Below, piece after piece: positions 1-64,000 of a stretch of 64,000 nt of DNA. Both the position numbers and the translations under genes were made by a program. The stretch is from a bacterium (GTDB lineage Bacteria > Patescibacteriota > Patescibacteriia > Patescibacteriales > UBA12465). Each line of letters starts with the position of its first letter. The first letter of the stretch is position 1. Under the pieces are notes generated by a model that did no database searches, was not told where the DNA came from, and worked only from the letters and a program-made list of their open reading frames with translations. The DNA lies in the NCBI GenBank assembly GCA_035402825.1, contig DAONDZ010000005.1, positions 8,276 to 72,275 on the forward strand, written 5' to 3'.

Positions 1-471
1 GTCTTTGGTTACTACAAAAATACTCTCGCCTTCAATATTTCCGAGATACTCTAAAATCGAAAAATAAATATAAGCGTCCTTGAAACCTTTATCAGACGTT
101 TCGTCGAATGGCGGAAGATTGCCAAGCGCAAGTTTTTTAATGTCCTCTAAAACATTTGTTGTTAAAGCAATGGTGGAATAAGGCAAGCTCTCAATTCCAG
201 CAAGTTCCAAAATCCACTTTTCTATATCAAAGTTTTTAGTTTCGTCTTCATCAATTTTTCTTAAAAAATGAAACGGATTCGATAGGAACGAATCTCTTTT
301 AGAAATAAGGTGTTTCCTTTTTTGGTTTTTTATTTCTTCGATAACAATGTCTGGAATAATAATTTCTGACACTTTCAAAAAACGCTCCAATTCAGAACGA
401 CCGCCTAAAAAATCAGCAACTGATTCGGCGTTTCTTATTGAATTTGTATCAAAAACTACTTTGTATTTCAT
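1..471 (-). CDS. PIN-like domain protein (DUF4935-like), partial; start ATG at 469-471 and the ORF runs off the window edge. It begins 4 nt downstream of the hsdS stop, consistent with co-transcription
   Basis: Manual translation of the minus strand: MKYKVVFDTNSIRNAESVADFLGG... with an N-terminal hhhFDTN motif typical of PIN-fold nucleases. No stop codon before position 1. Confidence 0.45.
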   Translation of the reverse strand, partial: MKYKVVFDTNSIRNAESVADFLGGRSELERFLKVSEIIIPDIVIEEIKNQKRKHLISKRDSFLSNPFHFLRKIDEDETKNFDIEKWILELAGIESLPYSTIALTTNVLEDIKKLALGNLPPFDETSDKGFKDAYIYFSILEYLGNIEGESIFVVTKD

Positions 472-474
472 AAT

Positions 475-1689
475 TTAATCATTAAATCCCACAACCCGAA
501 CCTCACCTTTCATCAATTTAGGCAAAAGCATACTGCGAAGAGTAGAAATAGTTTGTATTTGAGAATTGTTATTTTTTAGTTTTTTGAATGTCGGCTGAAT
601 AACTGCATTAAACTTTTTTATTATTTCATCTTCTGGCACTAATATATCAAGTGCCTTTATCATGGTTGAGTTTATAGCGGTGACAATTGATGAAGTGCTA
701 CCCAAACTATTAAAATCCAGATCTTTCAAGAATAAATAAATAAACTCAGTAGAAAAATTTGAGTTCTTTTTTATCTTTAAATGCGCAATCGCTTCATTCG
801 AAAGCATCTCCTCTGTTGTAATTGCTAATTTTCCCACTGTCATTTTAAAACTCAAAATAGCAGTGTTTTCTGGAATAACTGGAATATTAAATTTTTCAAT
901 TGCTTCGTCCGTTAAGTATTCGGAAGTGTTTGAAATATACATTTCACTATTTCCAATATCTTTTATAGAAATCCACTTTTTACCAATCGGCTTATTCGAA
1001 AACCATTCAGTTTCCAGTCTTGGCGGGGTGCGACCAATTGTAATATCAAATTCTTCTCCAATTTTCCCAGTCCTCCACCTCTCTGGGATTTTACCGAGTT
1101 CAGAATCAATTAATTTTCCATTAGCACCAGGAAAATTAAAGTTCACAAACCATTCCTTAAATATTGTCTGAGCAGTGGTCTCCAGGGTCTTATTTTGCTT
1201 CCGTAAAAACTCAATTTTATCATCTAAAGACGACAATACCGCAGCAATCGCGCGTTGTTCTGGTAAAGTGGGAGTAAGGATTAGTTTAGTTGATAACGCC
1301 CCTATTGTAATTTGAGGTTGAGCTGAACCTGTTATAACATCAGAAAAATCTCTTCCCAGCGCCCAATAATAAACAAAACCAGCGTCTAAATAGTCTTCGT
1401 TTACCTCAAAAGCAATGGAAGAATTTGTAATTGATGATTTCGCATCTGTTCTTTGAATAAAACCGCATCCAGAACCACGACAAGTAATAATTGGCTGTCT
1501 TTTTTCATATTCAAAAAAGTCTGTATACCCCCTTAATCCGCCGCCGCCGAAAACTGGGAATATTCTCTTAGTGTCTTTTGTTATAGATAAAATATCATCG
1601 GGAATGTATCTACCTTGTCGTAAAATAACAATTTCTCCTAGTGTCGTCATCTTCCATCCTTTTGGAATTGTAGAGGTTTGATCTATCAT
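475..1689 (-). CDS. hsdS: Type I restriction-modification specificity subunit HsdS (two target-recognition domains)
   Basis: 404-aa ORF with HsdS-like architecture: two variable TRDs separated by conserved coiled-coil-type repeats. Lies 2 nt downstream of hsdM. Confidence 0.8.
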   Translation of the reverse strand: MIDQTSTIPKGWKMTTLGEIVILRQGRYIPDDILSITKDTKRIFPVFGGGGLRGYTDFFEYEKRQPIITCRGSGCGFIQRTDAKSSITNSSIAFEVNEDYLDAGFVYYWALGRDFSDVITGSAQPQITIGALSTKLILTPTLPEQRAIAAVLSSLDDKIEFLRKQNKTLETTAQTIFKEWFVNFNFPGANGKLIDSELGKIPERWRTGKIGEEFDITIGRTPPRLETEWFSNKPIGKKWISIKDIGNSEMYISNTSEYLTDEAIEKFNIPVIPENTAILSFKMTVGKLAITTEEMLSNEAIAHLKIKKNSNFSTEFIYLFLKDLDFNSLGSTSSIVTAINSTMIKALDILVPEDEIIKKFNAVIQPTFKKLKNNNSQIQTISTLRSMLLPKLMKGEVRVVGFND

Positions 1690-1691
1690 AA

Positions 1692-3236
1692 TTATTCCAA
1701 GTTAAATCCAATATTTTTCAATTGTTTTTTTATTTCTTCATTTAATTTCTTTTCCTCCGCTATCTGCTCTGCAAGTTTAGCAGTTAGCCCTGTAATTTTA
1801 TCAAAAAAAGGAATGCCATCATCAATTTCATCTTGATTGCCAACATAGCGCCCCGGGGTAAGAACAAAGTTATGTTTAGTTATTTCATCTATACCAGCGG
1901 ATTTACAAAAACCTTTTATGTCTTCATATTTTCCATTTTGCTTGCGCCATTCGTGGTAGGTGCCAGCAACACGTGCCATGTCATCTTCGGAAAATTCGCG
2001 GTGCGTCTTGTCTGACATATGGCCGACTTCACTTGCGTCTATAAAAAGAATTTCACCGGTGCGTTTACGGTCACCGTTGCCTGTGCGTTTGCGAGAAATA
2101 AACCAAATACATGCTGGAATTCCAGTATTATAAAAAAGTTGTTTCGGAAGCGCGACAATACAATCCACTAAATCGTTTTCAACGAGCGACTTTCTAATAT
2201 CTCCTTCGTTGTTGGTTTGACTTGATAGTGAACCGTTGGCTAACACACACGCCATAACACCGTGTGGTGATAAATGGTAAATCATGTGCTGGAGCCACGC
2301 ATAATTGGCATTAGATGCGGGTGGTATACCATATTGCCAGCGAGGATCGTTTTGTAAAAGTTGTCCGGACCAATCACTGTCATTAAATGGTGGATTAGCA
2401 AGAACAAAATCAGCCTTAAGATCTTTGTGGGTATCATTTAAAAATGAGCCTTCGGTATTCCATTTTACCTGAGAGCCATCAATACCACGAATAGCAAGAT
2501 TCATTCGGCACAAGCGATAAGTCGTTTGGTTGCTTTCTTGACCATAAATAGAAATGTCCTCAACATTTCCGCGGTGTTCTTTGATAAATTTTTCACTCAT
2601 GATAAACATTCCGCCACTACCACACGCCGGGTCATATACTCTGCCTTTGTACGGCTCAATCATCTCTACCATGATGCGAACAATTGATTTTGGCGTGTAG
2701 AACTGGCCACCCTTCTTACCCTCTGCATTAGCAAATTCACCGAGGAAATATTCATATACCCTCCCAAGTAAATCCTTACTTTTTGCAGCCTCGGTACCAA
2801 GGGCGATATTACCCACAAGATCAATAAGTCCACCAAGTGAGGCTTTGTCCAAATTAGGACGAGCATATACTTTCGGGAGAATACCTTTAAGCGTCGGGTT
2901 TTCTTTTTCTATGGCCTCCATCGCATCATCCAAGTCCTTCCCAATGGATGGTAGTTTTGATCGAGAATGAAGATAAGACCAACGGGCAATTTGTGGCACG
3001 AAAAAAACATTTTCTGCGCGATACTCGTCGGCATCTTCAGGGTTTGCCCCTGCAAAATCATCGCCACCTACTTTTATTTTGTTATATAACTCCTCAAATG
3101 AATCTGAAATGTATTTCAGAAAGATAAGCCCAAGCACAATGTGCTTGTACTCAGCTGCATCCATATTCTTACGTAATTTATCAGCCGCCTTAAAAAGAGT
3201 CTTTTCAAATGATTCTGTTTTATTATCCTTTGCCAT
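1692..3236 (-). CDS. hsdM: Type I restriction-modification N6-adenine DNA methyltransferase subunit HsdM
   Basis: 514 aa, carrying the N6-MTase catalytic motif NPPF (LANPPFNDSDW) and the SAM-binding motif DPACGSGG. Confidence 0.9.
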   Translation of the reverse strand: MAKDNKTESFEKTLFKAADKLRKNMDAAEYKHIVLGLIFLKYISDSFEELYNKIKVGGDDFAGANPEDADEYRAENVFFVPQIARWSYLHSRSKLPSIGKDLDDAMEAIEKENPTLKGILPKVYARPNLDKASLGGLIDLVGNIALGTEAAKSKDLLGRVYEYFLGEFANAEGKKGGQFYTPKSIVRIMVEMIEPYKGRVYDPACGSGGMFIMSEKFIKEHRGNVEDISIYGQESNQTTYRLCRMNLAIRGIDGSQVKWNTEGSFLNDTHKDLKADFVLANPPFNDSDWSGQLLQNDPRWQYGIPPASNANYAWLQHMIYHLSPHGVMACVLANGSLSSQTNNEGDIRKSLVENDLVDCIVALPKQLFYNTGIPACIWFISRKRTGNGDRKRTGEILFIDASEVGHMSDKTHREFSEDDMARVAGTYHEWRKQNGKYEDIKGFCKSAGIDEITKHNFVLTPGRYVGNQDEIDDGIPFFDKITGLTAKLAEQIAEEKKLNEEIKKQLKNIGFNLE

Positions 3237-3237
3237 A

Positions 3238-3411
3238 TTATTTTTTAAGTAATTTTAATATTTCACTTTTTCTAAAACGTCGATCGCCTCGTTTACCAAA
3301 GCGAATACATTCAACCAGGCCATCCTTCTCCCATTGTCTAAGGGTGTTTGGGTGACAATTTAATAGTTCACAAGCCTGACTTAACTTTAATATTTCTTCA
3401 TTATTTTCCAT
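3238..3411 (-). CDS. Small helix-turn-helix DNA-binding protein (MerR/excisionase-family HTH), 57 aa, immediately upstream of hsdM
   Basis: Manually found ORF below the 60-aa cut-off of the track: MENNEEILKLSQACELLNCHPNTLRQWEKDGLVECIRFGKRGDRRFRKSEILKLLKK. The HTH_17-like pattern is (L..A.ELL......T...W...G.....R.G.R.RF). Confidence 0.55.
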   Translation of the reverse strand: MENNEEILKLSQACELLNCHPNTLRQWEKDGLVECIRFGKRGDRRFRKSEILKLLKK

Positions 3412-3476
3412 ATATATCTTGATTTTCTACTTAATATAACTTAACATTAGTATATATTATTACTATTGAAATTACA

Positions 3477-4244
3477 ATGATAAAAAATGACACAAAAAAT
3501 AAAGTTTCAGCAGCTCTGTTAAACGAATCATACTCTAGAATCATTGATATTTTTGAGGCAATTAAAAGTGGACTTATTTTATACACCGACGAAAACCTAA
3601 ATCAATGTTATATATCATTAGTCAAATCTATTAACAAAATTCTAGAAGAATCCTGTTATTCCGAGCTTAAAACGTTCGTGCCAGATTTTTATAAAGACAT
3701 AACAAGTAAAATAAACTTTATTGACCGAGAGTGGGATCAATATAAGGAAGAGCTTTATAATTTTTCTAGCAAAATTAATTCTTACTGTTTAACAATAGGA
3801 GCCAAAAAAGAAGTACTTAGTATTGATTTATGGAGTCCATTGTTTAATCAAATAGATGAAGCAATCACTAATCATCGCGAAACGGTAAAATATTTTTCTG
3901 AAAAACTATTAGAAAAACAAAATAACAATACCGAGAAAATAAAAATTAATATTTCCGATAATCGAGGGATATGGCGCAAAGATAATAAGACAATTCGTAT
4001 TTATGAAATAGGGATAAATACTAAAAGATTCATGATTATCAAATGTCTGAAAAACAAACAAAAAAGTGGACCTGCTTTAGCAAAATCCTACGCAAACAAT
4101 AGCCTCTCCCAGCTTAGCAAGGAGATTAAAAAAATTAACAGCCTGTTTAAAGAAAAACTTTTATTAAATGAAAATTTAATCGAAAAAGCTAACACGGGCG
4201 GATATGAATTAAATATTACTTTTTTTGATATAAATTTTGAATAA
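3477..4244 (+). CDS. Hypothetical protein (AT-rich island gene)
   Basis: 255-aa ORF followed by an intrinsic terminator; no recognisable motif. Confidence 0.45.
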   Translation: MIKNDTKNKVSAALLNESYSRIIDIFEAIKSGLILYTDENLNQCYISLVKSINKILEESCYSELKTFVPDFYKDITSKINFIDREWDQYKEELYNFSSKINSYCLTIGAKKEVLSIDLWSPLFNQIDEAITNHRETVKYFSEKLLEKQNNNTEKIKINISDNRGIWRKDNKTIRIYEIGINTKRFMIIKCLKNKQKSGPALAKSYANNSLSQLSKEIKKINSLFKEKLLLNENLIEKANTGGYELNITFFDINFE

Positions 4245-4283
4245 AAACAAAAAACCTTTAGTTGGTGTTAATAACTTTCTGGA

Positions 4284-4312
4284 AATGGCTTAATAGGCCA
4301 TTTTTTTGTTTA
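4284..4312 (+). terminator. Rho-independent terminator
   Basis: AAUGGC-UUAAUAG-GCCAUU hairpin followed by UUUUUUUGUUU. Confidence 0.6.
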
Positions 4313-4417
4313 TTAAGGTCAATAAAAAACCAATGATAAAAAATTCTAAAATACGGCAAAGTATAATTAAAGCTTTTTAATCCGGTGCACTGGTAATTTA
4401 ATAATAAAATTAAAATT

Positions 4418-4684
4418 ATGATTACCGACAAAAACAAACTGGAATACATCGACTATCGCGATGAATTTTCTACTTACGATATAGGTTTAGCTGCGGCCTT
4501 GGTTTCTTTTGGATACGAGCTTTGGGCTTTAGAAAAAGGAGAACCAAAGACAAAATTTATTTTTAAGCGTGAAACAGGTATCGAGAATACAGTTAATAGC
4601 TATTTTAACGGCAATCTGCAGGTTGATGCCCGAACAATTTTTGATAACCTAAAAATGCTCAAAAATCGCCTTTACAGTTTATGA
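4418..4684 (+). CDS. Hypothetical small protein, DUF5659-like (phage/plasmid-associated family)
   Basis: 88-aa ORF. The pattern ...ALVSFGYELWALEK...KFIFKRE...DARTIFDNLKMLKNRLY resembles DUF5659 members; the assignment is from memory, not a search. Confidence 0.4.
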   Translation: MITDKNKLEYIDYRDEFSTYDIGLAAALVSFGYELWALEKGEPKTKFIFKRETGIENTVNSYFNGNLQVDARTIFDNLKMLKNRLYSL

Positions 4685-4818
4685 AGCTTACCGGAAAAGA
4701 GATCGAGCGCTTTCAAAAAATCTATCAGGATATTTTTAACGAGAAAATAAGCTCTGATGATGCGCTTGGAAAAGGCATAGCCATAATAAACTTATTAAGA
4801 ATCGCTCTAAAAAATTAA
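4681..4818 (+). CDS. Hypothetical micro-protein (45 aa), translationally coupled to the preceding gene (ATGA overlap)
   Basis: Manually translated: MKLTGKEIERFQKIYQDIFNEKISSDDALGKGIAIINLLRIALKN. The start overlaps the stop of the 4418..4684 ORF. Confidence 0.3.
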   Translation: MKLTGKEIERFQKIYQDIFNEKISSDDALGKGIAIINLLRIALKN

Positions 4819-4824
4819 AATTAT

Positions 4825-5991
4825 ATGAACAAAGAATTCGAATATTTGGGAGCCGAGGAACTAACGGATATTCTAGGACTTACCATAAAAAAAGATAATA
4901 AAAATAAGCTTATTACTTTTCTTTGTGCCTTATCTGCTTATACAGAAGATTCCCAATTTAATTTAATCTTTAATGCTCCATCTTCAACTGGAAAAAGTTT
5001 TATTCCAACAGAAATAGCCAAACTTTTCCCAGCAGAAGATGTTATAGAAATCGCTTACTGCTCCCCAACCGCTTTTTTTCATGAGAACGGAAAATATGAC
5101 AAAGAACGAAACTCAATAATAATGGAACTATCTAATAAAATAATTATTTTTTTAGACCAGCCTCACTTGATGCTTCTTGAAAAACTTAGGCCGCTACTTT
5201 CTCATGATGCCAAAGAAATTAACCTTAAGATTACTGATAAGTCACAAAAGGGTGGTTTAAAAACCAAAAACATCATAATAAAGGGGTATCCTAGTGTTAT
5301 ATTTTGTAGCGCCAACATGAATATAGACGAACAGGAAGGCACTAGATTTATGGTGCTTTCACCAGAAGTGGATCAAGACAAGTTACGAGAATCCATAAGA
5401 GAGAAAGTACTTAAAGATACTGACATTGAAAAATATGCTACCTGGCTCGAACAAGACCCAAGAAGAATAAAATTAAGAGAACGAATACTGGCGATCAAGG
5501 CAGCAAAAATAAAAAATATTATTGTGCCCAACCCAGAAATAATATTAGAAAAATTTTTTGCAAGCAGAATTAAACTAAAACCACGTCACCAAAGAGATGT
5601 TGGGCGCATAATTTCATTAATAAAAGTTTCCGCTCTTATAAACCTGTGGCTCAGGGAAAAAGTTGGACCATCTATTATTTCTAATAATGATGATTTGGAC
5701 TTAGCCTTTTTGATCTGGAACAAAATATCAAAAAGCCAAGAATTAAATATCTCTCCTTACATTTTAGATATATACGAAAAAATAATTCTGCCCCTTTCGT
5801 CTGATAATCATGGATTAACAAAAAAAGAAATATTGGCAGAATACTACAAACGAAATGGGAGTTTTATTCCGGATTATCAATTAAGACAACAAATAATACC
5901 GACCCTAAAGGTGGCCGGATTAATTTCAGAGGACCCAGACCCTAAAGATGGTCGCTCAATTTTAATTAGACCCACAATGTATAGTGAGTGA
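4825..5991 (+). CDS. P-loop NTPase, SF3-helicase / primase C-terminal-like replication protein of a mobile element
   Basis: Walker A NAPSSTGKS, Walker B-like IIIFLDQ and a sensor-1-like VIFCSAN, spaced as in P4-type primase-helicase / D5-like ATPases. Confidence 0.5.
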   Translation: MNKEFEYLGAEELTDILGLTIKKDNKNKLITFLCALSAYTEDSQFNLIFNAPSSTGKSFIPTEIAKLFPAEDVIEIAYCSPTAFFHENGKYDKERNSIIMELSNKIIIFLDQPHLMLLEKLRPLLSHDAKEINLKITDKSQKGGLKTKNIIIKGYPSVIFCSANMNIDEQEGTRFMVLSPEVDQDKLRESIREKVLKDTDIEKYATWLEQDPRRIKLRERILAIKAAKIKNIIVPNPEIILEKFFASRIKLKPRHQRDVGRIISLIKVSALINLWLREKVGPSIISNNDDLDLAFLIWNKISKSQELNISPYILDIYEKIILPLSSDNHGLTKKEILAEYYKRNGSFIPDYQLRQQIIPTLKVAGLISEDPDPKDGRSILIRPTMYSE

Positions 5992-6027
5992 TACCGTGGG
6001 GTAAATTTATAAATTAATTTAAATTAT

Positions 6028-6270
6028 ATGAAAAACAGTGAAAAAATCATTATAACTATGTTATTTGATGAAGAAATAATTCAATGTTGTGCCGAGTCTA
6101 CAATTAAAAGAAGATTAAGTAACCTGGAATTAAACCGCCTAAGTCTTTGCTGGCCAAATTTTGATTGCACCGGTGGCGCAAGAAACGAAATCATGGAACA
6201 GTTTATTAAAGAAGTTATTGATCATGAAGACATTTGGGCGGACAAGGAATATTTTAAGTTAAAAAAATAA
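6028..6270 (+). CDS. Hypothetical small protein
   Basis: 80-aa ORF with a Cys-containing N-terminal half. Confidence 0.3.
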   Translation: MKNSEKIIITMLFDEEIIQCCAESTIKRRLSNLELNRLSLCWPNFDCTGGARNEIMEQFIKEVIDHEDIWADKEYFKLKK

Positions 6271-6600
6271 CGACAAAGGTGCGACAAATAAATTTAATAG
6301 AAGAAATCAAAACTTAAAAAATCGTGTTATCAGCGAGTAACCAATACAAAAAGAGTTAACAATATAATTTTCTTATTAAATATTAAACTAAATATAGCAA
6401 AACTTAGTACCCTTTTTTCGAGAATATAACCGGACAAAACCGGACAATAAAACGAGACAATGAGAACATTTTAAGAGTTTAGAAAATAGTAAAAAATACC
6501 CACGTTCTTTAAAAGTTTTAAAAACTACAACAATATAACGACAAAATTAAGCCTAAATCAAAGCTTTTTATTAGATCATGGGGCGGCCCTAAAATTGACA
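6241..6600. repeat. Cluster of at least 8 GACAA-core short repeats in an AT-rich, ORF-free region (iteron-like; putative origin or recombinase-binding region)
   Basis: GACAAGG, CGACAAAGG, GCGACAAATA, CCGGACAAAA/CCGGACAATA (tandem 10-mers at 6430-6449), CGAGACAATG, AACGACAAAATT and TTGACAAATT. Confidence 0.35.
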
Positions 6601-6625
6601 AATTAGCTTGATAACTAGTGCTTTC

Positions 6626-6634
6626 TGTGATAAT
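6626..6634 (+). promoter_or_regulatory. Extended -10 promoter (TGtGATAAT) driving the structured RNA element
   Basis: TG at 6626-6627 and GATAAT at 6629-6634. An upstream TTGATA/TTGACA lies at suboptimal spacing. Confidence 0.4.
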
Positions 6635-6640
6635 CTATAA

Positions 6641-6801
6641 GCGACTACCCAATTAAATGTTCACGAAACTAAGGCCCGTTTGACGGTTAGCCCGTCTTTG
6701 TCTCGCACTTGCGGATAAAGATGGGCAGTTAACCTTCCACAAGCGAGACCTTTGGGCCTTCGTGAACAGTGGGTAGTCAGGTTTGACTGCCCTTTTTTGT
6801 T
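6641..6801 (+). ncRNA. Unclassified highly structured RNA / riboswitch-like leader
   Basis: Nested long-range helices:
- GACUACCCA(6643-6651)/UGGGUAGUC(6770-6778)
- GUUCACGAA/UUCGUGAAC
- AAGGCCC/GGGCCUU
These enclose two hairpins (GACGG-UUAGC-CCGUC; GUCUCGC...GCGAGAC). An alternative terminator GGGUAGUC-AGGUUU-GACUGCCC plus U6GUU reuses the 3' strand of the outer helix. Confidence 0.5.
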
Positions 6802-6828
6802 GGGCAGATTATAATTAAAATAAAAATT

Positions 6829-7344
6829 ATGAGCAATGAAAACAAGCTCCTGGACGGAGCTAAAAAATCGTCCATCATGAATTGGGTTAAGAAACACAAG
6901 ATCTTAACCGCCATTATAATTATCTTCGTAATCGGACTGATCGGTAGTGCCATGGGGGAAGATAAAAGCACTAATAACAATATCGTCGCAAATCCTGAAG
7001 CTAATAAACCAGAAGAAAAGCAACCGGTCCAGGAGCCAGAAAAACCCAAGACTTGGACTAGCGTTTACAAAGTAACAGCAAACTCAGACAAACAAACTGA
7101 AAACTTTTCCCTTGATGGCGGACAACAGAAAATAGTATATAAGACTACCGGCAACAGCTCACTCTGCTATGTCTACGTTCTAAAGGAAGGAGCAACGCTA
7201 GACAAGAACGGCGGAATGCCAGTTGTATCAATCGACGGCGAACAAGCCGACGAAACGATGATGAGAAAATCCGATGGAAACTATTACTTGGATATCAAAA
7301 CAGTAAATGGTAGTTGCCAAATAGAAGTTCAGGAACTTAAATAA
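6829..7344 (+). CDS. Small membrane-anchored (N-terminal TM/signal-anchor) extracytoplasmic protein, hypothetical
   Basis: 171 aa with a hydrophobic segment ILTAIIIIFVIGLIGSAMG, then a low-complexity linker and a Cys-containing domain. Confidence 0.5.
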   Translation: MSNENKLLDGAKKSSIMNWVKKHKILTAIIIIFVIGLIGSAMGEDKSTNNNIVANPEANKPEEKQPVQEPEKPKTWTSVYKVTANSDKQTENFSLDGGQQKIVYKTTGNSSLCYVYVLKEGATLDKNGGMPVVSIDGEQADETMMRKSDGNYYLDIKTVNGSCQIEVQELK

Positions 7345-7360
7345 AAATGAATAACCATAA

Positions 7361-7387
7361 AAGACCGCTCCAAGGCGGTCTTTTTAA
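7361..7387 (+). terminator. Rho-independent terminator
   Basis: GACCGC-UCCAAG-GCGGUC followed by UUUUU. Confidence 0.6.
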
Positions 7388-7396
7388 AAACATAAT

Positions 7397-9040
7397 ATGA
7401 CAAATCAAAACAATAATATTAAATACTTTCTTTACGCAAGAAAGTCGTCCGAAAGTGAAGATAAGCAAGTGGCTTCTATTGATGCTCAAATTGATGAGCT
7501 CAAAAAAATATCTAAAGAAAATAATTTAGAGGTAGTTGAAATCCTATCAGAATCACAATCAGCCAAGAAGCCGGGACGCCCCGTCTTTAACTCAATGTTA
7601 GAAAGAATTTATAAAGGCGAAGCAACTGGTGTTTTATGCTGGAAAATTAATCGTTTAGCAAGAAACCCAATCGACGGCGGGAAAGTATCCTGGATGCTTC
7701 AGGAAGGCACTATTAAACACATACAAACCTTTGGTCGAAGTTATTACCCTAGTGATAATGTTTTAATGATGGCCGTTGAATTAGGAATGGCCAATCAATT
7801 TATTAAGGACCTAAGTGTCGACACAAAAAGAGGTTTAAGGGCTAAGGCTGAGCGTGGCTGGTATCCGACATTCACATCTTTAGGCTACAAACACAATCCA
7901 TTAAAGATAAAAGGAGAAAAAGAAATAGTTGATGATCCGGAAAAGTTTCATTTACTGAGAAAAATGTTTGACCTAATGCTAACTGGCCATTATCCAGTAA
8001 AAAAGATTCTTGATATTGCAACTAACGAATGGGGCTTGAGAAATAAAAAAAATAAAAAGGTTGCTATAAGCACCTTTTACAGAATTCTATCAGACCCCTT
8101 CTATTATGGTAACTTTGAATATCCTCAAGGCAGCGGAAATTGGTATAAAGGAAAACATAAACCAATGATTACTATAAATGAATTTGAGCGCATTCAAAAA
8201 CTATTAGGCAAAGAAACAAGTGCGCGTCCTCATAACAAAGAATTTGCTTTTACAGGATTAATGCGGTGTGGCGAATGCGGAGCTATTATAACTGCCGAAG
8301 CTAAAGTTAAAAGTTATAAGAATGGAAATATTCATAATTATACTTACTACCACTGCACAAAAAGAAAAAATCCGAATTGTTCTCAGAAATGCATTCGAGT
8401 AGAAACCTTAGAGAAACAAATAAGCGAAGAAATAAAACAAATATTTTTACCTAAAGAATTCTGTAGTTGGGCGCTAGAAGTTTTAAGCCGTGAAACCCGC
8501 GAAAACGGTCAAGATCGAGCCCAGCTCATATCTAAGCATAAAAAGGAATACGACGCTGTAGTGACCAAAATAAACGGTATAATAGACATGAGATCAGCTG
8601 GAGAGCTAACTGCCGAAGAATTTAATGAGCGTAAAATAGAGCTGAGCCGAGAAAAAGAGAAATTACAAGAACTTTTAAAGGATGTAGAAGAAAATGAAAA
8701 CAACTACACCGAAAAGGCGAACAGCCTTTTCCTTTTCGCAGAAAAGATTTGTGAAAAATTTATAAATGGAGATTTAAAGGACAAAGGAATAATACTTTCC
8801 TGCTTAGGTTCGAACCTCACATTAATCAACGGAAAATTGGAGATTTCATTGCAAAAACCACTAATACACATCAAAAATTTATCGCAAAATTTACACGCGA
8901 AAAATGAAGCGTTAGAACCAATGAAAAATGGCGAATATAAAAGAAAAACAGGCTCTTTCGAGTCTGCTTTTCCGATGTTGCTCCCGGGGTGGGATTCGAA
9001 CCCACGACCAATTGATTACACTTATCCACTAGTTTCCTAA
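7397..9040 (+). CDS. Large serine recombinase (integrase/transposase-type); C-terminal about 20 codons overlap tRNA exon 2 and the intron
   Basis: Resolvase-domain catalytic motif YARKSS near the N-terminus, a recombinase domain, a Cys-rich zinc ribbon (CGECG...C..C) and a coiled-coil C-terminus. The ORF reads through 8981-9040. Confidence 0.85.
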   Translation: MTNQNNNIKYFLYARKSSESEDKQVASIDAQIDELKKISKENNLEVVEILSESQSAKKPGRPVFNSMLERIYKGEATGVLCWKINRLARNPIDGGKVSWMLQEGTIKHIQTFGRSYYPSDNVLMMAVELGMANQFIKDLSVDTKRGLRAKAERGWYPTFTSLGYKHNPLKIKGEKEIVDDPEKFHLLRKMFDLMLTGHYPVKKILDIATNEWGLRNKKNKKVAISTFYRILSDPFYYGNFEYPQGSGNWYKGKHKPMITINEFERIQKLLGKETSARPHNKEFAFTGLMRCGECGAIITAEAKVKSYKNGNIHNYTYYHCTKRKNPNCSQKCIRVETLEKQISEEIKQIFLPKEFCSWALEVLSRETRENGQDRAQLISKHKKEYDAVVTKINGIIDMRSAGELTAEEFNERKIELSREKEKLQELLKDVEENENNYTEKANSLFLFAEKICEKFINGDLKDKGIILSCLGSNLTLINGKLEISLQKPLIHIKNLSQNLHAKNEALEPMKNGEYKRKTGSFESAFPMLLPGWDSNPRPIDYTYPLVS

Positions 9041-9575
9041 TGGGGTGGACTATATCATCGCCCATACAACATGGGCGCGAGGCGCTTCGAGCTATAACTT
9101 ATAGCCCTACTCCCTTTCGGGATAGTCTCTGAACCTTCCACACATAATCCTATGCGGGCTTGGCTGCTGATTACCATAATCTTTCGATCTTAGGCTTCCA
9201 GCAATTCACCTCGTTCTTCGATCTCAATTACTTGAGAAAGCTGCGTAATGCCTTCATGTACTTCGCGATGACAATTGGCACATAGGAGAACACATTTCTT
9301 TAGTTCTTCTGCTACGGACTTCCAGCTTCTGGTGTATCCTTTAGCAGAAATACCGAAATCTTTCTCCCCCGATTCAAGATGGTGAAACTCTAAAGCTTTT
9401 AGGCATCTATTGTAACCACAAATGATGCACTTTCCGCCTTTGTGTTCAACCGCCATCTGACGAATCTTTTTGCGTCTTTTGTCAACGGCCGCCTTCATAT
9501 ATTCGGCTCTATCGGCATATTTTCTCTTTTCTTTTCGCATATAAAATAGTTATAGCAAAATAAGAGAGTGCGTTC
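9019..9575 (-). mobile_element. Group I self-splicing intron (about 557 nt) with an embedded HNH homing-endonuclease ORF
   Basis: On the minus-strand RNA:
- Q-like AAUCAGCAGCC (about 9156-9166)
- R-like UUCAGAGACUAUC (9121-9133)
- S-like GAUAUAGUCC (about 9046-9056)
- P7 pairing GACUAU/AUAGUC
- terminal G before exon 2, and U before the 5' splice site. Confidence 0.8.
9190..9540 (-). CDS. HNH-family homing endonuclease encoded inside the group I intron
   Basis: 116 aa with a zinc-finger-like CIICGYNRC...HH and a HNH-like CANCHREVH motif. Confidence 0.65.
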   Translation of the reverse strand: MRKEKRKYADRAEYMKAAVDKRRKKIRQMAVEHKGGKCIICGYNRCLKALEFHHLESGEKDFGISAKGYTRSWKSVAEELKKCVLLCANCHREVHEGITQLSQVIEIEERGELLEA

Positions 9576-9636
9576 ACAGTCAACTGCGCTACCGCTGCGC
9601 TACCCGGGAATATATTAAATTTTCAAAACATAAGCT

Positions 9637-9665
9637 ATAATATCGCAAAAAACCGCGGCTGTCAA
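9637..9665 (-). promoter_or_regulatory. Sigma70-like promoter for the intron-containing tRNA (TTGACA-17-TATTAT on the minus strand)
   Basis: Reverse complement of 9660-9665 is TTGACA and of 9637-9642 is TATTAT, with a 17-nt spacer. The tRNA 5' end lies about 28 nt downstream. Confidence 0.45.
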
Positions 9666-10940
9666 TTAGTAATCCCGCAGTTTCTCCAAGCCCTTCAGCT
9701 TTCTAATCTTCTCCAAAGCCTTGGCCTCAATCTGCCTAATTCTTTCTCTGGTCACCTCAAACTCCTGCCCCACCTCTTCCAAGGTATGAGCCACGCCGTC
9801 CACTAAACCAAAGCGCATTTCCAGAATCTTCTGTTCGCGCGGAGAAAGGTTAATAATAATTTCTTTGACGTAGTCTTTCAAAAGCTGCAAAGCGGCCGAT
9901 CTATCCGGAGTTTCATTCTTCACATCCTCAATGAAGTCTTCTAAGGTGGAATTATCTTCATCGTCGCCAATAGTGGTTTCTAGGGATATGGTATCTTGGG
10001 AAATCTTGATGATGTATCGCACCTTCTCTAGCTCTTCTCCCATTTCCGCGGCCACTTCTTCCGGCAACGGTTCGCGGCCTAATTCCTGAATCAAGAATCT
10101 CTGGACCTGCTGGAATTTGTTAATAGTCTCCACCATATGAACCGGGATGCGAATAGTGCGGGATTGATCGGCTAAAGCACGAGTAATGGCCTGGCGAATC
10201 CACCAGGTGGCATAGGTGGAGAATTTAAAACCCTTGCGGTGTTCAAACTTCTCCACGGCTCTAAATAGTCCGATATTGCCCTCTTGAATCAAATCTAATA
10301 GTCCCAATCCTTTGGCGCTGGCAAACTTCTTGGCAATGGATACCACCAAGCGCAAGTTGGCTTCAATAATCTTTCTCTCGGCTTCCTTGTCTCCCTTTTC
10401 TTTCCGTTTCGCCAATTCCACTTCTTCTTCGGAATTCAAAAGCGGAATCTTGCCGATTTCTTTTAAATACATCTGAATGGAATCAGCGCTTAGTTTGGTT
10501 AAATCCAAACCGAAAGTCGGAGTCTTAGTTTTGGAGGGCATATCAGTATTCTGTCCCAAAACGTTGCCGGAGTCTTCAATTATTCTGACACCCGCTTCCT
10601 GCAGCTTGCCCAAGAAAATATCATATTCAAAAACATATTCTTCCAATTCCGGAAATAAGTATAATAATTCGGTCTCAGTGACAAAACCCCGAGTCCGTCC
10701 TTTGTTGATGACATTCTGCATTTTCTCTTCGGTCGGTTTAATCACTTCCCGCGGTTCAATTTTAAAAACTTTTTTAACCTTCACGGCCTTCTCTTTTTTC
10801 GCTTCAATCTTTTTCTTTGGAACAACCTTAACCACAGCCTTAGCTTTGGCCTTTGTTTTAATCATGGGTTTTTTGGCCACAGCCTTTTTAGCCGGTTTCT
10901 TCTTGACCGTTATTTTTTTAGTATTTTTTTTAACTTTCAT
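9666..10940 (-). CDS. rpoD: RNA polymerase primary sigma factor (sigma-70 family) with an unusual about 70-aa lysine-rich N-terminal tail
   Basis: Regions 2-4 are recognisable (…[10 protein letters not shown]…, …[14 protein letters not shown]… and C-terminal [23 protein letters not shown]). The N-terminus is KK-rich instead of acidic region 1.1. Confidence 0.85.
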
Positions 10941-10942
10941 AT

Positions 10943-12736
10943 TTAGAGATTTAATTCTTTCATTTTAGCGGACAGCTCCTTCATCTCCTCCATCAACTTG
11001 ACGGTATCCAGATCATCCTGGGCTTCCTCCGAACGGCTCAAAAGAGCCTCTATTTGCCCCATCCTTTTCTTATAGCAATCATGCTTTAGTCCGACCACTA
11101 GTTTAATGATTTCTGACTTAATAGTCAAGGCATCGGATTCGGCAAAATCTTTGTCGGACAACAGGGACAAAGTGTCTAATAATGCTAACTGTTCTTCGCC
11201 TTGAGAGGCTAAAGCCTCTTTTAGGCCGGGATAGTCTAATCCCTGCTTAGTATTATAATAGATTATTAAAGCATTGTAAAACGCGCGTAAGGAGTCATTG
11301 GGTAAATGTTCCGGCAAAAGATTATTCACCGCGTAATCTAAAAATTGCGGCTCTTTAAGAATCAAAGATAAAAGTAGTTCCGCCATTTTTTCATCGCGGT
11401 TTTTTTCCAAAACCACTTCATATTCCGCGCTCACCACCGGCTTGTCCTCCTTAATATTTTTCCTTATATTAGCCAATTCTTCCCGAATCATTGTCTCTTC
11501 AGAATTAGTCTTGGCCGCCAATCTCTTCAACCAATGATCGGCTTCAATATTATTTTTCACCTTAGAAATCATGGTGAGCATCTTGGGAATGATTAATCGC
11601 TTCTGACTGACATCGCTCAAATCCACCCCGGCGGTAATCTTGTCAAAATAATATTCCAAAACCGGCTTAGCGGCTTCCACCGCTTGGCGCCACTCTTCCG
11701 GATTATGCCGCAGACATTCATCCGGGTCTTTGCCTTGAGGAATGATGATAATCTTCACATTCATTTCTTGAGCTAGAGCCTCCACAATTCCCCTGTCAGC
11801 AGCAATTTGCCCGGCGGCATCGGCATCAAAGGCTAGGGCTAGGTTGTTGGTATAGCGCTTCAAAAGCTTCACCTGCCCAAAGGTCAAAGCGGTGCCCGAT
11901 GAGGCCACGGTATTCTTGAAACCGCGGGATTGCGAAGTGATAGCATCCATTTGCCCTTCCACCACTATGGCTAAGTCCTGATCTTTGATTTCCCGTCGCG
12001 CTTTGTCCAGCCCGAAAAGCACCCGACTTTTGTCATAGACAGCGGTTTGCGGAGTGTTAATATATTTGCCCATCTTTTCCATTTCCGGATTGACAGTTTG
12101 CGGATTAACGCGCGCGGTGAAACCTACGGTCAAACCGGCAGCGTCATTAATCGGGAACATGATTCTATCCCGAAAACGGTTAAAGTATCTTCCCGCCCCT
12201 TCTTTCTTCTGAGACAAGCCGGAAAGAAAGATGTCTTCATCGCTATACCCTTTTTTCTTGAGATGATTAATTAAATCGTCAAAACTATTAGGACTATACC
12301 CCACCTGCCATTCCTTAACCGATTTCTCATCCAATCCCCTTCCCTTGAGATAGTTTTTGATATTGTTGTTGCCTAACATCTGGCGTTGATAGAACTCCTT
12401 GGCGGCGGATAAAACATCAATTAGCTTGTTGCGCTTAGAGCTGTCTTCCCAATCATTTTTTTGTAGTGTCACCCCGGCCTTGTGAGCTAATTGTTTGAGC
12501 GCCTCCACAAAATTCAGCCCCTCCATTTCCATGACAAAGCCGAAGATGTCGCCGCCTTTTTGGCAACCGAAACAATGCCAAATTTGTTTCTCCGGCGAAA
12601 CCATGAAAGACGGCGTCTTCTCATGATGGAACGGACACAAAGCCCGCAAGTTAGAACCAGCGGGCCGGAGGTTGATATATTCTCCCAGGACTTCGGTAAT
12701 ATCCAATTTTGATTTTATCTCTTCTAAGGGGTTCAT
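10943..12736 (-). CDS. dnaG: DNA primase DnaG
   Basis: N-terminal zinc-binding [11 protein letters not shown]...CFGC, a TOPRIM region (EG..D) and the dnaG-rpoD arrangement. Confidence 0.85.
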
Positions 12737-13041
12737 AGGGTGAATAATAATAAAGACTTGAGGCGCTCCACCTCTTGCGACACTACTTCACTGTCATATT
12801 CCGCATTGTGCATATGAGAGCCTTCATAGCTAGCCTGTTTCTGATCCAGGTGAAGACTAAAGACCCAATTGTCGCCGCCCTCTTCCACGTATAAATGGAT
12901 TCGGGGATAGAAATTCTGTCCCAGACGGCGGACAAAACTTTGCACGCCGCGACGGCGGTCAAAAATCAAACCATAGCCGGCATGGCGCAACCAAGATTCC
13001 GGGTTTTCGCTTAATGAATTTTTCGGGATGGTAATTTTCAT
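12733..13041 (-). CDS. Hypothetical protein (translationally coupled between the GtrA-like gene and dnaG)
   Basis: 102-aa ORF with 4-nt overlaps on both sides. Confidence 0.4.
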   Translation of the reverse strand: MKITIPKNSLSENPESWLRHAGYGLIFDRRRGVQSFVRRLGQNFYPRIHLYVEEGGDNWVFSLHLDQKQASYEGSHMHNAEYDSEVVSQEVERLKSLLLFTL

Positions 13042-13526
13042 AAACCAGGATTAACTTCCGCCTTATCTTTTTTTCTAAAAACGATAAATTTGTAAGCCAC
13101 AAAGCTTTCCAAGCCAATCAAGATACTCACTATTAACTGGGACCAAAGATAATGGACTTGCCAGCGATTAACAAAGATATGCATTAAGTAGCCGTTTAGG
13201 TTCAAGTTGATAAAAGCAATCACTATATAAATACAAATTTGACTCCAAACCCGATGCTGGTCTTGGTTATTAAAAGTCCAGAACTTCTGTAAATAAAAGC
13301 TGACCCAGAAAGACAGGATATAGGCAATGGAGGTGGAAACGATGACATTGATGTTAAGCAAGCCATGGCAGATGTACAGGACACCCAAATCTACTCCGCC
13401 AGCGATACCGCCGCTCATCACGAATTTCACTAAAGATTTATGCCGGTGCAGAATACTATAAATCCGAGGATAACGATGATACCCCCAAGCCTTAATCCGG
13501 CAGAAAAAGTGTAAAAATATCTTCAT
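13038..13526 (-). CDS. GtrA-family membrane protein (the true start is possibly the internal Met at about 13421)
   Basis: MSGGIAGGVDLGVLY... is a GtrA-like N-terminal motif with 3-4 TM helices; the N-terminal 35 aa are probably over-extension. Confidence 0.5.
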   Translation of the reverse strand: MKIFLHFFCRIKAWGYHRYPRIYSILHRHKSLVKFVMSGGIAGGVDLGVLYICHGLLNINVIVSTSIAYILSFWVSFYLQKFWTFNNQDQHRVWSQICIYIVIAFINLNLNGYLMHIFVNRWQVHYLWSQLIVSILIGLESFVAYKFIVFRKKDKAEVNPGL

Positions 13527-13535
13527 AATAATAAA

Positions 13536-14414
13536 TTACCATTTAAAATAGCGATAGGCAAATCGGGCCAACTTGGCCGTCTCGCTGAACCTATCCGCTT
13601 CGCTTTCCGCCCCTAAAACCACAGAAATAGTGGTATGCCCTGCACTATCGCTGAACTTAGCGGCCAGGCAATAGCCAGCGACATCGGTATGGCCGGTCTT
13701 GCCGCCGATAATCTGCATGCCGGTTTCCGAAAAGCTGTTTAACAAATAATTAGTGGAAGAAAACTTCTTTTTCTCGCCGCTGACGGTACTGAACTCTATC
13801 TCCGGACTAGCTACCGCTCGGGCGATTTCTAAATTATCTAAAGCCGCCTTAGTCAATTTGGCTACCTCCAAGGCATTGGACATATTCTTTTCTAAACCAA
13901 TAGGGTCAATGAAATTGGTTTGGCTTAATCCCAAATCCAAAGCTTTGCGGTTCATGGCTTTAACAAAATCCGCTCGGCTCAATCCGGTAGCTGAAGTTAA
14001 AGCCGCCGCGGCGGTATTGTCCGAGCCCACCAGCATCGCCGAGAATAAATCCCTGACTTTCACCTTTTCTCCTAAATACAATTTGCCGCCAGTCTCCAAA
14101 TCGGTGCTTTTGATTTCATAGACACTGTCCCAACCCGGATTATGTTCCAAAAATACTAAAGCCGTCATCAGCTTAGTGATGCTGGCGATGGCGTGCTGTT
14201 CATTAGCTCTTTGAGAAAAGATAGCGCTCTGACTTCTGATATCCCACACCACGGCCGCATCAGCATTGATAATCATCAGCGGCGCCTCAGCCGATAATTG
14301 CGGTTTCTGGTTATTAGCCTCTTTCTCAACAATTGCTTCTAAAGACGGCGGCGTGGAGGCAAAATTAATCCCAGATAAAAAGAGCATGACAATTTTCACG
14401 ATATATATGAACAT
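13536..14414 (-). CDS. D-alanyl-D-alanine carboxypeptidase (PBP5/6-like, S11 peptidase)
   Basis: Signal peptide, then SxxK (ASITKLM), SGN-like (VGSDN) and KTG (GGKTGHT) motifs. Confidence 0.75.
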   Translation of the reverse strand: MFIYIVKIVMLFLSGINFASTPPSLEAIVEKEANNQKPQLSAEAPLMIINADAAVVWDIRSQSAIFSQRANEQHAIASITKLMTALVFLEHNPGWDSVYEIKSTDLETGGKLYLGEKVKVRDLFSAMLVGSDNTAAAALTSATGLSRADFVKAMNRKALDLGLSQTNFIDPIGLEKNMSNALEVAKLTKAALDNLEIARAVASPEIEFSTVSGEKKKFSSTNYLLNSFSETGMQIIGGKTGHTDVAGYCLAAKFSDSAGHTTISVVLGAESEADRFSETAKLARFAYRYFKW

Positions 14415-14417
14415 AGG

Positions 14418-15020
14418 TTAGATAGTTTCGGCAGCCGCCCTTTCAATTAATTGATCAATACTCTCATCTTGATGCAGTTTTTCGTAGTCCGGCAATTCTT
14501 CTACTCGATTAACCCCTAAATGGCGAATGAAGTCCAAGGAAACCTGATAATAGTTCTCCCCTTTCTCCTTGTCGGCTTCTTCCTCAATTAAGCCACGCAA
14601 TAATAGATTGCGTAAAATCAAAGCGCAATTGACGCCTCTAATCCGATCCAAGTCTATCTTGGCAATCGGACCGCGATAAGCAATGATAGTCAGAGTCTCC
14701 AAGCTAGGGCGAGACAATTCCCCGCTCATTTCAGCCTGTAAAAACTCGCGCACTACGCCAGCTGTTTCCGCCGAGGTCACCAATTGATATTTGTGGCCGC
14801 TTTTGATTAATTGCAAACCGCCAGATCGAGATTGATAATCTAAAATCATCTGTTCTAAAACAGTTTCAATTTCAGCCTCTTTAGCTTTTAATAAGTCGGC
14901 CAATTCTTTGACGGCCAAAGGTTTGTTAGCCACGAACAGGACGGCTTCCAGGGCGGCTGGGTAGTTTTTCATATTATAATTTATTAATAATAATCTCGCG
15001 GAATAAATCTTCTTGCTCAA
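14418..15020 (-). CDS. scpB: Segregation and condensation protein B (ScpB)
   Basis: ScpB-like winged-helix repeats (LEAVLFVANKPLAVKELADLL); overlaps the scpA end. Confidence 0.7.
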   Translation of the reverse strand: MSKKIYSARLLLINYNMKNYPAALEAVLFVANKPLAVKELADLLKAKEAEIETVLEQMILDYQSRSGGLQLIKSGHKYQLVTSAETAGVVREFLQAEMSGELSRPSLETLTIIAYRGPIAKIDLDRIRGVNCALILRNLLLRGLIEEEADKEKGENYYQVSLDFIRHLGVNRVEELPDYEKLHQDESIDQLIERAAAETI

Positions 15021-15693
15021 ATCTCAATTCCCGCTGTTTGGCTAATTCCAAGACTGCTAAAAAATTCACGATGATTTCCGTTTTAGATTGAGCGGCGGCG
15101 ATAATGTGGGAAAAATTGAAACGAATCTTTTCCAAGAGAGCCTGCTGGATATAAGCGATGCGCTCTTCAATACTAATCTTGTATTCCATCTTCTCTTCTT
15201 TCAGCTCTTCCTCCTCATTAGCAATCATGCCCAAGAGATATTGAAATTGCTCGCGGAGCTTCTCCTTGGTTAATCCTTTAGGCGGCGAAAAACTAGCTTC
15301 TAAAAACACCTTGCGCCGCTTGCCGCTTTTGCCATAGTCGCGCATGAACAGGAATTGTTTCTTGGCTAAGCGTTTCTCTATCACCCCGGCCGCCTCCAAA
15401 AACTCCTTGTACATCTTTAACTGCCTGGTTAAGTCCTCCACATCCTCATCCTCTTCCGGAGTGGCTAGATATGGCAACAAGGCTTTAGATTTGATATAGA
15501 GCAATTTGGCGGCCACCACCAAAAAATCAGCCACTTGCTCCGGATTGATGCTCTGGGCTGATTTAATATAGGCCACATACTCGTCGGCTATTTTAGCTAA
15601 AGATATTTCGGTAATATCAAGCTCCTCCTTCTCGATTAAAGAAAGCAGCAAATCCAGCGGACCGTTAAATTTTTCCGTTTGAAACTCCATCAT
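14974..15693 (-). CDS. scpA: Segregation and condensation protein A (ScpA)
   Basis: N-terminal FNGPLDLLLSLIEKEELDITEISLAKI typical of ScpA. Confidence 0.8.
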   Translation of the reverse strand: MMEFQTEKFNGPLDLLLSLIEKEELDITEISLAKIADEYVAYIKSAQSINPEQVADFLVVAAKLLYIKSKALLPYLATPEEDEDVEDLTRQLKMYKEFLEAAGVIEKRLAKKQFLFMRDYGKSGKRRKVFLEASFSPPKGLTKEKLREQFQYLLGMIANEEEELKEEKMEYKISIEERIAYIQQALLEKIRFNFSHIIAAAQSKTEIIVNFLAVLELAKQRELRFEQEDLFREIIINKL

Positions 15694-15695
15694 AA

Positions 15696-16613
15696 TTATT
15701 TCACTCCCGGTTTCACGTCAGCCCAGAGGTTGCCCTGAAAACAATAGTTTCCGGCGCTATGATAGCCCGATCCGGACATCGGATAGCTGGATTGATCGCC
15801 GTTGTTATTTCGGTTGTCAGTTCTAAATTGAGCGCAAAGCTCAAACTCCTTCTCGCCTTTTTTCTTATATTTAATCTCCGTTTTAGTTTCCGGATCGATT
15901 AATTGGCCCGGACTAATATTGAAGAACTTATCTGCCTGGAGTTCTGCCAAGTCATTAGGCAACCGCTTATTACGCTCGTAATAAGTATTGATGTAGCTTT
16001 CTAGATTATAGACATTATTAGTTAAAATCTGATCCAAGCGCTTATCCCGAGCCACCCGCGGCGAATCAACTAAGAAGAAGGCGCTGATGAAAGCAGCTAC
16101 CACGATAGCCAGGGAGGCGCAGAAATAAATTCGCACCACCAGCTTCAAAGCGCCGGCATCCTTGCGGCGAATTTCTTGAAAATAGAAAGAGAAAACTATC
16201 GCTCCCAAAATCAAGACAGAGATAATCTTCAAAGCGGAACGCCAAGTGGCTTCTCCGGATAGGAAATTATTCACTAGCGCGATCAAAGCGCCAATAGCCA
16301 CCAAGGAAGAAACTAAGAGAATAAAATAGGTCAACCAACGGCGCACTGGAGAATCCAGGCTTAATTCCTTCTTCTTGATTCCCCGTCTAATCAAACTAGA
16401 GATAACATAAAACAACGGCGCGGCAATCAGCAGAGCGGAAATAGCAAAACGCAAAGCCTCGCTAGACACAATGGATGAAGAAGCATTCAAAGCGTCCACC
16501 AGATACTTGTTAATCAACTGAAAAGAAACAATGCCCACGGAGACAGCCATGAAGATCAAAGCTAACAGCGAGAGCAAGTAATAAAAAGCATACTTGGCGT
16601 TGTGTTGATTCAT
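15696..16613 (-). CDS. Polytopic membrane protein, hypothetical
   Basis: Several hydrophobic helices followed by a soluble C-terminal domain with Cys residues. Confidence 0.45.
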   Translation of the reverse strand: MNQHNAKYAFYYLLSLLALIFMAVSVGIVSFQLINKYLVDALNASSSIVSSEALRFAISALLIAAPLFYVISSLIRRGIKKKELSLDSPVRRWLTYFILLVSSLVAIGALIALVNNFLSGEATWRSALKIISVLILGAIVFSFYFQEIRRKDAGALKLVVRIYFCASLAIVVAAFISAFFLVDSPRVARDKRLDQILTNNVYNLESYINTYYERNKRLPNDLAELQADKFFNISPGQLIDPETKTEIKYKKKGEKEFELCAQFRTDNRNNNGDQSSYPMSGSGYHSAGNYCFQGNLWADVKPGVK

Positions 16614-16628
16614 ATTTTTAAATATTAA

Positions 16629-18014
16629 TTAAAACTCAGCGTTTTTAGGAGTCCGCGGAAAAGGAATCACATCGCGAATATTGGCCATACCGCTTAGATA
16701 CATCACTAAGCGTTCAAAGCCCAAACCGAAACCACCATGTTTGACGCCGCCATATTGGCGCAAGTCCAAATACCATTGATAGTCCTCGGGACAAAGGTTG
16801 AATTGTCTCATTCGAGCCTCTAGCTTCTCCAAGCGCTCTTCTCTTTGGCTGCCGCCGATAATTTCTCCCACCCCCGGCACCAAGAGATCCATAGCGGCCA
16901 CAGTTTGGCCGTCATCGTTTAAGCGCATATAGAAAGCTTTGATTTTCTCCGGATAGTCAGTCACAAAAACCGGTCCTTTAAAAACCTCATCGGTCAAATA
17001 ACGCTCATGTTCGGTTTGCAGATCAATTCCCCATTTCACCGGATAGCTAAACTTCTGGCCGGATTTCTCTAAAATACCTATCGCCTCAGTATAGGTCAAA
17101 CGCTTAAAATCAGCCTGAGCTAGTTTTTCCAAACGAGCGATTAAACCTTTTTCAATAAACTCATCAAAGAATTTCATTTCTTCCGGCAATTCTCGCAAAG
17201 CATAGTTAATCAGATATTTCATCATCTCTTCCGCTAAGTCCATGTCATCGTTTAAATCGGCAAAATAGATCTCCGGCTCCAACATCCAAAACTCAGCCGC
17301 ATGGCGCGTAGTGTTAGAGTTTTCGGCTCTAAAGGTCGGCCCAAAAGTATAGACCCGGTTAAAAGCCAAGGCCATGGCTTCGGCATTCAATTGGCCGCTG
17401 ACCGTTAGTCCAGCCTGGCGTCCGAAAAAATCCTGGCTATAGTCCACTCGACCCTCTTTGTTGAGCGGAGTGTTTAATAAATCCAAAGTAGTGACATTAA
17501 ACATCTCCCCGGCCCCTTCGCAATCAGAGGTAGTGATAATCGGCGTGTGGGCATAAACAAAACCTTTTTCTTGAAAAAATTTGTGGATAGCAAAACTCAA
17601 CCCAGACCGCAAGCGGAAGACCGCAGAAAAAGTATTAGTCCGGGAACGCAAATGAGCGATGGTCCGCAAGAATTCAAAAGAGTGGCGCTTCTTCTGCAAA
17701 GGATAGTCAGCTTGAGACAATGATTCAATAATTATTTCTTTAGCCTGCAATTCAAAATCCTGTTCAGCCTTCGGAGACTTAATCAATTTGCCTTTGACGG
17801 TTAAAGCCGAACCCAGGCCGGCTTTTTCCACTTCGGAAAAATTAGACAAAGCAGCTTCATAGACCACTTGCAGGGGCTTAAAAAAGGTACCATCATTTAA
17901 TTCAATAAAACCAAACTCTTTAGAAGAGCGACTATTTCTAATCCAGCCTTTAACCTCAATTTCTTGATCCAAAAAATCAGCTGTCTGTTTATATAAATCC
18001 TTGATGTAAGTCAT
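16629..18014 (-). CDS. asnS: Asparaginyl-tRNA synthetase
   Basis: Class II motifs, including [21 protein letters not shown] (motif 2, AsnRS-type), [17 protein letters not shown] and motif 3 [13 protein letters not shown]. Confidence 0.85.
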
Positions 18015-18023
18015 ATAATTGAA

Positions 18024-19322
18024 TTATGGTCTTAAGCGCTTCACATCACGAGGCAAATAATTAGCCTCTTTGATATTAGACAAACCTAAAAGCTTCATCA
18101 CAATGCGAGCCGGACCAATACCTACGCCGCCGTGGCTGGGAATGCCGTAGCGGAAAAAATTCAGATAGTCAGACAGCTCTTCTAAGTTCATACCCTTGGC
18201 TTGAGCTTGTTTTTCTAAAATCTCAATGCGATGCTCTCTCTGGGCGCCGGTAGTGATTTCTAAACCGCGATAGAGCAAATCAAAACTCTTGGTTAACTCC
18301 GGATTATCTTCGCGCACCATGTGATAGAAAGGGCGGGCCGAAACCGGATAGTCAGTGACAAAAACAAAATCATGGCCGGTCTCAGCTTTTATAATTTCAG
18401 AAATTCCCCTCTCTTCTTCCGGGGTAAAATCATCGCTGGCTTCCGATTTAATTCCCTTGGCCGCTAATTTCTCTTTAGCCTGAGCAAGAGTAAGGCGCGG
18501 GAAAGGCTGAGTCGGGACAGTAATATCCAAAGCTAATTTTTCTTTGACCTGCTGAAATCCAGCCACTAACATACCCTCTTCTTGGTCCATAATCTCTTCG
18601 TGAGATGAGATGTTAGCTATTTCAAAATCCCAACCGGTGAACTCGGTGACATGGCGGTTAGTGAAAGATTTTTCGGCGCGATAGACAGTACCAACCATAA
18701 AAACTTTTTCTAAGCCGGCGGCCATGGCCATCTGTTTATAAAATTGGGGTGATTGGGCTAAATAAGCTTTGCGGTCAAAATATTTTACCTCAAAGACATC
18801 AGCGCCGGTTTCCGAAGCGGTATTCATTAAGGTCGGAGTATAGATCTGCAAAAAATTATGCTCATCAAAATAACGACGGCAGCCTTTTTCCAATTCGGTC
18901 CAAACCTTAAAAATCATTTGCTTTTCCGGCTGACGCAAATCTAAAAAGCGCCAATCCAGACGTAAGTCAATATCGGCTTCATTATCAATCTTATTCAAAA
19001 CCGGAATCGACAATTGCTCCAAAGCCAAAGATTCAATCTTTAACTCCGTGGCCAATAATTCAAAATCTTTTTTATCCTCTTCCCCCTTCTTGGCCGGTTT
19101 AGCCTGCAAGGTTCCGGTGACGGTGATATAGCTTTCTAGAGTCAAGGTTTCCGCTTGATTATAGACCGCTTCATGATCGGCCGCCATCACCACTTGCATC
19201 ACTCCGGACAAATCTCTCAAATCCACAAAAACCACCCCCTTATGAGCACGTTTGTTATACACAAAACCAGATAATACCACCTCTCCCTGGCCTTGGCTTT
19301 TAGCTTGGTTGATAGACATCAT
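18024..19322 (-). CDS. aspS: Aspartyl-tRNA synthetase, short archaeal/eukaryal-type (possibly non-discriminating)
   Basis: 432 aa; class II motif 2 YRAEKSFTNRHVTEFTGWDFE and motif 3 GGVGIGPARIVM, with no bacterial-type insertion domain. Confidence 0.7.
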   Translation of the reverse strand: MMSINQAKSQGQGEVVLSGFVYNKRAHKGVVFVDLRDLSGVMQVVMAADHEAVYNQAETLTLESYITVTGTLQAKPAKKGEEDKKDFELLATELKIESLALEQLSIPVLNKIDNEADIDLRLDWRFLDLRQPEKQMIFKVWTELEKGCRRYFDEHNFLQIYTPTLMNTASETGADVFEVKYFDRKAYLAQSPQFYKQMAMAAGLEKVFMVGTVYRAEKSFTNRHVTEFTGWDFEIANISSHEEIMDQEEGMLVAGFQQVKEKLALDITVPTQPFPRLTLAQAKEKLAAKGIKSEASDDFTPEEERGISEIIKAETGHDFVFVTDYPVSARPFYHMVREDNPELTKSFDLLYRGLEITTGAQREHRIEILEKQAQAKGMNLEELSDYLNFFRYGIPSHGGVGIGPARIVMKLLGLSNIKEANYLPRDVKRLRP

Positions 19323-19383
19323 ATATTTAAAATTGTTGATAAATATACTTAAATTATAGCTTAACTATTCCCTTTTATCAAGC

Positions 19384-20097
19384 CTAAAAAACACTATATT
19401 CCACTATTTTGGGGATAATTCCGATAATTTCCAAACGAATCTCTTCCGGCAGTTGAAACTTCTCTAAAAATGGCGAATCTTCGGACAATATTAATCGCAT
19501 CACCTTAATCGCTCCGTCAGACAAAGCCACTACTATCCCGGCTTCCCTTTCGGGACGACAATGAACGCAAACAATTTCTCCTCCTTCAGACTTGAAATGA
19601 TTAGCCCCGGCCACTAGCTCCTGCTGGCAATGGGCGCAATGATATAGATCTGGCTGGTATCCCAAGAGAGCGATTAATTTCAAACTAAAAGCCTGAAGCA
19701 GCCACTCCGGATCAGCGGTCTTTTCCATGGCCTGTAAAAAAGAAATTAATAGTGTAAACAGCTCGCCATCGGCGTGCTCTAAATGGACTAGGCGGTTAAA
19801 AAGGTTAAAACCCAGACCGCTATAATAGACTTTATTCAGATCTGATTTAATACCGCTATAAGCATCAACATTAATGGCGCTGCCGACATAATGACGATTT
19901 TTGCCGCGAATGACCATTAAATTAATCAGAGTTATCGGTTCTAAGTGAGCGGCCAGCTTGGAACTGGGACGCAGCATGCCGCGAGCCACTAAATCCAATT
20001 TTCCTTTTTGAGGACTGTATACTAAAACGCGGCCATCAAATTCTCGATGCGCCTCGCGTTTCAAAACTATCGCGGGAGTAGAATATGTTTCTTCCAT
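19384..20097 (-). CDS. recO: DNA repair protein RecO
   Basis: OB-fold N-terminus and a C-terminal Cys4 zinc finger (CAHC...CVHC). Confidence 0.7.
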   Translation of the reverse strand: MEETYSTPAIVLKREAHREFDGRVLVYSPQKGKLDLVARGMLRPSSKLAAHLEPITLINLMVIRGKNRHYVGSAINVDAYSGIKSDLNKVYYSGLGFNLFNRLVHLEHADGELFTLLISFLQAMEKTADPEWLLQAFSLKLIALLGYQPDLYHCAHCQQELVAGANHFKSEGGEIVCVHCRPEREAGIVVALSDGAIKVMRLILSEDSPFLEKFQLPEEIRLEIIGIIPKIVEYSVF

Positions 20098-20486
20098 TAG
20101 GTTAATAATAATCCGTCTAAATAATTTTGCAAAATTAACATCGCCGCTACGGCATCCCTTTCCGCCTTATCCTCTTTTTCTCCCACTAAGGCATCAGCGG
20201 CTAAGCTGGAAAGCCGTTCATCGGCTAAGTTCACTTTCACTCCGGCCTCGGCTTCTAACTTTTTCCTAAAAGCTAAAAAATCAGGATTAGCCTCGGCGCC
20301 GGACATTTTTTTCGGTTCTCCCAAAACTATTTCATCTATTCCTTCGCTGTTTATCACCTCTAAAACCGCGAACAAAGAATCAACCACCTTAAACGGCAAA
20401 GCTAAACCGGTTTCACTATCGGCTAAAGCCAAACCAATTCGTTTTTCTCCCCAATCAACTCCTAAATATTTAATATTCTCTTCCAT
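20097..20486 (-). CDS. ruvX: Holliday-junction resolvase-like RuvX/YqgF
   Basis: YLGVDWGEKRIGLALAD N-terminal motif of the YqgF family. Confidence 0.8.
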   Translation of the reverse strand: MEENIKYLGVDWGEKRIGLALADSETGLALPFKVVDSLFAVLEVINSEGIDEIVLGEPKKMSGAEANPDFLAFRKKLEAEAGVKVNLADERLSSLAADALVGEKEDKAERDAVAAMLILQNYLDGLLLT

Positions 20487-20487
20487 A

Positions 20488-21267
20488 TTATTGGGTTAAG
20501 ATCACCGGGCCCTTTTTGGTAATGGCCACGGAATGTTCAAAGTGAGCGCTTAGCGATCCATCAGCGGTCAAAGCGGTATAGCCATTCTTAGCTATTTTCA
20601 CTCGCCAAGAACCAGCATTAATCATCGGCTCAATCGCCAAAACCATGCCCGGCTCTAAAACTATATTTTCCGGAGAACGCGGTCCGATTTCGTAGTTAAA
20701 GACATCAGGCTCTTCATGGGCTTGGTGGCCGACGCCATGGCCAACAAAATCCTTCACCACGCCATATCCTTGGTTGACGCAATATTCTTCAATTACCTTA
20801 CCAATATCATTTAAAGTATTGCCCGGTTGAGCCATCTTGATACCCCGATACAAAGATTGTTCGGAAACTTTCAAAAGTTTGCGAGTGGCTTTGTCCACCT
20901 TCCCCACGGCCACGGTATAACAAGTGTCGGTGAACAAACCATTGCCTTTCGGCCATTTCATGCCAATATCTAAATCCACAATATCGCCGGAACGCAATAT
21001 CCTCTCCGGCAAAGCTGGACCATGAACCACTTCGTCGTTTATAGAAACACATAAAGCGGTAGGAAAGAATATTCCCCCGCCCATCGGGTAGTCTTTAAAG
21101 GCTGGTTCCCCGCCCGCCTGAGCAATCATTTTTAAGGCTGTTTCTTCCAAAACCGCCGTACTCAATCCAGGCTTCACCATCTTCACTAGATGCCTCAAAA
21201 TTAGGGCTAATTTATGCCCTCCTTGCCGCATTAGTTCTATTTCCGCCTCATTCTTCAGTCTAATCAT
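20488..21267 (-). CDS. map: Methionine aminopeptidase type I
   Basis: Pita-bread fold metal ligands (D..D...H...E...E) and FVGHGVGHQAHEEP. Confidence 0.85.
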   Translation of the reverse strand: MIRLKNEAEIELMRQGGHKLALILRHLVKMVKPGLSTAVLEETALKMIAQAGGEPAFKDYPMGGGIFFPTALCVSINDEVVHGPALPERILRSGDIVDLDIGMKWPKGNGLFTDTCYTVAVGKVDKATRKLLKVSEQSLYRGIKMAQPGNTLNDIGKVIEEYCVNQGYGVVKDFVGHGVGHQAHEEPDVFNYEIGPRSPENIVLEPGMVLAIEPMINAGSWRVKIAKNGYTALTADGSLSAHFEHSVAITKKGPVILTQ

Positions 21268-21352
21268 ATAGCCTCATTTTAGCACCAATTATCGCCCTCT
21301 TCAACCATTTGACAATATTTAACAATTATTATGTAATTCAAGTTTAAAAATA

Positions 21353-21383
21353 CCCACAAAAAAGCTACCCTTCCAGGTAGCTT
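21353..21383 (-). terminator. Rho-independent terminator downstream of the pilin-like gene
   Basis: On the minus strand, AGCUACC-UGGAAG-GGUAGCU followed by UUUUUUGUGGG. Confidence 0.6.
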
Positions 21384-21399
21384 TTATTATTTTCAATTA

Positions 21400-22980
21400 T
21401 TATTTGCTCGGTTCTTCATTAGCCGGCGGATTAGCCCCTTCCGCCCAGCTAGTTAGAGTGTGATCATAGACCGAAGTGCCAGAAACATCAGTATAATACC
21501 AGGCGGTAGGCGGATCGGTATTCCAGCGATACATTAATCGGACGCCTTCTTCTCCGGGTTCTAGCTCCCAGCTATAGAGAACATCATAATAGCGGTAAGA
21601 GCCATCGTCAATCAAGGTGGTAGCTAAAGGAGTGCTAGAGAATACTTTTAACCCACTTTCAGTGTGATAAGAATAAGCATTGAAAGTTCGGGAGATACCA
21701 TAAGCGCCATAAGAGAAATAGAACATATCGGGCGGCGTAATATCCCAGGCAGAATATCCACTGTCCTGAATGGAGTTAGTAGTAATATCTTTGTAATAAA
21801 CTGCACTAGCGGCCGTTTCGGCAGCAGTTTGAATTCCGCCGAGATATTCTAGCAGACCAATAATATCGGTGATAAAATCATCAACTAAAATTCGAGCGGC
21901 AGTGGCATACCCCTGAGCGGCGCCGGTAGTAGCGGCATTATACGCCAAATCCAACTGAGTTCTAAGAGCATTATTTCTATTCACCATATCTTGCAAATCA
22001 GTAGTGACCGAAGGGGCCATGCCTAAATCCAGGCTCAAAAGATATTCTAGTTGACCGTTTATATCCATACTGGCATAGATTGCCTCTTGAGTAATGGATC
22101 TAATATCATTTAATGAAAAAGTACCGCCCTCAATCATCACCATCAGCTCTCTGATTCGGGTTAAACGATCATTGATGCCCTGCAAGGTTCCTTCAGCTGT
22201 CTGGCATTTATTAATAATATCATATTGAGTCGAGGCCTGAGAGGAATTACTTTTTAAAACTAAATAACCATCGGCATCCGGTGAAGCCGTCCAGCTCCAA
22301 TCAATGTTATAACTACCGCTAGAACTATCATCAGTAACATCTATGCTGGCCGCATCGCTAACATAGCGATAGCCATCAATAAGTTTATAAGCATAAACCT
22401 GGATAGATTGATTGGAACCATTGGTTGTATAATTTCCACTGCCATAGTTAATAGTACCAACCGGATTGGTGGCCGGAGATAAATACCAGGTAATTGTCGC
22501 TTGCAAAGTGCCGGCAGAACCGCTCAAACTGCAATCGCTGTTATACACTCCTCCCGGAGTGGCACATTTAGGACCGGAAGCTAGAGAACCAGTATTGTTT
22601 CCCAAACAATAAGATAAAGTATAAGAAGCGCCGTCTTCGGTCTGTTGATAATATAAAGTGTTTTGATCAGAAGTACAGTTGCCGTCCGGAGTAGTCGGAG
22701 CGGCGGGAATTATTTTTAAATAAGTAGTCAGCGGGTTACTAGAGCTAGACATAATAGAACCAGTTTCCCACTCCTCTGGAGTCGGATAACGACCCTGGTC
22801 ATTAAAAAACAATTCCAAGGCGGTTTGAACTTGCTTCACATCTCCAACTCTTTTAGCATCGCGAGATCTGGCTCGGGCACTGCTTAGAGCAACTACCGAT
22901 AGAGACGCCAGGAGGCCGATAATGGCAATCACCACTAACAGCTCCACCAGGGTAAAGCCCTTTTTTTGTTTTATCATCAT
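21400..22980 (-). CDS. Type IV pilin-like protein (prepilin N-terminal cleavage/methylation domain) with a large C-terminal domain
   Basis: N-terminal KKGFTLVELLVVIAIIGLLASL (class III signal peptide) then ARSRDAKRVGDVKQVQTALELFFNDQGRYP; 526 aa. Confidence 0.8.
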   Translation of the reverse strand: MMIKQKKGFTLVELLVVIAIIGLLASLSVVALSSARARSRDAKRVGDVKQVQTALELFFNDQGRYPTPEEWETGSIMSSSSNPLTTYLKIIPAAPTTPDGNCTSDQNTLYYQQTEDGASYTLSYCLGNNTGSLASGPKCATPGGVYNSDCSLSGSAGTLQATITWYLSPATNPVGTINYGSGNYTTNGSNQSIQVYAYKLIDGYRYVSDAASIDVTDDSSSGSYNIDWSWTASPDADGYLVLKSNSSQASTQYDIINKCQTAEGTLQGINDRLTRIRELMVMIEGGTFSLNDIRSITQEAIYASMDINGQLEYLLSLDLGMAPSVTTDLQDMVNRNNALRTQLDLAYNAATTGAAQGYATAARILVDDFITDIIGLLEYLGGIQTAAETAASAVYYKDITTNSIQDSGYSAWDITPPDMFYFSYGAYGISRTFNAYSYHTESGLKVFSSTPLATTLIDDGSYRYYDVLYSWELEPGEEGVRLMYRWNTDPPTAWYYTDVSGTSVYDHTLTSWAEGANPPANEEPSK

Positions 22981-23040
22981 AAATAAAAATAAAGTTTATC
23001 TAAGACTATTTTACTACACTTCTCCCCTTCTGACAACAGG

Positions 23041-23071
23041 AAAAACAAAAAAGCTGCCTGTAGAGGCAGCT
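23041..23071 (-). terminator. Rho-independent terminator downstream of secY
   Basis: On the minus strand, AGCUGCCU-CUAC-AGGCAGCU followed by UUUUUUGUUUUU; the hairpin is palindromic, so it could act bidirectionally. Confidence 0.65.
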
Positions 23072-23094
23072 TTTTCTATATTCACTTCAGTTGA

Positions 23095-24363
23095 TTATAA
23101 TCCATCATATTCCCGCATGGTCAGCTGGGACTTAATCTGTTTGACCATATCAATCACCACCGAAACTACGATCAACAAGCTGGTGCCGCCGATAGCCAAA
23201 GACTGGATGCCGGTGAAGTAGCGCATAATTAAAGGCAAGATAGCGATGATGCCTAAAAACAAAGCGCCGACTAGAATAATCTTGTGGGTGGTGTTGCCCA
23301 AATATTCTTCGGTCTGTTGACCCGGACGAATACCAGGAATGAAGCCACCATTCTTCTGCAAGTTTTCCGCAATCTGTTTGGGGTGGAAAATAACTTCGGT
23401 ATAGAAATAGGTAAAAGCAAAAACTAACAAAAAATAGATGATGCCGTAGAATAATTGATTCTGGAATAAAGCGATAGTCTTCTCTGCTCCGGTTACCAGC
23501 CAAGCCGTTTTGGCATGCAAGAAGAATTGAGCGATCATGGACGGGAACATGATAATGGAAATAGCAAAGATGATCGGAATCACACCGGCCATGTTGACGC
23601 GTAACGGCAAATGAGTATTGGTGCCGCCAAAAGCGCGGGAACCTCTGATTTGACGAGCGTATTGAATCGGAATATTGCGCTGGCCTTCGTTGATAATAAC
23701 CACGCCGATAACGGTCACTAAAGCTATCACCACGAAACCTAGCAATAAGAATAATTGAGATTTATCAAAAGTCAAAAATAGCTGGCTGGCCGCCTGCGGT
23801 AAAGCTGCGACGATACCGGCGAAGATTAATAAGGAAATACCATTACCAATCTTCTTTTCAGAAATCAATTCGCCTAACCACATCAGGAACATGGTGCCGG
23901 CGGTAATCGCCACCATCATCACTATCATATCAAAACTGGAAACATTGTTTAAAACACCGGTAGCGGAACGTCCCAAAAGATTGATCATGGCATAAGACTG
24001 CAGTAAAGCCAACGGCACGGTAGCCCATCTGGTCCAAGTAGTAATCTTTTGGCGACCGGATTCTTCTTTCTGCATTTCTTCTAGTTTCGGCACAATCATG
24101 CCTAATAATTGGAAAATAATAGAAGAGGTGATATAAGGACCGACACCCATCATGACAATGGAGAAATTCTTCATGCCACCGCCGGAAAATAAGTCCATCA
24201 TGCCAAGCAATTGATTGGAACTAAAAAGCTGACGTAGAGCTAAAGTGTCAACGCCAGGAACTGGAATATGGGCAATCAAACGGAAGATAACCAACATGCC
24301 TAAAACAAAAAGGATCTTATTTCTGACATCTCTGGCCTTCCATAACTGTCTCAATTTTTCCAT
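23095..24363 (-). CDS. secY: Preprotein translocase subunit SecY
   Basis: 422 aa with 10 TM segments and the conserved SecY N-terminus. Confidence 0.9.
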   Translation of the reverse strand: MEKLRQLWKARDVRNKILFVLGMLVIFRLIAHIPVPGVDTLALRQLFSSNQLLGMMDLFSGGGMKNFSIVMMGVGPYITSSIIFQLLGMIVPKLEEMQKEESGRQKITTWTRWATVPLALLQSYAMINLLGRSATGVLNNVSSFDMIVMMVAITAGTMFLMWLGELISEKKIGNGISLLIFAGIVAALPQAASQLFLTFDKSQLFLLLGFVVIALVTVIGVVIINEGQRNIPIQYARQIRGSRAFGGTNTHLPLRVNMAGVIPIIFAISIIMFPSMIAQFFLHAKTAWLVTGAEKTIALFQNQLFYGIIYFLLVFAFTYFYTEVIFHPKQIAENLQKNGGFIPGIRPGQQTEEYLGNTTHKIILVGALFLGIIAILPLIMRYFTGIQSLAIGGTSLLIVVSVVIDMVKQIKSQLTMREYDGL

Positions 24364-24373
24364 ATTGGTAAAA

Positions 24374-24790
24374 TTAGAGTTGCTTTTTTAAACCTTCACT
24401 CATTTTGACGCTCTGGAATTTTAGGTCCTTCACGGTCAATTTCTCTTTGCCTAAAATCTTTACCGGTTGATGATCATCTTTCACCAAGCCTTTTTCCTTG
24501 AGGGTCAAAGGGGAAACTATTTCATTAGGTTTGTAGTTGGCATTAATAATGGTCACGGAAACAACTTGGTTCTTCGGGTGTTGGGATTTAAAACCGCGAG
24601 CTTTCGGAATCTGCAATAGTTGCTTCTTCATGCCCAAACGCTTCAAACCGGAAGCGCCGCTTCTAGACTTCTGCCCTTTCAAACCACGAGTACTATAAGT
24701 ACCATGACCGGAAGCGTTACCGCGACCGACTCTTTTTTTCTTCTTTAATCCGCCAGAGGATTTTTTGATGGCATTTAGTCCTAAAGACAT
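24374..24790 (-). CDS. rplO: 50S ribosomal protein L15
   Basis: KRVGRG..SG.GKT..RG.KGQ motif. Confidence 0.85.
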   Translation of the reverse strand: MSLGLNAIKKSSGGLKKKKRVGRGNASGHGTYSTRGLKGQKSRSGASGLKRLGMKKQLLQIPKARGFKSQHPKNQVVSVTIINANYKPNEIVSPLTLKEKGLVKDDHQPVKILGKEKLTVKDLKFQSVKMSEGLKKQL

Positions 24791-24812
24791 ATTTATAAAA
24801 ATTAATTAAACA

Positions 24813-25418
24813 TTATTTTGTTTCTGTTTCTTCTTTTTTGGCGCGGGGTTCTACCTTCTTCAAGCTCTTTAAAGCCGCTACGGTACAACGAGCATTATTA
24901 ATCTTATTGCCGCCGCCTAAAATCTTGCTGGTGACATTTTTCACACCGGCTAATTCTAAAATGATTCTCACCACGCCGCCGGCTTTAACACCGCTGCCCT
25001 GCTTGGCCGGTTTGAAGACGATCCAAGAAGCACCCATAGTTTTACGGACTTCGTGAGGAATAGTATCGTTAATCAAATTAACATGCACCATATTCTTCTT
25101 GGCCTGGTTCACGGCTTTATTTACCGCCAAGGTCACATCAGCGCCCTTGCCTAAGCCAATACCGATATTGCCATTCTTGTCACCCAAAGCAATACAAGCT
25201 CTGAAGCTCATACGTTTGCCGCCCTGCATCACGCGGGTTACCCGAGCGATGTCCAGCATTCTTTGTTCAAACTCTTCCTGACGTTTCGGTCCACGATTGC
25301 GACCACGGAAACCGCCGCGATCACCACCCGGTCTCTGGCCATAGACAGTCTTAGCGACAGCTTCAGCCACTTTCTGTTCGGTATTTTGATTGTCTTGAGT
25401 CTTTAATTCTTCGGACAT
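24813..25418 (-). CDS. rpsE: 30S ribosomal protein S5 (with N-terminal extension); L15 follows directly, so no L30 gene
   Basis: S5 dsRBD and C-terminal domain sequence; only 22 nt separate it from rplO. Confidence 0.85.
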   Translation of the reverse strand: MSEELKTQDNQNTEQKVAEAVAKTVYGQRPGGDRGGFRGRNRGPKRQEEFEQRMLDIARVTRVMQGGKRMSFRACIALGDKNGNIGIGLGKGADVTLAVNKAVNQAKKNMVHVNLINDTIPHEVRKTMGASWIVFKPAKQGSGVKAGGVVRIILELAGVKNVTSKILGGGNKINNARCTVAALKSLKKVEPRAKKEETETK

Positions 25419-25431
25419 ATGTTAGATAATA

Positions 25432-25788
25432 TTAAAATTGCAATCCGCCTTGGCGAGCTCCTTCAGCCACTGCTTTAACTCGGCCATGATAGCGATAACC
25501 GCCGCGATCAAAGACTACGGCGCTAATTTTCTTGTCTTGAGCTTTCTTAGCCAACAATTCACCCAAGGTTTTAGCTAACTCTAATTTCGGCTTTTTGACA
25601 TCCTTCAATTCCTTGCTGTCGGCACTGACCAAAGTCACACCTTTAACATCGTCAATTAACTGGAGGAATAAACCGGTGTTAGAACGAAAAACATTCAAGC
25701 GCGGTCGAGCGGCAGTACCTTCAATCTTAGCTCTGACCCGAACATGGCGTCTTTCTAATTTAGAATTTTTAGCGATTTGCTTATTCAT
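25432..25788 (-). CDS. rplR: 50S ribosomal protein L18
   Basis: RHVRVRAKI...[10 protein letters not shown] motif and operon position. Confidence 0.85.
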
Positions 25789-25800
25789 ATAAGTTTATGC

Positions 25801-26343
25801 TTATTTGCTAGCGGCAGTCTTACCAGCCTTGCGTCTAATAACTTCATCAATATATTTAATACCCTTGCCTTTATAAGGTTCCGGCAAACGCAAGCGGCGA
25901 ATCTGAGCGGCTACTTCTCCGACGGCCTGTTTGTCAATTCCTTGAATAGTCAAGAAATTGCCATCAGAAACAGCGGAAATACCAGCCGGCAACGGAAACT
26001 CAATCGGATGGGAGAAACCTAGGTTCAAAGTCAATTTCTGACCGCTCACCTGGGTGCGATAACCGACACCTTTGATTTCCATTTTCTTTTCAAAGCCGAC
26101 CGTTACGCCTAAAACCATATTGTTAATCAAATTGCGGCATAATCCCCAAAGAGCTCTTTGTTTTACATCTTCGGCATCTTCCACTTTGACAATAGCTTCC
26201 TTTTCGGTAATTTCCAGGCTAACTTTTTTCGGCAACTCAAAGCTAAGCTCGCCTTTAGGGCCTTTAACTTTCACCAAAGAACCGGACAAAGTCAGATTAA
26301 CTCCAGCGACTAATTCAATTGGTAATTTTCCTAAGCGAGACAT
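25801..26343 (-). CDS. rplF: 50S ribosomal protein L6
   Basis: MSRLGKLPIELVAGV start and two-domain L6. Confidence 0.85.
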   Translation of the reverse strand: MSRLGKLPIELVAGVNLTLSGSLVKVKGPKGELSFELPKKVSLEITEKEAIVKVEDAEDVKQRALWGLCRNLINNMVLGVTVGFEKKMEIKGVGYRTQVSGQKLTLNLGFSHPIEFPLPAGISAVSDGNFLTIQGIDKQAVGEVAAQIRRLRLPEPYKGKGIKYIDEVIRRKAGKTAASK

Positions 26344-26361
26344 ATATAATTAAATTAAAGA

Positions 26362-26778
26362 TTAATAAATTTCGCAGAGAACTTCGCCACCGATCTTTTC
26401 CCGCCAAGCCTGCTTGTTAGTCATCAGTCCCTTGGGGGTAGAAATAATAGCCATACCCAAGCCGTTTAGAACTCGCGGCAAGTTATCAGCCGGCACATAA
26501 ATTCTCAAACCCGGCTTGCTAATTCTCTTCAAACAAGTAATTTTAGAAAAACCTTCGGCATCGTATTTCAAAACCAATTTGATTTCGTCAAAAATAGCTG
26601 AGCCATTCTTCTTTACTGCCTGGCTTTTAATTAATTCAGTTTTAGCAATCCAGCCCTCGCGCTCTAAGATCTTGGCAATCTCTAATTTGATTTTAGAGAA
26701 TGGCAAACAGACCTCCGCCTTTTTTACCATGGCCGCGTTCCTGATACGAGTTAGCATGTCTGCGATTGGATCCGTCAT
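26362..26778 (-). CDS. rpsH: 30S ribosomal protein S8
   Basis: MTDPIADMLTRIRNA start. Confidence 0.9.
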   Translation of the reverse strand: MTDPIADMLTRIRNAAMVKKAEVCLPFSKIKLEIAKILEREGWIAKTELIKSQAVKKNGSAIFDEIKLVLKYDAEGFSKITCLKRISKPGLRIYVPADNLPRVLNGLGMAIISTPKGLMTNKQAWREKIGGEVLCEIY

Positions 26779-26803
26779 AATTTTACATTAATTAAAAATA
26801 TAA

Positions 26804-26989
26804 TTACCAGCTGGCCTTCTTGATGCCCGGCAAATCACCGTTATCCGCCAATTCCCGAAAACAAATACGACAAAGCTTGAAATCACGCATGTAGCCGTGC
26901 AAACGGCCGCAGCGCCAGCAACGATGGATTTTCCGGGTGGAAAATTTCGGTTTTAACTTAGATTTTACAATTAGGGCAGTTCTAGCCAT
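26804..26989 (-). CDS. rpsZ: 30S ribosomal protein S14 type Z (zinc-binding)
   Basis: 61 aa with C..C...C..C. Confidence 0.85.
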
Positions 26990-27004
26990 ATAAATTAAAT
27001 ATAA

Positions 27005-27544
27005 TTAATTCTGTTTAAACGGAAAGCCTAATAAGCGGAATAATTCTAAACCGGCTTCCCTATTTTTAGCATTGGTGTTGATAATAATCTCTAAGCCATG
27101 GATAGCAACCACATCTTCCAAATGGATTTCCGGGAAAGGCAAATTTTCTTTAAAACCGACAGTCATGTTGCCATTTCTATCTACTGCCTTATCAGAAATA
27201 CCGCGAAAGTCGCGTACTCGCGGGAAAGTAATATTTACTAATTTTTCAATAAAATCATACATTCTGTCAGAGCGCAGGGTAACCATAGCGCCAATCACCA
27301 TTCCTTCTCTGACTTTAAAAGCGGAAATTGATTTCTTAGCCTTGGTAAAGACTGGTTTCTGGCCGGCGATCTTGAGCAAGGTCTTTTCCACGCTCTCAAT
27401 CACTTCCTTTTCCTTAGCCTGCTTACCGAAACCGACGTTGATGACCACCTTTAACATTCGCGGTACTAACATCGCGTTTTTGTAGCCAAACTTATCTTTT
27501 AAGGCTTTAACTATTTCTTTTTGATACTTCTCTTTTAAACGCAT
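27005..27544 (-). CDS. rplE: 50S ribosomal protein L5
   Basis: MRLKEKYQKEIV start and operon position. Confidence 0.85.
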   Translation of the reverse strand: MRLKEKYQKEIVKALKDKFGYKNAMLVPRMLKVVINVGFGKQAKEKEVIESVEKTLLKIAGQKPVFTKAKKSISAFKVREGMVIGAMVTLRSDRMYDFIEKLVNITFPRVRDFRGISDKAVDRNGNMTVGFKENLPFPEIHLEDVVAIHGLEIIINTNAKNREAGLELFRLLGFPFKQN

Positions 27545-27549
27545 ATATT

Positions 27550-27873
27550 TTAATCAATAGTTTGTTCGCATTTTTTACAAACTCGGAATTTTTTAGTTTT
27601 ACCATCTTCACCTTTTACTAACTTATGACCCACGCGGGTAACTTTGCCGCATTTCGGGCAGATCAAAGCGACATTGGAGGCGTCAATAAAACGCGGGAAT
27701 TCAATTCTCTGTCCCTTTTCTCCCCGGCGCTGCGGGCGCAAATGCTTAATCAGCAAATTCAAGCCTTCCACACTCAATTTTTTTTGAGCCGGAAGAGTCT
27801 GCAAAACCTTACCAGTTTTGCCCTGGTCTTTGCCGGTTAAAATCTTCACTTTGTCTTCTTTCTTGATATTCAT
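27550..27873 (-). CDS. rplX: 50S ribosomal protein L24
   Basis: KOW motif (IKKEDKVKILTGKDQGKTGKV). Confidence 0.85.
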   Translation of the reverse strand: MNIKKEDKVKILTGKDQGKTGKVLQTLPAQKKLSVEGLNLLIKHLRPQRRGEKGQRIEFPRFIDASNVALICPKCGKVTRVGHKLVKGEDGKTKKFRVCKKCEQTID

Positions 27874-27894
27874 AAAATAATAAATGAATCTAAA

Positions 27895-28266
27895 TTACAA
27901 TACTTCCGGGGCCAAGGAAATAATCTTCATATATCCAGCTTGGCGCAATTCTCGAGCCACCGGCCCAAAAATACGGCTCCCCTTCGGTTCTTTCTTTTCC
28001 TTATCAATAATCACGCAAGCATTATCATCAAAGCGCAGATAAGAACCATCAGCGCGGCGGATTTCTTTTTTAGTGCGAACAATAACGGCATAAACTACAT
28101 CGCTCTTCTTGACAGCGGCATGCGGAGTAGCAGTTTTCACAGCTCCGACGATGATATCGCCCACGCGAGCATAACGACGCTTGTAGCCGCCTAAAGGTTT
28201 AATACATAAGACGGATTTGGCACCGGAATTATCAGCTACTTTTAATATAGTTTGAACTTGAATCAT
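27895..28266 (-). CDS. rplN: 50S ribosomal protein L14
   Basis: [17 protein letters not shown] start. Confidence 0.9.
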
Positions 28267-28270
28267 ATAT

Positions 28271-28531
28271 TTAAGCTTTAACTACTCGCCAACGCTTGTC
28301 CCGGCTTAAAGGCCGACACTCAACGAAGGTTACAACATCACCAACTTTATATTCATTCTTTTCATCATGAACTTTATAGTGGGAGCTAACGGTATAGCGC
28401 TTGTGATATTTAGGATGGATCTTAACTCTTTCCACGCGGACGATAATAGTCTTGTCGTTCTTATCAGAAACGACTTCGCCTTTAAATTTCTTTTTGATTA
28501 TCGGAGCCTTAGTGGCTTTTGCTTCTTTCAT
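28271..28531 (-). CDS. rpsQ: 30S ribosomal protein S17
   Basis: OB-fold S17 sequence and operon position. Confidence 0.8.
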
Positions 28532-28539
28532 ATAATAAT

Positions 28540-28740
28540 TTATTTAACAGCTTTCTTTTTTAATTCATTTAAAGCAGTTATGATCATCGCTACCAATTTC
28601 TTGCCCGCTCGAAGAGCACGCACATTTTTCAATTGGCGGTTAGAATCTTTAAAGCGCATTTCGGTAAGCTTAGACCGTTCTTCGGCCAACATCTTGTTCA
28701 ATTCGCTTTCAGTTTTAGTTTTGATTTCTTTATATTCCAT
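28540..28740 (-). CDS. rpmC: 50S ribosomal protein L29
   Basis: 66 aa, helical, operon position. Confidence 0.8.
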   Translation of the reverse strand: MEYKEIKTKTESELNKMLAEERSKLTEMRFKDSNRQLKNVRALRAGKKLVAMIITALNELKKKAVK

Positions 28741-28745
28741 ATAAG

Positions 28746-29153
28746 CTAGCTGCGTTTAACAAATTGACATTTAATCGGTAATTTATAGGCGGCGGCTTCC
28801 AAAGCTTCTTTAGCCATCTCTTCTGATACGCCGTCCATTTCAAACAATACCATGCCCGGACGAATAACTACTACATAGTAGTCCACTGCGCCTTTACCAC
28901 CACCCATGGTAGATTCATTACCATGATCGGTGACCGGTTTATCCGGAAAAATCCGAATCCAAATCTTACCACTCTTTTTAGTGTATTTAGTCATCACGCG
29001 GCGGGAAGCTTCAATTTGGCGGGCAGTAATCCAATGGCTCTCCAAGGCTTTTAAACCATAGGAACCAAAGCTGACCTCTAACTTGGAGCTAGTCTTGCCG
29101 CCACGGCGGCCCTTGTGACTCTTTCTGAATTTGGTTTTTTTGGGCATTAACAT
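28746..29153 (-). CDS. rplP: 50S ribosomal protein L16
   Basis: [19 protein letters not shown] start. Confidence 0.9.
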
Positions 29154-29164
29154 ATTTAAACTCC

Positions 29165-29830
29165 TTATTTTTTATTTTTATCAAAAATTTCACCTTTATA
29201 GATCCAAACCTTAATACCAATCGCACCATAAGTGGTGGCGGCGGTACCGCGAGCATAATCAATATCAGCGCGAATGGTGCTGAGCGGCAATTTGCCGACA
29301 GTCAACTTTTCGGTGCGAGCGATTTCTGCTCCGTTTAAACGACCAGCGATACAAACCTTCACACCTAAACCGCCGGCTCTTTCAATCTTGGAAATCATCT
29401 GTTTCATCACTTTGCGGAAAGGGGTACGTTTTTCAATATCTAAAATCATCTGTTGCACAGCAATTTGAGCGCTCAAACCCGGTTGAGTGACTTCTTTGAT
29501 ATTAATATTCACATCGCTCGGACGGATACCGGCCGGGTTGGATAAAAATTGGCGATGTAATTTAGTTTTCAATTCTTCAATACCATTGCCGCCGCGGCCG
29601 ATCAAAACGCCCGGTTTGGCAGTATGGATATCAATATTTATCTTATTGGCGCCGCGAGCAATCTCCACTTTGTCCACGCCAGCTTCTTTGAAATTCTTCA
29701 ATAAAAACTTGCGGATTCTCACATCCTGTCTGAACTGATCGATATATTTATCACCTCTAGCGAACCACAAGGAAGGCCAAGGTTTGACCACACCGATACG
29801 TATTGCTTTTGGATTTACTTTTTTACCCAT
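29165..29830 (-). CDS. rpsC: 30S ribosomal protein S3
   Basis: KH domain and [14 protein letters not shown] start. Confidence 0.9.
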
Positions 29831-29843
29831 ATGAAATAATTAA

Positions 29844-30422
29844 TTAACCAGATTTGCGATTAAACAATCGGCCGGAGAAACCGCGACTAGAAGAACCTTC
29901 GATCTTAGCATGGCCACGACGACCAAAGTTTCTCGGATCTTCTTCGCTCACCACTTCCTCGCTGGCTTTAACTGACTTCTTGGTGGACTTTATTTTTTCC
30001 GGAGCCGGAGCGGCCTTGGTATTAACCAAAGTCTCCAACTTCACCGGCTTCTCAGTCTTCATTTTCTTAGCCTCGCGCTTACCGCTATCTTTAATTTCGG
30101 CTAAGACCAAATCAATGTGACAAGAACGCTTGCGAATAGTGGTGGCGCGGCCATGGGCTCGCGGCATCCAACGCTTCAAAGTCTTGCCCTGATCAACTCT
30201 AATTTCTTTAATATATAAATTATTAGCGTCCAATTCAAAGTTATTTACCGCATTGGCAACGGCTGATTTAATCAGCTTGGCAATCGGATCAGTCGCCTTC
30301 TTGTTAGTGAAAGCCAATTGAGCCAAAGCTTTGTCGGTTTTCTGGTTGCGGATAAGATCCACGACTAAGCGAGCCTTGCGTTCGGAGATGCGTAAATTTT
30401 GTAATCTAGCCTTGATTTCCAT
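29844..30422 (-). CDS. rplV: 50S ribosomal protein L22 (with a long K/E-rich C-terminal extension)
   Basis: L22 core followed by an about 80-aa charged tail. Confidence 0.8.
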   Translation of the reverse strand: MEIKARLQNLRISERKARLVVDLIRNQKTDKALAQLAFTNKKATDPIAKLIKSAVANAVNNFELDANNLYIKEIRVDQGKTLKRWMPRAHGRATTIRKRSCHIDLVLAEIKDSGKREAKKMKTEKPVKLETLVNTKAAPAPEKIKSTKKSVKASEEVVSEEDPRNFGRRGHAKIEGSSSRGFSGRLFNRKSG

Positions 30423-30431
30423 ATAATAAAA

Positions 30432-30710
30432 TTATTTTTTCTGCTCTTTAGCCATTTTGCCGCCATGAGAGACGAACTTTCTGGTATGGGAGAATTCACC
30501 CAAGCGATGACCAATCATATTTTCCACGATATAAACCGGGATATGTTGTTTGCCATTGTGAACGCCGATGGTGTAGTTGACCATTTCCGGAGTAACAGTG
30601 CAGGATCTATCCCAAGTCTTCACCACGGTCTTATCACCGGGAGTTAAAGCCTGTAATTTTTTGATTAATCTTTCGTTGATGTATGGTCCCTTTTTTAAAC
30701 TTCTCGCCAT
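30432..30710 (-). CDS. rpsS: 30S ribosomal protein S19
   Basis: MARSLKKGPYI start. Confidence 0.9.
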   Translation of the reverse strand: MARSLKKGPYINERLIKKLQALTPGDKTVVKTWDRSCTVTPEMVNYTIGVHNGKQHIPVYIVENMIGHRLGEFSHTRKFVSHGGKMAKEQKK

Positions 30711-30721
30711 ATTAATAAATA

Positions 30722-31558
30722 TTATTTATTTCTAGAACGACGCTTCACGATCAATTTATTGGAATGCTGGAACTTTCTAGTCTTAACTCCAGAAGCATGT
30801 TTGCCCCATAAAGTTTTCGGATATTTCAAACCAATAGATTGATTACCTTCACCACCGCCGTGCGGATGATCTTTCGGATTCATAGCGGTACCTCTGACAG
30901 TCGGACGAATGCCTAAGCGGCGATTGCGACCGGCGAAACCAATAACCAAGTGCATCCGATCCGGATTGCTGGCCTGGCCAACAGTACACAAACAGTCCTT
31001 CTTCACTAAACGGATTTCACCAGAGGGTAATTTTAATTGAGCATACTTACCTTCCACACCCATTACAGCCACAGTATTACCGGCACCGCGAGCGATTTGA
31101 CCGCCCTTGCCCGGTTCCAATTCAACGTTATAGACTCCAATACCAGCCGGAATATATTTCAAAGGCATAGCGTTGCCAGTCTTGATTTCAATTAATTCAT
31201 TGGAGCTTAGAATAACATCATTAACCTTCAAACCTACCGGAGCGATAATATAGCGCTTCTCGCCGTCGGCATAAGCCAACAAAGCTAGACGAGCACCGCG
31301 GTTCGGATCATATTCAATAGCTTTTACAGTTGCCGGTACGCCGAATTTTTCGCGTTTATAATCAACCACGCGCAAATAGCGCTTCACACCGCCGCCGCGA
31401 TGGCGAACAGTAATAGAACCCTGAGCATTGCGGCCACTGGTCTTTTTCTTAATAACTACCAAAGCCTTCTCCGGTTTCTTTTTAGTGATATCGGAAAAAT
31501 CGTCGAAAGTAATTTGGCGACGGCCCGGAGTAGTTGGTTTTACCTTTTTGATACCCAT
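30722..31558 (-). CDS. rplB: 50S ribosomal protein L2
   Basis: …[19 protein letters not shown]… and C-terminal HPHGGGEG. Confidence 0.9.
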
Positions 31559-31570
31559 ATTGATAATTCT

Positions 31571-32005
31571 TTAAACACCTTCGTAAATTTGAATGCTATC
31601 GTTCTTAGCTAAAGTAACAATCGCTTTGCGGATATTGCTTCTCACGCCGACAGTGCGACCGCGATAGACTTTCTTGCCTTTAATATTAACAATATTAACG
31701 CTTAAAGGTTTAACACCGTAAACAGCAGTAATAGCTTTAGCCACTTCAATCTTGTTAGCGCCTCTAGCCACCATAAAAACATATTGGTTGTGAGCGCTCA
31801 AGTTGGTAGCTTTTTCAGTCACCACCGGCTTCAATAAGATTCTGTCTGCCCGGGTACCGATCTTCTTCTTGGATACAGCGCTCTTAGCCGCTTTTTCACC
31901 AGCATACAAATCCTTCATGGAAGAATCTTTCTTCTCCGCCTTCACCGCTTCTTTAGCGGCCGGCTGCTTGTCATCTTCTTTAGTTTTTTTGTTGAATATT
32001 GCCAT
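31571..32005 (-). CDS. rplW: 50S ribosomal protein L23 (with an N-terminal K/A-rich extension)
   Basis: L23 core in the C-terminal 95 aa. Confidence 0.8.
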   Translation of the reverse strand: MAIFNKKTKEDDKQPAAKEAVKAEKKDSSMKDLYAGEKAAKSAVSKKKIGTRADRILLKPVVTEKATNLSAHNQYVFMVARGANKIEVAKAITAVYGVKPLSVNIVNIKGKKVYRGRTVGVRSNIRKAIVTLAKNDSIQIYEGV

Positions 32006-32013
32006 ATGCCGGA

Positions 32014-32664
32014 TTATTTAAGATAAGTTTGCTCTAGTTTTTTGAGGCCAGCTTGGCTCAAAACCAAATTACGGTAATGGAGCAAATCTAAAATATTAAT
32101 ATTTTCCAAATTGATAATTTCAACATCCGCCAAATTGCGAGTGGAATATTTTAAAGCTTCCGACTTGTCGTCGTTAATCATCAAAACACTGCGTCGCGGA
32201 TTCTGCCAAACTTTAGTTTCTAAATTCTTCACCAAAGTATTGATAGCTTTAGTTTTAAATTCTTTAACTTCCAAGCTATCCAAAACTACCAAACCGTTGG
32301 TTTTAACCTTATCAGACAAAACCATGAACAAAGCCTTCTGCTTCATCTTCTGGTTGATATTCTTTTTAAAATTGCGATCTTTACGCGGACCAAAAGTGAT
32401 ACCGCCACCAATCCATAACGGAGAACGGCTGGAACCGGAACGAGCGCGACCAGTTCCCTTTTGTCGCCACGGCTTCTTACCGCCGCCGCGAACTTCAGAC
32501 TTAGTTTTAGTATGAGCTAGAACTTGGCGTTCATTGCCCATTTGAGCCACCATAGCTTGATGAACTAAATCATTGTTCACTTCAACGCCAAAAATTTTTT
32601 CCGATAAATCCAAATTACCGACCGATTCTGCTTTAGAATTGTATAAATTAATCTTGATAGCCAT
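32014..32664 (-). CDS. rplD: 50S ribosomal protein L4
   Basis: …GGGKKPWRQKGTGRAR…. Confidence 0.85.
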   Translation of the reverse strand: MAIKINLYNSKAESVGNLDLSEKIFGVEVNNDLVHQAMVAQMGNERQVLAHTKTKSEVRGGGKKPWRQKGTGRARSGSSRSPLWIGGGITFGPRKDRNFKKNINQKMKQKALFMVLSDKVKTNGLVVLDSLEVKEFKTKAINTLVKNLETKVWQNPRRSVLMINDDKSEALKYSTRNLADVEIINLENINILDLLHYRNLVLSQAGLKKLEQTYLK

Positions 32665-32668
32665 AAAA

Positions 32669-33466
32669 TTAAGCTTCTTTATTTTCTACCTGCTCCTCAA
32701 CTGGAGCTTCTTCGGTCTTAGCTTCTTCTGCTGCCGGAGTTTCCTCAACTACCGGAGCGGCCTCGACAACATCTTCTGAGGCGGTAACTACCACTTCTTC
32801 ATTTACTTCTACCGGAGCGACAGCTTCTTGAGGCTGAGCAATTTTTAATTCACCAGCTCCTTTAACAATCACTAAGGAATTAGTGGCACCCGGCAAAGCA
32901 CCTTTGATATATAAAATGTTGTTAGCTTCATCAATGGAAACTACTTCCAAATTTCTGGTAGTCACTTGTTCGTCTCCCATATGGCCACCCATGCGAGTGC
33001 CTTTGAAAACGTGAGCCGGACCCTTCGGACCTACAGAACCGGAATGTCTTTCTTGATCTTTATTACCATGAGTTTTTCTGAAACCATGGAAGCCATGACG
33101 CTTCACCACGCCCTGGAAACCTTTACCCTTAGAAACACCGGTCACAGCGACAATGTCGCCAGCAGCAAAAGTATCAACTTTCACCACATCACCCAATTTT
33201 ACTTCCGGCAAAGATTCTACGCGGAATTCGCGCAAATGGCGGATATTTTTAGATTGAGATTTTAATAAATGGCCCAACTGCGGTTTTCTGATATTCTTTT
33301 CTTTGCGGAAACCAAAACCTAACTGCAAAGCTTCATAGCCGTCATTATCTTTATTCTTAATTTGAGTGACCACACAAGGGCCGGCGGCTACCGGAGTAAC
33401 TGCCACCACCTTATCATTCACCCAAACCTGGGTCATATTTAATTTGTTTCCTAAAATGAATTTCAT
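32669..33466 (-). CDS. rplC: 50S ribosomal protein L3 (with a C-terminal A/E/V-rich extension)
   Basis: L3 core followed by an about 55-aa acidic tail. Confidence 0.85.
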   Translation of the reverse strand: MKFILGNKLNMTQVWVNDKVVAVTPVAAGPCVVTQIKNKDNDGYEALQLGFGFRKEKNIRKPQLGHLLKSQSKNIRHLREFRVESLPEVKLGDVVKVDTFAAGDIVAVTGVSKGKGFQGVVKRHGFHGFRKTHGNKDQERHSGSVGPKGPAHVFKGTRMGGHMGDEQVTTRNLEVVSIDEANNILYIKGALPGATNSLVIVKGAGELKIAQPQEAVAPVEVNEEVVVTASEDVVEAAPVVEETPAAEEAKTEEAPVEEQVENKEA

Positions 33467-33482
33467 AACAAGCGATTAGAAA

Positions 33483-33520
33483 AAATAAAAACTGGTTGGG
33501 TAAACCAGCTTGAACCATTA
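33483..33520 (-). promoter_or_regulatory. Terminator/attenuator-like hairpin in the unusual 215-nt rpsJ-rplC spacer
   Basis: On the minus strand, CUGGUU-UACCC-AACCAG followed by UUUUUAUUUUUU, about 17 nt upstream of the rplC start. An orphan AGGAGG lies further upstream at about 33588-33595. Confidence 0.3.
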
Positions 33521-33681
33521 TTGTTAAACACAATTGGGAACCGGAAACGACCGGCGCAAATGTTATTTAATTTTTTGGTTTGGTTTACCTCCTAAGAGCT
33601 TTTCCCTTAATTTAAAGCATTTTCCAAAAATAGAATTACTTTAAACGAATAAAAAAGCTAAAATATTTCAACGAATATAGT

Positions 33682-34026
33682 TTACTGCATTTTAATCTCC
33701 AAGTCAACCCCGGCCGGCAAGCTCAGATTGGTTAAATCCTCGATTGTCTTTTGGTTCGGATCAACAATGTCAATCAAGCGTTTATGAACTCTCATTTCGT
33801 ACTGATCCCGAGCATTCTTATGGACGAAAGTGGAACGATTAACGGTATATTTCCGTTTCTCGGTCGGCAACGGGATAGGCCCAAAAATTTGAGCATCAGT
33901 CCGTTGGGCAGTTTCCATAATAGTCTTGGTGGATTGATCAATAATCTTGTGATCAAACGCTTTGATCTTGATGCGAATACGCTGTTTTTCGCCTTCTTTT
34001 TCTTTGGTTTTTTTAGTTTCTGCCAT
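33682..34026 (-). CDS. rpsJ: 30S ribosomal protein S10 (with a short N-terminal extension)
   Basis: …[26 protein letters not shown]…. Confidence 0.9.
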
Positions 34027-34091
34027 AGATATAATGTGCTTTTAAATAAACACTACAAGCTCGCTCTAGAAATTAGAGCGAGCCTAAGTGA

Positions 34092-35279
34092 CTACTTGAT
34101 AATCTTAGTAACTACACCGGCGCCAACAGTGCGACCACCTTCGCGGATAGCAAATCTCTGCTTTTCCTCAAGAGCAATCGGAGCGATTAATTTGACAGTC
34201 AAATTAACGGTATCGCCAGGCATAATCATTTCGGTGCCAGCCGGTAACTCAATCTCACCGGTAACATCAGTGGTGCGGATGTAAAATTGCGGCTTATAAC
34301 CCTTGAAGAAAGGTTTATGGCGGCCACCTTCATCCTTACCCAAAATATAAACTTCAGCTTCAAAATCAGTATGCGGAGAAACAGAACCCGGTTTGGCTAA
34401 AACCTGACCGCGCTCTACATCTTCTCTCTTGGTGCCGCGGATTAATAAACCAGCGTTATCACCAGCCATACCTTTTTCTAACTGCTTGTTAAACATTTCA
34501 ATACCGATAACGGTAGTTTTCTTGGTGTCCATTAAACCGACGATTTCAACTTCTTCGCCGATCTTAATTTCACCTCTTTCAATTCTACCAGTTACCACGG
34601 TACCACGACCTTCAATGGAGAAAATATCTTCCACCGGCATCAAGAACGGTTTGTCGGTTTCACGTTTCGGTTCTGGGATAAACTCATCCAAAGCCTTTAA
34701 TAAATCAAGGATCGGCTGAGCATCCGGACCGGTCGGGTTTTCCAAAGCTTTCAAAGCGGAACCACGGATAATCGGAGTGGTATCGCCCGGGAATTCCCAT
34801 TTCTTCAATAAATCGCGGATTTCTTCTTCCACTAGATCAATCAATTCTTTGTCTTCAACCATATCGCATTTGTTCAAGAAGACAACGATATAAGGCACGC
34901 CAACCTGACGAGCTAATAGGATGTGTTCGCGAGTCTGAGGCATAGGGCCGTCAGTAGCAGCGACCACCAAGATAGCACCGTCCATCTGAGCGGCGCCAGT
35001 GATCATGTTTTTGACATAATCAGCATGTCCCGGACAGTCAACGTGAGCATAGTGACGAGTAGCAGTTTCATACTCCTGGTGAGAAGTAGCAATGGTAATA
35101 CCTCTTTGTTTCTCTTCCGGGGCATTATCAATGTCATTAACACCTTTTTTGGTAGCTTTCATACCCTGAGCAGTAGCTACGTTTAAAATAGCGGCGGTCA
35201 AGGTAGTTTTGCCATGGTCAACGTGGCCGATAGTACCGACATTGACATGGGGCTTACTTCTTTGAAAAACTTCTGCCAT
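34092..35279 (-). CDS. tuf: Elongation factor Tu
   Basis: [22 protein letters not shown] and NKCD. Confidence 0.95.
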
Positions 35280-35372
35280 GTTTTTTATTAACGACCTCCT
35301 TAAAATAAAGAGTTATTTGCCTTTTAAAGACAACCAGTCGTTATCGTTAATTATTTTTAATTTATTAGTAAT

Positions 35373-35726
35373 TTATTGTTTCGCTTCGTCAATTTCGGAA
35401 GCAACCTCTTTGATCTCTTTCGGGATCTGCCAATTGTTGCTTTTAAAGCGATTTTTTAACACTTGGGCGCTAGAATAAATGTTTTCTTTAGGAAAACCTT
35501 CACCGCTCCCAGTATTATTATTGGGTTTTTCACTCACTTGGACTATTTTATCAGCAATATCTCCCCCTGTCAAGGCAGAGTTTTCCACTGCTAAGCCCAA
35601 TAAACCCTCATATTCATCTAAAGGCATGACCACAAAACTAGTGTCCGGGACGGAGTTATCAAACACCACTACCCTATCACCAGTTTTCTTGGCTAATTTT
35701 AGTACTTTTTGCAATCTGTCGGACAT
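35373..35726 (-). CDS. Hypothetical protein inserted between fusA and tuf
   Basis: 117-aa ORF with no recognisable motif. Confidence 0.4.
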   Translation of the reverse strand: MSDRLQKVLKLAKKTGDRVVVFDNSVPDTSFVVMPLDEYEGLLGLAVENSALTGGDIADKIVQVSEKPNNNTGSGEGFPKENIYSSAQVLKNRFKSNNWQIPKEIKEVASEIDEAKQ

Positions 35727-35743
35727 AAAAGTTCTAAATTAAA

Positions 35744-37822
35744 TTATTTAGCGCCTTTCTCCTTGATCTGCTCCAAAATATTGCGCGGAACCTCGCTATA
35801 ATGCAAGAACTCCATGCTGTAATTAGCTCGGCCTTGGCTCATGGAGCGCAAAGAAGTGGCATAGCCAAACATTTCAGCTAACGGCACTTTAGCGCGCACC
35901 AATTTGATATTAGCTCGATCGGACATTTCATCAATCTGACCGCGCTTGGCATTCAAATCGCCAATAATATTGCCCATATATTCTTCCGGAGTGGTAACTT
36001 CCACTTTCATCACCGGTTCTAACATTACCGGCTTAGCTTTTTGACAAGCATCCTTGAAAGCGAAAATACCAGCCATTTTAAAGGCAGCTTCAGAAGAGTC
36101 AACTTCATGATATGATCCATCAAAAACAGTCACTTTGACGTCCACCATCGGATAGCCGGCCAAGACACCGGAGGTCATAGCCTCGCGGACACCTTTTTCA
36201 ATAGCCGGAATATATTCTCGCGGCACAACACCGCCTTTAACTTCATCCACAAATTCATAGCCCTTGCCTTCTTCTTGCGGTTCAACTCTGAGCCAGCAAT
36301 CACCATATTGACCACGGCCGCCGGACTGTTTAACATATTTGCCCTGAGCCTCAGCCTTGTCTCTAATAGTTTCACGATAGGATACCTGCGGTTTGCCGAT
36401 ATTAGCTTCCACACCGAATTCTCTCTTCATGCGATCAACAATGATATCCAAATGCAATTCTCCCATACCGGAGATTAAAGTCTGTCCAGATTCTTCATCG
36501 GTTTCCACACGGAAAGTCGGATCTTCTTCAGCCAAACGAGCCAAAGCCACACCCATCTTTTCTTGGTCAGCTTTAGTCTTCGGTTCCACGGCGATTTTAA
36601 TCACCGGTTCCGGGAATTTAATAGTTTCCAAAAGCATCGGCTTATCTTCGGCGCATAAAGTATTGCCAGTGGTAGTATCTTTCAAACCAATTACCGCTGC
36701 GATATCGCCGGCATAAACTTCTTTAATTTCTTCCCGATGATTAGCGTGCATGCGCACCAAACGGCCAACTCTTTCTTTGTTGCCGGTGGAAGCATTGACA
36801 ATATAAGAACCGGACTGCAATACGCCTTGATAAACGCGGACGAAACAAAGTTTGCCCACGAAAGGATCGGTAGCGATCTTAAAAGCTAGACCAACGAAAG
36901 AAGCATTGTCTTCCGGTTTGACCGGATATTTTTTCTCTTCGTCTCTAACATCATTAGCGGTAATTTCCGGAACGTCCAAAGGAGAAGGTAAATATTCGCA
37001 AACTGCATCCAAAGCTAATTGCACGCCGATATTCTGCAAAGCAGTGCCGCAGATTACCGGATAGCAACCATTAGCGATAACACCTTTGCGTAAAGCGGAT
37101 TTTAATTCTTCTAGAGTGATCTCTTCCCCGTTCAAATATTTTTCAGTCAAAGTATCATTAAACTCGGCAATTTTTTCTACGGCCAAAGCGCGATATTTAT
37201 CCACGTCAGCCTTCATGTCTTCCGGAATCGGAACTTCAATTAATTTCTCGCCGAAAGCACCTTCAAAATGAAAAGCCTTCATCTCTAAAAGGTCAACTAC
37301 GCCGACTAAATCAGATTCAGCGCCTATCGGCAATTGAATGGCAAAAGCGTTGGAATTCAAGCGAGTTTGAATAGATTTCAAGCTCATATAGAAATCAGCG
37401 CCCATTTTATCCATTTTATTGACGAAGCATAAGCGCGGCACCTGGTATTTATCAGCCTGACGCCAAACAGTTTCCGATTGCGGTTCTACACCGGCCTGGC
37501 CGTCAAAAACAGCGATAGCGCCGTCTAAAACGCGCAAGGAGCGCTCTACTTCCACGGTGAAATCTACGTGGCCGGGAGTATCAATAATATTGATTTTATT
37601 GTCGCGCCAAAAGCAAGTGGTGGCGGCGGAAGTAATAGTGATGCCTCTTTCTTTTTCTTGTTCCATCCAATCCATTTCTGCGGCGCCTTCATGCACTTCG
37701 CCAATCTTGTGTTTCTTGCCGGTGTAAAACAAAACCCGCTCGGTAAAAGTAGTTTTACCAGCGTCAATGTGAGCCATGATGCCAATATTTCTGATCTTAT
37801 CAAGAGAAAAATCTCGGGCCAT
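35744..37822 (-). CDS. fusA: Elongation factor G
   Basis: [17 protein letters not shown] and five-domain length. Confidence 0.95.
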
Positions 37823-37848
37823 AAAATTATGTAAAAATTATTGATTAA

Positions 37849-38316
37849 TTAACGAGAGAAATGAGCGAAAGCCTTGTTGGCTTCAGCCATGCGATGAACA
37901 GACTCACGCTTTTTGATAGCGTTGCCCTCACCATTAGAAGCATCTAGAATTTCCGCAGCCAACTTTTCTTCCATGGAATGACCCCGGCGTTCGTTAGCAG
38001 CGTCTATCAACCAATAGCAAGCCAAATAATAACGGCGTTCGCCGCGAACCTGAACCGGCACCTGATAGTTGGCACCGCCGACGCGCTTGCTTCTGACTTC
38101 CACCAAAGGAGAAACCCTCTTGATCGCCTTATTAAAAATATGGCGCGGGTCTTGCTTGGTCTTGTCTTTGATAATATTAAAAGCACTGTAGATAATATTT
38201 TGAGCTACAGCTTTCTTGCCGTCCTTCATCAAGTAGTTGATCAATTTGGCAATACTAGGATCGCTATATTTTAAGTCCCCTTCAATTTTTCTAATGGGGG
38301 CGGCTTTTCCACGCAT
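37849..38316 (-). CDS. rpsG: 30S ribosomal protein S7
   Basis: S7 sequence and position in the str operon. Confidence 0.9.
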   Translation of the reverse strand: MRGKAAPIRKIEGDLKYSDPSIAKLINYLMKDGKKAVAQNIIYSAFNIIKDKTKQDPRHIFNKAIKRVSPLVEVRSKRVGGANYQVPVQVRGERRYYLACYWLIDAANERRGHSMEEKLAAEILDASNGEGNAIKKRESVHRMAEANKAFAHFSR

Positions 38317-38384
38317 AGATTAAGTGATTTTAAGTACTCAGCTATAAGTAAATAAAACCGATATTAAGTAAATTTAATGACTAA

Positions 38385-38804
38385 TTATTTTTTCGGACGC
38401 TTGTTGCCGTAAAGACTGCGGCCCTGGCGACGAGATTCTACACCCTGGGTGTCATAGACGCCGCGGATGATTTTATAGCGCAAACCAGGTAAATCTTTGG
38501 TCTTTCCACCCTTCAAGAGCACGATGGAGTGTTCCTGCAAGTTATGACCGATACCGGGGATATAAGCAGTAACTTCCATGCCGTTAGACAGTTTGACTCT
38601 GGCAATTTTTCGTAAAGCGGAGTTCGGTTTCTTCGGAGTCATGGTGGTCACCTTTAAGCAGACCCCCTGTTTGAACGGAGAGCCCTTTTTATCCACTTTT
38701 TTGCGGCGATGCAAGGAATCAAAACGAGTGCGTAAAGCCAAGGTTTTAGTCCTTTTTTTCTTTTCTCCGCGCCCTTTTCGTACCAATTGGTTAATAGTTG
38801 GCAT
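38385..38804 (-). CDS. rpsL: 30S ribosomal protein S12
   Basis: [12 protein letters not shown]…[10 protein letters not shown]. Confidence 0.95.
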
Positions 38805-38894
38805 AATGAAATTAAAACGGCGAATCAGCTATAATTCGCTTTAATTAAAAAATATTAAATAAATCCTGAAAACAGGATAATTTATCTGTCCCCT

Positions 38895-38923
38895 ACTTTA
38901 ACAAAAACCCCTAATGAAGTCAA
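38895..38923 (-). promoter_or_regulatory. Sigma70-like promoter of the str operon (TTGACT-17-TAAAGT on the minus strand)
   Basis: Reverse complement of 38918-38923 is TTGACT and of 38895-38900 is TAAAGT; preceded by a CCCC motif as in the infA promoter. Confidence 0.45.
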
Positions 38924-38961
38924 GGGGAAATCCCCTTTATCGCCTCATAAATTGCCTAATA

Positions 38962-38990
38962 TTGACATAATTAGACAAATATGCTATAGT
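38962..38990 (+). promoter_or_regulatory. Sigma70-like promoter (TTGACA-17-TATAGT) for the 39035 gene
   Basis: TTGACA at 38962-38967 and TATAGT at 38985-38990. Confidence 0.5.
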
Positions 38991-39034
38991 ATACAGACAA
39001 ATAGTCGCGAACATTCACAACAAAATCCAGAAAA

Positions 39035-39892
39035 ATGAAAAAATTGATCAGCATTGCCCTATTGGTAGTCTTCAGCACTGCCGCCTTTAGCCAGATAAAT
39101 GATGTAAAACTGGACAGCAACCTCACCATTAACAAGATCTATGTCGGGATCTTAAATACCACGGCCTTCAACACCGAAGCAGCTACAGTCACCAACAATT
39201 TTAGCTTCAGGGTTGGCACCATGGCTACCTGGCAGACCACAAAATGGATGAAGGTGAAGGCTTTTGCCACTTTGGACTATAGCGACGGGACAGCCACGCC
39301 AATTAATTCATTCTCAGTAAAATTCCATAACAAGAAAGAAGGTTTTGGAGTTGAACTGGGTTATATGGCCACCCCCGCCACCGAAAGCCGTCCTTTGCCT
39401 CCCAGCGCCGCCGGACATTTTGAAACATTCACCGAAGCCAATATTCCCGGTAGTGCCTTAGGCATAAAAACCGGGGTAAAAATTGGTAAAACCACCACGC
39501 TTTCCGCCGGGGTATGCGCCAGGAACAAAGAAGCCGAATATCATCTGCGTTTTGGTTCTAAAGTAGTTGATCTCTCGGTATTCGCTAATCCCACCTCCCA
39601 GGAATTCGGCGGAGTGTCGGTAATCAAAGCTGGTCCGGTCTATAATACCACCGTATTTAAAAATAAAGTTGCCGAAAACTTTTTCGCCAACTTTACAAAT
39701 GTTGAACTTAACAAGAAGAAAGACATTTGCTGGTATTTAGATTTCGGCTATCAGATTGACACCAAAGAAGTAAAACGGTTGGAAACTGGTCTGTTCAAAA
39801 CCTTTTCCAGTAAATGGGTCAACGGACTCGTTTGCCTGGGATATAGGCACGAAAACAAATCAGTCTGTGGATATTTATTCGTCCACCTCTAA
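39035..39892 (+). CDS. Secreted beta-rich protein with signal peptide, hypothetical
   Basis: MKKLISIALLVVFSTAAFSQ signal peptide; alternating hydrophobic pattern. Confidence 0.5.
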   Translation: MKKLISIALLVVFSTAAFSQINDVKLDSNLTINKIYVGILNTTAFNTEAATVTNNFSFRVGTMATWQTTKWMKVKAFATLDYSDGTATPINSFSVKFHNKKEGFGVELGYMATPATESRPLPPSAAGHFETFTEANIPGSALGIKTGVKIGKTTTLSAGVCARNKEAEYHLRFGSKVVDLSVFANPTSQEFGGVSVIKAGPVYNTTVFKNKVAENFFANFTNVELNKKKDICWYLDFGYQIDTKEVKRLETGLFKTFSSKWVNGLVCLGYRHENKSVCGYLFVHL

Positions 39893-39943
39893 CTGATACC
39901 ACAAGAATCTTTTCAAAAAGCCTTGCCACAAAGCAAGGTTTTT

Positions 39944-40375
39944 TTATATCAAAAAGAAAATGGCAAAGAGAACAATAGTAAAAATCAGCTCCGCTCGAGA
40001 ATAATAACCGATGAATCCCTTAGTATTCCATTTCTTGAGAGGAAAAAGAGGATAAAAATCAGAGTTATCTACCGCATCCAGCAGGAAGTGTCCCAAATAA
40101 CCTAAACCAAAAACTAACCCGATTTTTAGGCTAAAAATACACAAAATACCAGTAATTACCCCCCAAGCGATAAAGCTATGCAAATAGCTGCGGCCGCTGC
40201 CATGGACACTTTTAGTCCGGGCCAAAAACTTTTTCACGCTACCCAATGCCCCTTCCCGGGCATAAGGGACCAGGTGGTCCAAATCAATCGCCACTGAGCT
40301 AATAATGGCCGTAGGATAATCACCGGTTAATTTGCCGATAATCAATCCGGCGGCTAAATGGGCTGTAGTATACAT
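39944..40375 (-). CDS. Membrane-bound metal-dependent hydrolase (YdjM/DUF457-like)
   Basis: Pattern HLAAGLIIG…DLDHL…HSF. Confidence 0.5.
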   Translation of the reverse strand: MYTTAHLAAGLIIGKLTGDYPTAIISSVAIDLDHLVPYAREGALGSVKKFLARTKSVHGSGRSYLHSFIAWGVITGILCIFSLKIGLVFGLGYLGHFLLDAVDNSDFYPLFPLKKWNTKGFIGYYSRAELIFTIVLFAIFFLI

Positions 40376-40376
40376 A

Positions 40377-41021
40377 TTAAAATATTCTATAACCGGTAAT
40401 TAAGGCAAAGAGGCCATTAATTATCGGTACAATTAATTGATATCCCATAAAAGCAAAAATCAAAACCAGAAGCAAACCATAACGTTCCAAGCTCAAAAAT
40501 TTTTCCTGCCATAGAGGAGGCAAAAAAGCTGCCAATACTTTAGATCCGTCTAAGGGCGGTAAGGGCACCAAGTTAAAAATCATTAGTAAAATATTGATAT
40601 AAACCACTATTCCTAAAAATCCCAGCATATTTTCTCCCAAAAACGGACAAAATCTGATGACTATACCGAATAATAGAGCTAGAATTAGGTTCCCCAAAGG
40701 GCCGGCGATAGCTACTTTAGCCGCTCCCCACTTTTGATCCCGCAAGGCATAGGGGTTGAAAGGAACCGGTTTGGCCCAACCGAAAATAATACCAGTGCCG
40801 GATAAAACCATGAGCAGTGGTATGATAATAGAGCCAAAGAGATCAATATGCGGAATCGGATTAAGGGTTAATCGCCCCAAATCTTTAGCCGTATGGTCTC
40901 CCAGGCGATAAGCCATAAAACCATGCATATATTCATGGATTATGGCGGAAAAGACTAGGACTATAATCTGAAATAATTGAATCATAGAGCTAATTTTATC
41001 ACATCTTGATATTTTTATCAA
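40377..41021 (-). CDS. Site-2 protease / peptidase M50-family zinc metalloprotease
   Basis: HEYMH (HExxH) within a TM helix plus a downstream LNPIPHIDLFG-like motif. Confidence 0.7.
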   Translation of the reverse strand: MIKISRCDKISSMIQLFQIIVLVFSAIIHEYMHGFMAYRLGDHTAKDLGRLTLNPIPHIDLFGSIIIPLLMVLSGTGIIFGWAKPVPFNPYALRDQKWGAAKVAIAGPLGNLILALLFGIVIRFCPFLGENMLGFLGIVVYINILLMIFNLVPLPPLDGSKVLAAFLPPLWQEKFLSLERYGLLLVLIFAFMGYQLIVPIINGLFALITGYRIF

Positions 41022-41067
41022 AGGATGTTATGATAGCCAAAGCTGATAAATAAGAAAAGAAAAAAAT

Positions 41068-41244
41068 ATGGCTAAGAAATGCGATCTGTGCGGCCGGGGC
41101 TCAACTAGAGGTGCTACCCGCTCTCACTCTAAAAGAAAAACTTTAAAACGTCAGAATATCAATCTGCAACCTAAGAATATCGGCGGTATCAAAGTTAAAC
41201 TCTGCACCTCCTGCTTAAGAAGCATGAAGAAGAACGACAAATAA
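41068..41244 (+). CDS. rpmB: 50S ribosomal protein L28
   Basis: Manually translated 58 aa: MAKKCDLCGRGSTRGATRSHSKRKTLKRQNINLQ…. Confidence 0.8.
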   Translation: MAKKCDLCGRGSTRGATRSHSKRKTLKRQNINLQPKNIGGIKVKLCTSCLRSMKKNDK

Positions 41245-41273
41245 TTATTTTCAATTATTACAAAGAAATCGAG

Positions 41274-42686
41274 TCAAGCTCGATTTTTTTGTTTGTTAAA
41301 AAAATAATAGACTAAAAAGAAACCACTATAAAACAGTCCTGCCCCGCCCCAGTTCCAACGCCAGTCCACAGTAGCCAGCGGCACTCGGGCGATTATCTCC
41401 GCCGCTGAGAAAATATAGAGCAGACCGAAATAGGCCGGCAGAAAAAATATCTTCACAAGTGGCGGCAATAATGCCGCCAGTAATAACCCTCCTAGCAATG
41501 TGGCCATCAGAAATGGAAATATCCACAGCAATAAAATATTAGCCAAGGGCGCTATCACCGAGAAGCGGCCGAAGTTCACAGCTATTAGCGGTGCTGTCAA
41601 AAGCTGAGAGGCGATGGTTAATACAAATACTTCCCAAACTCCTTGAGCCCAACGCTGTTTAGGCCAATTAACAAAATAAGAATTCAGCCAAGGATAAATA
41701 TAAATTAAAGCAATCATTGCCAAATAAGACAGTTGGAACCCCAAGTCGGCGGTCAGCCACAATGGATTAATGAGGAGCATGAAAGCCGCCGAAAAAATTA
41801 AGAGCCAAGTCCCATTCTGTTTTCCCTTTTGACTCATAATCACTAAAGCCAAAATACCCATCACCAATGATCTTAAAGCCGCGGCCGAAGAGCCGGTTAG
41901 CAGAACATAGAAGGACAAAAAACTGATGGTTAAAATTAATTTGGGTCGGCGAAAAAATATTCCCATTATCTTCTGCCAAATCATGGCCATGATAGTAATG
42001 TGGGTACCGGAAATAGCAATCATGTGACTAACACCAATTTCCGAAAACAAATCTAAATATTCCCGACTGACCGTATTCTTGTATCCTAAGATTAAAGCAT
42101 TAGCCAGACCCGCCTCCGGCTCCGGCATTGATTTATCAATTATCTTTTTTAAATTATCTTTGAGGCGAAATAAGACCGAAAAGAATCCTCTCTTCTCCTC
42201 AGCCACTTTCTCCAAGCTGGGCTGGCGAGAAATTAAATATATTCCTTGTTTAGCTAAATAGCGGTCATAGCGAAAACCATCAATTTCTCCCGGCCGCTCT
42301 ATCTTTCCCCGGAAATTAACCTGGTCGCCATAATAATACGGCGGATATAATCCCACCGTGGCCAATACCTTTTGCTTAGCAAAGCAAAGCACTAATTTTT
42401 GTTGATCCAATCTCAAATCCGGTTCAGCGCAAATAGTAGCGGCAAATTCATACTTCCCCGGTTGAAAATCAGGCGGCATGGGAATTAAACTAATTCGCAT
42501 TATTCCCAAAATATAAGCCAAGCTCATCAGCCAAAACTTTGTCTTTGTTCGCCAACAATATAACACCAAAAATAACAATCCGATTAGAGCGACAACATTA
42601 TTAAAAACCAGGGCTAAAGATAGTCCTAAAATAAAACTCAAAAACATCAATTGTAATTTTTGATTACCAAATAGTAGAAAGCGCAT
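41274..42686 (-). CDS. comEC: ComEC/Rec2-family competence membrane protein (no metallo-beta-lactamase domain)
   Basis: DUF4131-like N-terminus and competence-domain motif FSEIGVSHMIAISGTHITIMAM. Confidence 0.7.
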   Translation of the reverse strand: MRFLLFGNQKLQLMFLSFILGLSLALVFNNVVALIGLLFLVLYCWRTKTKFWLMSLAYILGIMRISLIPMPPDFQPGKYEFAATICAEPDLRLDQQKLVLCFAKQKVLATVGLYPPYYYGDQVNFRGKIERPGEIDGFRYDRYLAKQGIYLISRQPSLEKVAEEKRGFFSVLFRLKDNLKKIIDKSMPEPEAGLANALILGYKNTVSREYLDLFSEIGVSHMIAISGTHITIMAMIWQKIMGIFFRRPKLILTISFLSFYVLLTGSSAAALRSLVMGILALVIMSQKGKQNGTWLLIFSAAFMLLINPLWLTADLGFQLSYLAMIALIYIYPWLNSYFVNWPKQRWAQGVWEVFVLTIASQLLTAPLIAVNFGRFSVIAPLANILLLWIFPFLMATLLGGLLLAALLPPLVKIFFLPAYFGLLYIFSAAEIIARVPLATVDWRWNWGGAGLFYSGFFLVYYFFNKQKNRA

Positions 42687-42788
42687 TGTCTAATCATAAC
42701 AAGGCGGTGATGAAGAAAGGATAAAGAGTAGTTGACAAGCGCCGGATAATGAAGGAAAATAACCATAGGACCTTTAAACCCTTGAAAA

Positions 42789-43226
42789 ATGGCTAACAAT
42801 ACAGAAAGTGATTGGCGAGACCAGCTTTCTCTGGCCAATCAAGAGCTAGGCGATGCGCCGGATGATTTCAACACCATCAATCGGGAATCATTAGATTATA
42901 TCAAGAAAATGATTACCTGGGCGCAAAACATTAGGCTTCCCTTGCGTCATGTCTGGGAAGAAGCCCGGGACAGAGAGGATTATATTATGATGGACAAGAT
43001 TCAAGATGCCTTTCAACCCTCATTTGAAATTCGTTTCTTCCTGGACAGAATTACTGTTGAGATTAATCAAGCCGAAGCCAATTTAGTAATTAACGACTTA
43101 AATTGGGATGACTACCCTATTCTCTCAGAATTAGTCGTATCGGTAATGAACGCTAGCCAACTAATCAATGAAATTCTTTATGATTTGGGTAGAGCAACTC
43201 TCAGAGTTTTCTACTTTAGAAATTAA
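42789..43226 (+). CDS. Hypothetical protein
   Basis: 145-aa ORF ending at a bidirectional terminator. Confidence 0.4.
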   Translation: MANNTESDWRDQLSLANQELGDAPDDFNTINRESLDYIKKMITWAQNIRLPLRHVWEEARDREDYIMMDKIQDAFQPSFEIRFFLDRITVEINQAEANLVINDLNWDDYPILSELVVSVMNASQLINEILYDLGRATLRVFYFRN

Positions 43227-43257
43227 AAAAATCCCTCAACCAAGGGATTTTTTATTT
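43224..43257. terminator. Bidirectional rho-independent terminator between convergent genes
   Basis: A-tract, then AUCCCU-CAACCA-AGGGAU, then U-tract. Confidence 0.6.
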
Positions 43258-43301
43258 GTTAAAAAATAATATAATTATCTGGCAGTATAGCACGAAAAAA
43301 A

Positions 43302-44393
43302 TTATTTAATAAACCGTAAATAGGCTTCGCTGAATTTTTCTAAGTTACCGTCTAAAACCGAATTGATATCTGTTTCTTCATAATCGCTGCGGTGGTCTTT
43401 CACTAACTGATAAGGCTGCATGACATAAGATCTAATCTGCTTGCCCCATTCAGCCACTTTTACATCTCCTTTTAATTTCTTTTCTTCTTTGTTTTTCTTC
43501 TCTTCTTCTAGATGTTTTAGTTTAGCCCGCAAAACCCGCAAAGCAATTTCCCGATTCTGGAGCTGGGATCTTTCGCTCTGGCAAGTTATGGAAATCTTAG
43601 TCGGCAAATGGATTAATCGCACCGCCGAAGCAGTTTTGTTGACATTTTGTCCACCCGGACCGGAAGAGTGATAGAACTCCCATTTTAAATCTTCGTCTCT
43701 GATCTCCACCGATTCGCTTTCCGGCAATTCCGGAATAACCTCCACTAAAGCAAAAGAGGTGTGGCGCATAGACTCGGCATCAAAGGGTGAGATTCGCACC
43801 AAGCGATGGACACCGTTTTCGCTCTTGAAATAGCCATAGGCGAAATGTCCGCTCACTCGAAAAGAAACGCTCTTGATACCCGCTTCCTGCCCTTCCAGAC
43901 GGTCAATTATCTCTGCCTTAAACCCCAGCTTCTCACTATAGCGATAGTACATTCTTTCTAATATTTGCGCCCAATCTTGCGCATCCACTCCGCCCACGCC
44001 GGCATGGATAGAAACAATGGCATTGCTCGCATCATATTTCTCGGAGAATAATAACAAAAACTCTAAATCAGAAAATTGGGCTAATAGATCTAAATATCTC
44101 TTTTCCACTTCTTCATTTAAATCCTTCTCCCCTTCTTTGTCCGCCAAAGCTGCCAATTCTTCCAACTCTCTAATTTCTTTAGATAAAGACTGCCATTTCA
44201 ACAATTCCTTTTCCAGGCCCTCAGCCTGACGAGAAATATCCGCCGCCTTTCTCTGATCATTCCAAAAATCCGGCCGACTCATTTCCCGCTTCAATTCCCG
44301 AGCTTCGCTTTCCATTTGCGGCAAGTCTAAAAGAGCCTCGGCTCGCGTCAGTCTTTCTCGTAATTCTTCAATTTTCTTAATCAAATTTTCCAT
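43302..44393 (-). CDS. prfB: Peptide chain release factor 2, uninterrupted (no +1 frameshift site)
   Basis: SPF tripeptide (RISPFDA) and GGQ (SGPGGQNVNKT). Confidence 0.85.
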   Translation of the reverse strand: MENLIKKIEELRERLTRAEALLDLPQMESEARELKREMSRPDFWNDQRKAADISRQAEGLEKELLKWQSLSKEIRELEELAALADKEGEKDLNEEVEKRYLDLLAQFSDLEFLLLFSEKYDASNAIVSIHAGVGGVDAQDWAQILERMYYRYSEKLGFKAEIIDRLEGQEAGIKSVSFRVSGHFAYGYFKSENGVHRLVRISPFDAESMRHTSFALVEVIPELPESESVEIRDEDLKWEFYHSSGPGGQNVNKTASAVRLIHLPTKISITCQSERSQLQNREIALRVLRAKLKHLEEEKKNKEEKKLKGDVKVAEWGKQIRSYVMQPYQLVKDHRSDYEETDINSVLDGNLEKFSEAYLRFIK

Positions 44394-44417
44394 ATTATTA
44401 TCATACCAAACTTTCCC

Positions 44418-44452
44418 CCAAATACAAAACCCGCGATTTTTCGCGGGTTTTA
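44418..44452 (-). terminator. Terminator hairpin between the 44460 gene and prfB
   Basis: AACCCGCGA-UUUU-UCGCGGGUU. Confidence 0.45.
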
Positions 44453-44459
44453 AAGAGTA

Positions 44460-45089
44460 TTAAACTCTGAAGGCTTCCCTGAATTTAATCTTTTCATCTC
44501 TCATTAGAGTCATCCATTCTATTTTTGGCGAGATTATAGAAATATATTTATCCATTTCTTGGCAAATACTTTCTCTCAAATTATACCGAACCTCGCTACT
44601 GCACTGATCCAAGCGAACAAAATGATTTTCTAATATCCCAATAGCATTGGACAGTTCATCATTCTCTTCAATTTTAATTTTCATGAGGTGAACATAGAGC
44701 AAGCCGACTTTATACGAACCAGCCCCAATTAGGGCTTGGAAGATAAAGCTCCAATAAGCGTCTTTCCGGGTATTGGCATAGCATGATTTTAAATCCATTC
44801 CCAGCTCCTCTAAGCAGTGAGCCTGCATTTCTTCATCAGTTCCAGGACCAAACAGGTTTGCTTGCAATTGTGCAGCAATATCGTCCTTAAACTCAATTAG
44901 AAAAGATGTCGGCGCCTCAGACAAGGTGCCCAGGAAATCCCAACAGTCATCCTGAGTAGAATCTGAAACCAAACGGATGTCTTGGCAAAACTTAAATTTC
45001 CGTCTAATCCTTTTGATGTACAAAAGAAAGGATAGAATTATTCCCAAATGAATAATCAAAAACAAAATAGCAGCAATATATGTTTCCAT
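44460..45089 (-). CDS. Hypothetical membrane-anchored protein
   Basis: 209 aa with an N-terminal TM helix. Confidence 0.4.
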   Translation of the reverse strand: METYIAAILFLIIHLGIILSFLLYIKRIRRKFKFCQDIRLVSDSTQDDCWDFLGTLSEAPTSFLIEFKDDIAAQLQANLFGPGTDEEMQAHCLEELGMDLKSCYANTRKDAYWSFIFQALIGAGSYKVGLLYVHLMKIKIEENDELSNAIGILENHFVRLDQCSSEVRYNLRESICQEMDKYISIISPKIEWMTLMRDEKIKFREAFRV

Positions 45090-45150
45090 GATAAAGGGTT
45101 TTAATGAACATTCCGTCTATATTAAAACAAAATACTTGAAATGTCAACTA

Positions 45151-45180
45151 ACACAAAACCCGCCAGATAAGCGGGTTTTG
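45151..45180 (-). terminator. Rho-independent terminator downstream of rpsI
   Basis: On the minus strand, AACCCGC-UUAUCUG-GCGGGUU followed by UUUGUGU. Confidence 0.55.
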
Positions 45181-45204
45181 AAATATATAAACGGAATAGA
45201 TAAA

Positions 45205-45684
45205 TTAACGTTTGGACCATTGCGGAGCACGGCGAGCTTTGCGCAAGCCAGGCTTCTTTCTTTCCACTTCTCTCGGGTCGCGAGTCAAATAATCGGCAGC
45301 TTTTAAAGCCGGCTTTAAGTTTTCGTCAATCTTCAACAAAGCGCGAGCCACACCTAAACGGATAGCTTCGGCTTGGCCATTCTTGCCTCCACCATGAACG
45401 ACAGCAGAAACGCTCAAATTGCGGTTCTGGCCGGTCAATTTCAAAGGTTGGGTAATCAAATTGGCCTGATCTTCAGAAAAATACTTAGTCGGTTTCTGGT
45501 TATTTACCACCACGCCTCCCTTGCCTTCTAAATATAGTCTAACGCGAGCAGTGGCAGTCTTGCGACGACCAATAGCGGCGATATATTTACCGGCAAACTC
45601 GTTAGCCTCCTTTACTTCCTTTTCCTTAACAACCTTTTTCGGAGCGGCTTTAACGGTGGTAGTTTTCTTTACTTTTTCTGCCAT
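45205..45684 (-). CDS. rpsI: 30S ribosomal protein S9 (with N-terminal extension)
   Basis: C-terminal …GGGKNGQAEAIRLGVARALL…RRAPQWSKR. Confidence 0.9.
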   Translation of the reverse strand: MAEKVKKTTTVKAAPKKVVKEKEVKEANEFAGKYIAAIGRRKTATARVRLYLEGKGGVVVNNQKPTKYFSEDQANLITQPLKLTGQNRNLSVSAVVHGGGKNGQAEAIRLGVARALLKIDENLKPALKAADYLTRDPREVERKKPGLRKARRAPQWSKR

Positions 45685-45697
45685 ATAATTTAGTGCT

Positions 45698-46069
45698 TTA
45701 CTTAATAATTAAACGCTTCATCATGGCCGGGCGTAACTTGGTAGGCGGCAGCATCTGTTTGACAGCGCGCTGTAATACTTCCGCCGGCTTGGTCTTCATG
45801 ACCACCGACAATTTCTTGCGCTTCAAACCGCCTAAATAGCCAGAATAGCTTTTATATTCTTTCTGCTCTAACTTCTTACCGGTAAACTTCATCAATTTCA
45901 CATTCTTGACTTCCACGATGTCGCCGGCATCAATATGCGGCAAATAGCTAGCTTTGTTCTTGCCACGTAATAAAATGGCAATTTGGGTAGCTAAACGACC
46001 AGCGGCCTGTCCTTCGGCATCTAAATGATGAATAGCTCTCTTGATTGGTTGTGCTTTTTTATCAGCCAT
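45698..46069 (-). CDS. rplM: 50S ribosomal protein L13
   Basis: L13 sequence directly upstream of rpsI. Confidence 0.85.
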   Translation of the reverse strand: MADKKAQPIKRAIHHLDAEGQAAGRLATQIAILLRGKNKASYLPHIDAGDIVEVKNVKLMKFTGKKLEQKEYKSYSGYLGGLKRKKLSVVMKTKPAEVLQRAVKQMLPPTKLRPAMMKRLIIK

Positions 46070-46075
46070 ATAATT

Positions 46076-46426
46076 TTATACTAATTCAATTTGAACCATA
46101 TTAGCCCCATCACCTTGGCGGAAACCTAATTTAACGATACGGGTATAGCCTCCTTGGCGATCTTGATAGCGGGCGCCTAAAACTTCCATTGATTTTTTAA
46201 CAGCATTTTTCTGTAAAAGCACCTGAATCAATCTCCGGCGAGAATTTAAATTGCCGGTCTTAGCGATAGTAATTAATCTTTCCACTATCGGTCTCACCAC
46301 CTTAGCCTTAGCTTCGGTAGTTTTCACTTTTTCATACAAAATCACGCTGGAAGCCAAATTCCGGAGCATTAATTCCCGAGAGGCCTTGTCGCGATCTAAA
46401 ATTTTTCCTTTATTAGCGTGTCTCAT
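46076..46426 (-). CDS. rplQ: 50S ribosomal protein L17
   Basis: MRHANKGKILDRD start. Confidence 0.85.
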   Translation of the reverse strand: MRHANKGKILDRDKASRELMLRNLASSVILYEKVKTTEAKAKVVRPIVERLITIAKTGNLNSRRRLIQVLLQKNAVKKSMEVLGARYQDRQGGYTRIVKLGFRQGDGANMVQIELV

Positions 46427-46445
46427 ATAAATGGATATTTAAAAC

Positions 46446-47231
46446 TTATTTTTTCTTCTTGGTTTTGGGTTTTTCTTCAGTCTCAACAACTTCTTCTTCG
46501 GCGGCTACTTCAGCTACCGGTTCTTCCACTGCTTCCACTTCTAAAGCGCCGGGTAATAAAGCGTTGAATTGATCAATTAAGACCTCAACTGATTTATTAA
46601 AAGCTTCTTCAAAAGTAATAGTACCATCAGTTTTGACCTTCAAGATCAATTTATCCCAGTTAGTCATTTTACCGACGCGGACATTTTCATTTTCAATGGA
46701 AACAGACAAAATCGGAGAGAAGATAGCATCCACTTCAATGAATCCTAATTCTCCCTTGCCCTTTTCACTGGTATCGGATAATTGATAGCCGCGGCCTGGT
46801 TTGGCATAAATTTCCATTTCTAAATTGCCGGCCGGATCGGTAATCTGAGCTAAAACTAGATCAGGATTAACGACTTCTACTTGGCTATTCTTAGCTATAT
46901 CAGCGGCGGTGACGATTTTCTTACCAGAAACTGACAAATCTAATTTCACTTCCTCTTCACCGTGAATTTTCAAACGCAATTGCTTCAAATTTAAAATAAT
47001 CTCCAAAATGTCTTCTTTGATATTCTCCAAAGCCATGAATTCATGACTAGCTCCCTTGATTTTGACACCGGTAACGGCTGCTCCCGGCAAGGAAGACAAA
47101 AGCACGCGGCGCAAAGAGTTGCCCAAAGTCATACCATAGCCAGGAAACAAAGGCTCGATGATAATGTTACCTTCGTTTAACTCGGTTCCAGCTTGGAATT
47201 CAATTTTTTTAGGCAGAGCGATTTTTTCCAT
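46446..47231 (-). CDS. rpoA: DNA-directed RNA polymerase alpha subunit lacking the C-terminal domain (acidic tail instead)
   Basis: Alpha-NTD sequence; only 261 aa, ending in a disordered E/V/A-rich tail and KTKKKK. Confidence 0.8.
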   Translation of the reverse strand: MEKIALPKKIEFQAGTELNEGNIIIEPLFPGYGMTLGNSLRRVLLSSLPGAAVTGVKIKGASHEFMALENIKEDILEIILNLKQLRLKIHGEEEVKLDLSVSGKKIVTAADIAKNSQVEVVNPDLVLAQITDPAGNLEMEIYAKPGRGYQLSDTSEKGKGELGFIEVDAIFSPILSVSIENENVRVGKMTNWDKLILKVKTDGTITFEEAFNKSVEVLIDQFNALLPGALEVEAVEEPVAEVAAEEEVVETEEKPKTKKKK

Positions 47232-47263
47232 AATTTTATTATGAGAGTTATTATGAGAAATTT

Positions 47264-47893
47264 TTATTTGGAGTAGAACTCAATAATCATCTGGACATTG
47301 ATATGCTGAGGCATATCGTCCTTCTTCGGTTCATGTAAAACCTTGGCGCTCAAATCTTCAGCGTTAAAATTAACCCAGCTCGGCAAATTCACGTTCTTCA
47401 AGCGTTCGGTTAGATCTCTGAAGAATTTGCTCTTAACGCTAGTTTTCTTAATTTTGATAATATCGCCGGTTTTAACATTAAATGAAGGGATATCAACCTT
47501 ACGGCCGTTCACGGTAAAATGACCGTGGTTAACCAACTGCCTGGCCTGAGAGTGAGAAGTAGCCCAACCCAAACGACAGATAGTATTGTCTAAACGCATT
47601 TCTAACAATTTTAGGAAGTTATAACCGGTATCGCCAGTCTGATTCTTAGCCTTATCAAAAGTCAAACGGAATTGGCTTTCCATTAGATGATACATCTTTT
47701 TAGCCTTTTGTTTTTCCGCCAATTGAGCTCCATAGTCGCTACCTCTCTTTTTGCCCTTCGGACCATGAATACCAGGAGCGTAGTTGCGTTTTAAAATAGC
47801 GCACTTAGCACTAGTACAGCGCTCGCCTTTTAAAAGCAGTTTTTCGCCCAGACGGCGGCATTGTTTGCATTTCGGAGATAAATTTCTTCCCAT
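47264..47893 (-). CDS. rpsD: 30S ribosomal protein S4
   Basis: N-terminal C..C…C..C zinc-type motif and S4 domain. Confidence 0.9.
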   Translation of the reverse strand: MGRNLSPKCKQCRRLGEKLLLKGERCTSAKCAILKRNYAPGIHGPKGKKRGSDYGAQLAEKQKAKKMYHLMESQFRLTFDKAKNQTGDTGYNFLKLLEMRLDNTICRLGWATSHSQARQLVNHGHFTVNGRKVDIPSFNVKTGDIIKIKKTSVKSKFFRDLTERLKNVNLPSWVNFNAEDLSAKVLHEPKKDDMPQHINVQMIIEFYSK

Positions 47894-47916
47894 ATAAACA
47901 AAATAATTAGATTAAA

Positions 47917-48519
47917 TTAAACACGTCTCGGTTTCTTCGGGCGGCAACCATTATGAGGAATCGGAGTGGTATCTTTAATGGCGGCTACATTCAAGCCGTT
48001 GGCATTCAAAGCTCTGATAGCCGCTTCGCGGCCGGTACCGACGCCAGAAACAAAAACTTTAACTTCTTCTAAACCGAATTCTTCCTTAGCCTTCTGAACA
48101 GCAATTTTAGTAATGATCTGAGCGGCATACGGGGTAGCTTTCTTGGCGCCTTTGAAACCGGCCATACCGGCGCTAGCCCAAGAAATAACATCGCCGTTAT
48201 TGTCGGTCAAAGTCATGATGGTGTTATTATAAGTGGCATTAATATAAGCCTTGCCGGATTTAACGGTCTTGGCCACTTTCTTCTTTTTCTTTTTGATAAT
48301 TTTCTTTTTGGCACGAGCAGCTTTGTTCTTTTCTAGTTTTTCCTTAATTTCAGCCGGCAATTCTTCGCTCTCAGACATCAAGCTATTAACTGCAGCTTCA
48401 TCGTTGTCTTCAAAGTCATCAACCAAAACTTCCGGGGCGGTTGCCTCGTCCATTGAATCTTTGGCCTGTTCAGCCATTTTTTCTTCTTCAATTTGCTTTT
48501 CTTCTGCCATATATAACAA
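47917..48519 (-). CDS. rpsK: 30S ribosomal protein S11 (with an about 70-aa acidic N-terminal extension)
   Basis: C-terminal S11 core …[13 protein letters not shown]…. Confidence 0.85.
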
Positions 48520-48534
48520 ATTAATTATTGAATA

Positions 48535-48927
48535 TTAGGTCTTCTGAGCTGCTTTAGCCCGGCCGGAACCCATGGTTAGACGCTTATTACCTCTAACGGT
48601 ACGGCTGTTAGTCTTGGTTCTCTGTCCTCTAACCGGCAAATGACGGTTATGGCGCACGCCGCGGAAAGAATTGATTTCCTTCAAGCGCTTCACATTGCTA
48701 GCCACTTCTCGGCGCAAATCGCCTTCCACGACATATTGCTTTTCAATCATTTCTCGGATACGGTTGGCATCCTCTTCTTTTAAATCTTTAACTCTGATGC
48801 TCGGATCAATCTTGGCCTTTTCCAAAATTGCCTTACTCTGAGTCGGGCCAATGCCATAAATATAAGTCAAAGCTGTTTCGACTCTTTTTTCATTAGGGAT
48901 ATTAACACCGGCTATTCTGACTGCCAT
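48535..48927 (-). CDS. rpsM: 30S ribosomal protein S13
   Basis: [11 protein letters not shown] start. Confidence 0.9.
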
Positions 48928-48952
48928 AGAATTATGTAAAAATTAAAAATTA

Positions 48953-49066
48953 TTAACCCTGTCTCTGCTTGTGCTTAGGATTTTTGCAGATAACATAAAC
49001 TCGGCCCTTGCGGCGGACAACTTTGCAATCTTTACAGATTTTTTTAGCACTAGCTCTAACTTTCAT
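48953..49066 (-). CDS. rpmJ: 50S ribosomal protein L36
   Basis: Manually translated 37 aa: [37 protein letters not shown]. Confidence 0.85.
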
Positions 49067-49101
49067 ATAAAATTAAGTAAAAAATAAATTAAGCTTAGCA
49101 A

Positions 49102-49341
49102 TTAGAGGCGATAAGTCACCCGTCCTTTGGTCAAGTCATAAGGGCTCATTTCCACCCTTACCTTGTCTCCCGGCAGCAACTTAATTTTATTCATCCGCAT
49201 CTTGCCAGATAAATGAGCCAATATTTCATGACCGCTGTCCAAAGCCACTTTGAAAGTGGCGGACGGCATCAGTTCTAAAACCTCGCCTTCGGTTTCAATG
49301 AAATTCTTAGAATCAATGTTTTGATTGTCACCTTTAGACAT
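49102..49341 (-). CDS. infA: Translation initiation factor IF-1 (the track ORF is N-terminally over-extended; likely start at the internal MSKGD)
   Basis: S1-like OB-fold sequence …[32 protein letters not shown]…. Confidence 0.8.
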
Positions 49342-49453
49342 TAAAGCAAAAAAAATTGATAAAGACTTAAAAAGCATAGGCTAGCTATGCCCTCAGCCTT
49401 ATCAAATATCTAAAAAATAAAATCTTCTGATACAAATTTCTAATAATGCCTTC

Positions 49454-49482
49454 ATTATAACCAAGCCCCCTATTCTTGTCAA
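49454..49482 (-). promoter_or_regulatory. Consensus sigma70 promoter (TTGACA-17-TATAAT on the minus strand) for the infA-rpmJ-rpsM-rpsK-rpsD-rpoA-rplQ operon
   Basis: Reverse complement of 49477-49482 is TTGACA and of 49454-49459 is TATAAT, with a 17-nt spacer. Confidence 0.6.
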
Positions 49483-49503
49483 GGGGAAAAGTCGGGTTTT
49501 AGG

Positions 49504-50523
49504 CTATTTTATCAAATTAACCTCCGGCTCCAAGACTACCCCAAATTTATTCTTGACTTTATCAATAATTCGTTGTGCTAAAGCCAGAATATCAGCCTGG
49601 TTAGCTTGCCCATAGTTAATCAAAACCAAGGGTTGATTGACATGGGTCCCAGCATCTCCTTCGCGGTATCCTTTAAAGCCGCATTGCTCAATTAGCCAGG
49701 CTGTTGGTATTTTTATCTTCCCATTAGTTTCAAAATGCTTAATTTCCGGAAATTTCTCTAAAATTGGAGCAAATTCCTCCGGACTAAGCTCCACATTCTT
49801 GAAAAACGAACCGGCGCTAGGCAGAACTGCCGGGTCAGGCAGCTTGGCGCCCCGAACCGAGACCACGGTTTCAAAAATATTTCGCTGATTTAGTTCCTTA
49901 TCTCCTAAACAATCTTTAAGGGTGCCGTATTCCACAATCGGTTTGCAGGTCTTATCTAAAGAAAAACCCACTGAAACGATGAAATAACGCCCTTGACCGG
50001 CTTTCTTGAACCGGCTTTGGCGATAAGAAAAATCACAATCTGAGGCAGCTATAGTCTGCAATTTTAATTCCGGATCATGTAAATCAACACATTTCACAAA
50101 TGAACAATGATCTTTCAGTTCTACGCCATAGGCACCGATATTTTGCACCGGTGCCGCTCCCACGGTACCAGGAATGGCAGCCAGGTTCTCTAAACCACTC
50201 CAACCTTTATCCACAGTATAAACCACTAACTCCGGCCAATCTTCCCCGCCGCCGATTAATAAGCTGACCTTGTCCTCAGCTTCCTCCAATATTTCCCGTC
50301 CCTTTATTTCATTTTTAATCACCAAACCGGGGAAACCGGCATCGCTCACCAGCATATTAGCCCCCCGACCCAAAACTAAGAGCGGCAAATTCCGTTCCTT
50401 GTTCCATGCCATCACTTCCCGCAAATCTTCTAAATTAGTAATCACGGCGAAATAACGCGCCGGGCCGCCGATGCGAAAAGTGGTATAAGCAGACAAATTG
50501 ATATTTTCTTGGATGTTTAACAT
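49504..50523 (-). CDS. murB: UDP-N-acetylenolpyruvoylglucosamine reductase MurB
   Basis: FAD-binding N-terminus YTTFRIGGPARYF and MurB C-terminal domain. Confidence 0.85.
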   Translation of the reverse strand: MLNIQENINLSAYTTFRIGGPARYFAVITNLEDLREVMAWNKERNLPLLVLGRGANMLVSDAGFPGLVIKNEIKGREILEEAEDKVSLLIGGGEDWPELVVYTVDKGWSGLENLAAIPGTVGAAPVQNIGAYGVELKDHCSFVKCVDLHDPELKLQTIAASDCDFSYRQSRFKKAGQGRYFIVSVGFSLDKTCKPIVEYGTLKDCLGDKELNQRNIFETVVSVRGAKLPDPAVLPSAGSFFKNVELSPEEFAPILEKFPEIKHFETNGKIKIPTAWLIEQCGFKGYREGDAGTHVNQPLVLINYGQANQADILALAQRIIDKVKNKFGVVLEPEVNLIK

Positions 50524-50524
50524 A

Positions 50525-52300
50525 TTATTTATTAACTATATCCCCAGCCGCCTGCAAGCTTAGCAGTTTTTGATACAAACCGCCATGCTGGGACAATTCT
50601 AAGTGACTCCCCTCTTCAATCACCCGACCATTTTCCAAAACCACTATTTTGTCGGCTTTGCGAATGGTGGACAAACGATGCGCCACGATAATCATAGTGC
50701 GATGCTGACGTACCCTTTCAATGGCTTCCTGAATTAATTTTTCACTATAACTATCTAAATTAGAAGTCGCCTCGTCAAAGATTAAAATCTGGGGATTGGC
50801 CAAAATGGCTCGAGCGATACCAATTCTTTGTCTTTGACCGCCGGACAATTTCACGCCCCGTTCCCCGACTAATGTTTCGTATCCTTTGTTTAATTTGACG
50901 ATGAACTCCTCGGCATTAGCCATCTTGGCCGCGGCTTTAATTTCTTTGAGGCTAGCCCGCGGATTAGCATAGGCAATATTGTCCTTAATATTCAAATCAA
51001 AGATTTCCACCTCCTGTGGCACGATAGCCAAAAAGCGCCGATAGTTATAAAGATCTAATTCTCGCAGACTATGGCCATCAACTGAGATATCCCCCGTGGT
51101 CGGGTCATAATGACGGTAAATTAAGCGAGCCAAAGTAGTTTTTCCCGATCCCGAAGGACCAACCAGGGCGGTTACCGCGCCGGCGGCAATTTTAAGATTA
51201 ATCTTTTTCAAAACCGCATTCTCATTAGCGCGATAGTTGAAACTGACATTAGAAAATTCAATCTCGCCGCTGATACTTTTCAACTTTCGGCCATTTTCCG
51301 GGTTAGTTATTTCTGGTTTCTCCTCTATCAACTCCTGCAGACGGGAAACGCCTTCTCGCCCTTCGGCCATCATGTCATAGACATGGCTCAAACGATAAAT
51401 AGCGGTATAGGCACTTTCGCTTAAGCTCATTACAAAGACTAAAGAACCGATGCTAATCTCGCCTTTAAACACCAAATAAGCGCTCAAAATCAGAACCACG
51501 GCTCGACCGGTATCAATCAAAGAGTTTCGGAACCAATTCAAACGATTCACCGTCAGCCACTCTTTGTCTTCCTTAGTTTTGATATCTTGCTTGAGATTGG
51601 TAAAATCACGCAATTCCCGGCGTTCCTGAGAAAAAGATTGGACAGCATTAATATTCATCACCGCCTGAGCCATTTTCCCCGAAGCCTTTTCATACTGCCG
51701 ATACCGCGCTCGGCGCACCGGATAGAGACGGCGGTTAAAGGTGTAGTTTAGAATAATAAACGGTATGGTAAATATCAAAAAACCGATAGCAAAACGATAA
51801 TCAATCACTCCTAAAAATATGGTGGTGACAAACAGTTGGATAACAGTCGGCACCACTTCAAAAAAGAAATCTCCCACTAAATTGGATATTTTAAAAACTC
51901 CTTTTTCAATTTTGACAATCTTGGCCCCGGTATTTTCTCTTTCGTGATAGGATAAATTGAGTTGCAAAAGTTTTTCATGAGCCTTAATCGGCAAAAAATA
52001 TTCCAATTCCACCATAACTTTGAATAACAACTGCCGTTCAAAATATTGCAGGCTGGTCCGAATTAAATCAGTTCCCCAAAAAATCATCACCCAGAGAATC
52101 AGCCAGCCCCAATCTTGAAACCCGGCCGTCGTCAACCGATCCACTATCAATTTCAAAGCATAGGGCTTAACCACAGCCAACAAAGTCAAAAAAATTACAA
52201 AAACCGAAATACCCAGCAATCCTTTGCGAATCGGCTGGAGTAGGCGCCAAAGATTGCGCCAATATTGACCTTCGTTGTTGGGCTTATTTTCTTTTTCCAT
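50525..52300 (-). CDS. ABC transporter, fused permease/ATPase (MsbA-like exporter) embedded in the mur operon
   Basis: Six-TM N-terminal half, Walker A GPSGSGKTT, ABC signature LSGGQRQR and Walker B ILIFDEATS. Confidence 0.85.
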   Translation of the reverse strand: MEKENKPNNEGQYWRNLWRLLQPIRKGLLGISVFVIFLTLLAVVKPYALKLIVDRLTTAGFQDWGWLILWVMIFWGTDLIRTSLQYFERQLLFKVMVELEYFLPIKAHEKLLQLNLSYHERENTGAKIVKIEKGVFKISNLVGDFFFEVVPTVIQLFVTTIFLGVIDYRFAIGFLIFTIPFIILNYTFNRRLYPVRRARYRQYEKASGKMAQAVMNINAVQSFSQERRELRDFTNLKQDIKTKEDKEWLTVNRLNWFRNSLIDTGRAVVLILSAYLVFKGEISIGSLVFVMSLSESAYTAIYRLSHVYDMMAEGREGVSRLQELIEEKPEITNPENGRKLKSISGEIEFSNVSFNYRANENAVLKKINLKIAAGAVTALVGPSGSGKTTLARLIYRHYDPTTGDISVDGHSLRELDLYNYRRFLAIVPQEVEIFDLNIKDNIAYANPRASLKEIKAAAKMANAEEFIVKLNKGYETLVGERGVKLSGGQRQRIGIARAILANPQILIFDEATSNLDSYSEKLIQEAIERVRQHRTMIIVAHRLSTIRKADKIVVLENGRVIEEGSHLELSQHGGLYQKLLSLQAAGDIVNK

Positions 52301-53675
52301 AGATTAATTCTTGCCCCACTCTAAAGACATCGCCCGCTCCTAAAAGTAATAACAAATCTTGCGGGCGTAAAATAATCCGTAAGTATTTAACCGCCGCCGC
52401 CAAATCCTTGATATGTTTGGCCGGCACTTGACTATGAATATTAATAGCAGCGGCTAAATCTTTAGCCGATACCCCGCCCTGCTTTTCCCGGGCTGAGCCA
52501 TAGATATTTAAAACAAAAACCTGGTCAGCTTCCCTAAAACTATTGCTAAAATCTTTAAACAACGCCTTGGTGCGAGTAAAAGTATGCGGATGAAACAAAA
52601 CTAATAATCTTTTTTGCGGATAAAGATTCCTTAAAGCCATTAAGGTAGCTTTAATTTCAGTCGGATGATGGCCATAGTCATCAATAATTTTAGCTCCGTG
52701 ATAAACGCCCAAGGTTTGCAATCTTCTCTCAGTGCCCTGAAAGGAAAATAAACCTTTGATAATTTGCTCTTTCTTCACTCCCAATTTTTCCGCGGCGGCA
52801 ATCACCGCCAAAGCATTGGAAATATTATGTTTTCCGGTTAATTTAGTCTTCACCTTCCCCCAAAGCCGTCCTCGTTTATAAACCAAAAATGATTGCTGGC
52901 CGTGATTAAGGCTAATGGCCTGAGCGTAGTAATCAGCTTGAGAATCAACCAAGCTATAACTAATTAATTTGGCCGGATTATACTTTAAGATGCTTTTGAT
53001 TTTTTGATCATCAAGGTTGGCCACTAAAAATCCCGAGCGCGGAATCTTTTTAATGAATTCGGCAAAAACCCGGATGTAATCTTTCTCGGTAGAGAAAAAA
53101 TCCGGATGATCATAATCAATATTATTAAGCAAAACTCCGCGCGGAGAAAAATACTGCAATTTGTTCTGATACTCATCTGATTCCGCTACGAATAATTTTG
53201 ATTTTCCCAGTAAAGCGCTGCCCTTAAATTGCGGTACTCTGGCTCCCACTAAAACATTGGGCGACTTGCCGGCGCGAGACAAGACATAGCCTAGCCAAGC
53301 GGTAGTGGTAGTCTTGCCGTGGCTGCCGCAGACAGAAATCCCTTGATAAGAATTAAAGAGCCAGCCCAAGGCTTCGGCATAACAATACATCTTTAATCCG
53401 CGTCGCCGAGCCTCTTTCATCTCCACATTATTTTTTTCACTATAAGCTGAAGAATAAACGACAAAATCAACCTGGGCAGGAATATTTTTAATCGCAAAAG
53501 GTGACAATACCTTAATCTTAGCCCGGCGCAAAACCGCGTCGGTCATAAAAACCTCGGAATTATCCGCTCCGGTTATTTTAATTCCCTGTCCGGCCAAAAA
53601 CTGAGCCAGCATAGTCATGCCCACTCCTTTAATGCCGATAAAATAAGCTGATTTACCTAAATTAGAAATTTTCAT
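52284..53675 (-). CDS. murC: UDP-N-acetylmuramate--L-alanine ligase MurC
   Basis: IGIKGVGMT… N-terminus and Mur ligase motif GSHGKTTTT. Confidence 0.85.
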   Translation of the reverse strand: MKISNLGKSAYFIGIKGVGMTMLAQFLAGQGIKITGADNSEVFMTDAVLRRAKIKVLSPFAIKNIPAQVDFVVYSSAYSEKNNVEMKEARRRGLKMYCYAEALGWLFNSYQGISVCGSHGKTTTTAWLGYVLSRAGKSPNVLVGARVPQFKGSALLGKSKLFVAESDEYQNKLQYFSPRGVLLNNIDYDHPDFFSTEKDYIRVFAEFIKKIPRSGFLVANLDDQKIKSILKYNPAKLISYSLVDSQADYYAQAISLNHGQQSFLVYKRGRLWGKVKTKLTGKHNISNALAVIAAAEKLGVKKEQIIKGLFSFQGTERRLQTLGVYHGAKIIDDYGHHPTEIKATLMALRNLYPQKRLLVLFHPHTFTRTKALFKDFSNSFREADQVFVLNIYGSAREKQGGVSAKDLAAAINIHSQVPAKHIKDLAAAVKYLRIILRPQDLLLLLGAGDVFRVGQELIYGKRK

Positions 53676-54745
53676 AGCAAATTATTAATAATTTCCGCCA
53701 TTTTCTGACTAGCTTCTCTTTTCATCATCTTGCCCATCAAATAGGAATACTTATCACCATTTTGCAGCATTTTTTTAACGCTCTGCACCAAATCGCCGGA
53801 GGTTAAACTATCTTCGGCTAAAACTACCGCCGCCTGATTCTGAGAAAAATAACCGGCGTTGTCCTCTTGATGAGAATGAGGCAAAGGAATAAGTATCGCC
53901 GGTTTTTTAAAATAGCTGATTTCATTTAAAGTTCCTAATCCACAGCGAGAAACCACCACTTGAGCCAAAGACTCTAGGGCTAATAATTCGGAATGAGGAA
54001 TAAACTCTAAGACTTGAAATCCCGGTACCGCCGCAAAGCTTTTTCCTAAACCGCAAATCTGAATAACTTCTCCCAATTTAGCCAATTCTCCGGCCGCTTC
54101 CTGACTCAATCTATTAAGAGCCACCGAACCGGTGCCGCCGCCCATAATCAGAATTAACGGCTTGTCCTGAGACAAATTATATTTTGTTATCACCGCCGCT
54201 TGATCAGCAGCCAATTGTTCTGGATCTATTTCCTTGATAGGATTGCCAATCCAAACTGCTCTGGAACCATAATCGGCTAAAGATTTTTCAAAAGTGACGG
54301 TAATTGTCTTCGCTGCCCCCTTCATTAATTTGTTAGCTAATCCCGGCCGCCAATCCTGTTGATGAATAATTGATTTTATTCCCATCATTCTTCCTGCCCA
54401 AACTAAAGGCACGCTCACAAACGATCCGGCTGAAATAATGAGCGCCGGACGATATTTAGATAATAGATAGAAAGACTGAAAGAAAGCTAAACCGATTAAA
54501 ATAATATCAAAAATATTCCGGAGAGAAAAATAACGGCGCAATTTTCCTGACAACATTCCTTGGAACGGAATGTCGGAAGCTTTAGCCCACCTCTCCTCTG
54601 GACCATGCTTGGTACCGATAAATAAAAAACGATAGCGGCTGGCTGAGTATTTTTTTAAATAATCGGCCACGGCCAAAAGCGGGGTCACCGAACCACCGGT
54701 CCCACCTCCTGATAAAATAATTAATTTTGGCGCTATTTTTTTCAT
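53672..54745 (-). CDS. murG: Undecaprenyl-PP-MurNAc-pentapeptide UDP-GlcNAc transferase MurG
   Basis: GGGTGGSVTP N-terminal motif and GT28 two-domain architecture. Confidence 0.85.
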   Translation of the reverse strand: MKKIAPKLIILSGGGTGGSVTPLLAVADYLKKYSASRYRFLFIGTKHGPEERWAKASDIPFQGMLSGKLRRYFSLRNIFDIILIGLAFFQSFYLLSKYRPALIISAGSFVSVPLVWAGRMMGIKSIIHQQDWRPGLANKLMKGAAKTITVTFEKSLADYGSRAVWIGNPIKEIDPEQLAADQAAVITKYNLSQDKPLILIMGGGTGSVALNRLSQEAAGELAKLGEVIQICGLGKSFAAVPGFQVLEFIPHSELLALESLAQVVVSRCGLGTLNEISYFKKPAILIPLPHSHQEDNAGYFSQNQAAVVLAEDSLTSGDLVQSVKKMLQNGDKYSYLMGKMMKREASQKMAEIINNLL

Positions 54746-54747
54746 AA

Positions 54748-55878
54748 TTATGATTTAACCGTCTGCCGACTAATATTAATCAAAATTCCCATCGCTGCCA
54801 AGAGGGCCAACAAAGCCGAACCGCCGGAACTGACGAAGGGCAAAGGCACTCCAGTCATGGGAATAAAATTCATCGCCCCACCAATGTTCAAAATTGCCTG
54901 CACCACCACCCAAGCCGAAATACCCACCGCCAAATAACGGCCGAATAAATCGGGAGCCCTGGAAGCAATCATTAGGCCGCGATAGGCTAAGAAAAAATAG
55001 GCGGCGATTAAAGCTAGACTAAACAAGAAACCGACCTCTTCAGCGATGACTGCAAAAATAGAATCACTCCAAACTTCCGGCAAATACATAAACTTCTGCC
55101 GACTTTCTCCTAATCCGCGCCCCAAGAATCCGCCAGAACCAATAGCAATTAAAGATTGATTAATCTGATAACATTGCTCTCCGGCATTAATTTCTGGATG
55201 CTGAAAACATTCTATTCTGTCCATTTTGTTGCTTTTCTGATTGAGCAAGATCAATAACGCCATTGCGGCTATCACTAAAATAGCGGCGATGTAGCGCCAT
55301 TTGATGCCGGCCACGAAATAAACAATCAAAGAGCTGCCTAAAATAATGGACAAAGTCCCTAAATCCGGCTGCTTGAGCATCAAAATAGAAATAGCGGCAA
55401 TGATAAAAACTAAGGGGCCTAAACTATCTTTAAAACTATTAATGCGATCGGCTTTGACCTCCAGCCAGGCGGCTAAATAAATTAAAAACAATAATTTCAC
55501 AAACTCCGAGGGCTGAACAGAAAAACCGAAAACATTAATCCAGTTCTGGGCCTTGCCATAGCCGGCTCCTAGTCCGGGAATAAAAACTAATGACAGGAGC
55601 AAAAAAGAACCGATTAAAGCATAGAGCGCCCAGGGTTTGAGATAATGATAATTAATTTTGGACAGTATGATCATCGCCGGCAGACCCAGAGCCAAACCAA
55701 AAAGCTGGTGTTTAATAAAATACAAACTGCTGCCGCCCTTGACATAACCGGCCACCAAGGAAGCGCTAAAGAGCATCACCAGACCGAAAACAAGAAGCCC
55801 AATTATAGTGATAACGAGCTTCTTATCGGCCAACTGTTCGGTTTTAGGGTGAGCTAAAGCTCCGCCGCGCCAGGTCAT
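54748..55878 (-). CDS. ftsW: SEDS-family peptidoglycan glycosyltransferase FtsW/RodA
   Basis: Ten-TM SEDS pattern …PDLGT…. Confidence 0.8.
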   Translation of the reverse strand: MTWRGGALAHPKTEQLADKKLVITIIGLLVFGLVMLFSASLVAGYVKGGSSLYFIKHQLFGLALGLPAMIILSKINYHYLKPWALYALIGSFLLLSLVFIPGLGAGYGKAQNWINVFGFSVQPSEFVKLLFLIYLAAWLEVKADRINSFKDSLGPLVFIIAAISILMLKQPDLGTLSIILGSSLIVYFVAGIKWRYIAAILVIAAMALLILLNQKSNKMDRIECFQHPEINAGEQCYQINQSLIAIGSGGFLGRGLGESRQKFMYLPEVWSDSIFAVIAEEVGFLFSLALIAAYFFLAYRGLMIASRAPDLFGRYLAVGISAWVVVQAILNIGGAMNFIPMTGVPLPFVSSGGSALLALLAAMGILINISRQTVKS

Positions 55879-55881
55879 AAA

Positions 55882-56928
55882 TTATATATGCTTGTCCAAA
55901 AGAAAAATCATTAATCCCAGAGCCGCGCAAATAGCGGCTATCAACCAGAGACGCATCACAATTTTAGTTTCCGGCCAACCCACGGCTTGCAAATGATTAT
56001 GCAAGGGGCTGGAGAGAAAAACTTTTTTGTGGCGCAACTTTTTAGAGATCATCTGAATAATCACCGAAGCTGATTCCACCACGAACACCAAGCCGATAAT
56101 CGGCAGAATAAACATATTGTTAGTCAGCATGGCAATCACGCCCAAAGTCACCCCCAAACTCATGGAACCGGTATCTCCCAAATAGAAACGGGCCGGAGCA
56201 ATATTAAACCACAGAAAAGCGATCAAAGCGCCAATAATTACCCCGCAAAAAGCGGCTAAATCATAGCGCCCCATAGAGAAAGCGATAATCGCATAGGCGG
56301 TATAAGACATCAGCAAAGTGCCGCCGGCTAAACCGTCCAAACCATCGGTTTCATTGACCGAGAAAGAAGTAGCCACAATCACTAAGACAAATATTGGAAT
56401 ATACCACCAACCAATTTCAAAATTACCCAAGAAAGGAACATGCAAAACCGTCCAATCCAATTTAAAATAGAACCAAAGGGCGCCCACCAAGGCGATAGCG
56501 GTATAAATTAACAAACGATGTTTCATTCTCAGTCCCCCGCCGCCTTTTTCTCCTTTGCCGCGAACATCCAGCCAATCGTCAAATAATCCGATTAAAGCGG
56601 AGGCGATTAGAGCAATTAGAGGCAAGAGGGTTTCTTTCTTGGTCAAAAAATTCATCTGACAAAGAGTACTGCAGTTAACGAAGCGGCTGGCTAAATAGAA
56701 AACCAAGATAAAAATTAATAGCGTCACCCAAATCAACATGCCGCCCATGGTGGGGGTGCCGGCTTTGTGAGCATGAAGCTGGCTGAAAATCGGCGTATTA
56801 CCATTATTTCTGATCCGCTTCCCCATCCGGTATTTATACAAAAAATTAGTCAAAAGCGGCGTCCAGGCAATAGTAAAGATAAAAGCCAAAGTAGACAGCA
56901 AGATGATTTTGATGATATAGAAGTCCAT
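55882..56928 (-). CDS. mraY: Phospho-N-acetylmuramoyl-pentapeptide transferase MraY
   Basis: MraY motifs …NETDGLDGLAGG… and …FLGDTGS…. Confidence 0.85.
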   Translation of the reverse strand: MDFYIIKIILLSTLAFIFTIAWTPLLTNFLYKYRMGKRIRNNGNTPIFSQLHAHKAGTPTMGGMLIWVTLLIFILVFYLASRFVNCSTLCQMNFLTKKETLLPLIALIASALIGLFDDWLDVRGKGEKGGGGLRMKHRLLIYTAIALVGALWFYFKLDWTVLHVPFLGNFEIGWWYIPIFVLVIVATSFSVNETDGLDGLAGGTLLMSYTAYAIIAFSMGRYDLAAFCGVIIGALIAFLWFNIAPARFYLGDTGSMSLGVTLGVIAMLTNNMFILPIIGLVFVVESASVIIQMISKKLRHKKVFLSSPLHNHLQAVGWPETKIVMRLWLIAAICAALGLMIFLLDKHI

Positions 56929-56935
56929 AGAACAA

Positions 56936-57352
56936 TTATCTGAAATTAATAAGGTAAACCGCTAGCAGCGATAACAACAACAAAGCATTGACCAAAATGG
57001 CCGTTGCCAGAAGCACATGAGAGACTAAGCTAAGATTTTTCTGTTTAGTCCAAAAAAGCAAAAACAAGAAATCCAATAATATAAAAGTTAATCCGATAGC
57101 CGGATTTAAAAATAATTTTTGCCTCTGGCCCACCAAATCAATACCAAAGTCCACATTATAATGAAGCACGGTCAAATTCGGTCCCATGGCTCGATAAAGC
57201 AGAAATGACCCCACCCAATCTAGAAGATTGATAATGCCGGCCACTAGAATATAAACTCGGACGTAAGTTAAGCCCCAGGCTAATTTAGCCGCTATTTTCA
57301 AGTTCGTTTTCCCCAAAGACGCATAGTGCGCCAATTTGCCGACTAGAAGCAT
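56936..57352 (-). CDS. Small polytopic membrane protein, hypothetical
   Basis: 138 aa with 4 predicted TM helices. Confidence 0.4.
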   Translation of the reverse strand: MLLVGKLAHYASLGKTNLKIAAKLAWGLTYVRVYILVAGIINLLDWVGSFLLYRAMGPNLTVLHYNVDFGIDLVGQRQKLFLNPAIGLTFILLDFLFLLFWTKQKNLSLVSHVLLATAILVNALLLLSLLAVYLINFR

Positions 57353-57465
57353 AAAATAAAGATTTTATAAATAATTCTCCCTTCCATTATAGTACATTTT
57401 AAAATAATATAAAATAGTGATATAATTAACCGGAACTCAATTTTATTAACCCCTCAGACCACATT

Positions 57466-58137
57466 TTGAATATTATGGCAAGAATAGCAATCATCATCCC
57501 CGGACTAAACGAAGCCCGTTCCATAGCCGCAGTAGTGAGCTCGGTCAAACCCTTAGCCGAATGGGTAATCGTGGTTGACGACGGTTCCACCGATAATACC
57601 CGCCAACTGGCTCAAGACGCCGGGGCTTTAGTTTTAACTCATAAAATAAACCGCGGCCAGGGCGCCGCTTTAGAAACCGGCGATCAAAAAGCTAAATCCT
57701 TAGGCGCCGAGATAATCGTCCACTTTGATGCCGATGGCCAATTTCTGGCCTCAGACATCGCTAAAGTCTGCGCTCCAATTATCAACGGTCAAGCCGACAT
57801 CGTTTTCGGTTCCCGTTTTTTATCCGACAACCAACTACCCTGGGCTAAAGCCAAGATTATCATGCCCTTAGCCAAAACCTTAAGCCGTTTAATTTGGAAC
57901 ATTAAATTAACCGATCCCCAAAGCGGCTTCCGGGCTTTCAACAGAAAAGTAGCCGACACTCTCACCATTGAAAATGACCGCATGGCCCATTGCAGTGAAA
58001 TCATCATCAAAGCCCATCGCAATAAATACCGCGTCCAAGAAGTGCCGATAACCGTAATCTATCACCGCTTCGGCCAAAACTTCGGCGGCGGATTAAGAAT
58101 CATCAAAGATTTAATTTATAAAGCAATAACCAAATAA
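57466..58137 (+). CDS. Family 2 glycosyltransferase (polyprenyl-phosphate sugar synthase-like)
   Basis: VVDDGSTDNT, a DAD-like HFDADGQ and catalytic region typical of the GT2 DPM/GtrB type. Confidence 0.8.
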   Translation: MNIMARIAIIIPGLNEARSIAAVVSSVKPLAEWVIVVDDGSTDNTRQLAQDAGALVLTHKINRGQGAALETGDQKAKSLGAEIIVHFDADGQFLASDIAKVCAPIINGQADIVFGSRFLSDNQLPWAKAKIIMPLAKTLSRLIWNIKLTDPQSGFRAFNRKVADTLTIENDRMAHCSEIIIKAHRNKYRVQEVPITVIYHRFGQNFGGGLRIIKDLIYKAITK

Positions 58138-58138
58138 T

Positions 58139-58456
58139 ATGTGGCAACAAATTATCGCCCTAGTCATTATCCTCTTCTTCATCTGGCGCCTGAGCTTGCA
58201 AAAGAAGAATAAAAAAATTAGCCGCAACGAATTCCGTTTCTGGCTCACCTTCTGGCTAATAGCCGCCTTGGCGATCTTAGGATTAAAGATGATAGACAGA
58301 TTAGTGATCCAATTAGGGCTTTCCGGCGCCGGTATCAATTACCTGCTCTACATTGCTGTCCTCTTCCTGTTCTATCTTTTATTCCGCACCCGATTAAAAA
58401 TCGTCAAAATTGAAAAAGACATTACCCAAATTACTCGCGACGAAGCCCTCAAATAA
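58139..58456 (+). CDS. Small membrane protein (DUF2304-like), coupled to the GT2 gene
   Basis: 105 aa with 3 TM helices; starts 2 nt after the GT2 stop. Confidence 0.5.
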   Translation: MWQQIIALVIILFFIWRLSLQKKNKKISRNEFRFWLTFWLIAALAILGLKMIDRLVIQLGLSGAGINYLLYIAVLFLFYLLFRTRLKIVKIEKDITQITRDEALK

Positions 58457-58464
58457 TATCAATT

Positions 58465-59553
58465 ATGAAAACAGTGCAATTAGTCTGCGTCTATCCTCCC
58501 TATGCCGGCGGCATTGGCACTAGCGCTTTTAATCTCAGCCGTTATTTTAGCTGGGATACCATTACCCTAAACCAGGGCGCCAACCAGCCCGCTGACCGAG
58601 TGAGCTACCTATCTCCTCTGATTAGATTTGGCCATGCCGCCTTGCCCTTCTCTTTGTTTAGCAAACTAAAACCATACGATCTAATATATTTCCACTATCC
58701 TTTCTTTGGCGCCGGATTAATCCTTTTTTTCTTCAAACTTTTTCATCCCCGAACTCGTCTCATCATCCAATATCACATGGACACCGGGGACCTAAAAGGC
58801 ATGAAAAAAATCCTAGCCTGGCCGGAAAGGATAATCAGCTACCGGCTTTTTAACTTAGCCGAAAAAATTATTGTCTCTAGTTTAGACTATGCCAAAAATA
58901 GTGAAATAAAAAGATACTATCAAAAACATCCGGACAAATTCGCCGCCGTCCCCTTTGCCATTGATACCCAAGTTTTTTGTCCGCAAGAAAATATTCAACG
59001 TGCTGACACTCAAAACATTATCTTCGTCGGCGGTTTAGACAAAGCTCATTATTTCAAAGGCGTGGATAATTTAATAATCGCTCTGAGCCGTTCCAAATTA
59101 TCAAAATGGCAATTAACCATTGCCGGCACCGGAGAGTTGGAAAAGCAATATCAGGAACTAGCTAAAAAATTAGGCGTGGGCGAAAGGGTAAAATTCTTGG
59201 GAAAATTAAACAACCAAGAAGAATTAATCGCCGCCTATCGGCAAAATGACGTCTTAGTCCTCCCTTCCATTAACAGTCATGAAGCCTTCGGCATAGTCTT
59301 AATTGAAGCCCTGGCCTGCGGTCTAGCTGTTTTAGCCTCTGATTTGCCGGGAGTGAGAAGCGTCTTTAACGAAGCAGAAGGATTAAAAGCCATTCCTAAT
59401 GATATAGAAAATTTAAAGGAAAAACTAACAGAAATATTCTCTGATCCTCAAGAACTCCTTGCCCGGAAACAAGCCGGAAGAAAACTGGCGTTAGAGAAAT
59501 ATGATACCGAGAAAATAAAAAAACAATTAAGAGAAATAATAAAAGAGGCTTAA
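58465..59553 (+). CDS. Family 1 (GT4) glycosyltransferase
   Basis: C-terminal EAFGIVLIEALACGLAV motif (E-x7-E). Confidence 0.75.
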   Translation: MKTVQLVCVYPPYAGGIGTSAFNLSRYFSWDTITLNQGANQPADRVSYLSPLIRFGHAALPFSLFSKLKPYDLIYFHYPFFGAGLILFFFKLFHPRTRLIIQYHMDTGDLKGMKKILAWPERIISYRLFNLAEKIIVSSLDYAKNSEIKRYYQKHPDKFAAVPFAIDTQVFCPQENIQRADTQNIIFVGGLDKAHYFKGVDNLIIALSRSKLSKWQLTIAGTGELEKQYQELAKKLGVGERVKFLGKLNNQEELIAAYRQNDVLVLPSINSHEAFGIVLIEALACGLAVLASDLPGVRSVFNEAEGLKAIPNDIENLKEKLTEIFSDPQELLARKQAGRKLALEKYDTEKIKKQLREIIKEA

Positions 59554-59588
59554 GCCTCTTTTTTGGTAATCAGTATTAACTCAGCAAA

Positions 59589-61439
59589 TTATTTTTTAAA
59601 CCAGAAAACATAGTCCTCGCCATTATCAATCTTCTCCCAGGAATTAGCTTCATGTTTCAAGAGTTTCACCACCCGATCAAAATCCCACCAATAATTATTA
59701 ACCACCACATAGCCCTCATCAACTCCAGCCAAGCTCAAAGCGGCCAGCACCGTCTCTCTTTTCGGTTCAGCCATTAAACTGCGGAAATACTCCTGTAATT
59801 CACCGCCGCTCTGGGTGGAATAATAAAAATAGGGGCCATAGTATTTATAAAACCCGAACTGAGAAATAGCGGCTGCTCCCACTTGCTGGTTAGCTAAAAC
59901 AATATAATCCTTCCCTGCTCCCTGAGTATGAATATAATTTACGGCTTGAATGTCGCTGGCTGAAACTGAATAGCCCTTGGAATTAAAATGAATATCATTT
60001 CTAGGGTACGCCAAATAAAAAGAAGCGGTAATTAAAAAGGAAACAAACAAAAGAATAATTGCTTTAAACAACCAGCCTTCATTATTTATCTTCTCCTCTA
60101 TTCTCTCCCCAATTAATACCAAACCCGGTAGCAAGAACAAGCTGCCGGCCAAGAGCAGACGAACGGCATAATCATATTTCTCTGTCGTGGCTAAATTAGT
60201 TAGAGGCAAGAACAAACAAAAAATATAGGCTAGAAACAAACTAGCGCCGGCTAAAACATAAGATCGCCATTCCGGCTTTTTTTTGTAAGTCCACAACATC
60301 ATCGCTATCGCCACTGCCCCTAAAATCCAGGGCCGCAAGAATTGCCAAATGTAAATAATATTACTCCACCAACTGTCGGCATTAGCCCAAGAAAAATTAA
60401 AAGCTATTTCCGGTCCGGTTAGTTTCACCGGCAAAAAGAAATAGAAAAATAACGGCCAGAAAATAGCTTGGCCCCAAAATATTAACCCCGCCCAGCGGGA
60501 AAACTTTTTTAAGATCAAGAAAGCGGTAAAAGCCAGAGCCGGGATACCAGCCAAAGGCTGAATAAAAATTGCGGCCAAAGATAAAATCAGCATGGCGGTT
60601 AATGTTTCCGAAGACGGTCTTCCCTGTTTTTGCTTTAAAGACAAGATAATCACTAACAATAAAAACAGATAGGCCAAGTTTTGCGGCACAGTATAGGTTA
60701 AGAAAGCAAACGGCCAAAGCAATAAGAGCCAGAGAACGAAATATTTGTTCTTGTTCACCGATACCTTGAAGAAAGTCAAAGGAATTAGAACGCCGGCTAA
60801 AACCGGCACCAGGAAATTATCAATCCAGCGCAAATCAATAAAACTCAAACGATGGATAATTATCTCTAAAGCATATTGGCCAGAATAATATAAAGTCTGA
60901 GGATGAATCGCCCCCTGCTTATCTATCACCGCCAAAGCAGCCCGATGTAAAAAAGGATCATAACCGTAGCCAGCGCTATAAACCAAGGGCAGAACAATAA
61001 AAGATAAAAAAATATGGCCGCCCAGGAACCAGCCGCTATATTTAGCCTGGCGATAAGCCAAAATGGCGACTACCAAAGTTAAAACAAAATAAATCAATAA
61101 AGCATAGGACGGCAAAGCTTCAAAAGGCGAAACCAAAGACCGGCCGGTGCGCGAGGAAATTATCAGTCCCAAAAAGGTTAAAAACAAAATAATATAAACC
61201 AGACTTAATCCCCAATTCGGCTGACGAGTTATCTCTTTGGTCTCAACTTGCTTCTGGCGGCTGAAATAGCGTATAATAAAAAAGGTGGAACTTAACCCTA
61301 AAATTAGGGCTAAAAATACACCGAAACTATTAAGCTGATAGCTCAAATAGACTGCCGCTCCCCAAAAGGTAACCAACCCCAGAAGCCACAATAGCGCTAA
61401 ATGATAGTTAATTTGCAAATATCTAAAAATGTTTTTCAT
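59589..61439 (-). CDS. Large polytopic membrane protein, GT-C-like / polymerase-like candidate
   Basis: 616 aa with more than 12 TM helices and a soluble C-terminal domain. Confidence 0.45.
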   Translation of the reverse strand: MKNIFRYLQINYHLALLWLLGLVTFWGAAVYLSYQLNSFGVFLALILGLSSTFFIIRYFSRQKQVETKEITRQPNWGLSLVYIILFLTFLGLIISSRTGRSLVSPFEALPSYALLIYFVLTLVVAILAYRQAKYSGWFLGGHIFLSFIVLPLVYSAGYGYDPFLHRAALAVIDKQGAIHPQTLYYSGQYALEIIIHRLSFIDLRWIDNFLVPVLAGVLIPLTFFKVSVNKNKYFVLWLLLLWPFAFLTYTVPQNLAYLFLLLVIILSLKQKQGRPSSETLTAMLILSLAAIFIQPLAGIPALAFTAFLILKKFSRWAGLIFWGQAIFWPLFFYFFLPVKLTGPEIAFNFSWANADSWWSNIIYIWQFLRPWILGAVAIAMMLWTYKKKPEWRSYVLAGASLFLAYIFCLFLPLTNLATTEKYDYAVRLLLAGSLFLLPGLVLIGERIEEKINNEGWLFKAIILLFVSFLITASFYLAYPRNDIHFNSKGYSVSASDIQAVNYIHTQGAGKDYIVLANQQVGAAAISQFGFYKYYGPYFYYSTQSGGELQEYFRSLMAEPKRETVLAALSLAGVDEGYVVVNNYWWDFDRVVKLLKHEANSWEKIDNGEDYVFWFKK

Positions 61440-61468
61440 ACACTTATTATAGCTAAAAACTCCGAAAA

Positions 61469-62575
61469 ATGAAAATTGCCATTTTAAACAACCTTTACTT
61501 CCCTCATGAAAAAGGCGGCGCTGAGAAAGCGGCGGCCAATTTGAGCGCTGAACTGAGAAATTTAGGCCATACCGTTTTTACCGTTTCTACCGCCCCCAGA
61601 ACGTATAGCGCTAATGCCAATTACTACCTTGCCTCGCAATATTATCAGCTCAGCCAAAAAAGCTGGCCCTATCGCCTGCTGTGGCAGATGAATAATCTCT
61701 ATAACCAAACTAAATACCGGGAAATAAAAAAAATCTTCCAAAAAGAAAAACCGGAATTAGTAATCACCCACAACCTAATGGGGTTGGGATTATTAATCCC
61801 GAGGCTCATCAAAGAAATAAAAGCTAAACACGTCCATATTCTTCACGATTTGCAACTGCTCTACCCCTCCGGCATTATTTTAGCCGGCCAAGAAAAAAGA
61901 TTAGACTCAACTCTAGCTAAAAAATACCAGAACCTAGCCCGGAAACTAATGGGCTCGCCCGACTTAGTCGTTTCGCCTTCCCGCTGGCTTTTAGACCTCC
62001 ACCAACAAAGAGGATTCTTTCCCCACTCGCAAACAGCCGTTCGATTAAATCCCATTAAGACTATACCGAAAATAGTCAGCGAGCGGAATCAAAAACAATT
62101 TATCTTCGTCGGCCAAATGGAAGAATCTAAAGGAGCTCCCTTCCTGTTTTCCGCTTGGCAGAAGATGCCGACGGAATATAAATTAATCATGGTGGGCTCC
62201 GGCAGCCAGCTAGAGAAACTGCAGAAATTGGCCCAAGAAAAAAATATAACTAACATTGAATTCACCGGCCGCCTAGAAATGGAAAAGGTTTTCCCACTGT
62301 TGGCTCAAAGCTCAGCACTCATTCTCCCCTCTCTAACCTATGAAAACTCTCCTAATGTGATTATCGAAGCCGCCTCGCAAGCTACCCCCACTATTGCTAG
62401 CCGTCTGGGCGGCATACCGGAGCTCATAAAACTTTGCGGCGGCGGCGAATTCTCCCCTGGCAATGAAGCTGAACTATTGGCCGCTATTCAAAAACATCTC
62501 AAAAATAATCTCAGCGTCAAAACTCTTCCGCCTGATAATTACGCCGCTTGGCTCTTAGCTAAAATATCTTCCTAA
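61469..62575 (+). CDS. Family 1 (GT4) glycosyltransferase
   Basis: GT4 C-terminal domain …LPSLTYENSPNVIIEAASQATPTIAS…. Confidence 0.7.
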   Translation: MKIAILNNLYFPHEKGGAEKAAANLSAELRNLGHTVFTVSTAPRTYSANANYYLASQYYQLSQKSWPYRLLWQMNNLYNQTKYREIKKIFQKEKPELVITHNLMGLGLLIPRLIKEIKAKHVHILHDLQLLYPSGIILAGQEKRLDSTLAKKYQNLARKLMGSPDLVVSPSRWLLDLHQQRGFFPHSQTAVRLNPIKTIPKIVSERNQKQFIFVGQMEESKGAPFLFSAWQKMPTEYKLIMVGSGSQLEKLQKLAQEKNITNIEFTGRLEMEKVFPLLAQSSALILPSLTYENSPNVIIEAASQATPTIASRLGGIPELIKLCGGGEFSPGNEAELLAAIQKHLKNNLSVKTLPPDNYAAWLLAKISS

Positions 62576-62606
62576 ACAAAAAACCCTCCGAGCGGAGGGT
62601 TTTTAA
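62575..62606. terminator. Bidirectional rho-independent terminator between convergent genes
   Basis: A-tract, then CCCUCC-GAGC-GGAGGG, then UUUUU. Confidence 0.6.
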
Positions 62607-62624
62607 ATAAGCAAATTTAAATAA

Positions 62625-63641
62625 TTAGGATTGGAACTCTTTGAGCTGACGTTTAGCCTGAAGATCAAAAACAGTTTTTTTAAGTCCGTTAGCCAAGGTC
62701 ACCACCGGCATCCAGCTTAACTCATTCTTGACGATGGTAATATCGGGCAAAGGCAATTCGCTCATGAATAATTTCTGCTCACTGTAAACCACCTTAGATT
62801 CGGAACCCAGCTCTTTAATAATTAACTGAGCAATTTCCGACAGTTTTACATCTTCGTCAGAACCGACATTGATCGGACCGGCTAAACTGGAAGCCATCAT
62901 TTTAATCGCCGCATCCACCACATCGGAAACATAGCAAAAAGAGGAAGAAAAATTTTCATCTCCGAAAATTACCAAATCTTCATTATTCATGGCGCTAAGA
63001 ATAAAGTCCGGCAGCATCTGGTCGTCGTGCAAAGTCATTCGCGGGCCATAGGTTCTAAATACGCGGATTATCTTGGCATCCAGATTATAGATATCGCGGT
63101 AATTCTTGACCATGGTCTCGGCAAAACGCTTGCCCTCGTCATAAGCGCTGCGTTCCGACAGATTATCCACTATTCCCTTAAAATCTTCCTTGATCTTGAA
63201 ACTAGTGCCCAAAGGTCGGGGGCCATAAACAACCGAGGAAGAAAAATTAACCAGCTTGGCCTGATACTTCAAAGCTAAATCCAAAGCATTCTTGATGCCT
63301 AAAGAACTGGTTAAAAGCATGCCCAAACGGTTCTCCATAAAATGCTTAGGCGAAGTCGGACAGGCTAAATAATAGATTTCTTGAACCCCCTGGAAAGCGA
63401 CCTTAAACTTCTTCAATTCAGAATGAGATTCCAAATCCAAGGGCAAAGAAATATCGTGATTGATAAAAACAAAATTAGGATTAGGCAAGAGATGCTCAAT
63501 ATTAGATTCGGTGCTGCTAGCAAAATTATCTACGCAAATGACTTTAGCCTCTTTGACTAATTCTTCGCATAAATGAGAACCGATAAAACCGGCGCCGCCG
63601 ATAATTAGGATGTTTTTCTTATCAAAAATAACTTGAGGCAT
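62625..63641 (-). CDS. NAD-dependent sugar-nucleotide epimerase/dehydratase (UDP-glucuronate decarboxylase / UDP-xylose synthase-like SDR)
   Basis: Rossmann motif GGAGFIGSHL, catalytic YxxxK (YDEGKR) and an extended-SDR length. Confidence 0.75.
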   Translation of the reverse strand: MPQVIFDKKNILIIGGAGFIGSHLCEELVKEAKVICVDNFASSTESNIEHLLPNPNFVFINHDISLPLDLESHSELKKFKVAFQGVQEIYYLACPTSPKHFMENRLGMLLTSSLGIKNALDLALKYQAKLVNFSSSVVYGPRPLGTSFKIKEDFKGIVDNLSERSAYDEGKRFAETMVKNYRDIYNLDAKIIRVFRTYGPRMTLHDDQMLPDFILSAMNNEDLVIFGDENFSSSFCYVSDVVDAAIKMMASSLAGPINVGSDEDVKLSEIAQLIIKELGSESKVVYSEQKLFMSELPLPDITIVKNELSWMPVVTLANGLKKTVFDLQAKRQLKEFQS

Positions 63642-63678
63642 ATAGATTAATAAAAATATTAGCTAATCTTAGTATAGC

Positions 63679-64000
63679 TTATTTAGCCGATAAAATAAAG
63701 CCGACCGTCAGTCCTTTATCAAAACTGTCCGAATAAGCATAGAAAGAATCTATTAAATCCCCCCGATTATTCCAAGTTCTGACATGCGGCGTTCCGCCCG
63801 GACCGGCCCCGGTGATAATCTCCACTCGGCCATCATTATTCACATCGCCGCTGGCTAGGCTGACGCCGTTTTTAAACTTTTCGTCATAAGCCAAGAAGCT
63901 CAACTTCAAGCGGCCGTCATTAGCAAAAGCCTTAACCCGCGGTTCGCTGTCTTTTATCGGCGCGACAATAATCTCATCGCGGCTACGATCCAAGCGGCCA
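63679..64000 (-). CDS. FG-GAP/VCBS-repeat-like protein, partial (the ORF stays open to the window edge)
   Basis: DVNNDGRVEIITGAGPGG calcium-binding FG-GAP-like repeat; no stop codon in frame up to position 64000. Confidence 0.4.
   Translation of the reverse strand, partial: GRLDRSRDEIIVAPIKDSEPRVKAFANDGRLKLSFLAYDEKFKNGVSLASGDVNNDGRVEIITGAGPGGTPHVRTWNNRGDLIDSFYAYSDSFDKGLTVGFILSAK

Follow-up and report, generated by a model that had tools for sequence, protein, structure and literature searches.

Within the window analyzed here, a 64-kb stretch of DNA (64,000 nucleotides) from a Falkowbacteria-like, ABY1-type member of the Patescibacteria, a gene inserted in the slot between secY and map likely encodes a type IV pilin of the modular kind, probably an adhesive one, that carries, beyond its pilin module, a flagellin-D1-related domain flanked by two beta domains. 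Modular pilins are already known; of a flagellin-derived module on a type IV pilin we found no description in the literature.

Results

A Prepilin-Like Gene between secY and map

The coding sequence of the pilin (526 amino acids; 21400..22980, minus strand, a range taken from the ORF list that includes the stop codon) is flanked upstream by secY (23095..24363, minus strand; Pfam SecY, E = 3.8e-106), which closes the spc ribosomal-protein operon, and downstream by map, encoding methionine aminopeptidase (20488..21267, minus strand; Peptidase_M24, E = 2e-41). Past map, the ORF list and Pfam place ruvX and then recO. The initial annotation had described at this position a 526-residue ORF with a prepilin N-terminus, as well as the lack of an adenylate kinase gene between secY and map. 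The ORF list together with the N_methyl and TIGR02532 models confirmed the former, and tblastn searches with E. coli and B. subtilis Adk queries confirmed the latter, locating no adk anywhere in the 64-kb window. The canonical secY-adk-map-infA order is not present here: adk does not follow secY, infA does not follow map, and the infA-rpmJ-rpsM-rpsK-rpsD-rpoA-rplQ cluster lies at about 49341–46076 on the same strand (infA at 49341–49108). A chimeric assembly at the pilin locus, a concern attached to the initial annotation, is unlikely because the identical protein (P0001) is present on 12 concordant contigs from independent assemblies, with secY and map likewise as its neighbors on 11 of the 12, and because the GC content is flat over both the secY-pilin and the pilin-map junctions.

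The protein begins MMIKQKKG|FTLVELLVVIAIIGLLASL, with Gly at −1, Phe at +1, and Glu at +5. Residues 1–8 (MMIKQKKG; 22957..22980, minus strand) form a class III (prepilin) leader with predicted cleavage before Phe9; the basic leader with its Gly, the Phe and Glu at these positions, and a stretch of ∼20 hydrophobic residues together constitute a class III signal. The N-terminus scored 32.6 bits against Pfam N_methyl (PF07963, cutoff 21.2) and 31.9 bits against TIGR02532 (cutoff 16.3), and Pfam gave no match to an archaeal flagellin domain after the signal at E ≤ 0.01. Residues 9–152 (22525..22956, minus strand) make up the pilin module, a hydrophobic α1 helix plus a small head, with four invariant Cys residues (C102, C125, C139, and C150). 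AF2 and DSSP assigned a helix to residues 11–56 and four strands to residues 89–136, at a pLDDT below 50.

The N-terminal ∼150 residues are 55–67% identical to more than 250 Patescibacteria pilins with other C-terminal domains, which include FISUMP, LamG, Ig-like, and further types, and several paralogous modular pilins occur per genome among these relatives. The family profile matched solved pilins and GspG in the PDB, over the α1 region only. With a pilin module joined to extra, non-pilus domains, the protein is a modular pilin in the sense of Raynaud et al. 2021. Neither type IV pilus (T4P) machinery nor a prepilin peptidase nor a further pilin is encoded in the 64-kb window, so that we only infer pilus assembly.

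A Flagellin-Related Domain between Two Beta Domains

The remaining ∼375 residues make up a grafted module in which a D1-derived four-helix domain lies between two copies of a beta domain. Beta domain A (residues ∼155–245; 22246..22518, minus strand) is of an unannotated repeat type with a unit of ∼80 residues, and beta domain B (residues ∼396–512; 21445..21795, minus strand) is its paralogous copy: the two align in register, BLASTP self-matches within the family pair them, and domain B (profile positions 239–359) matches the same kinds of proteins as domain A. A profile of the beta domains matched nothing in Pfam or the PDB and found the ∼80-residue unit in dozens of large proteins, where it co-occurs with Peptidase_S74, K1-lyase_C, and YadA_head domains and with tail-fibre PHROGs. 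Judged by these matches, the domain type is also found in phage tail-fibre or tail-spike-like proteins.

The helical domain (residues ∼246–395; 21796..22245, minus strand) is predicted to form a four-helix bundle, and profile comparisons indicate that it descends from the D1 core of flagellin, without both D0 segments. As a single-sequence query, the C-terminal 375 residues returned only their own protein, since the word prefilter missed the relatives, and profile searches were needed. With P0001 alone, Flagellin_N and FliC models matched residues 244–300 below threshold (Flagellin_N, PF00669, 18.0–18.6 bits against a cutoff of 26.6), and four of the six family members gave no single-sequence flagellin match. 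P0121, 40% identical over 420 residues, passed Flagellin_N with 45.3 bits against the same 26.6. The top ∼40 matches of the family profile in the PDB were all flagellins (best E = 1.5e-6), as were all 51 matches in a set of 5.8 billion proteins (best E = 1.2e-9), and genuine flagellins were matched as well in a set of 1.84 billion representatives. Best among these are short flagellins of ∼270 residues without D2/D3 (P0212–P0262; PDB 9au6, 10pl, and 1ucu).

Alignments by hhalign reached probabilities of 92.5–97% over 127–147 collinear columns, the best of them (96.95%, E = 1.3e-10) pairing 147 columns with residues 66–218 of a 269-residue flagellin; the aligned columns include the QTAEG..LQRxREL motif of ND1 and the RxxLGxxQ motif of CD1. 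A MAFFT alignment of the domain only was collinear with flagellins, with Q260, D292, E299, G381, and Q384 invariant, while a composite MAFFT alignment, in which the full-length family was combined with pilin modules and flagellin segments, was discarded because ND1 was misaligned onto pilin α1. Homology extends over the elements of the D1 core, ND1a, ND1b, and CD1. P0001 gave no match to Flagellin_C (PF00700) and the D0 segments are absent; on these grounds, and given the beta and pilin flanks, the protein is not a flagellin.

What had been called a long C-terminal domain contains this flagellin-D1-derived domain, the most unusual feature of the protein, which went unnoticed at that time. Structure prediction of the C-terminal region, which the initial annotation had recommended, was confident only for the helical domain (pLDDT 89.6). 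The full-length AF2 model, built from five sequences, had a pLDDT of 52 and was poor outside the helical domain, with neither the two beta domains nor the head of the pilin module reaching a pLDDT of 50. Foldseek returned nothing significant for the full-length model and, for the D1-only model, generic four-helix bundles with no match at E ≤ 1e-3; the best TM-scores (0.72–0.75) belonged to a chemoreceptor ligand-binding domain, and a flagellin appeared at rank 31 with a poor rmsd. The predicted structure speaks neither for nor against the flagellin link.

The beta-D1 module is carried by only about six known sequences (P0001–P0005 and P0121), and the family has three clusters at 50% identity among the 1.84 billion representatives. 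A scan of viral contigs for the C-terminal module gave no match, and a scan of metagenomes recovered P0003 again and nothing further.

A Self-Contained Unit with Related Terminators

The pilin gene is a self-contained unit of promoter-like site, coding sequence, and terminator. RNA folding bore out the terminators that had been proposed 3′ of both secY and the pilin gene. The intrinsic terminator after secY (23040..23076, minus strand; terminator scan) has a 12–13 bp stem, a 4-nt loop, and a T-run, and its hairpin (23047–23076) folds at −19.4 kcal/mol (z = −4.3), a stability equaled by none of 200 shuffles; that after the pilin gene (21354..21385, minus strand) has a 10-bp stem, a 6-nt loop, and a T-run, and its hairpin (21360–21385) folds at −15.5 kcal/mol (z = −4.1). 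Rfam matches to Phe_leader and RsaF at the secY terminator scored under the gathering cutoff and were set aside as hairpin artefacts. The sigma-70-like promoter candidate of the pilin gene (TTGTCA-17-TAAAAT; 23036..23008, minus strand), a consensus match only, agrees with the consensus at 10 of 12 positions and lies 28 nt 5′ of the ATG. A promoter-like site of the map-ruvX-recO unit (TTGTCA-16-GATAAT) is located at 21288..21315 on the minus strand.

Both terminators belong to a 43-nt imperfect direct repeat, detected by repeat search as family D1 and given no strand: copy 1 (23045..23087) includes the secY terminator, and copy 2 (21356..21398), 77% identical to copy 1, the pilin terminator. 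The stems of the two copies differ by a compensatory A/G : T/C change. Their motif AAAAGCTRCC..GGYAGCTTTT occurs twice in the window, with 0 occurrences expected, and the stems of the remaining terminators in the window are unrelated to it. The two flanking terminators, as divergent versions of a single 43-nt sequence, suggest that the pilin insertion either duplicated the terminator or proceeded by recombination at it, a similarity of 77% between short A/T-rich terminators being suggestive of duplication but no proof.

The secY-map Slot in Related Genomes

The synteny comparison called for by the initial annotation covered 80 related genomes, with 63 loci scored for adk and for ruvX after map. 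The pilin's position proved to be lineage-specific: none of the 80 genomes carries a pilin of the P0001 family in the secY-map slot, and the closest relative (L003; SecY 93% identical) has there 374 nt of unrelated sequence without a pilin. By blastn, homology with L003 breaks off at 23094, precisely where secY stops, and picks up again at 21313. The three to four full-length homologs with readable context (P0002, P0003, and P0004; 47–49% identical) all lie at other sites.

The gap between secY and map serves the closer relatives as a general site for varying membrane and surface genes. It measures 106–5678 nt, and its contents are pairs of ABC transporter genes, Na/Ca exchangers, TerC, CARDB proteins, and unknown ORFs; on inspection, the inserted ORFs of the relatives were rejected as pilins, and a regular-expression “prepilin” match in L004 was spurious. 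As in the window, where ruvX-recO is found, ruvX lies directly 3′ of map in 57 of 63 related loci. The adk gene directly follows secY in 47 of the 63 and is absent from this position in 16 (including 14 of the 21 closest), and infA is found within 7 kb of secY in none of the 80.

Only the pilin insertion in the secY-map slot is therefore specific to the present genome among the compared relatives. Of the lineage-specific rearrangement envisaged in the initial annotation, this insertion stands, whereas the absence of adk from the slot is shared with 16 of 63 loci and the separation of infA from secY, read as an alpha operon “relocated” in this genome, is common to all 80 relatives. The suggestion that the locus signals a reliance on pili is not upheld either: the slot carries many kinds of cargo, of which the pilin is one, and provides no evidence of special selection for pili here. 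In this clade, the end of the spc operon, regarded as “ultra-conserved,” tolerates the arrival of accessory envelope genes, which bears on any use of ribosomal-protein synteny as a marker or to test contigs for chimerism.

Discussion

Pili are the main known tool of CPR/Patescibacteria for host attachment, and modular pilins are thought to give simple pili many functions. By analogy with pilin biology, a prepilin peptidase would remove the 8-residue leader, and the hydrophobic α1 of the ∼150-residue module would polymerize into a type IV pilus by means of machinery encoded elsewhere. Like other bulky modular pilins, the protein would expose its grafted module on this pilus, most likely at the tip or at sparse positions along the shaft, and the module would act there in recognition of or adhesion to a surface, most plausibly that of a host cell; such a role is probable from the analogy and from the company the domains keep. 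The gene itself sits as one unit between the secY terminator, at the end of the spc operon, and the map-ruvX-recO promoter.

A different assignment would make the protein a pseudopilin of type II secretion or competence (Com-type DNA uptake) and no adhesive T4P subunit. The N-terminus does match GspG best (TIGR01710, E = 4.5e-13) and ComGC too, relatives are labeled “general secretion pathway protein G” in databases, and comEC lies in the window at 41274–42686. However, the GspG and ComGC matches are far under the equivalog cutoffs and confined to the shared α1, comEC is 18 kb off and unlinked, a 526-residue subunit with a large exposed module is ill-suited to short periplasmic pseudopili, and T4P are reported to serve host attachment in Patescibacteria (PMC13293708), which together leave a pseudopilin unlikely. 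The protein might also be the major subunit of a thick pilus coated by beta-D1-beta modules, that is, a structural sheath as opposed to a rare tip adhesin. None of the 120 best pilin-module relatives is shorter than about 290 residues, so that large modular pilins may be the rule in the clade and possibly major subunits, and flagellin D1 domains are self-associating by origin. Against these points stand the extreme rarity of the family, with its three clusters, the several paralogous modular pilins per genome, which fit alternative or minor subunits better, and modeling that argues for tip exposure of bulky modular pilins (PMC8179133); we judge a sheath very unlikely.

Another possibility concerns the flagellin likeness itself, which could stem from convergence or from the composition of amphipathic helices, the domain then being an unrelated four-helix bundle between beta-sandwiches. 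The generic Foldseek matches, with a flagellin only at rank 31, and the sub-threshold or missing single-sequence matches are what convergence would produce, but it is quite unlikely in view of the significant profile matches in three independent databases, all of them flagellins, the ∼147 collinear columns that keep both signature motifs, the passage of the intermediate P0121 over the curated Flagellin_N cutoff, and E-values of 1e-9 to 1e-10 from HMMER and hhalign, both composition-corrected. It is, in our estimate, highly improbable that the D1-derived bundle still retains some ancestral subunit recognition, either docking by mimicry on a flagellated host at its flagellar filament, cap, or hook-junction, or self-associating along the pilus as a flagellum-like outer sheath around a type IV pilus core. 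Were the docking version true, a CPR episymbiont without flagella would catch its hosts by their flagella via a pilus, and either version would unite the two major bacterial filament systems in one functional hybrid.

An adhesive modular pilin with a grafted D1-derived module, the reading we favor, would mean that the polymerization core of flagellin can lose D0 and be reused as a surface module on another filament, and would relate components of two filament systems by descent. This reuse is seen in a phylum reported to have a near-universal T4P core gene set and to largely lack flagellar genes (PMC13293708). The protein is also a candidate host-recognition factor of a group that is not in culture, and it gives structural work a compact D1-only protein.

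Comparison with Known Systems

The modular-pilin concept was published with Falkowbacteria and Magasanikbacteria examples (Raynaud et al. 2021, PMC8179133), and its Streptococcus sanguinis representatives include PilB, with a vWA domain, and PilC, with a lectin domain (PMC8179133); the word “flagellin” is absent from the text of that paper and from the supplementary tables searched. The present protein shares with the S. sanguinis type the class III signal, the small pilin module, and a bulky non-pilus graft, but the graft here is a beta domain, a putative flagellin-D1-derived bundle, and a beta domain, and its adhesin role is predicted. With the FISUMP-, LamG-, and Ig-type pilins of Patescibacteria (P0006–P0120) it has in common the ∼150-residue module at 55–67% identity, including the invariant Cys residues, whereas the C-terminal modules are unrelated.

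Collinearity with the D1 domain of FliC runs from ND1a through ND1b and the connecting region into the first half of CD1, and the QTAEG, QRxRE, and LGxxQ signatures are conserved. Unlike FliC, the pilin protein has no D0 segments and therefore no type III export signal and no inner-tube helices; its D1-derived domain is part of a pilin, with a beta domain on either side, and the bundle is predicted to be a closed four-helix one, with an extra helix at the site of the flagellin hairpin or of D2/D3. Three “flagellin homolog” entries of Sphingomonas sp. A1 (PDB 2zbi, 3k8v, and 3k8w) were among the significant PDB profile matches; they represent the flagellin-family protein of that strain that is reported to bind polysaccharide (alginate) at the cell surface. 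The Sphingomonas protein differs in being a full flagellin, with D0 and flagellar export, and in having no pilin fusion. Archaellins, finally, resemble the present protein in that a type IV pilin-like N-terminus drives filament assembly and bears a larger globular part, but they have no homology to bacterial flagellins, whereas the protein described here is bacterial and carries what appears to be a bacterial-flagellin-derived domain.

An Autonomous Pilin Gene between secY and map

On the minus strand, secY (23095–24363) is followed by a 526-aa ORF (21400–22980), map (20488–21267), ruvX (20097–20486) and recO (19384–20097), each with a strong Pfam match. The N-terminus of the ORF product, MMIKQKKG followed by FTLVELLVVIAIIGLLASL, scores above the curated cutoffs for both PF07963 (N_methyl) and TIGR02532, in agreement with the initial annotation of a prepilin-type gene at this position; NCBI annotates the protein only as [quoted passage not shown] The terminators proposed after secY and after the pilin ORF were both recovered as a hairpin plus T-run, one lying 18 nt past the secY stop codon (12–13-bp G+C-rich stem, −19.4 kcal/mol, z = −4.3) and the other 3′ of the pilin ORF (10-bp stem, −15.5 kcal/mol, z = −4.1). 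A promoter-like TTGTCA-17-TAAAAT is found between the secY terminator and the pilin ATG, and another promoter-like site precedes map. With these signals the pilin gene makes up a transcription unit of its own, set in a gap between operons that is permissive for insertion.

The reported lack of adk between secY and map was also borne out, as tblastn with two Adk proteins as query gave no match in the entire 64 kb window. The genes infA-rpmJ-rpsM-rpsK-rpsD-rpoA-rplQ-rplM-rpsI lie at about 49341–45205, on the same strand as secY. Twelve independently assembled contigs (JGI, Logan, ENA, NCBI) encode an identical pilin protein, 11 of them with the same neighbours, and base composition is flat across both junctions; judged by these assemblies and the composition, contig chimerism is therefore unlikely.

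The Gap Is Variable among Relatives and the Pilin Is a Recent Occupant

We compared 80 SecY loci (SecY 60–93% identical) from species-representative genomes of Falkow-, Magasanik-, Buchanan-, Uhr- and Komeilibacteria and other Patescibacteria, annotating the region downstream of secY in each. Both secY and map are present in 63 loci, among which ruvX comes next after map in 57, the order secY-adk-map is found in 47, and 16 have no adk between the two genes. All 80 loci lack infA within 7 kb of secY, so the alpha operon is split from map throughout the clade and not in this genome alone. Of the lineage-specific rearrangement originally proposed, the position of the pilin stands, whereas the relocated alpha operon is shared by the clade and the missing adk by some of the relatives.

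Among the 21 loci whose SecY is at least 69% identical, 14 lack adk in the gap and 14 have one or more additional ORFs of at least 150 aa; secY and map are between 106 and 5678 nt apart. The cargo in relatives includes an ABC ATPase with a MacB/FtsX permease, Na/Ca exchangers, TerC/DUF475, CARDB proteins, ∼750-aa unknowns and two families of ∼95–100-aa proteins; no member of the 526-aa pilin's family is among these ORFs. The terminator that follows secY is a different one in each relative examined. These differences in cargo and terminators indicate that the gap is an inter-operon space tolerating insertions. The two small families, of ∼95 aa (L015, L018, L019, L025, L049 and L057) and ∼100 aa (L022, L023, L024, L028, L034 and L061), lie directly 3′ of secY, are conserved without a Pfam match and recur in relatives with no adk in the gap; examples of their starts are MP..KLP.GG..FR.SGSSGFARK... 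and M.L.DFL.K.KD....

In the closest relative (locus L003, SecY 93% identical), the gap measures 374 nt. By blastn, homology to the window ends at the secY stop codon (23094) and restarts at 21313, which is 46 nt ahead of the map ATG; the intervening 344 nt of the relative are unrelated to the window sequence. The gap of L003 holds a 112-aa ORF on the opposite, minus strand (L003 8299–8637) with hydrophobic stretches and no Pfam match, so that cargo differs even between genomes with 93% identical SecY. Genomic context was readable for three of the four full-length pilin homologues (P0002–P0005, 47–49% identical, 512–513 aa), and all three lie elsewhere: P0002 and P0004 adjoin an ABC transporter and a radical-SAM gene, and P0003 adjoins a small secreted protein. 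Because the closest relative has no pilin of this family in the gap, the other gaps hold none, and the three homologues with readable context are located elsewhere, we conclude that the position of the pilin is lineage-specific and recent.

The terminators bracketing the pilin gene are imperfect direct repeats of 43 nt (21356–21398 and 23045–23087; 77% identical) whose stems differ by compensatory change. The stem motif occurs in only these two copies in the window, and the stems of the window's other terminators are unrelated. The repeats hint that the cassette may have entered by terminator duplication or by recombination at a terminator, and may be the footprint of that insertion.

Other Features of the Window

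Two adjacent class II aminoacyl-tRNA synthetase paralogues follow recO (16629–19322), one AspRS-like (432 aa) and one AsnRS-like (461 aa); some relatives (L003, L022, L024) keep the pair, and others have a ∼600-aa bacterial-type AspRS instead. The S5 gene (24813–25418) is followed after 22 nt by a 138-aa presumed L15 (24374–24790), assigned only from its position and sequence motif; rpmD (L30), which CPR bacteria typically lack, is missing between the two. The product of rpoA (46446–47231), only 261 aa long, has RNA_pol_A_bac and RNA_pol_L domains and no alpha-CTD match at E≤0.001, and may be an alpha subunit without a C-terminal domain. The stretch 475–9040 is low in GC (0.30–0.35 versus ∼0.43 elsewhere, most strongly at 3–9 kb) and resembles an integrated mobile element or island: it encodes type I R-M hsdS (475–1689) and hsdM (1692–3236), three ORFs without a Pfam match (3477–4244, 4825–5991 and 6829–7344) and a large serine recombinase (7397–9040).

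A Common Pilin Module Carries a Rare Beta-D1-Beta Module

Residues 1–152 form a pilin module common to more than 250 Patescibacteria proteins (55–67% identity), several of which can share one contig and whose C-terminal domains differ (e.g., FISUMP/PF09603, LamG and Ig-like). The C-terminal part of the 526-aa pilin is common only to P0002–P0005 and a shorter relative, P0121 (40% identical, 406 aa, complete gene). At 50% clustering this family makes up three clusters among 1.84 billion representatives, a size that limits profile depth.

Two copies of an ∼80-aa beta domain (residues ∼155–245 and ∼396–512) share the signature (I/V)xVYAY...Y(S)...DD.S...Y.I.WSW..V.GA.GY. No PDB sequence is related to this domain, which recurs, often in several copies, across many large proteins that lack Pfam annotation; some of these also contain Peptidase_S74, K1-lyase_C or YadA_head or match tail-fibre PHROGs, company that is usual for phage receptor-binding proteins.

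The intervening helical region (residues ∼246–395) is related to flagellin D1. The first clue came from sub-threshold matches of Flagellin_N and several FliC/FlgL models to residues 244–300. A five-member profile of this region, run against every PDB sequence, returned flagellins for essentially the whole of the top ∼40, the best match (E = 1.5e-6) aligning with FliC residues 69–118 (ND1). A six-member profile gave 51 matches at E≤1e-3 among 5.8 billion proteins (best E = 1.2e-9), all with PF00669 and PF00700, and when the profile of the entire C-terminal part was used for an exhaustive HMMER scan of the 1.84 billion representatives, genuine flagellin-domain proteins (P0172, P0195 and P0152) were again among the matches. 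Against single short flagellins, hhalign gave probabilities of 92.5% (127 columns) and 96.95% (E = 1.3e-10, 147 columns), equating family residues ∼251–398 with flagellin residues 66–218 of 269. A plain MAFFT alignment with flagellins is collinear, keeping the QTAEG, QRxRE(L) and (L)GxxQ signatures and invariant Q260, D292, E299, G381 and Q384. P0121 alone exceeds the Pfam Flagellin_N gathering score (45.3 versus 26.6 bits). D0, the N-terminal ∼65 and C-terminal ∼50 flagellin residues, is missing from the pilin, and Flagellin_C has no match in it; the protein is therefore not a flagellin and instead carries a D1-derived domain.

Other architectures that are not flagellins contain Flagellin_N-type domains as well. 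P0152 (1374 aa) combines three Flagellin_N stretches with a SpaA domain and an LPXTG anchor; in P0195 (633 aa), three D1-like repeats follow a hydrophobic N-terminus resembling that of a pilin (MKEQKGITLLALVITIIVLL). Flagellin D1 may have been reused as a surface module more widely.

Of the long C-terminal domain in the initial annotation, AlphaFold modeled the D1-related part confidently (pLDDT 89.6, pTM 0.83; a second model, whose input alignment contained flagellins), whereas the beta domains, as well as the pilin head, were poorly modeled. The predicted helices (246–285, 290–316, 323–347 and 352–399) were the same in the full-length run. Foldseek returned generic four-helix bundles without a significant match, with the best TM-scores (0.72–0.75) to a chemoreceptor ligand-binding domain and one flagellin at rank 31, and the predicted structure is neutral on the flagellin link. 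We read the model as a D1 core folded shut into a compact bundle, where an additional helix takes the place of the hairpin or D2/D3 excursion.

Proposed Function and Relation to Known Modular Pilins

The prepilin signal, the conserved carrier module, the grafted beta-D1-beta module and the autonomous transcription unit are shown by the sequence analysis. By pilin biology and PMC8179133, the protein would be cleaved and N-methylated at Phe9 and incorporated through alpha1 into a type IV pilus, with assembly machinery presumably encoded elsewhere, and the bulky module would be exposed at the filament tip or surface. By analogy with the phage receptor-binding company of the beta domain and the role of pili in Patescibacteria, the module may recognise or adhere to a host or substrate surface.

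According to a review of the phylum, nearly all Patescibacteria have the T4P core genes, and flagellar genes are for the most part lacking (PMC13293708); the D1 domain therefore probably came from outside the lineage by capture and would not belong to a flagellum here. The word “flagellin” is absent from the modular-pilin survey and the supplementary tables examined with it (PMC8179133), and nothing on bacterial flagellin domains in pilins or CPR was found in open-access text. The beta-D1-beta module was thus not found described. Modular type IV pilins as such are known: the concept has been published with Falkowbacteria examples included, and the proteins that share the carrier module of the 526-aa pilin fit it (PMC8179133).
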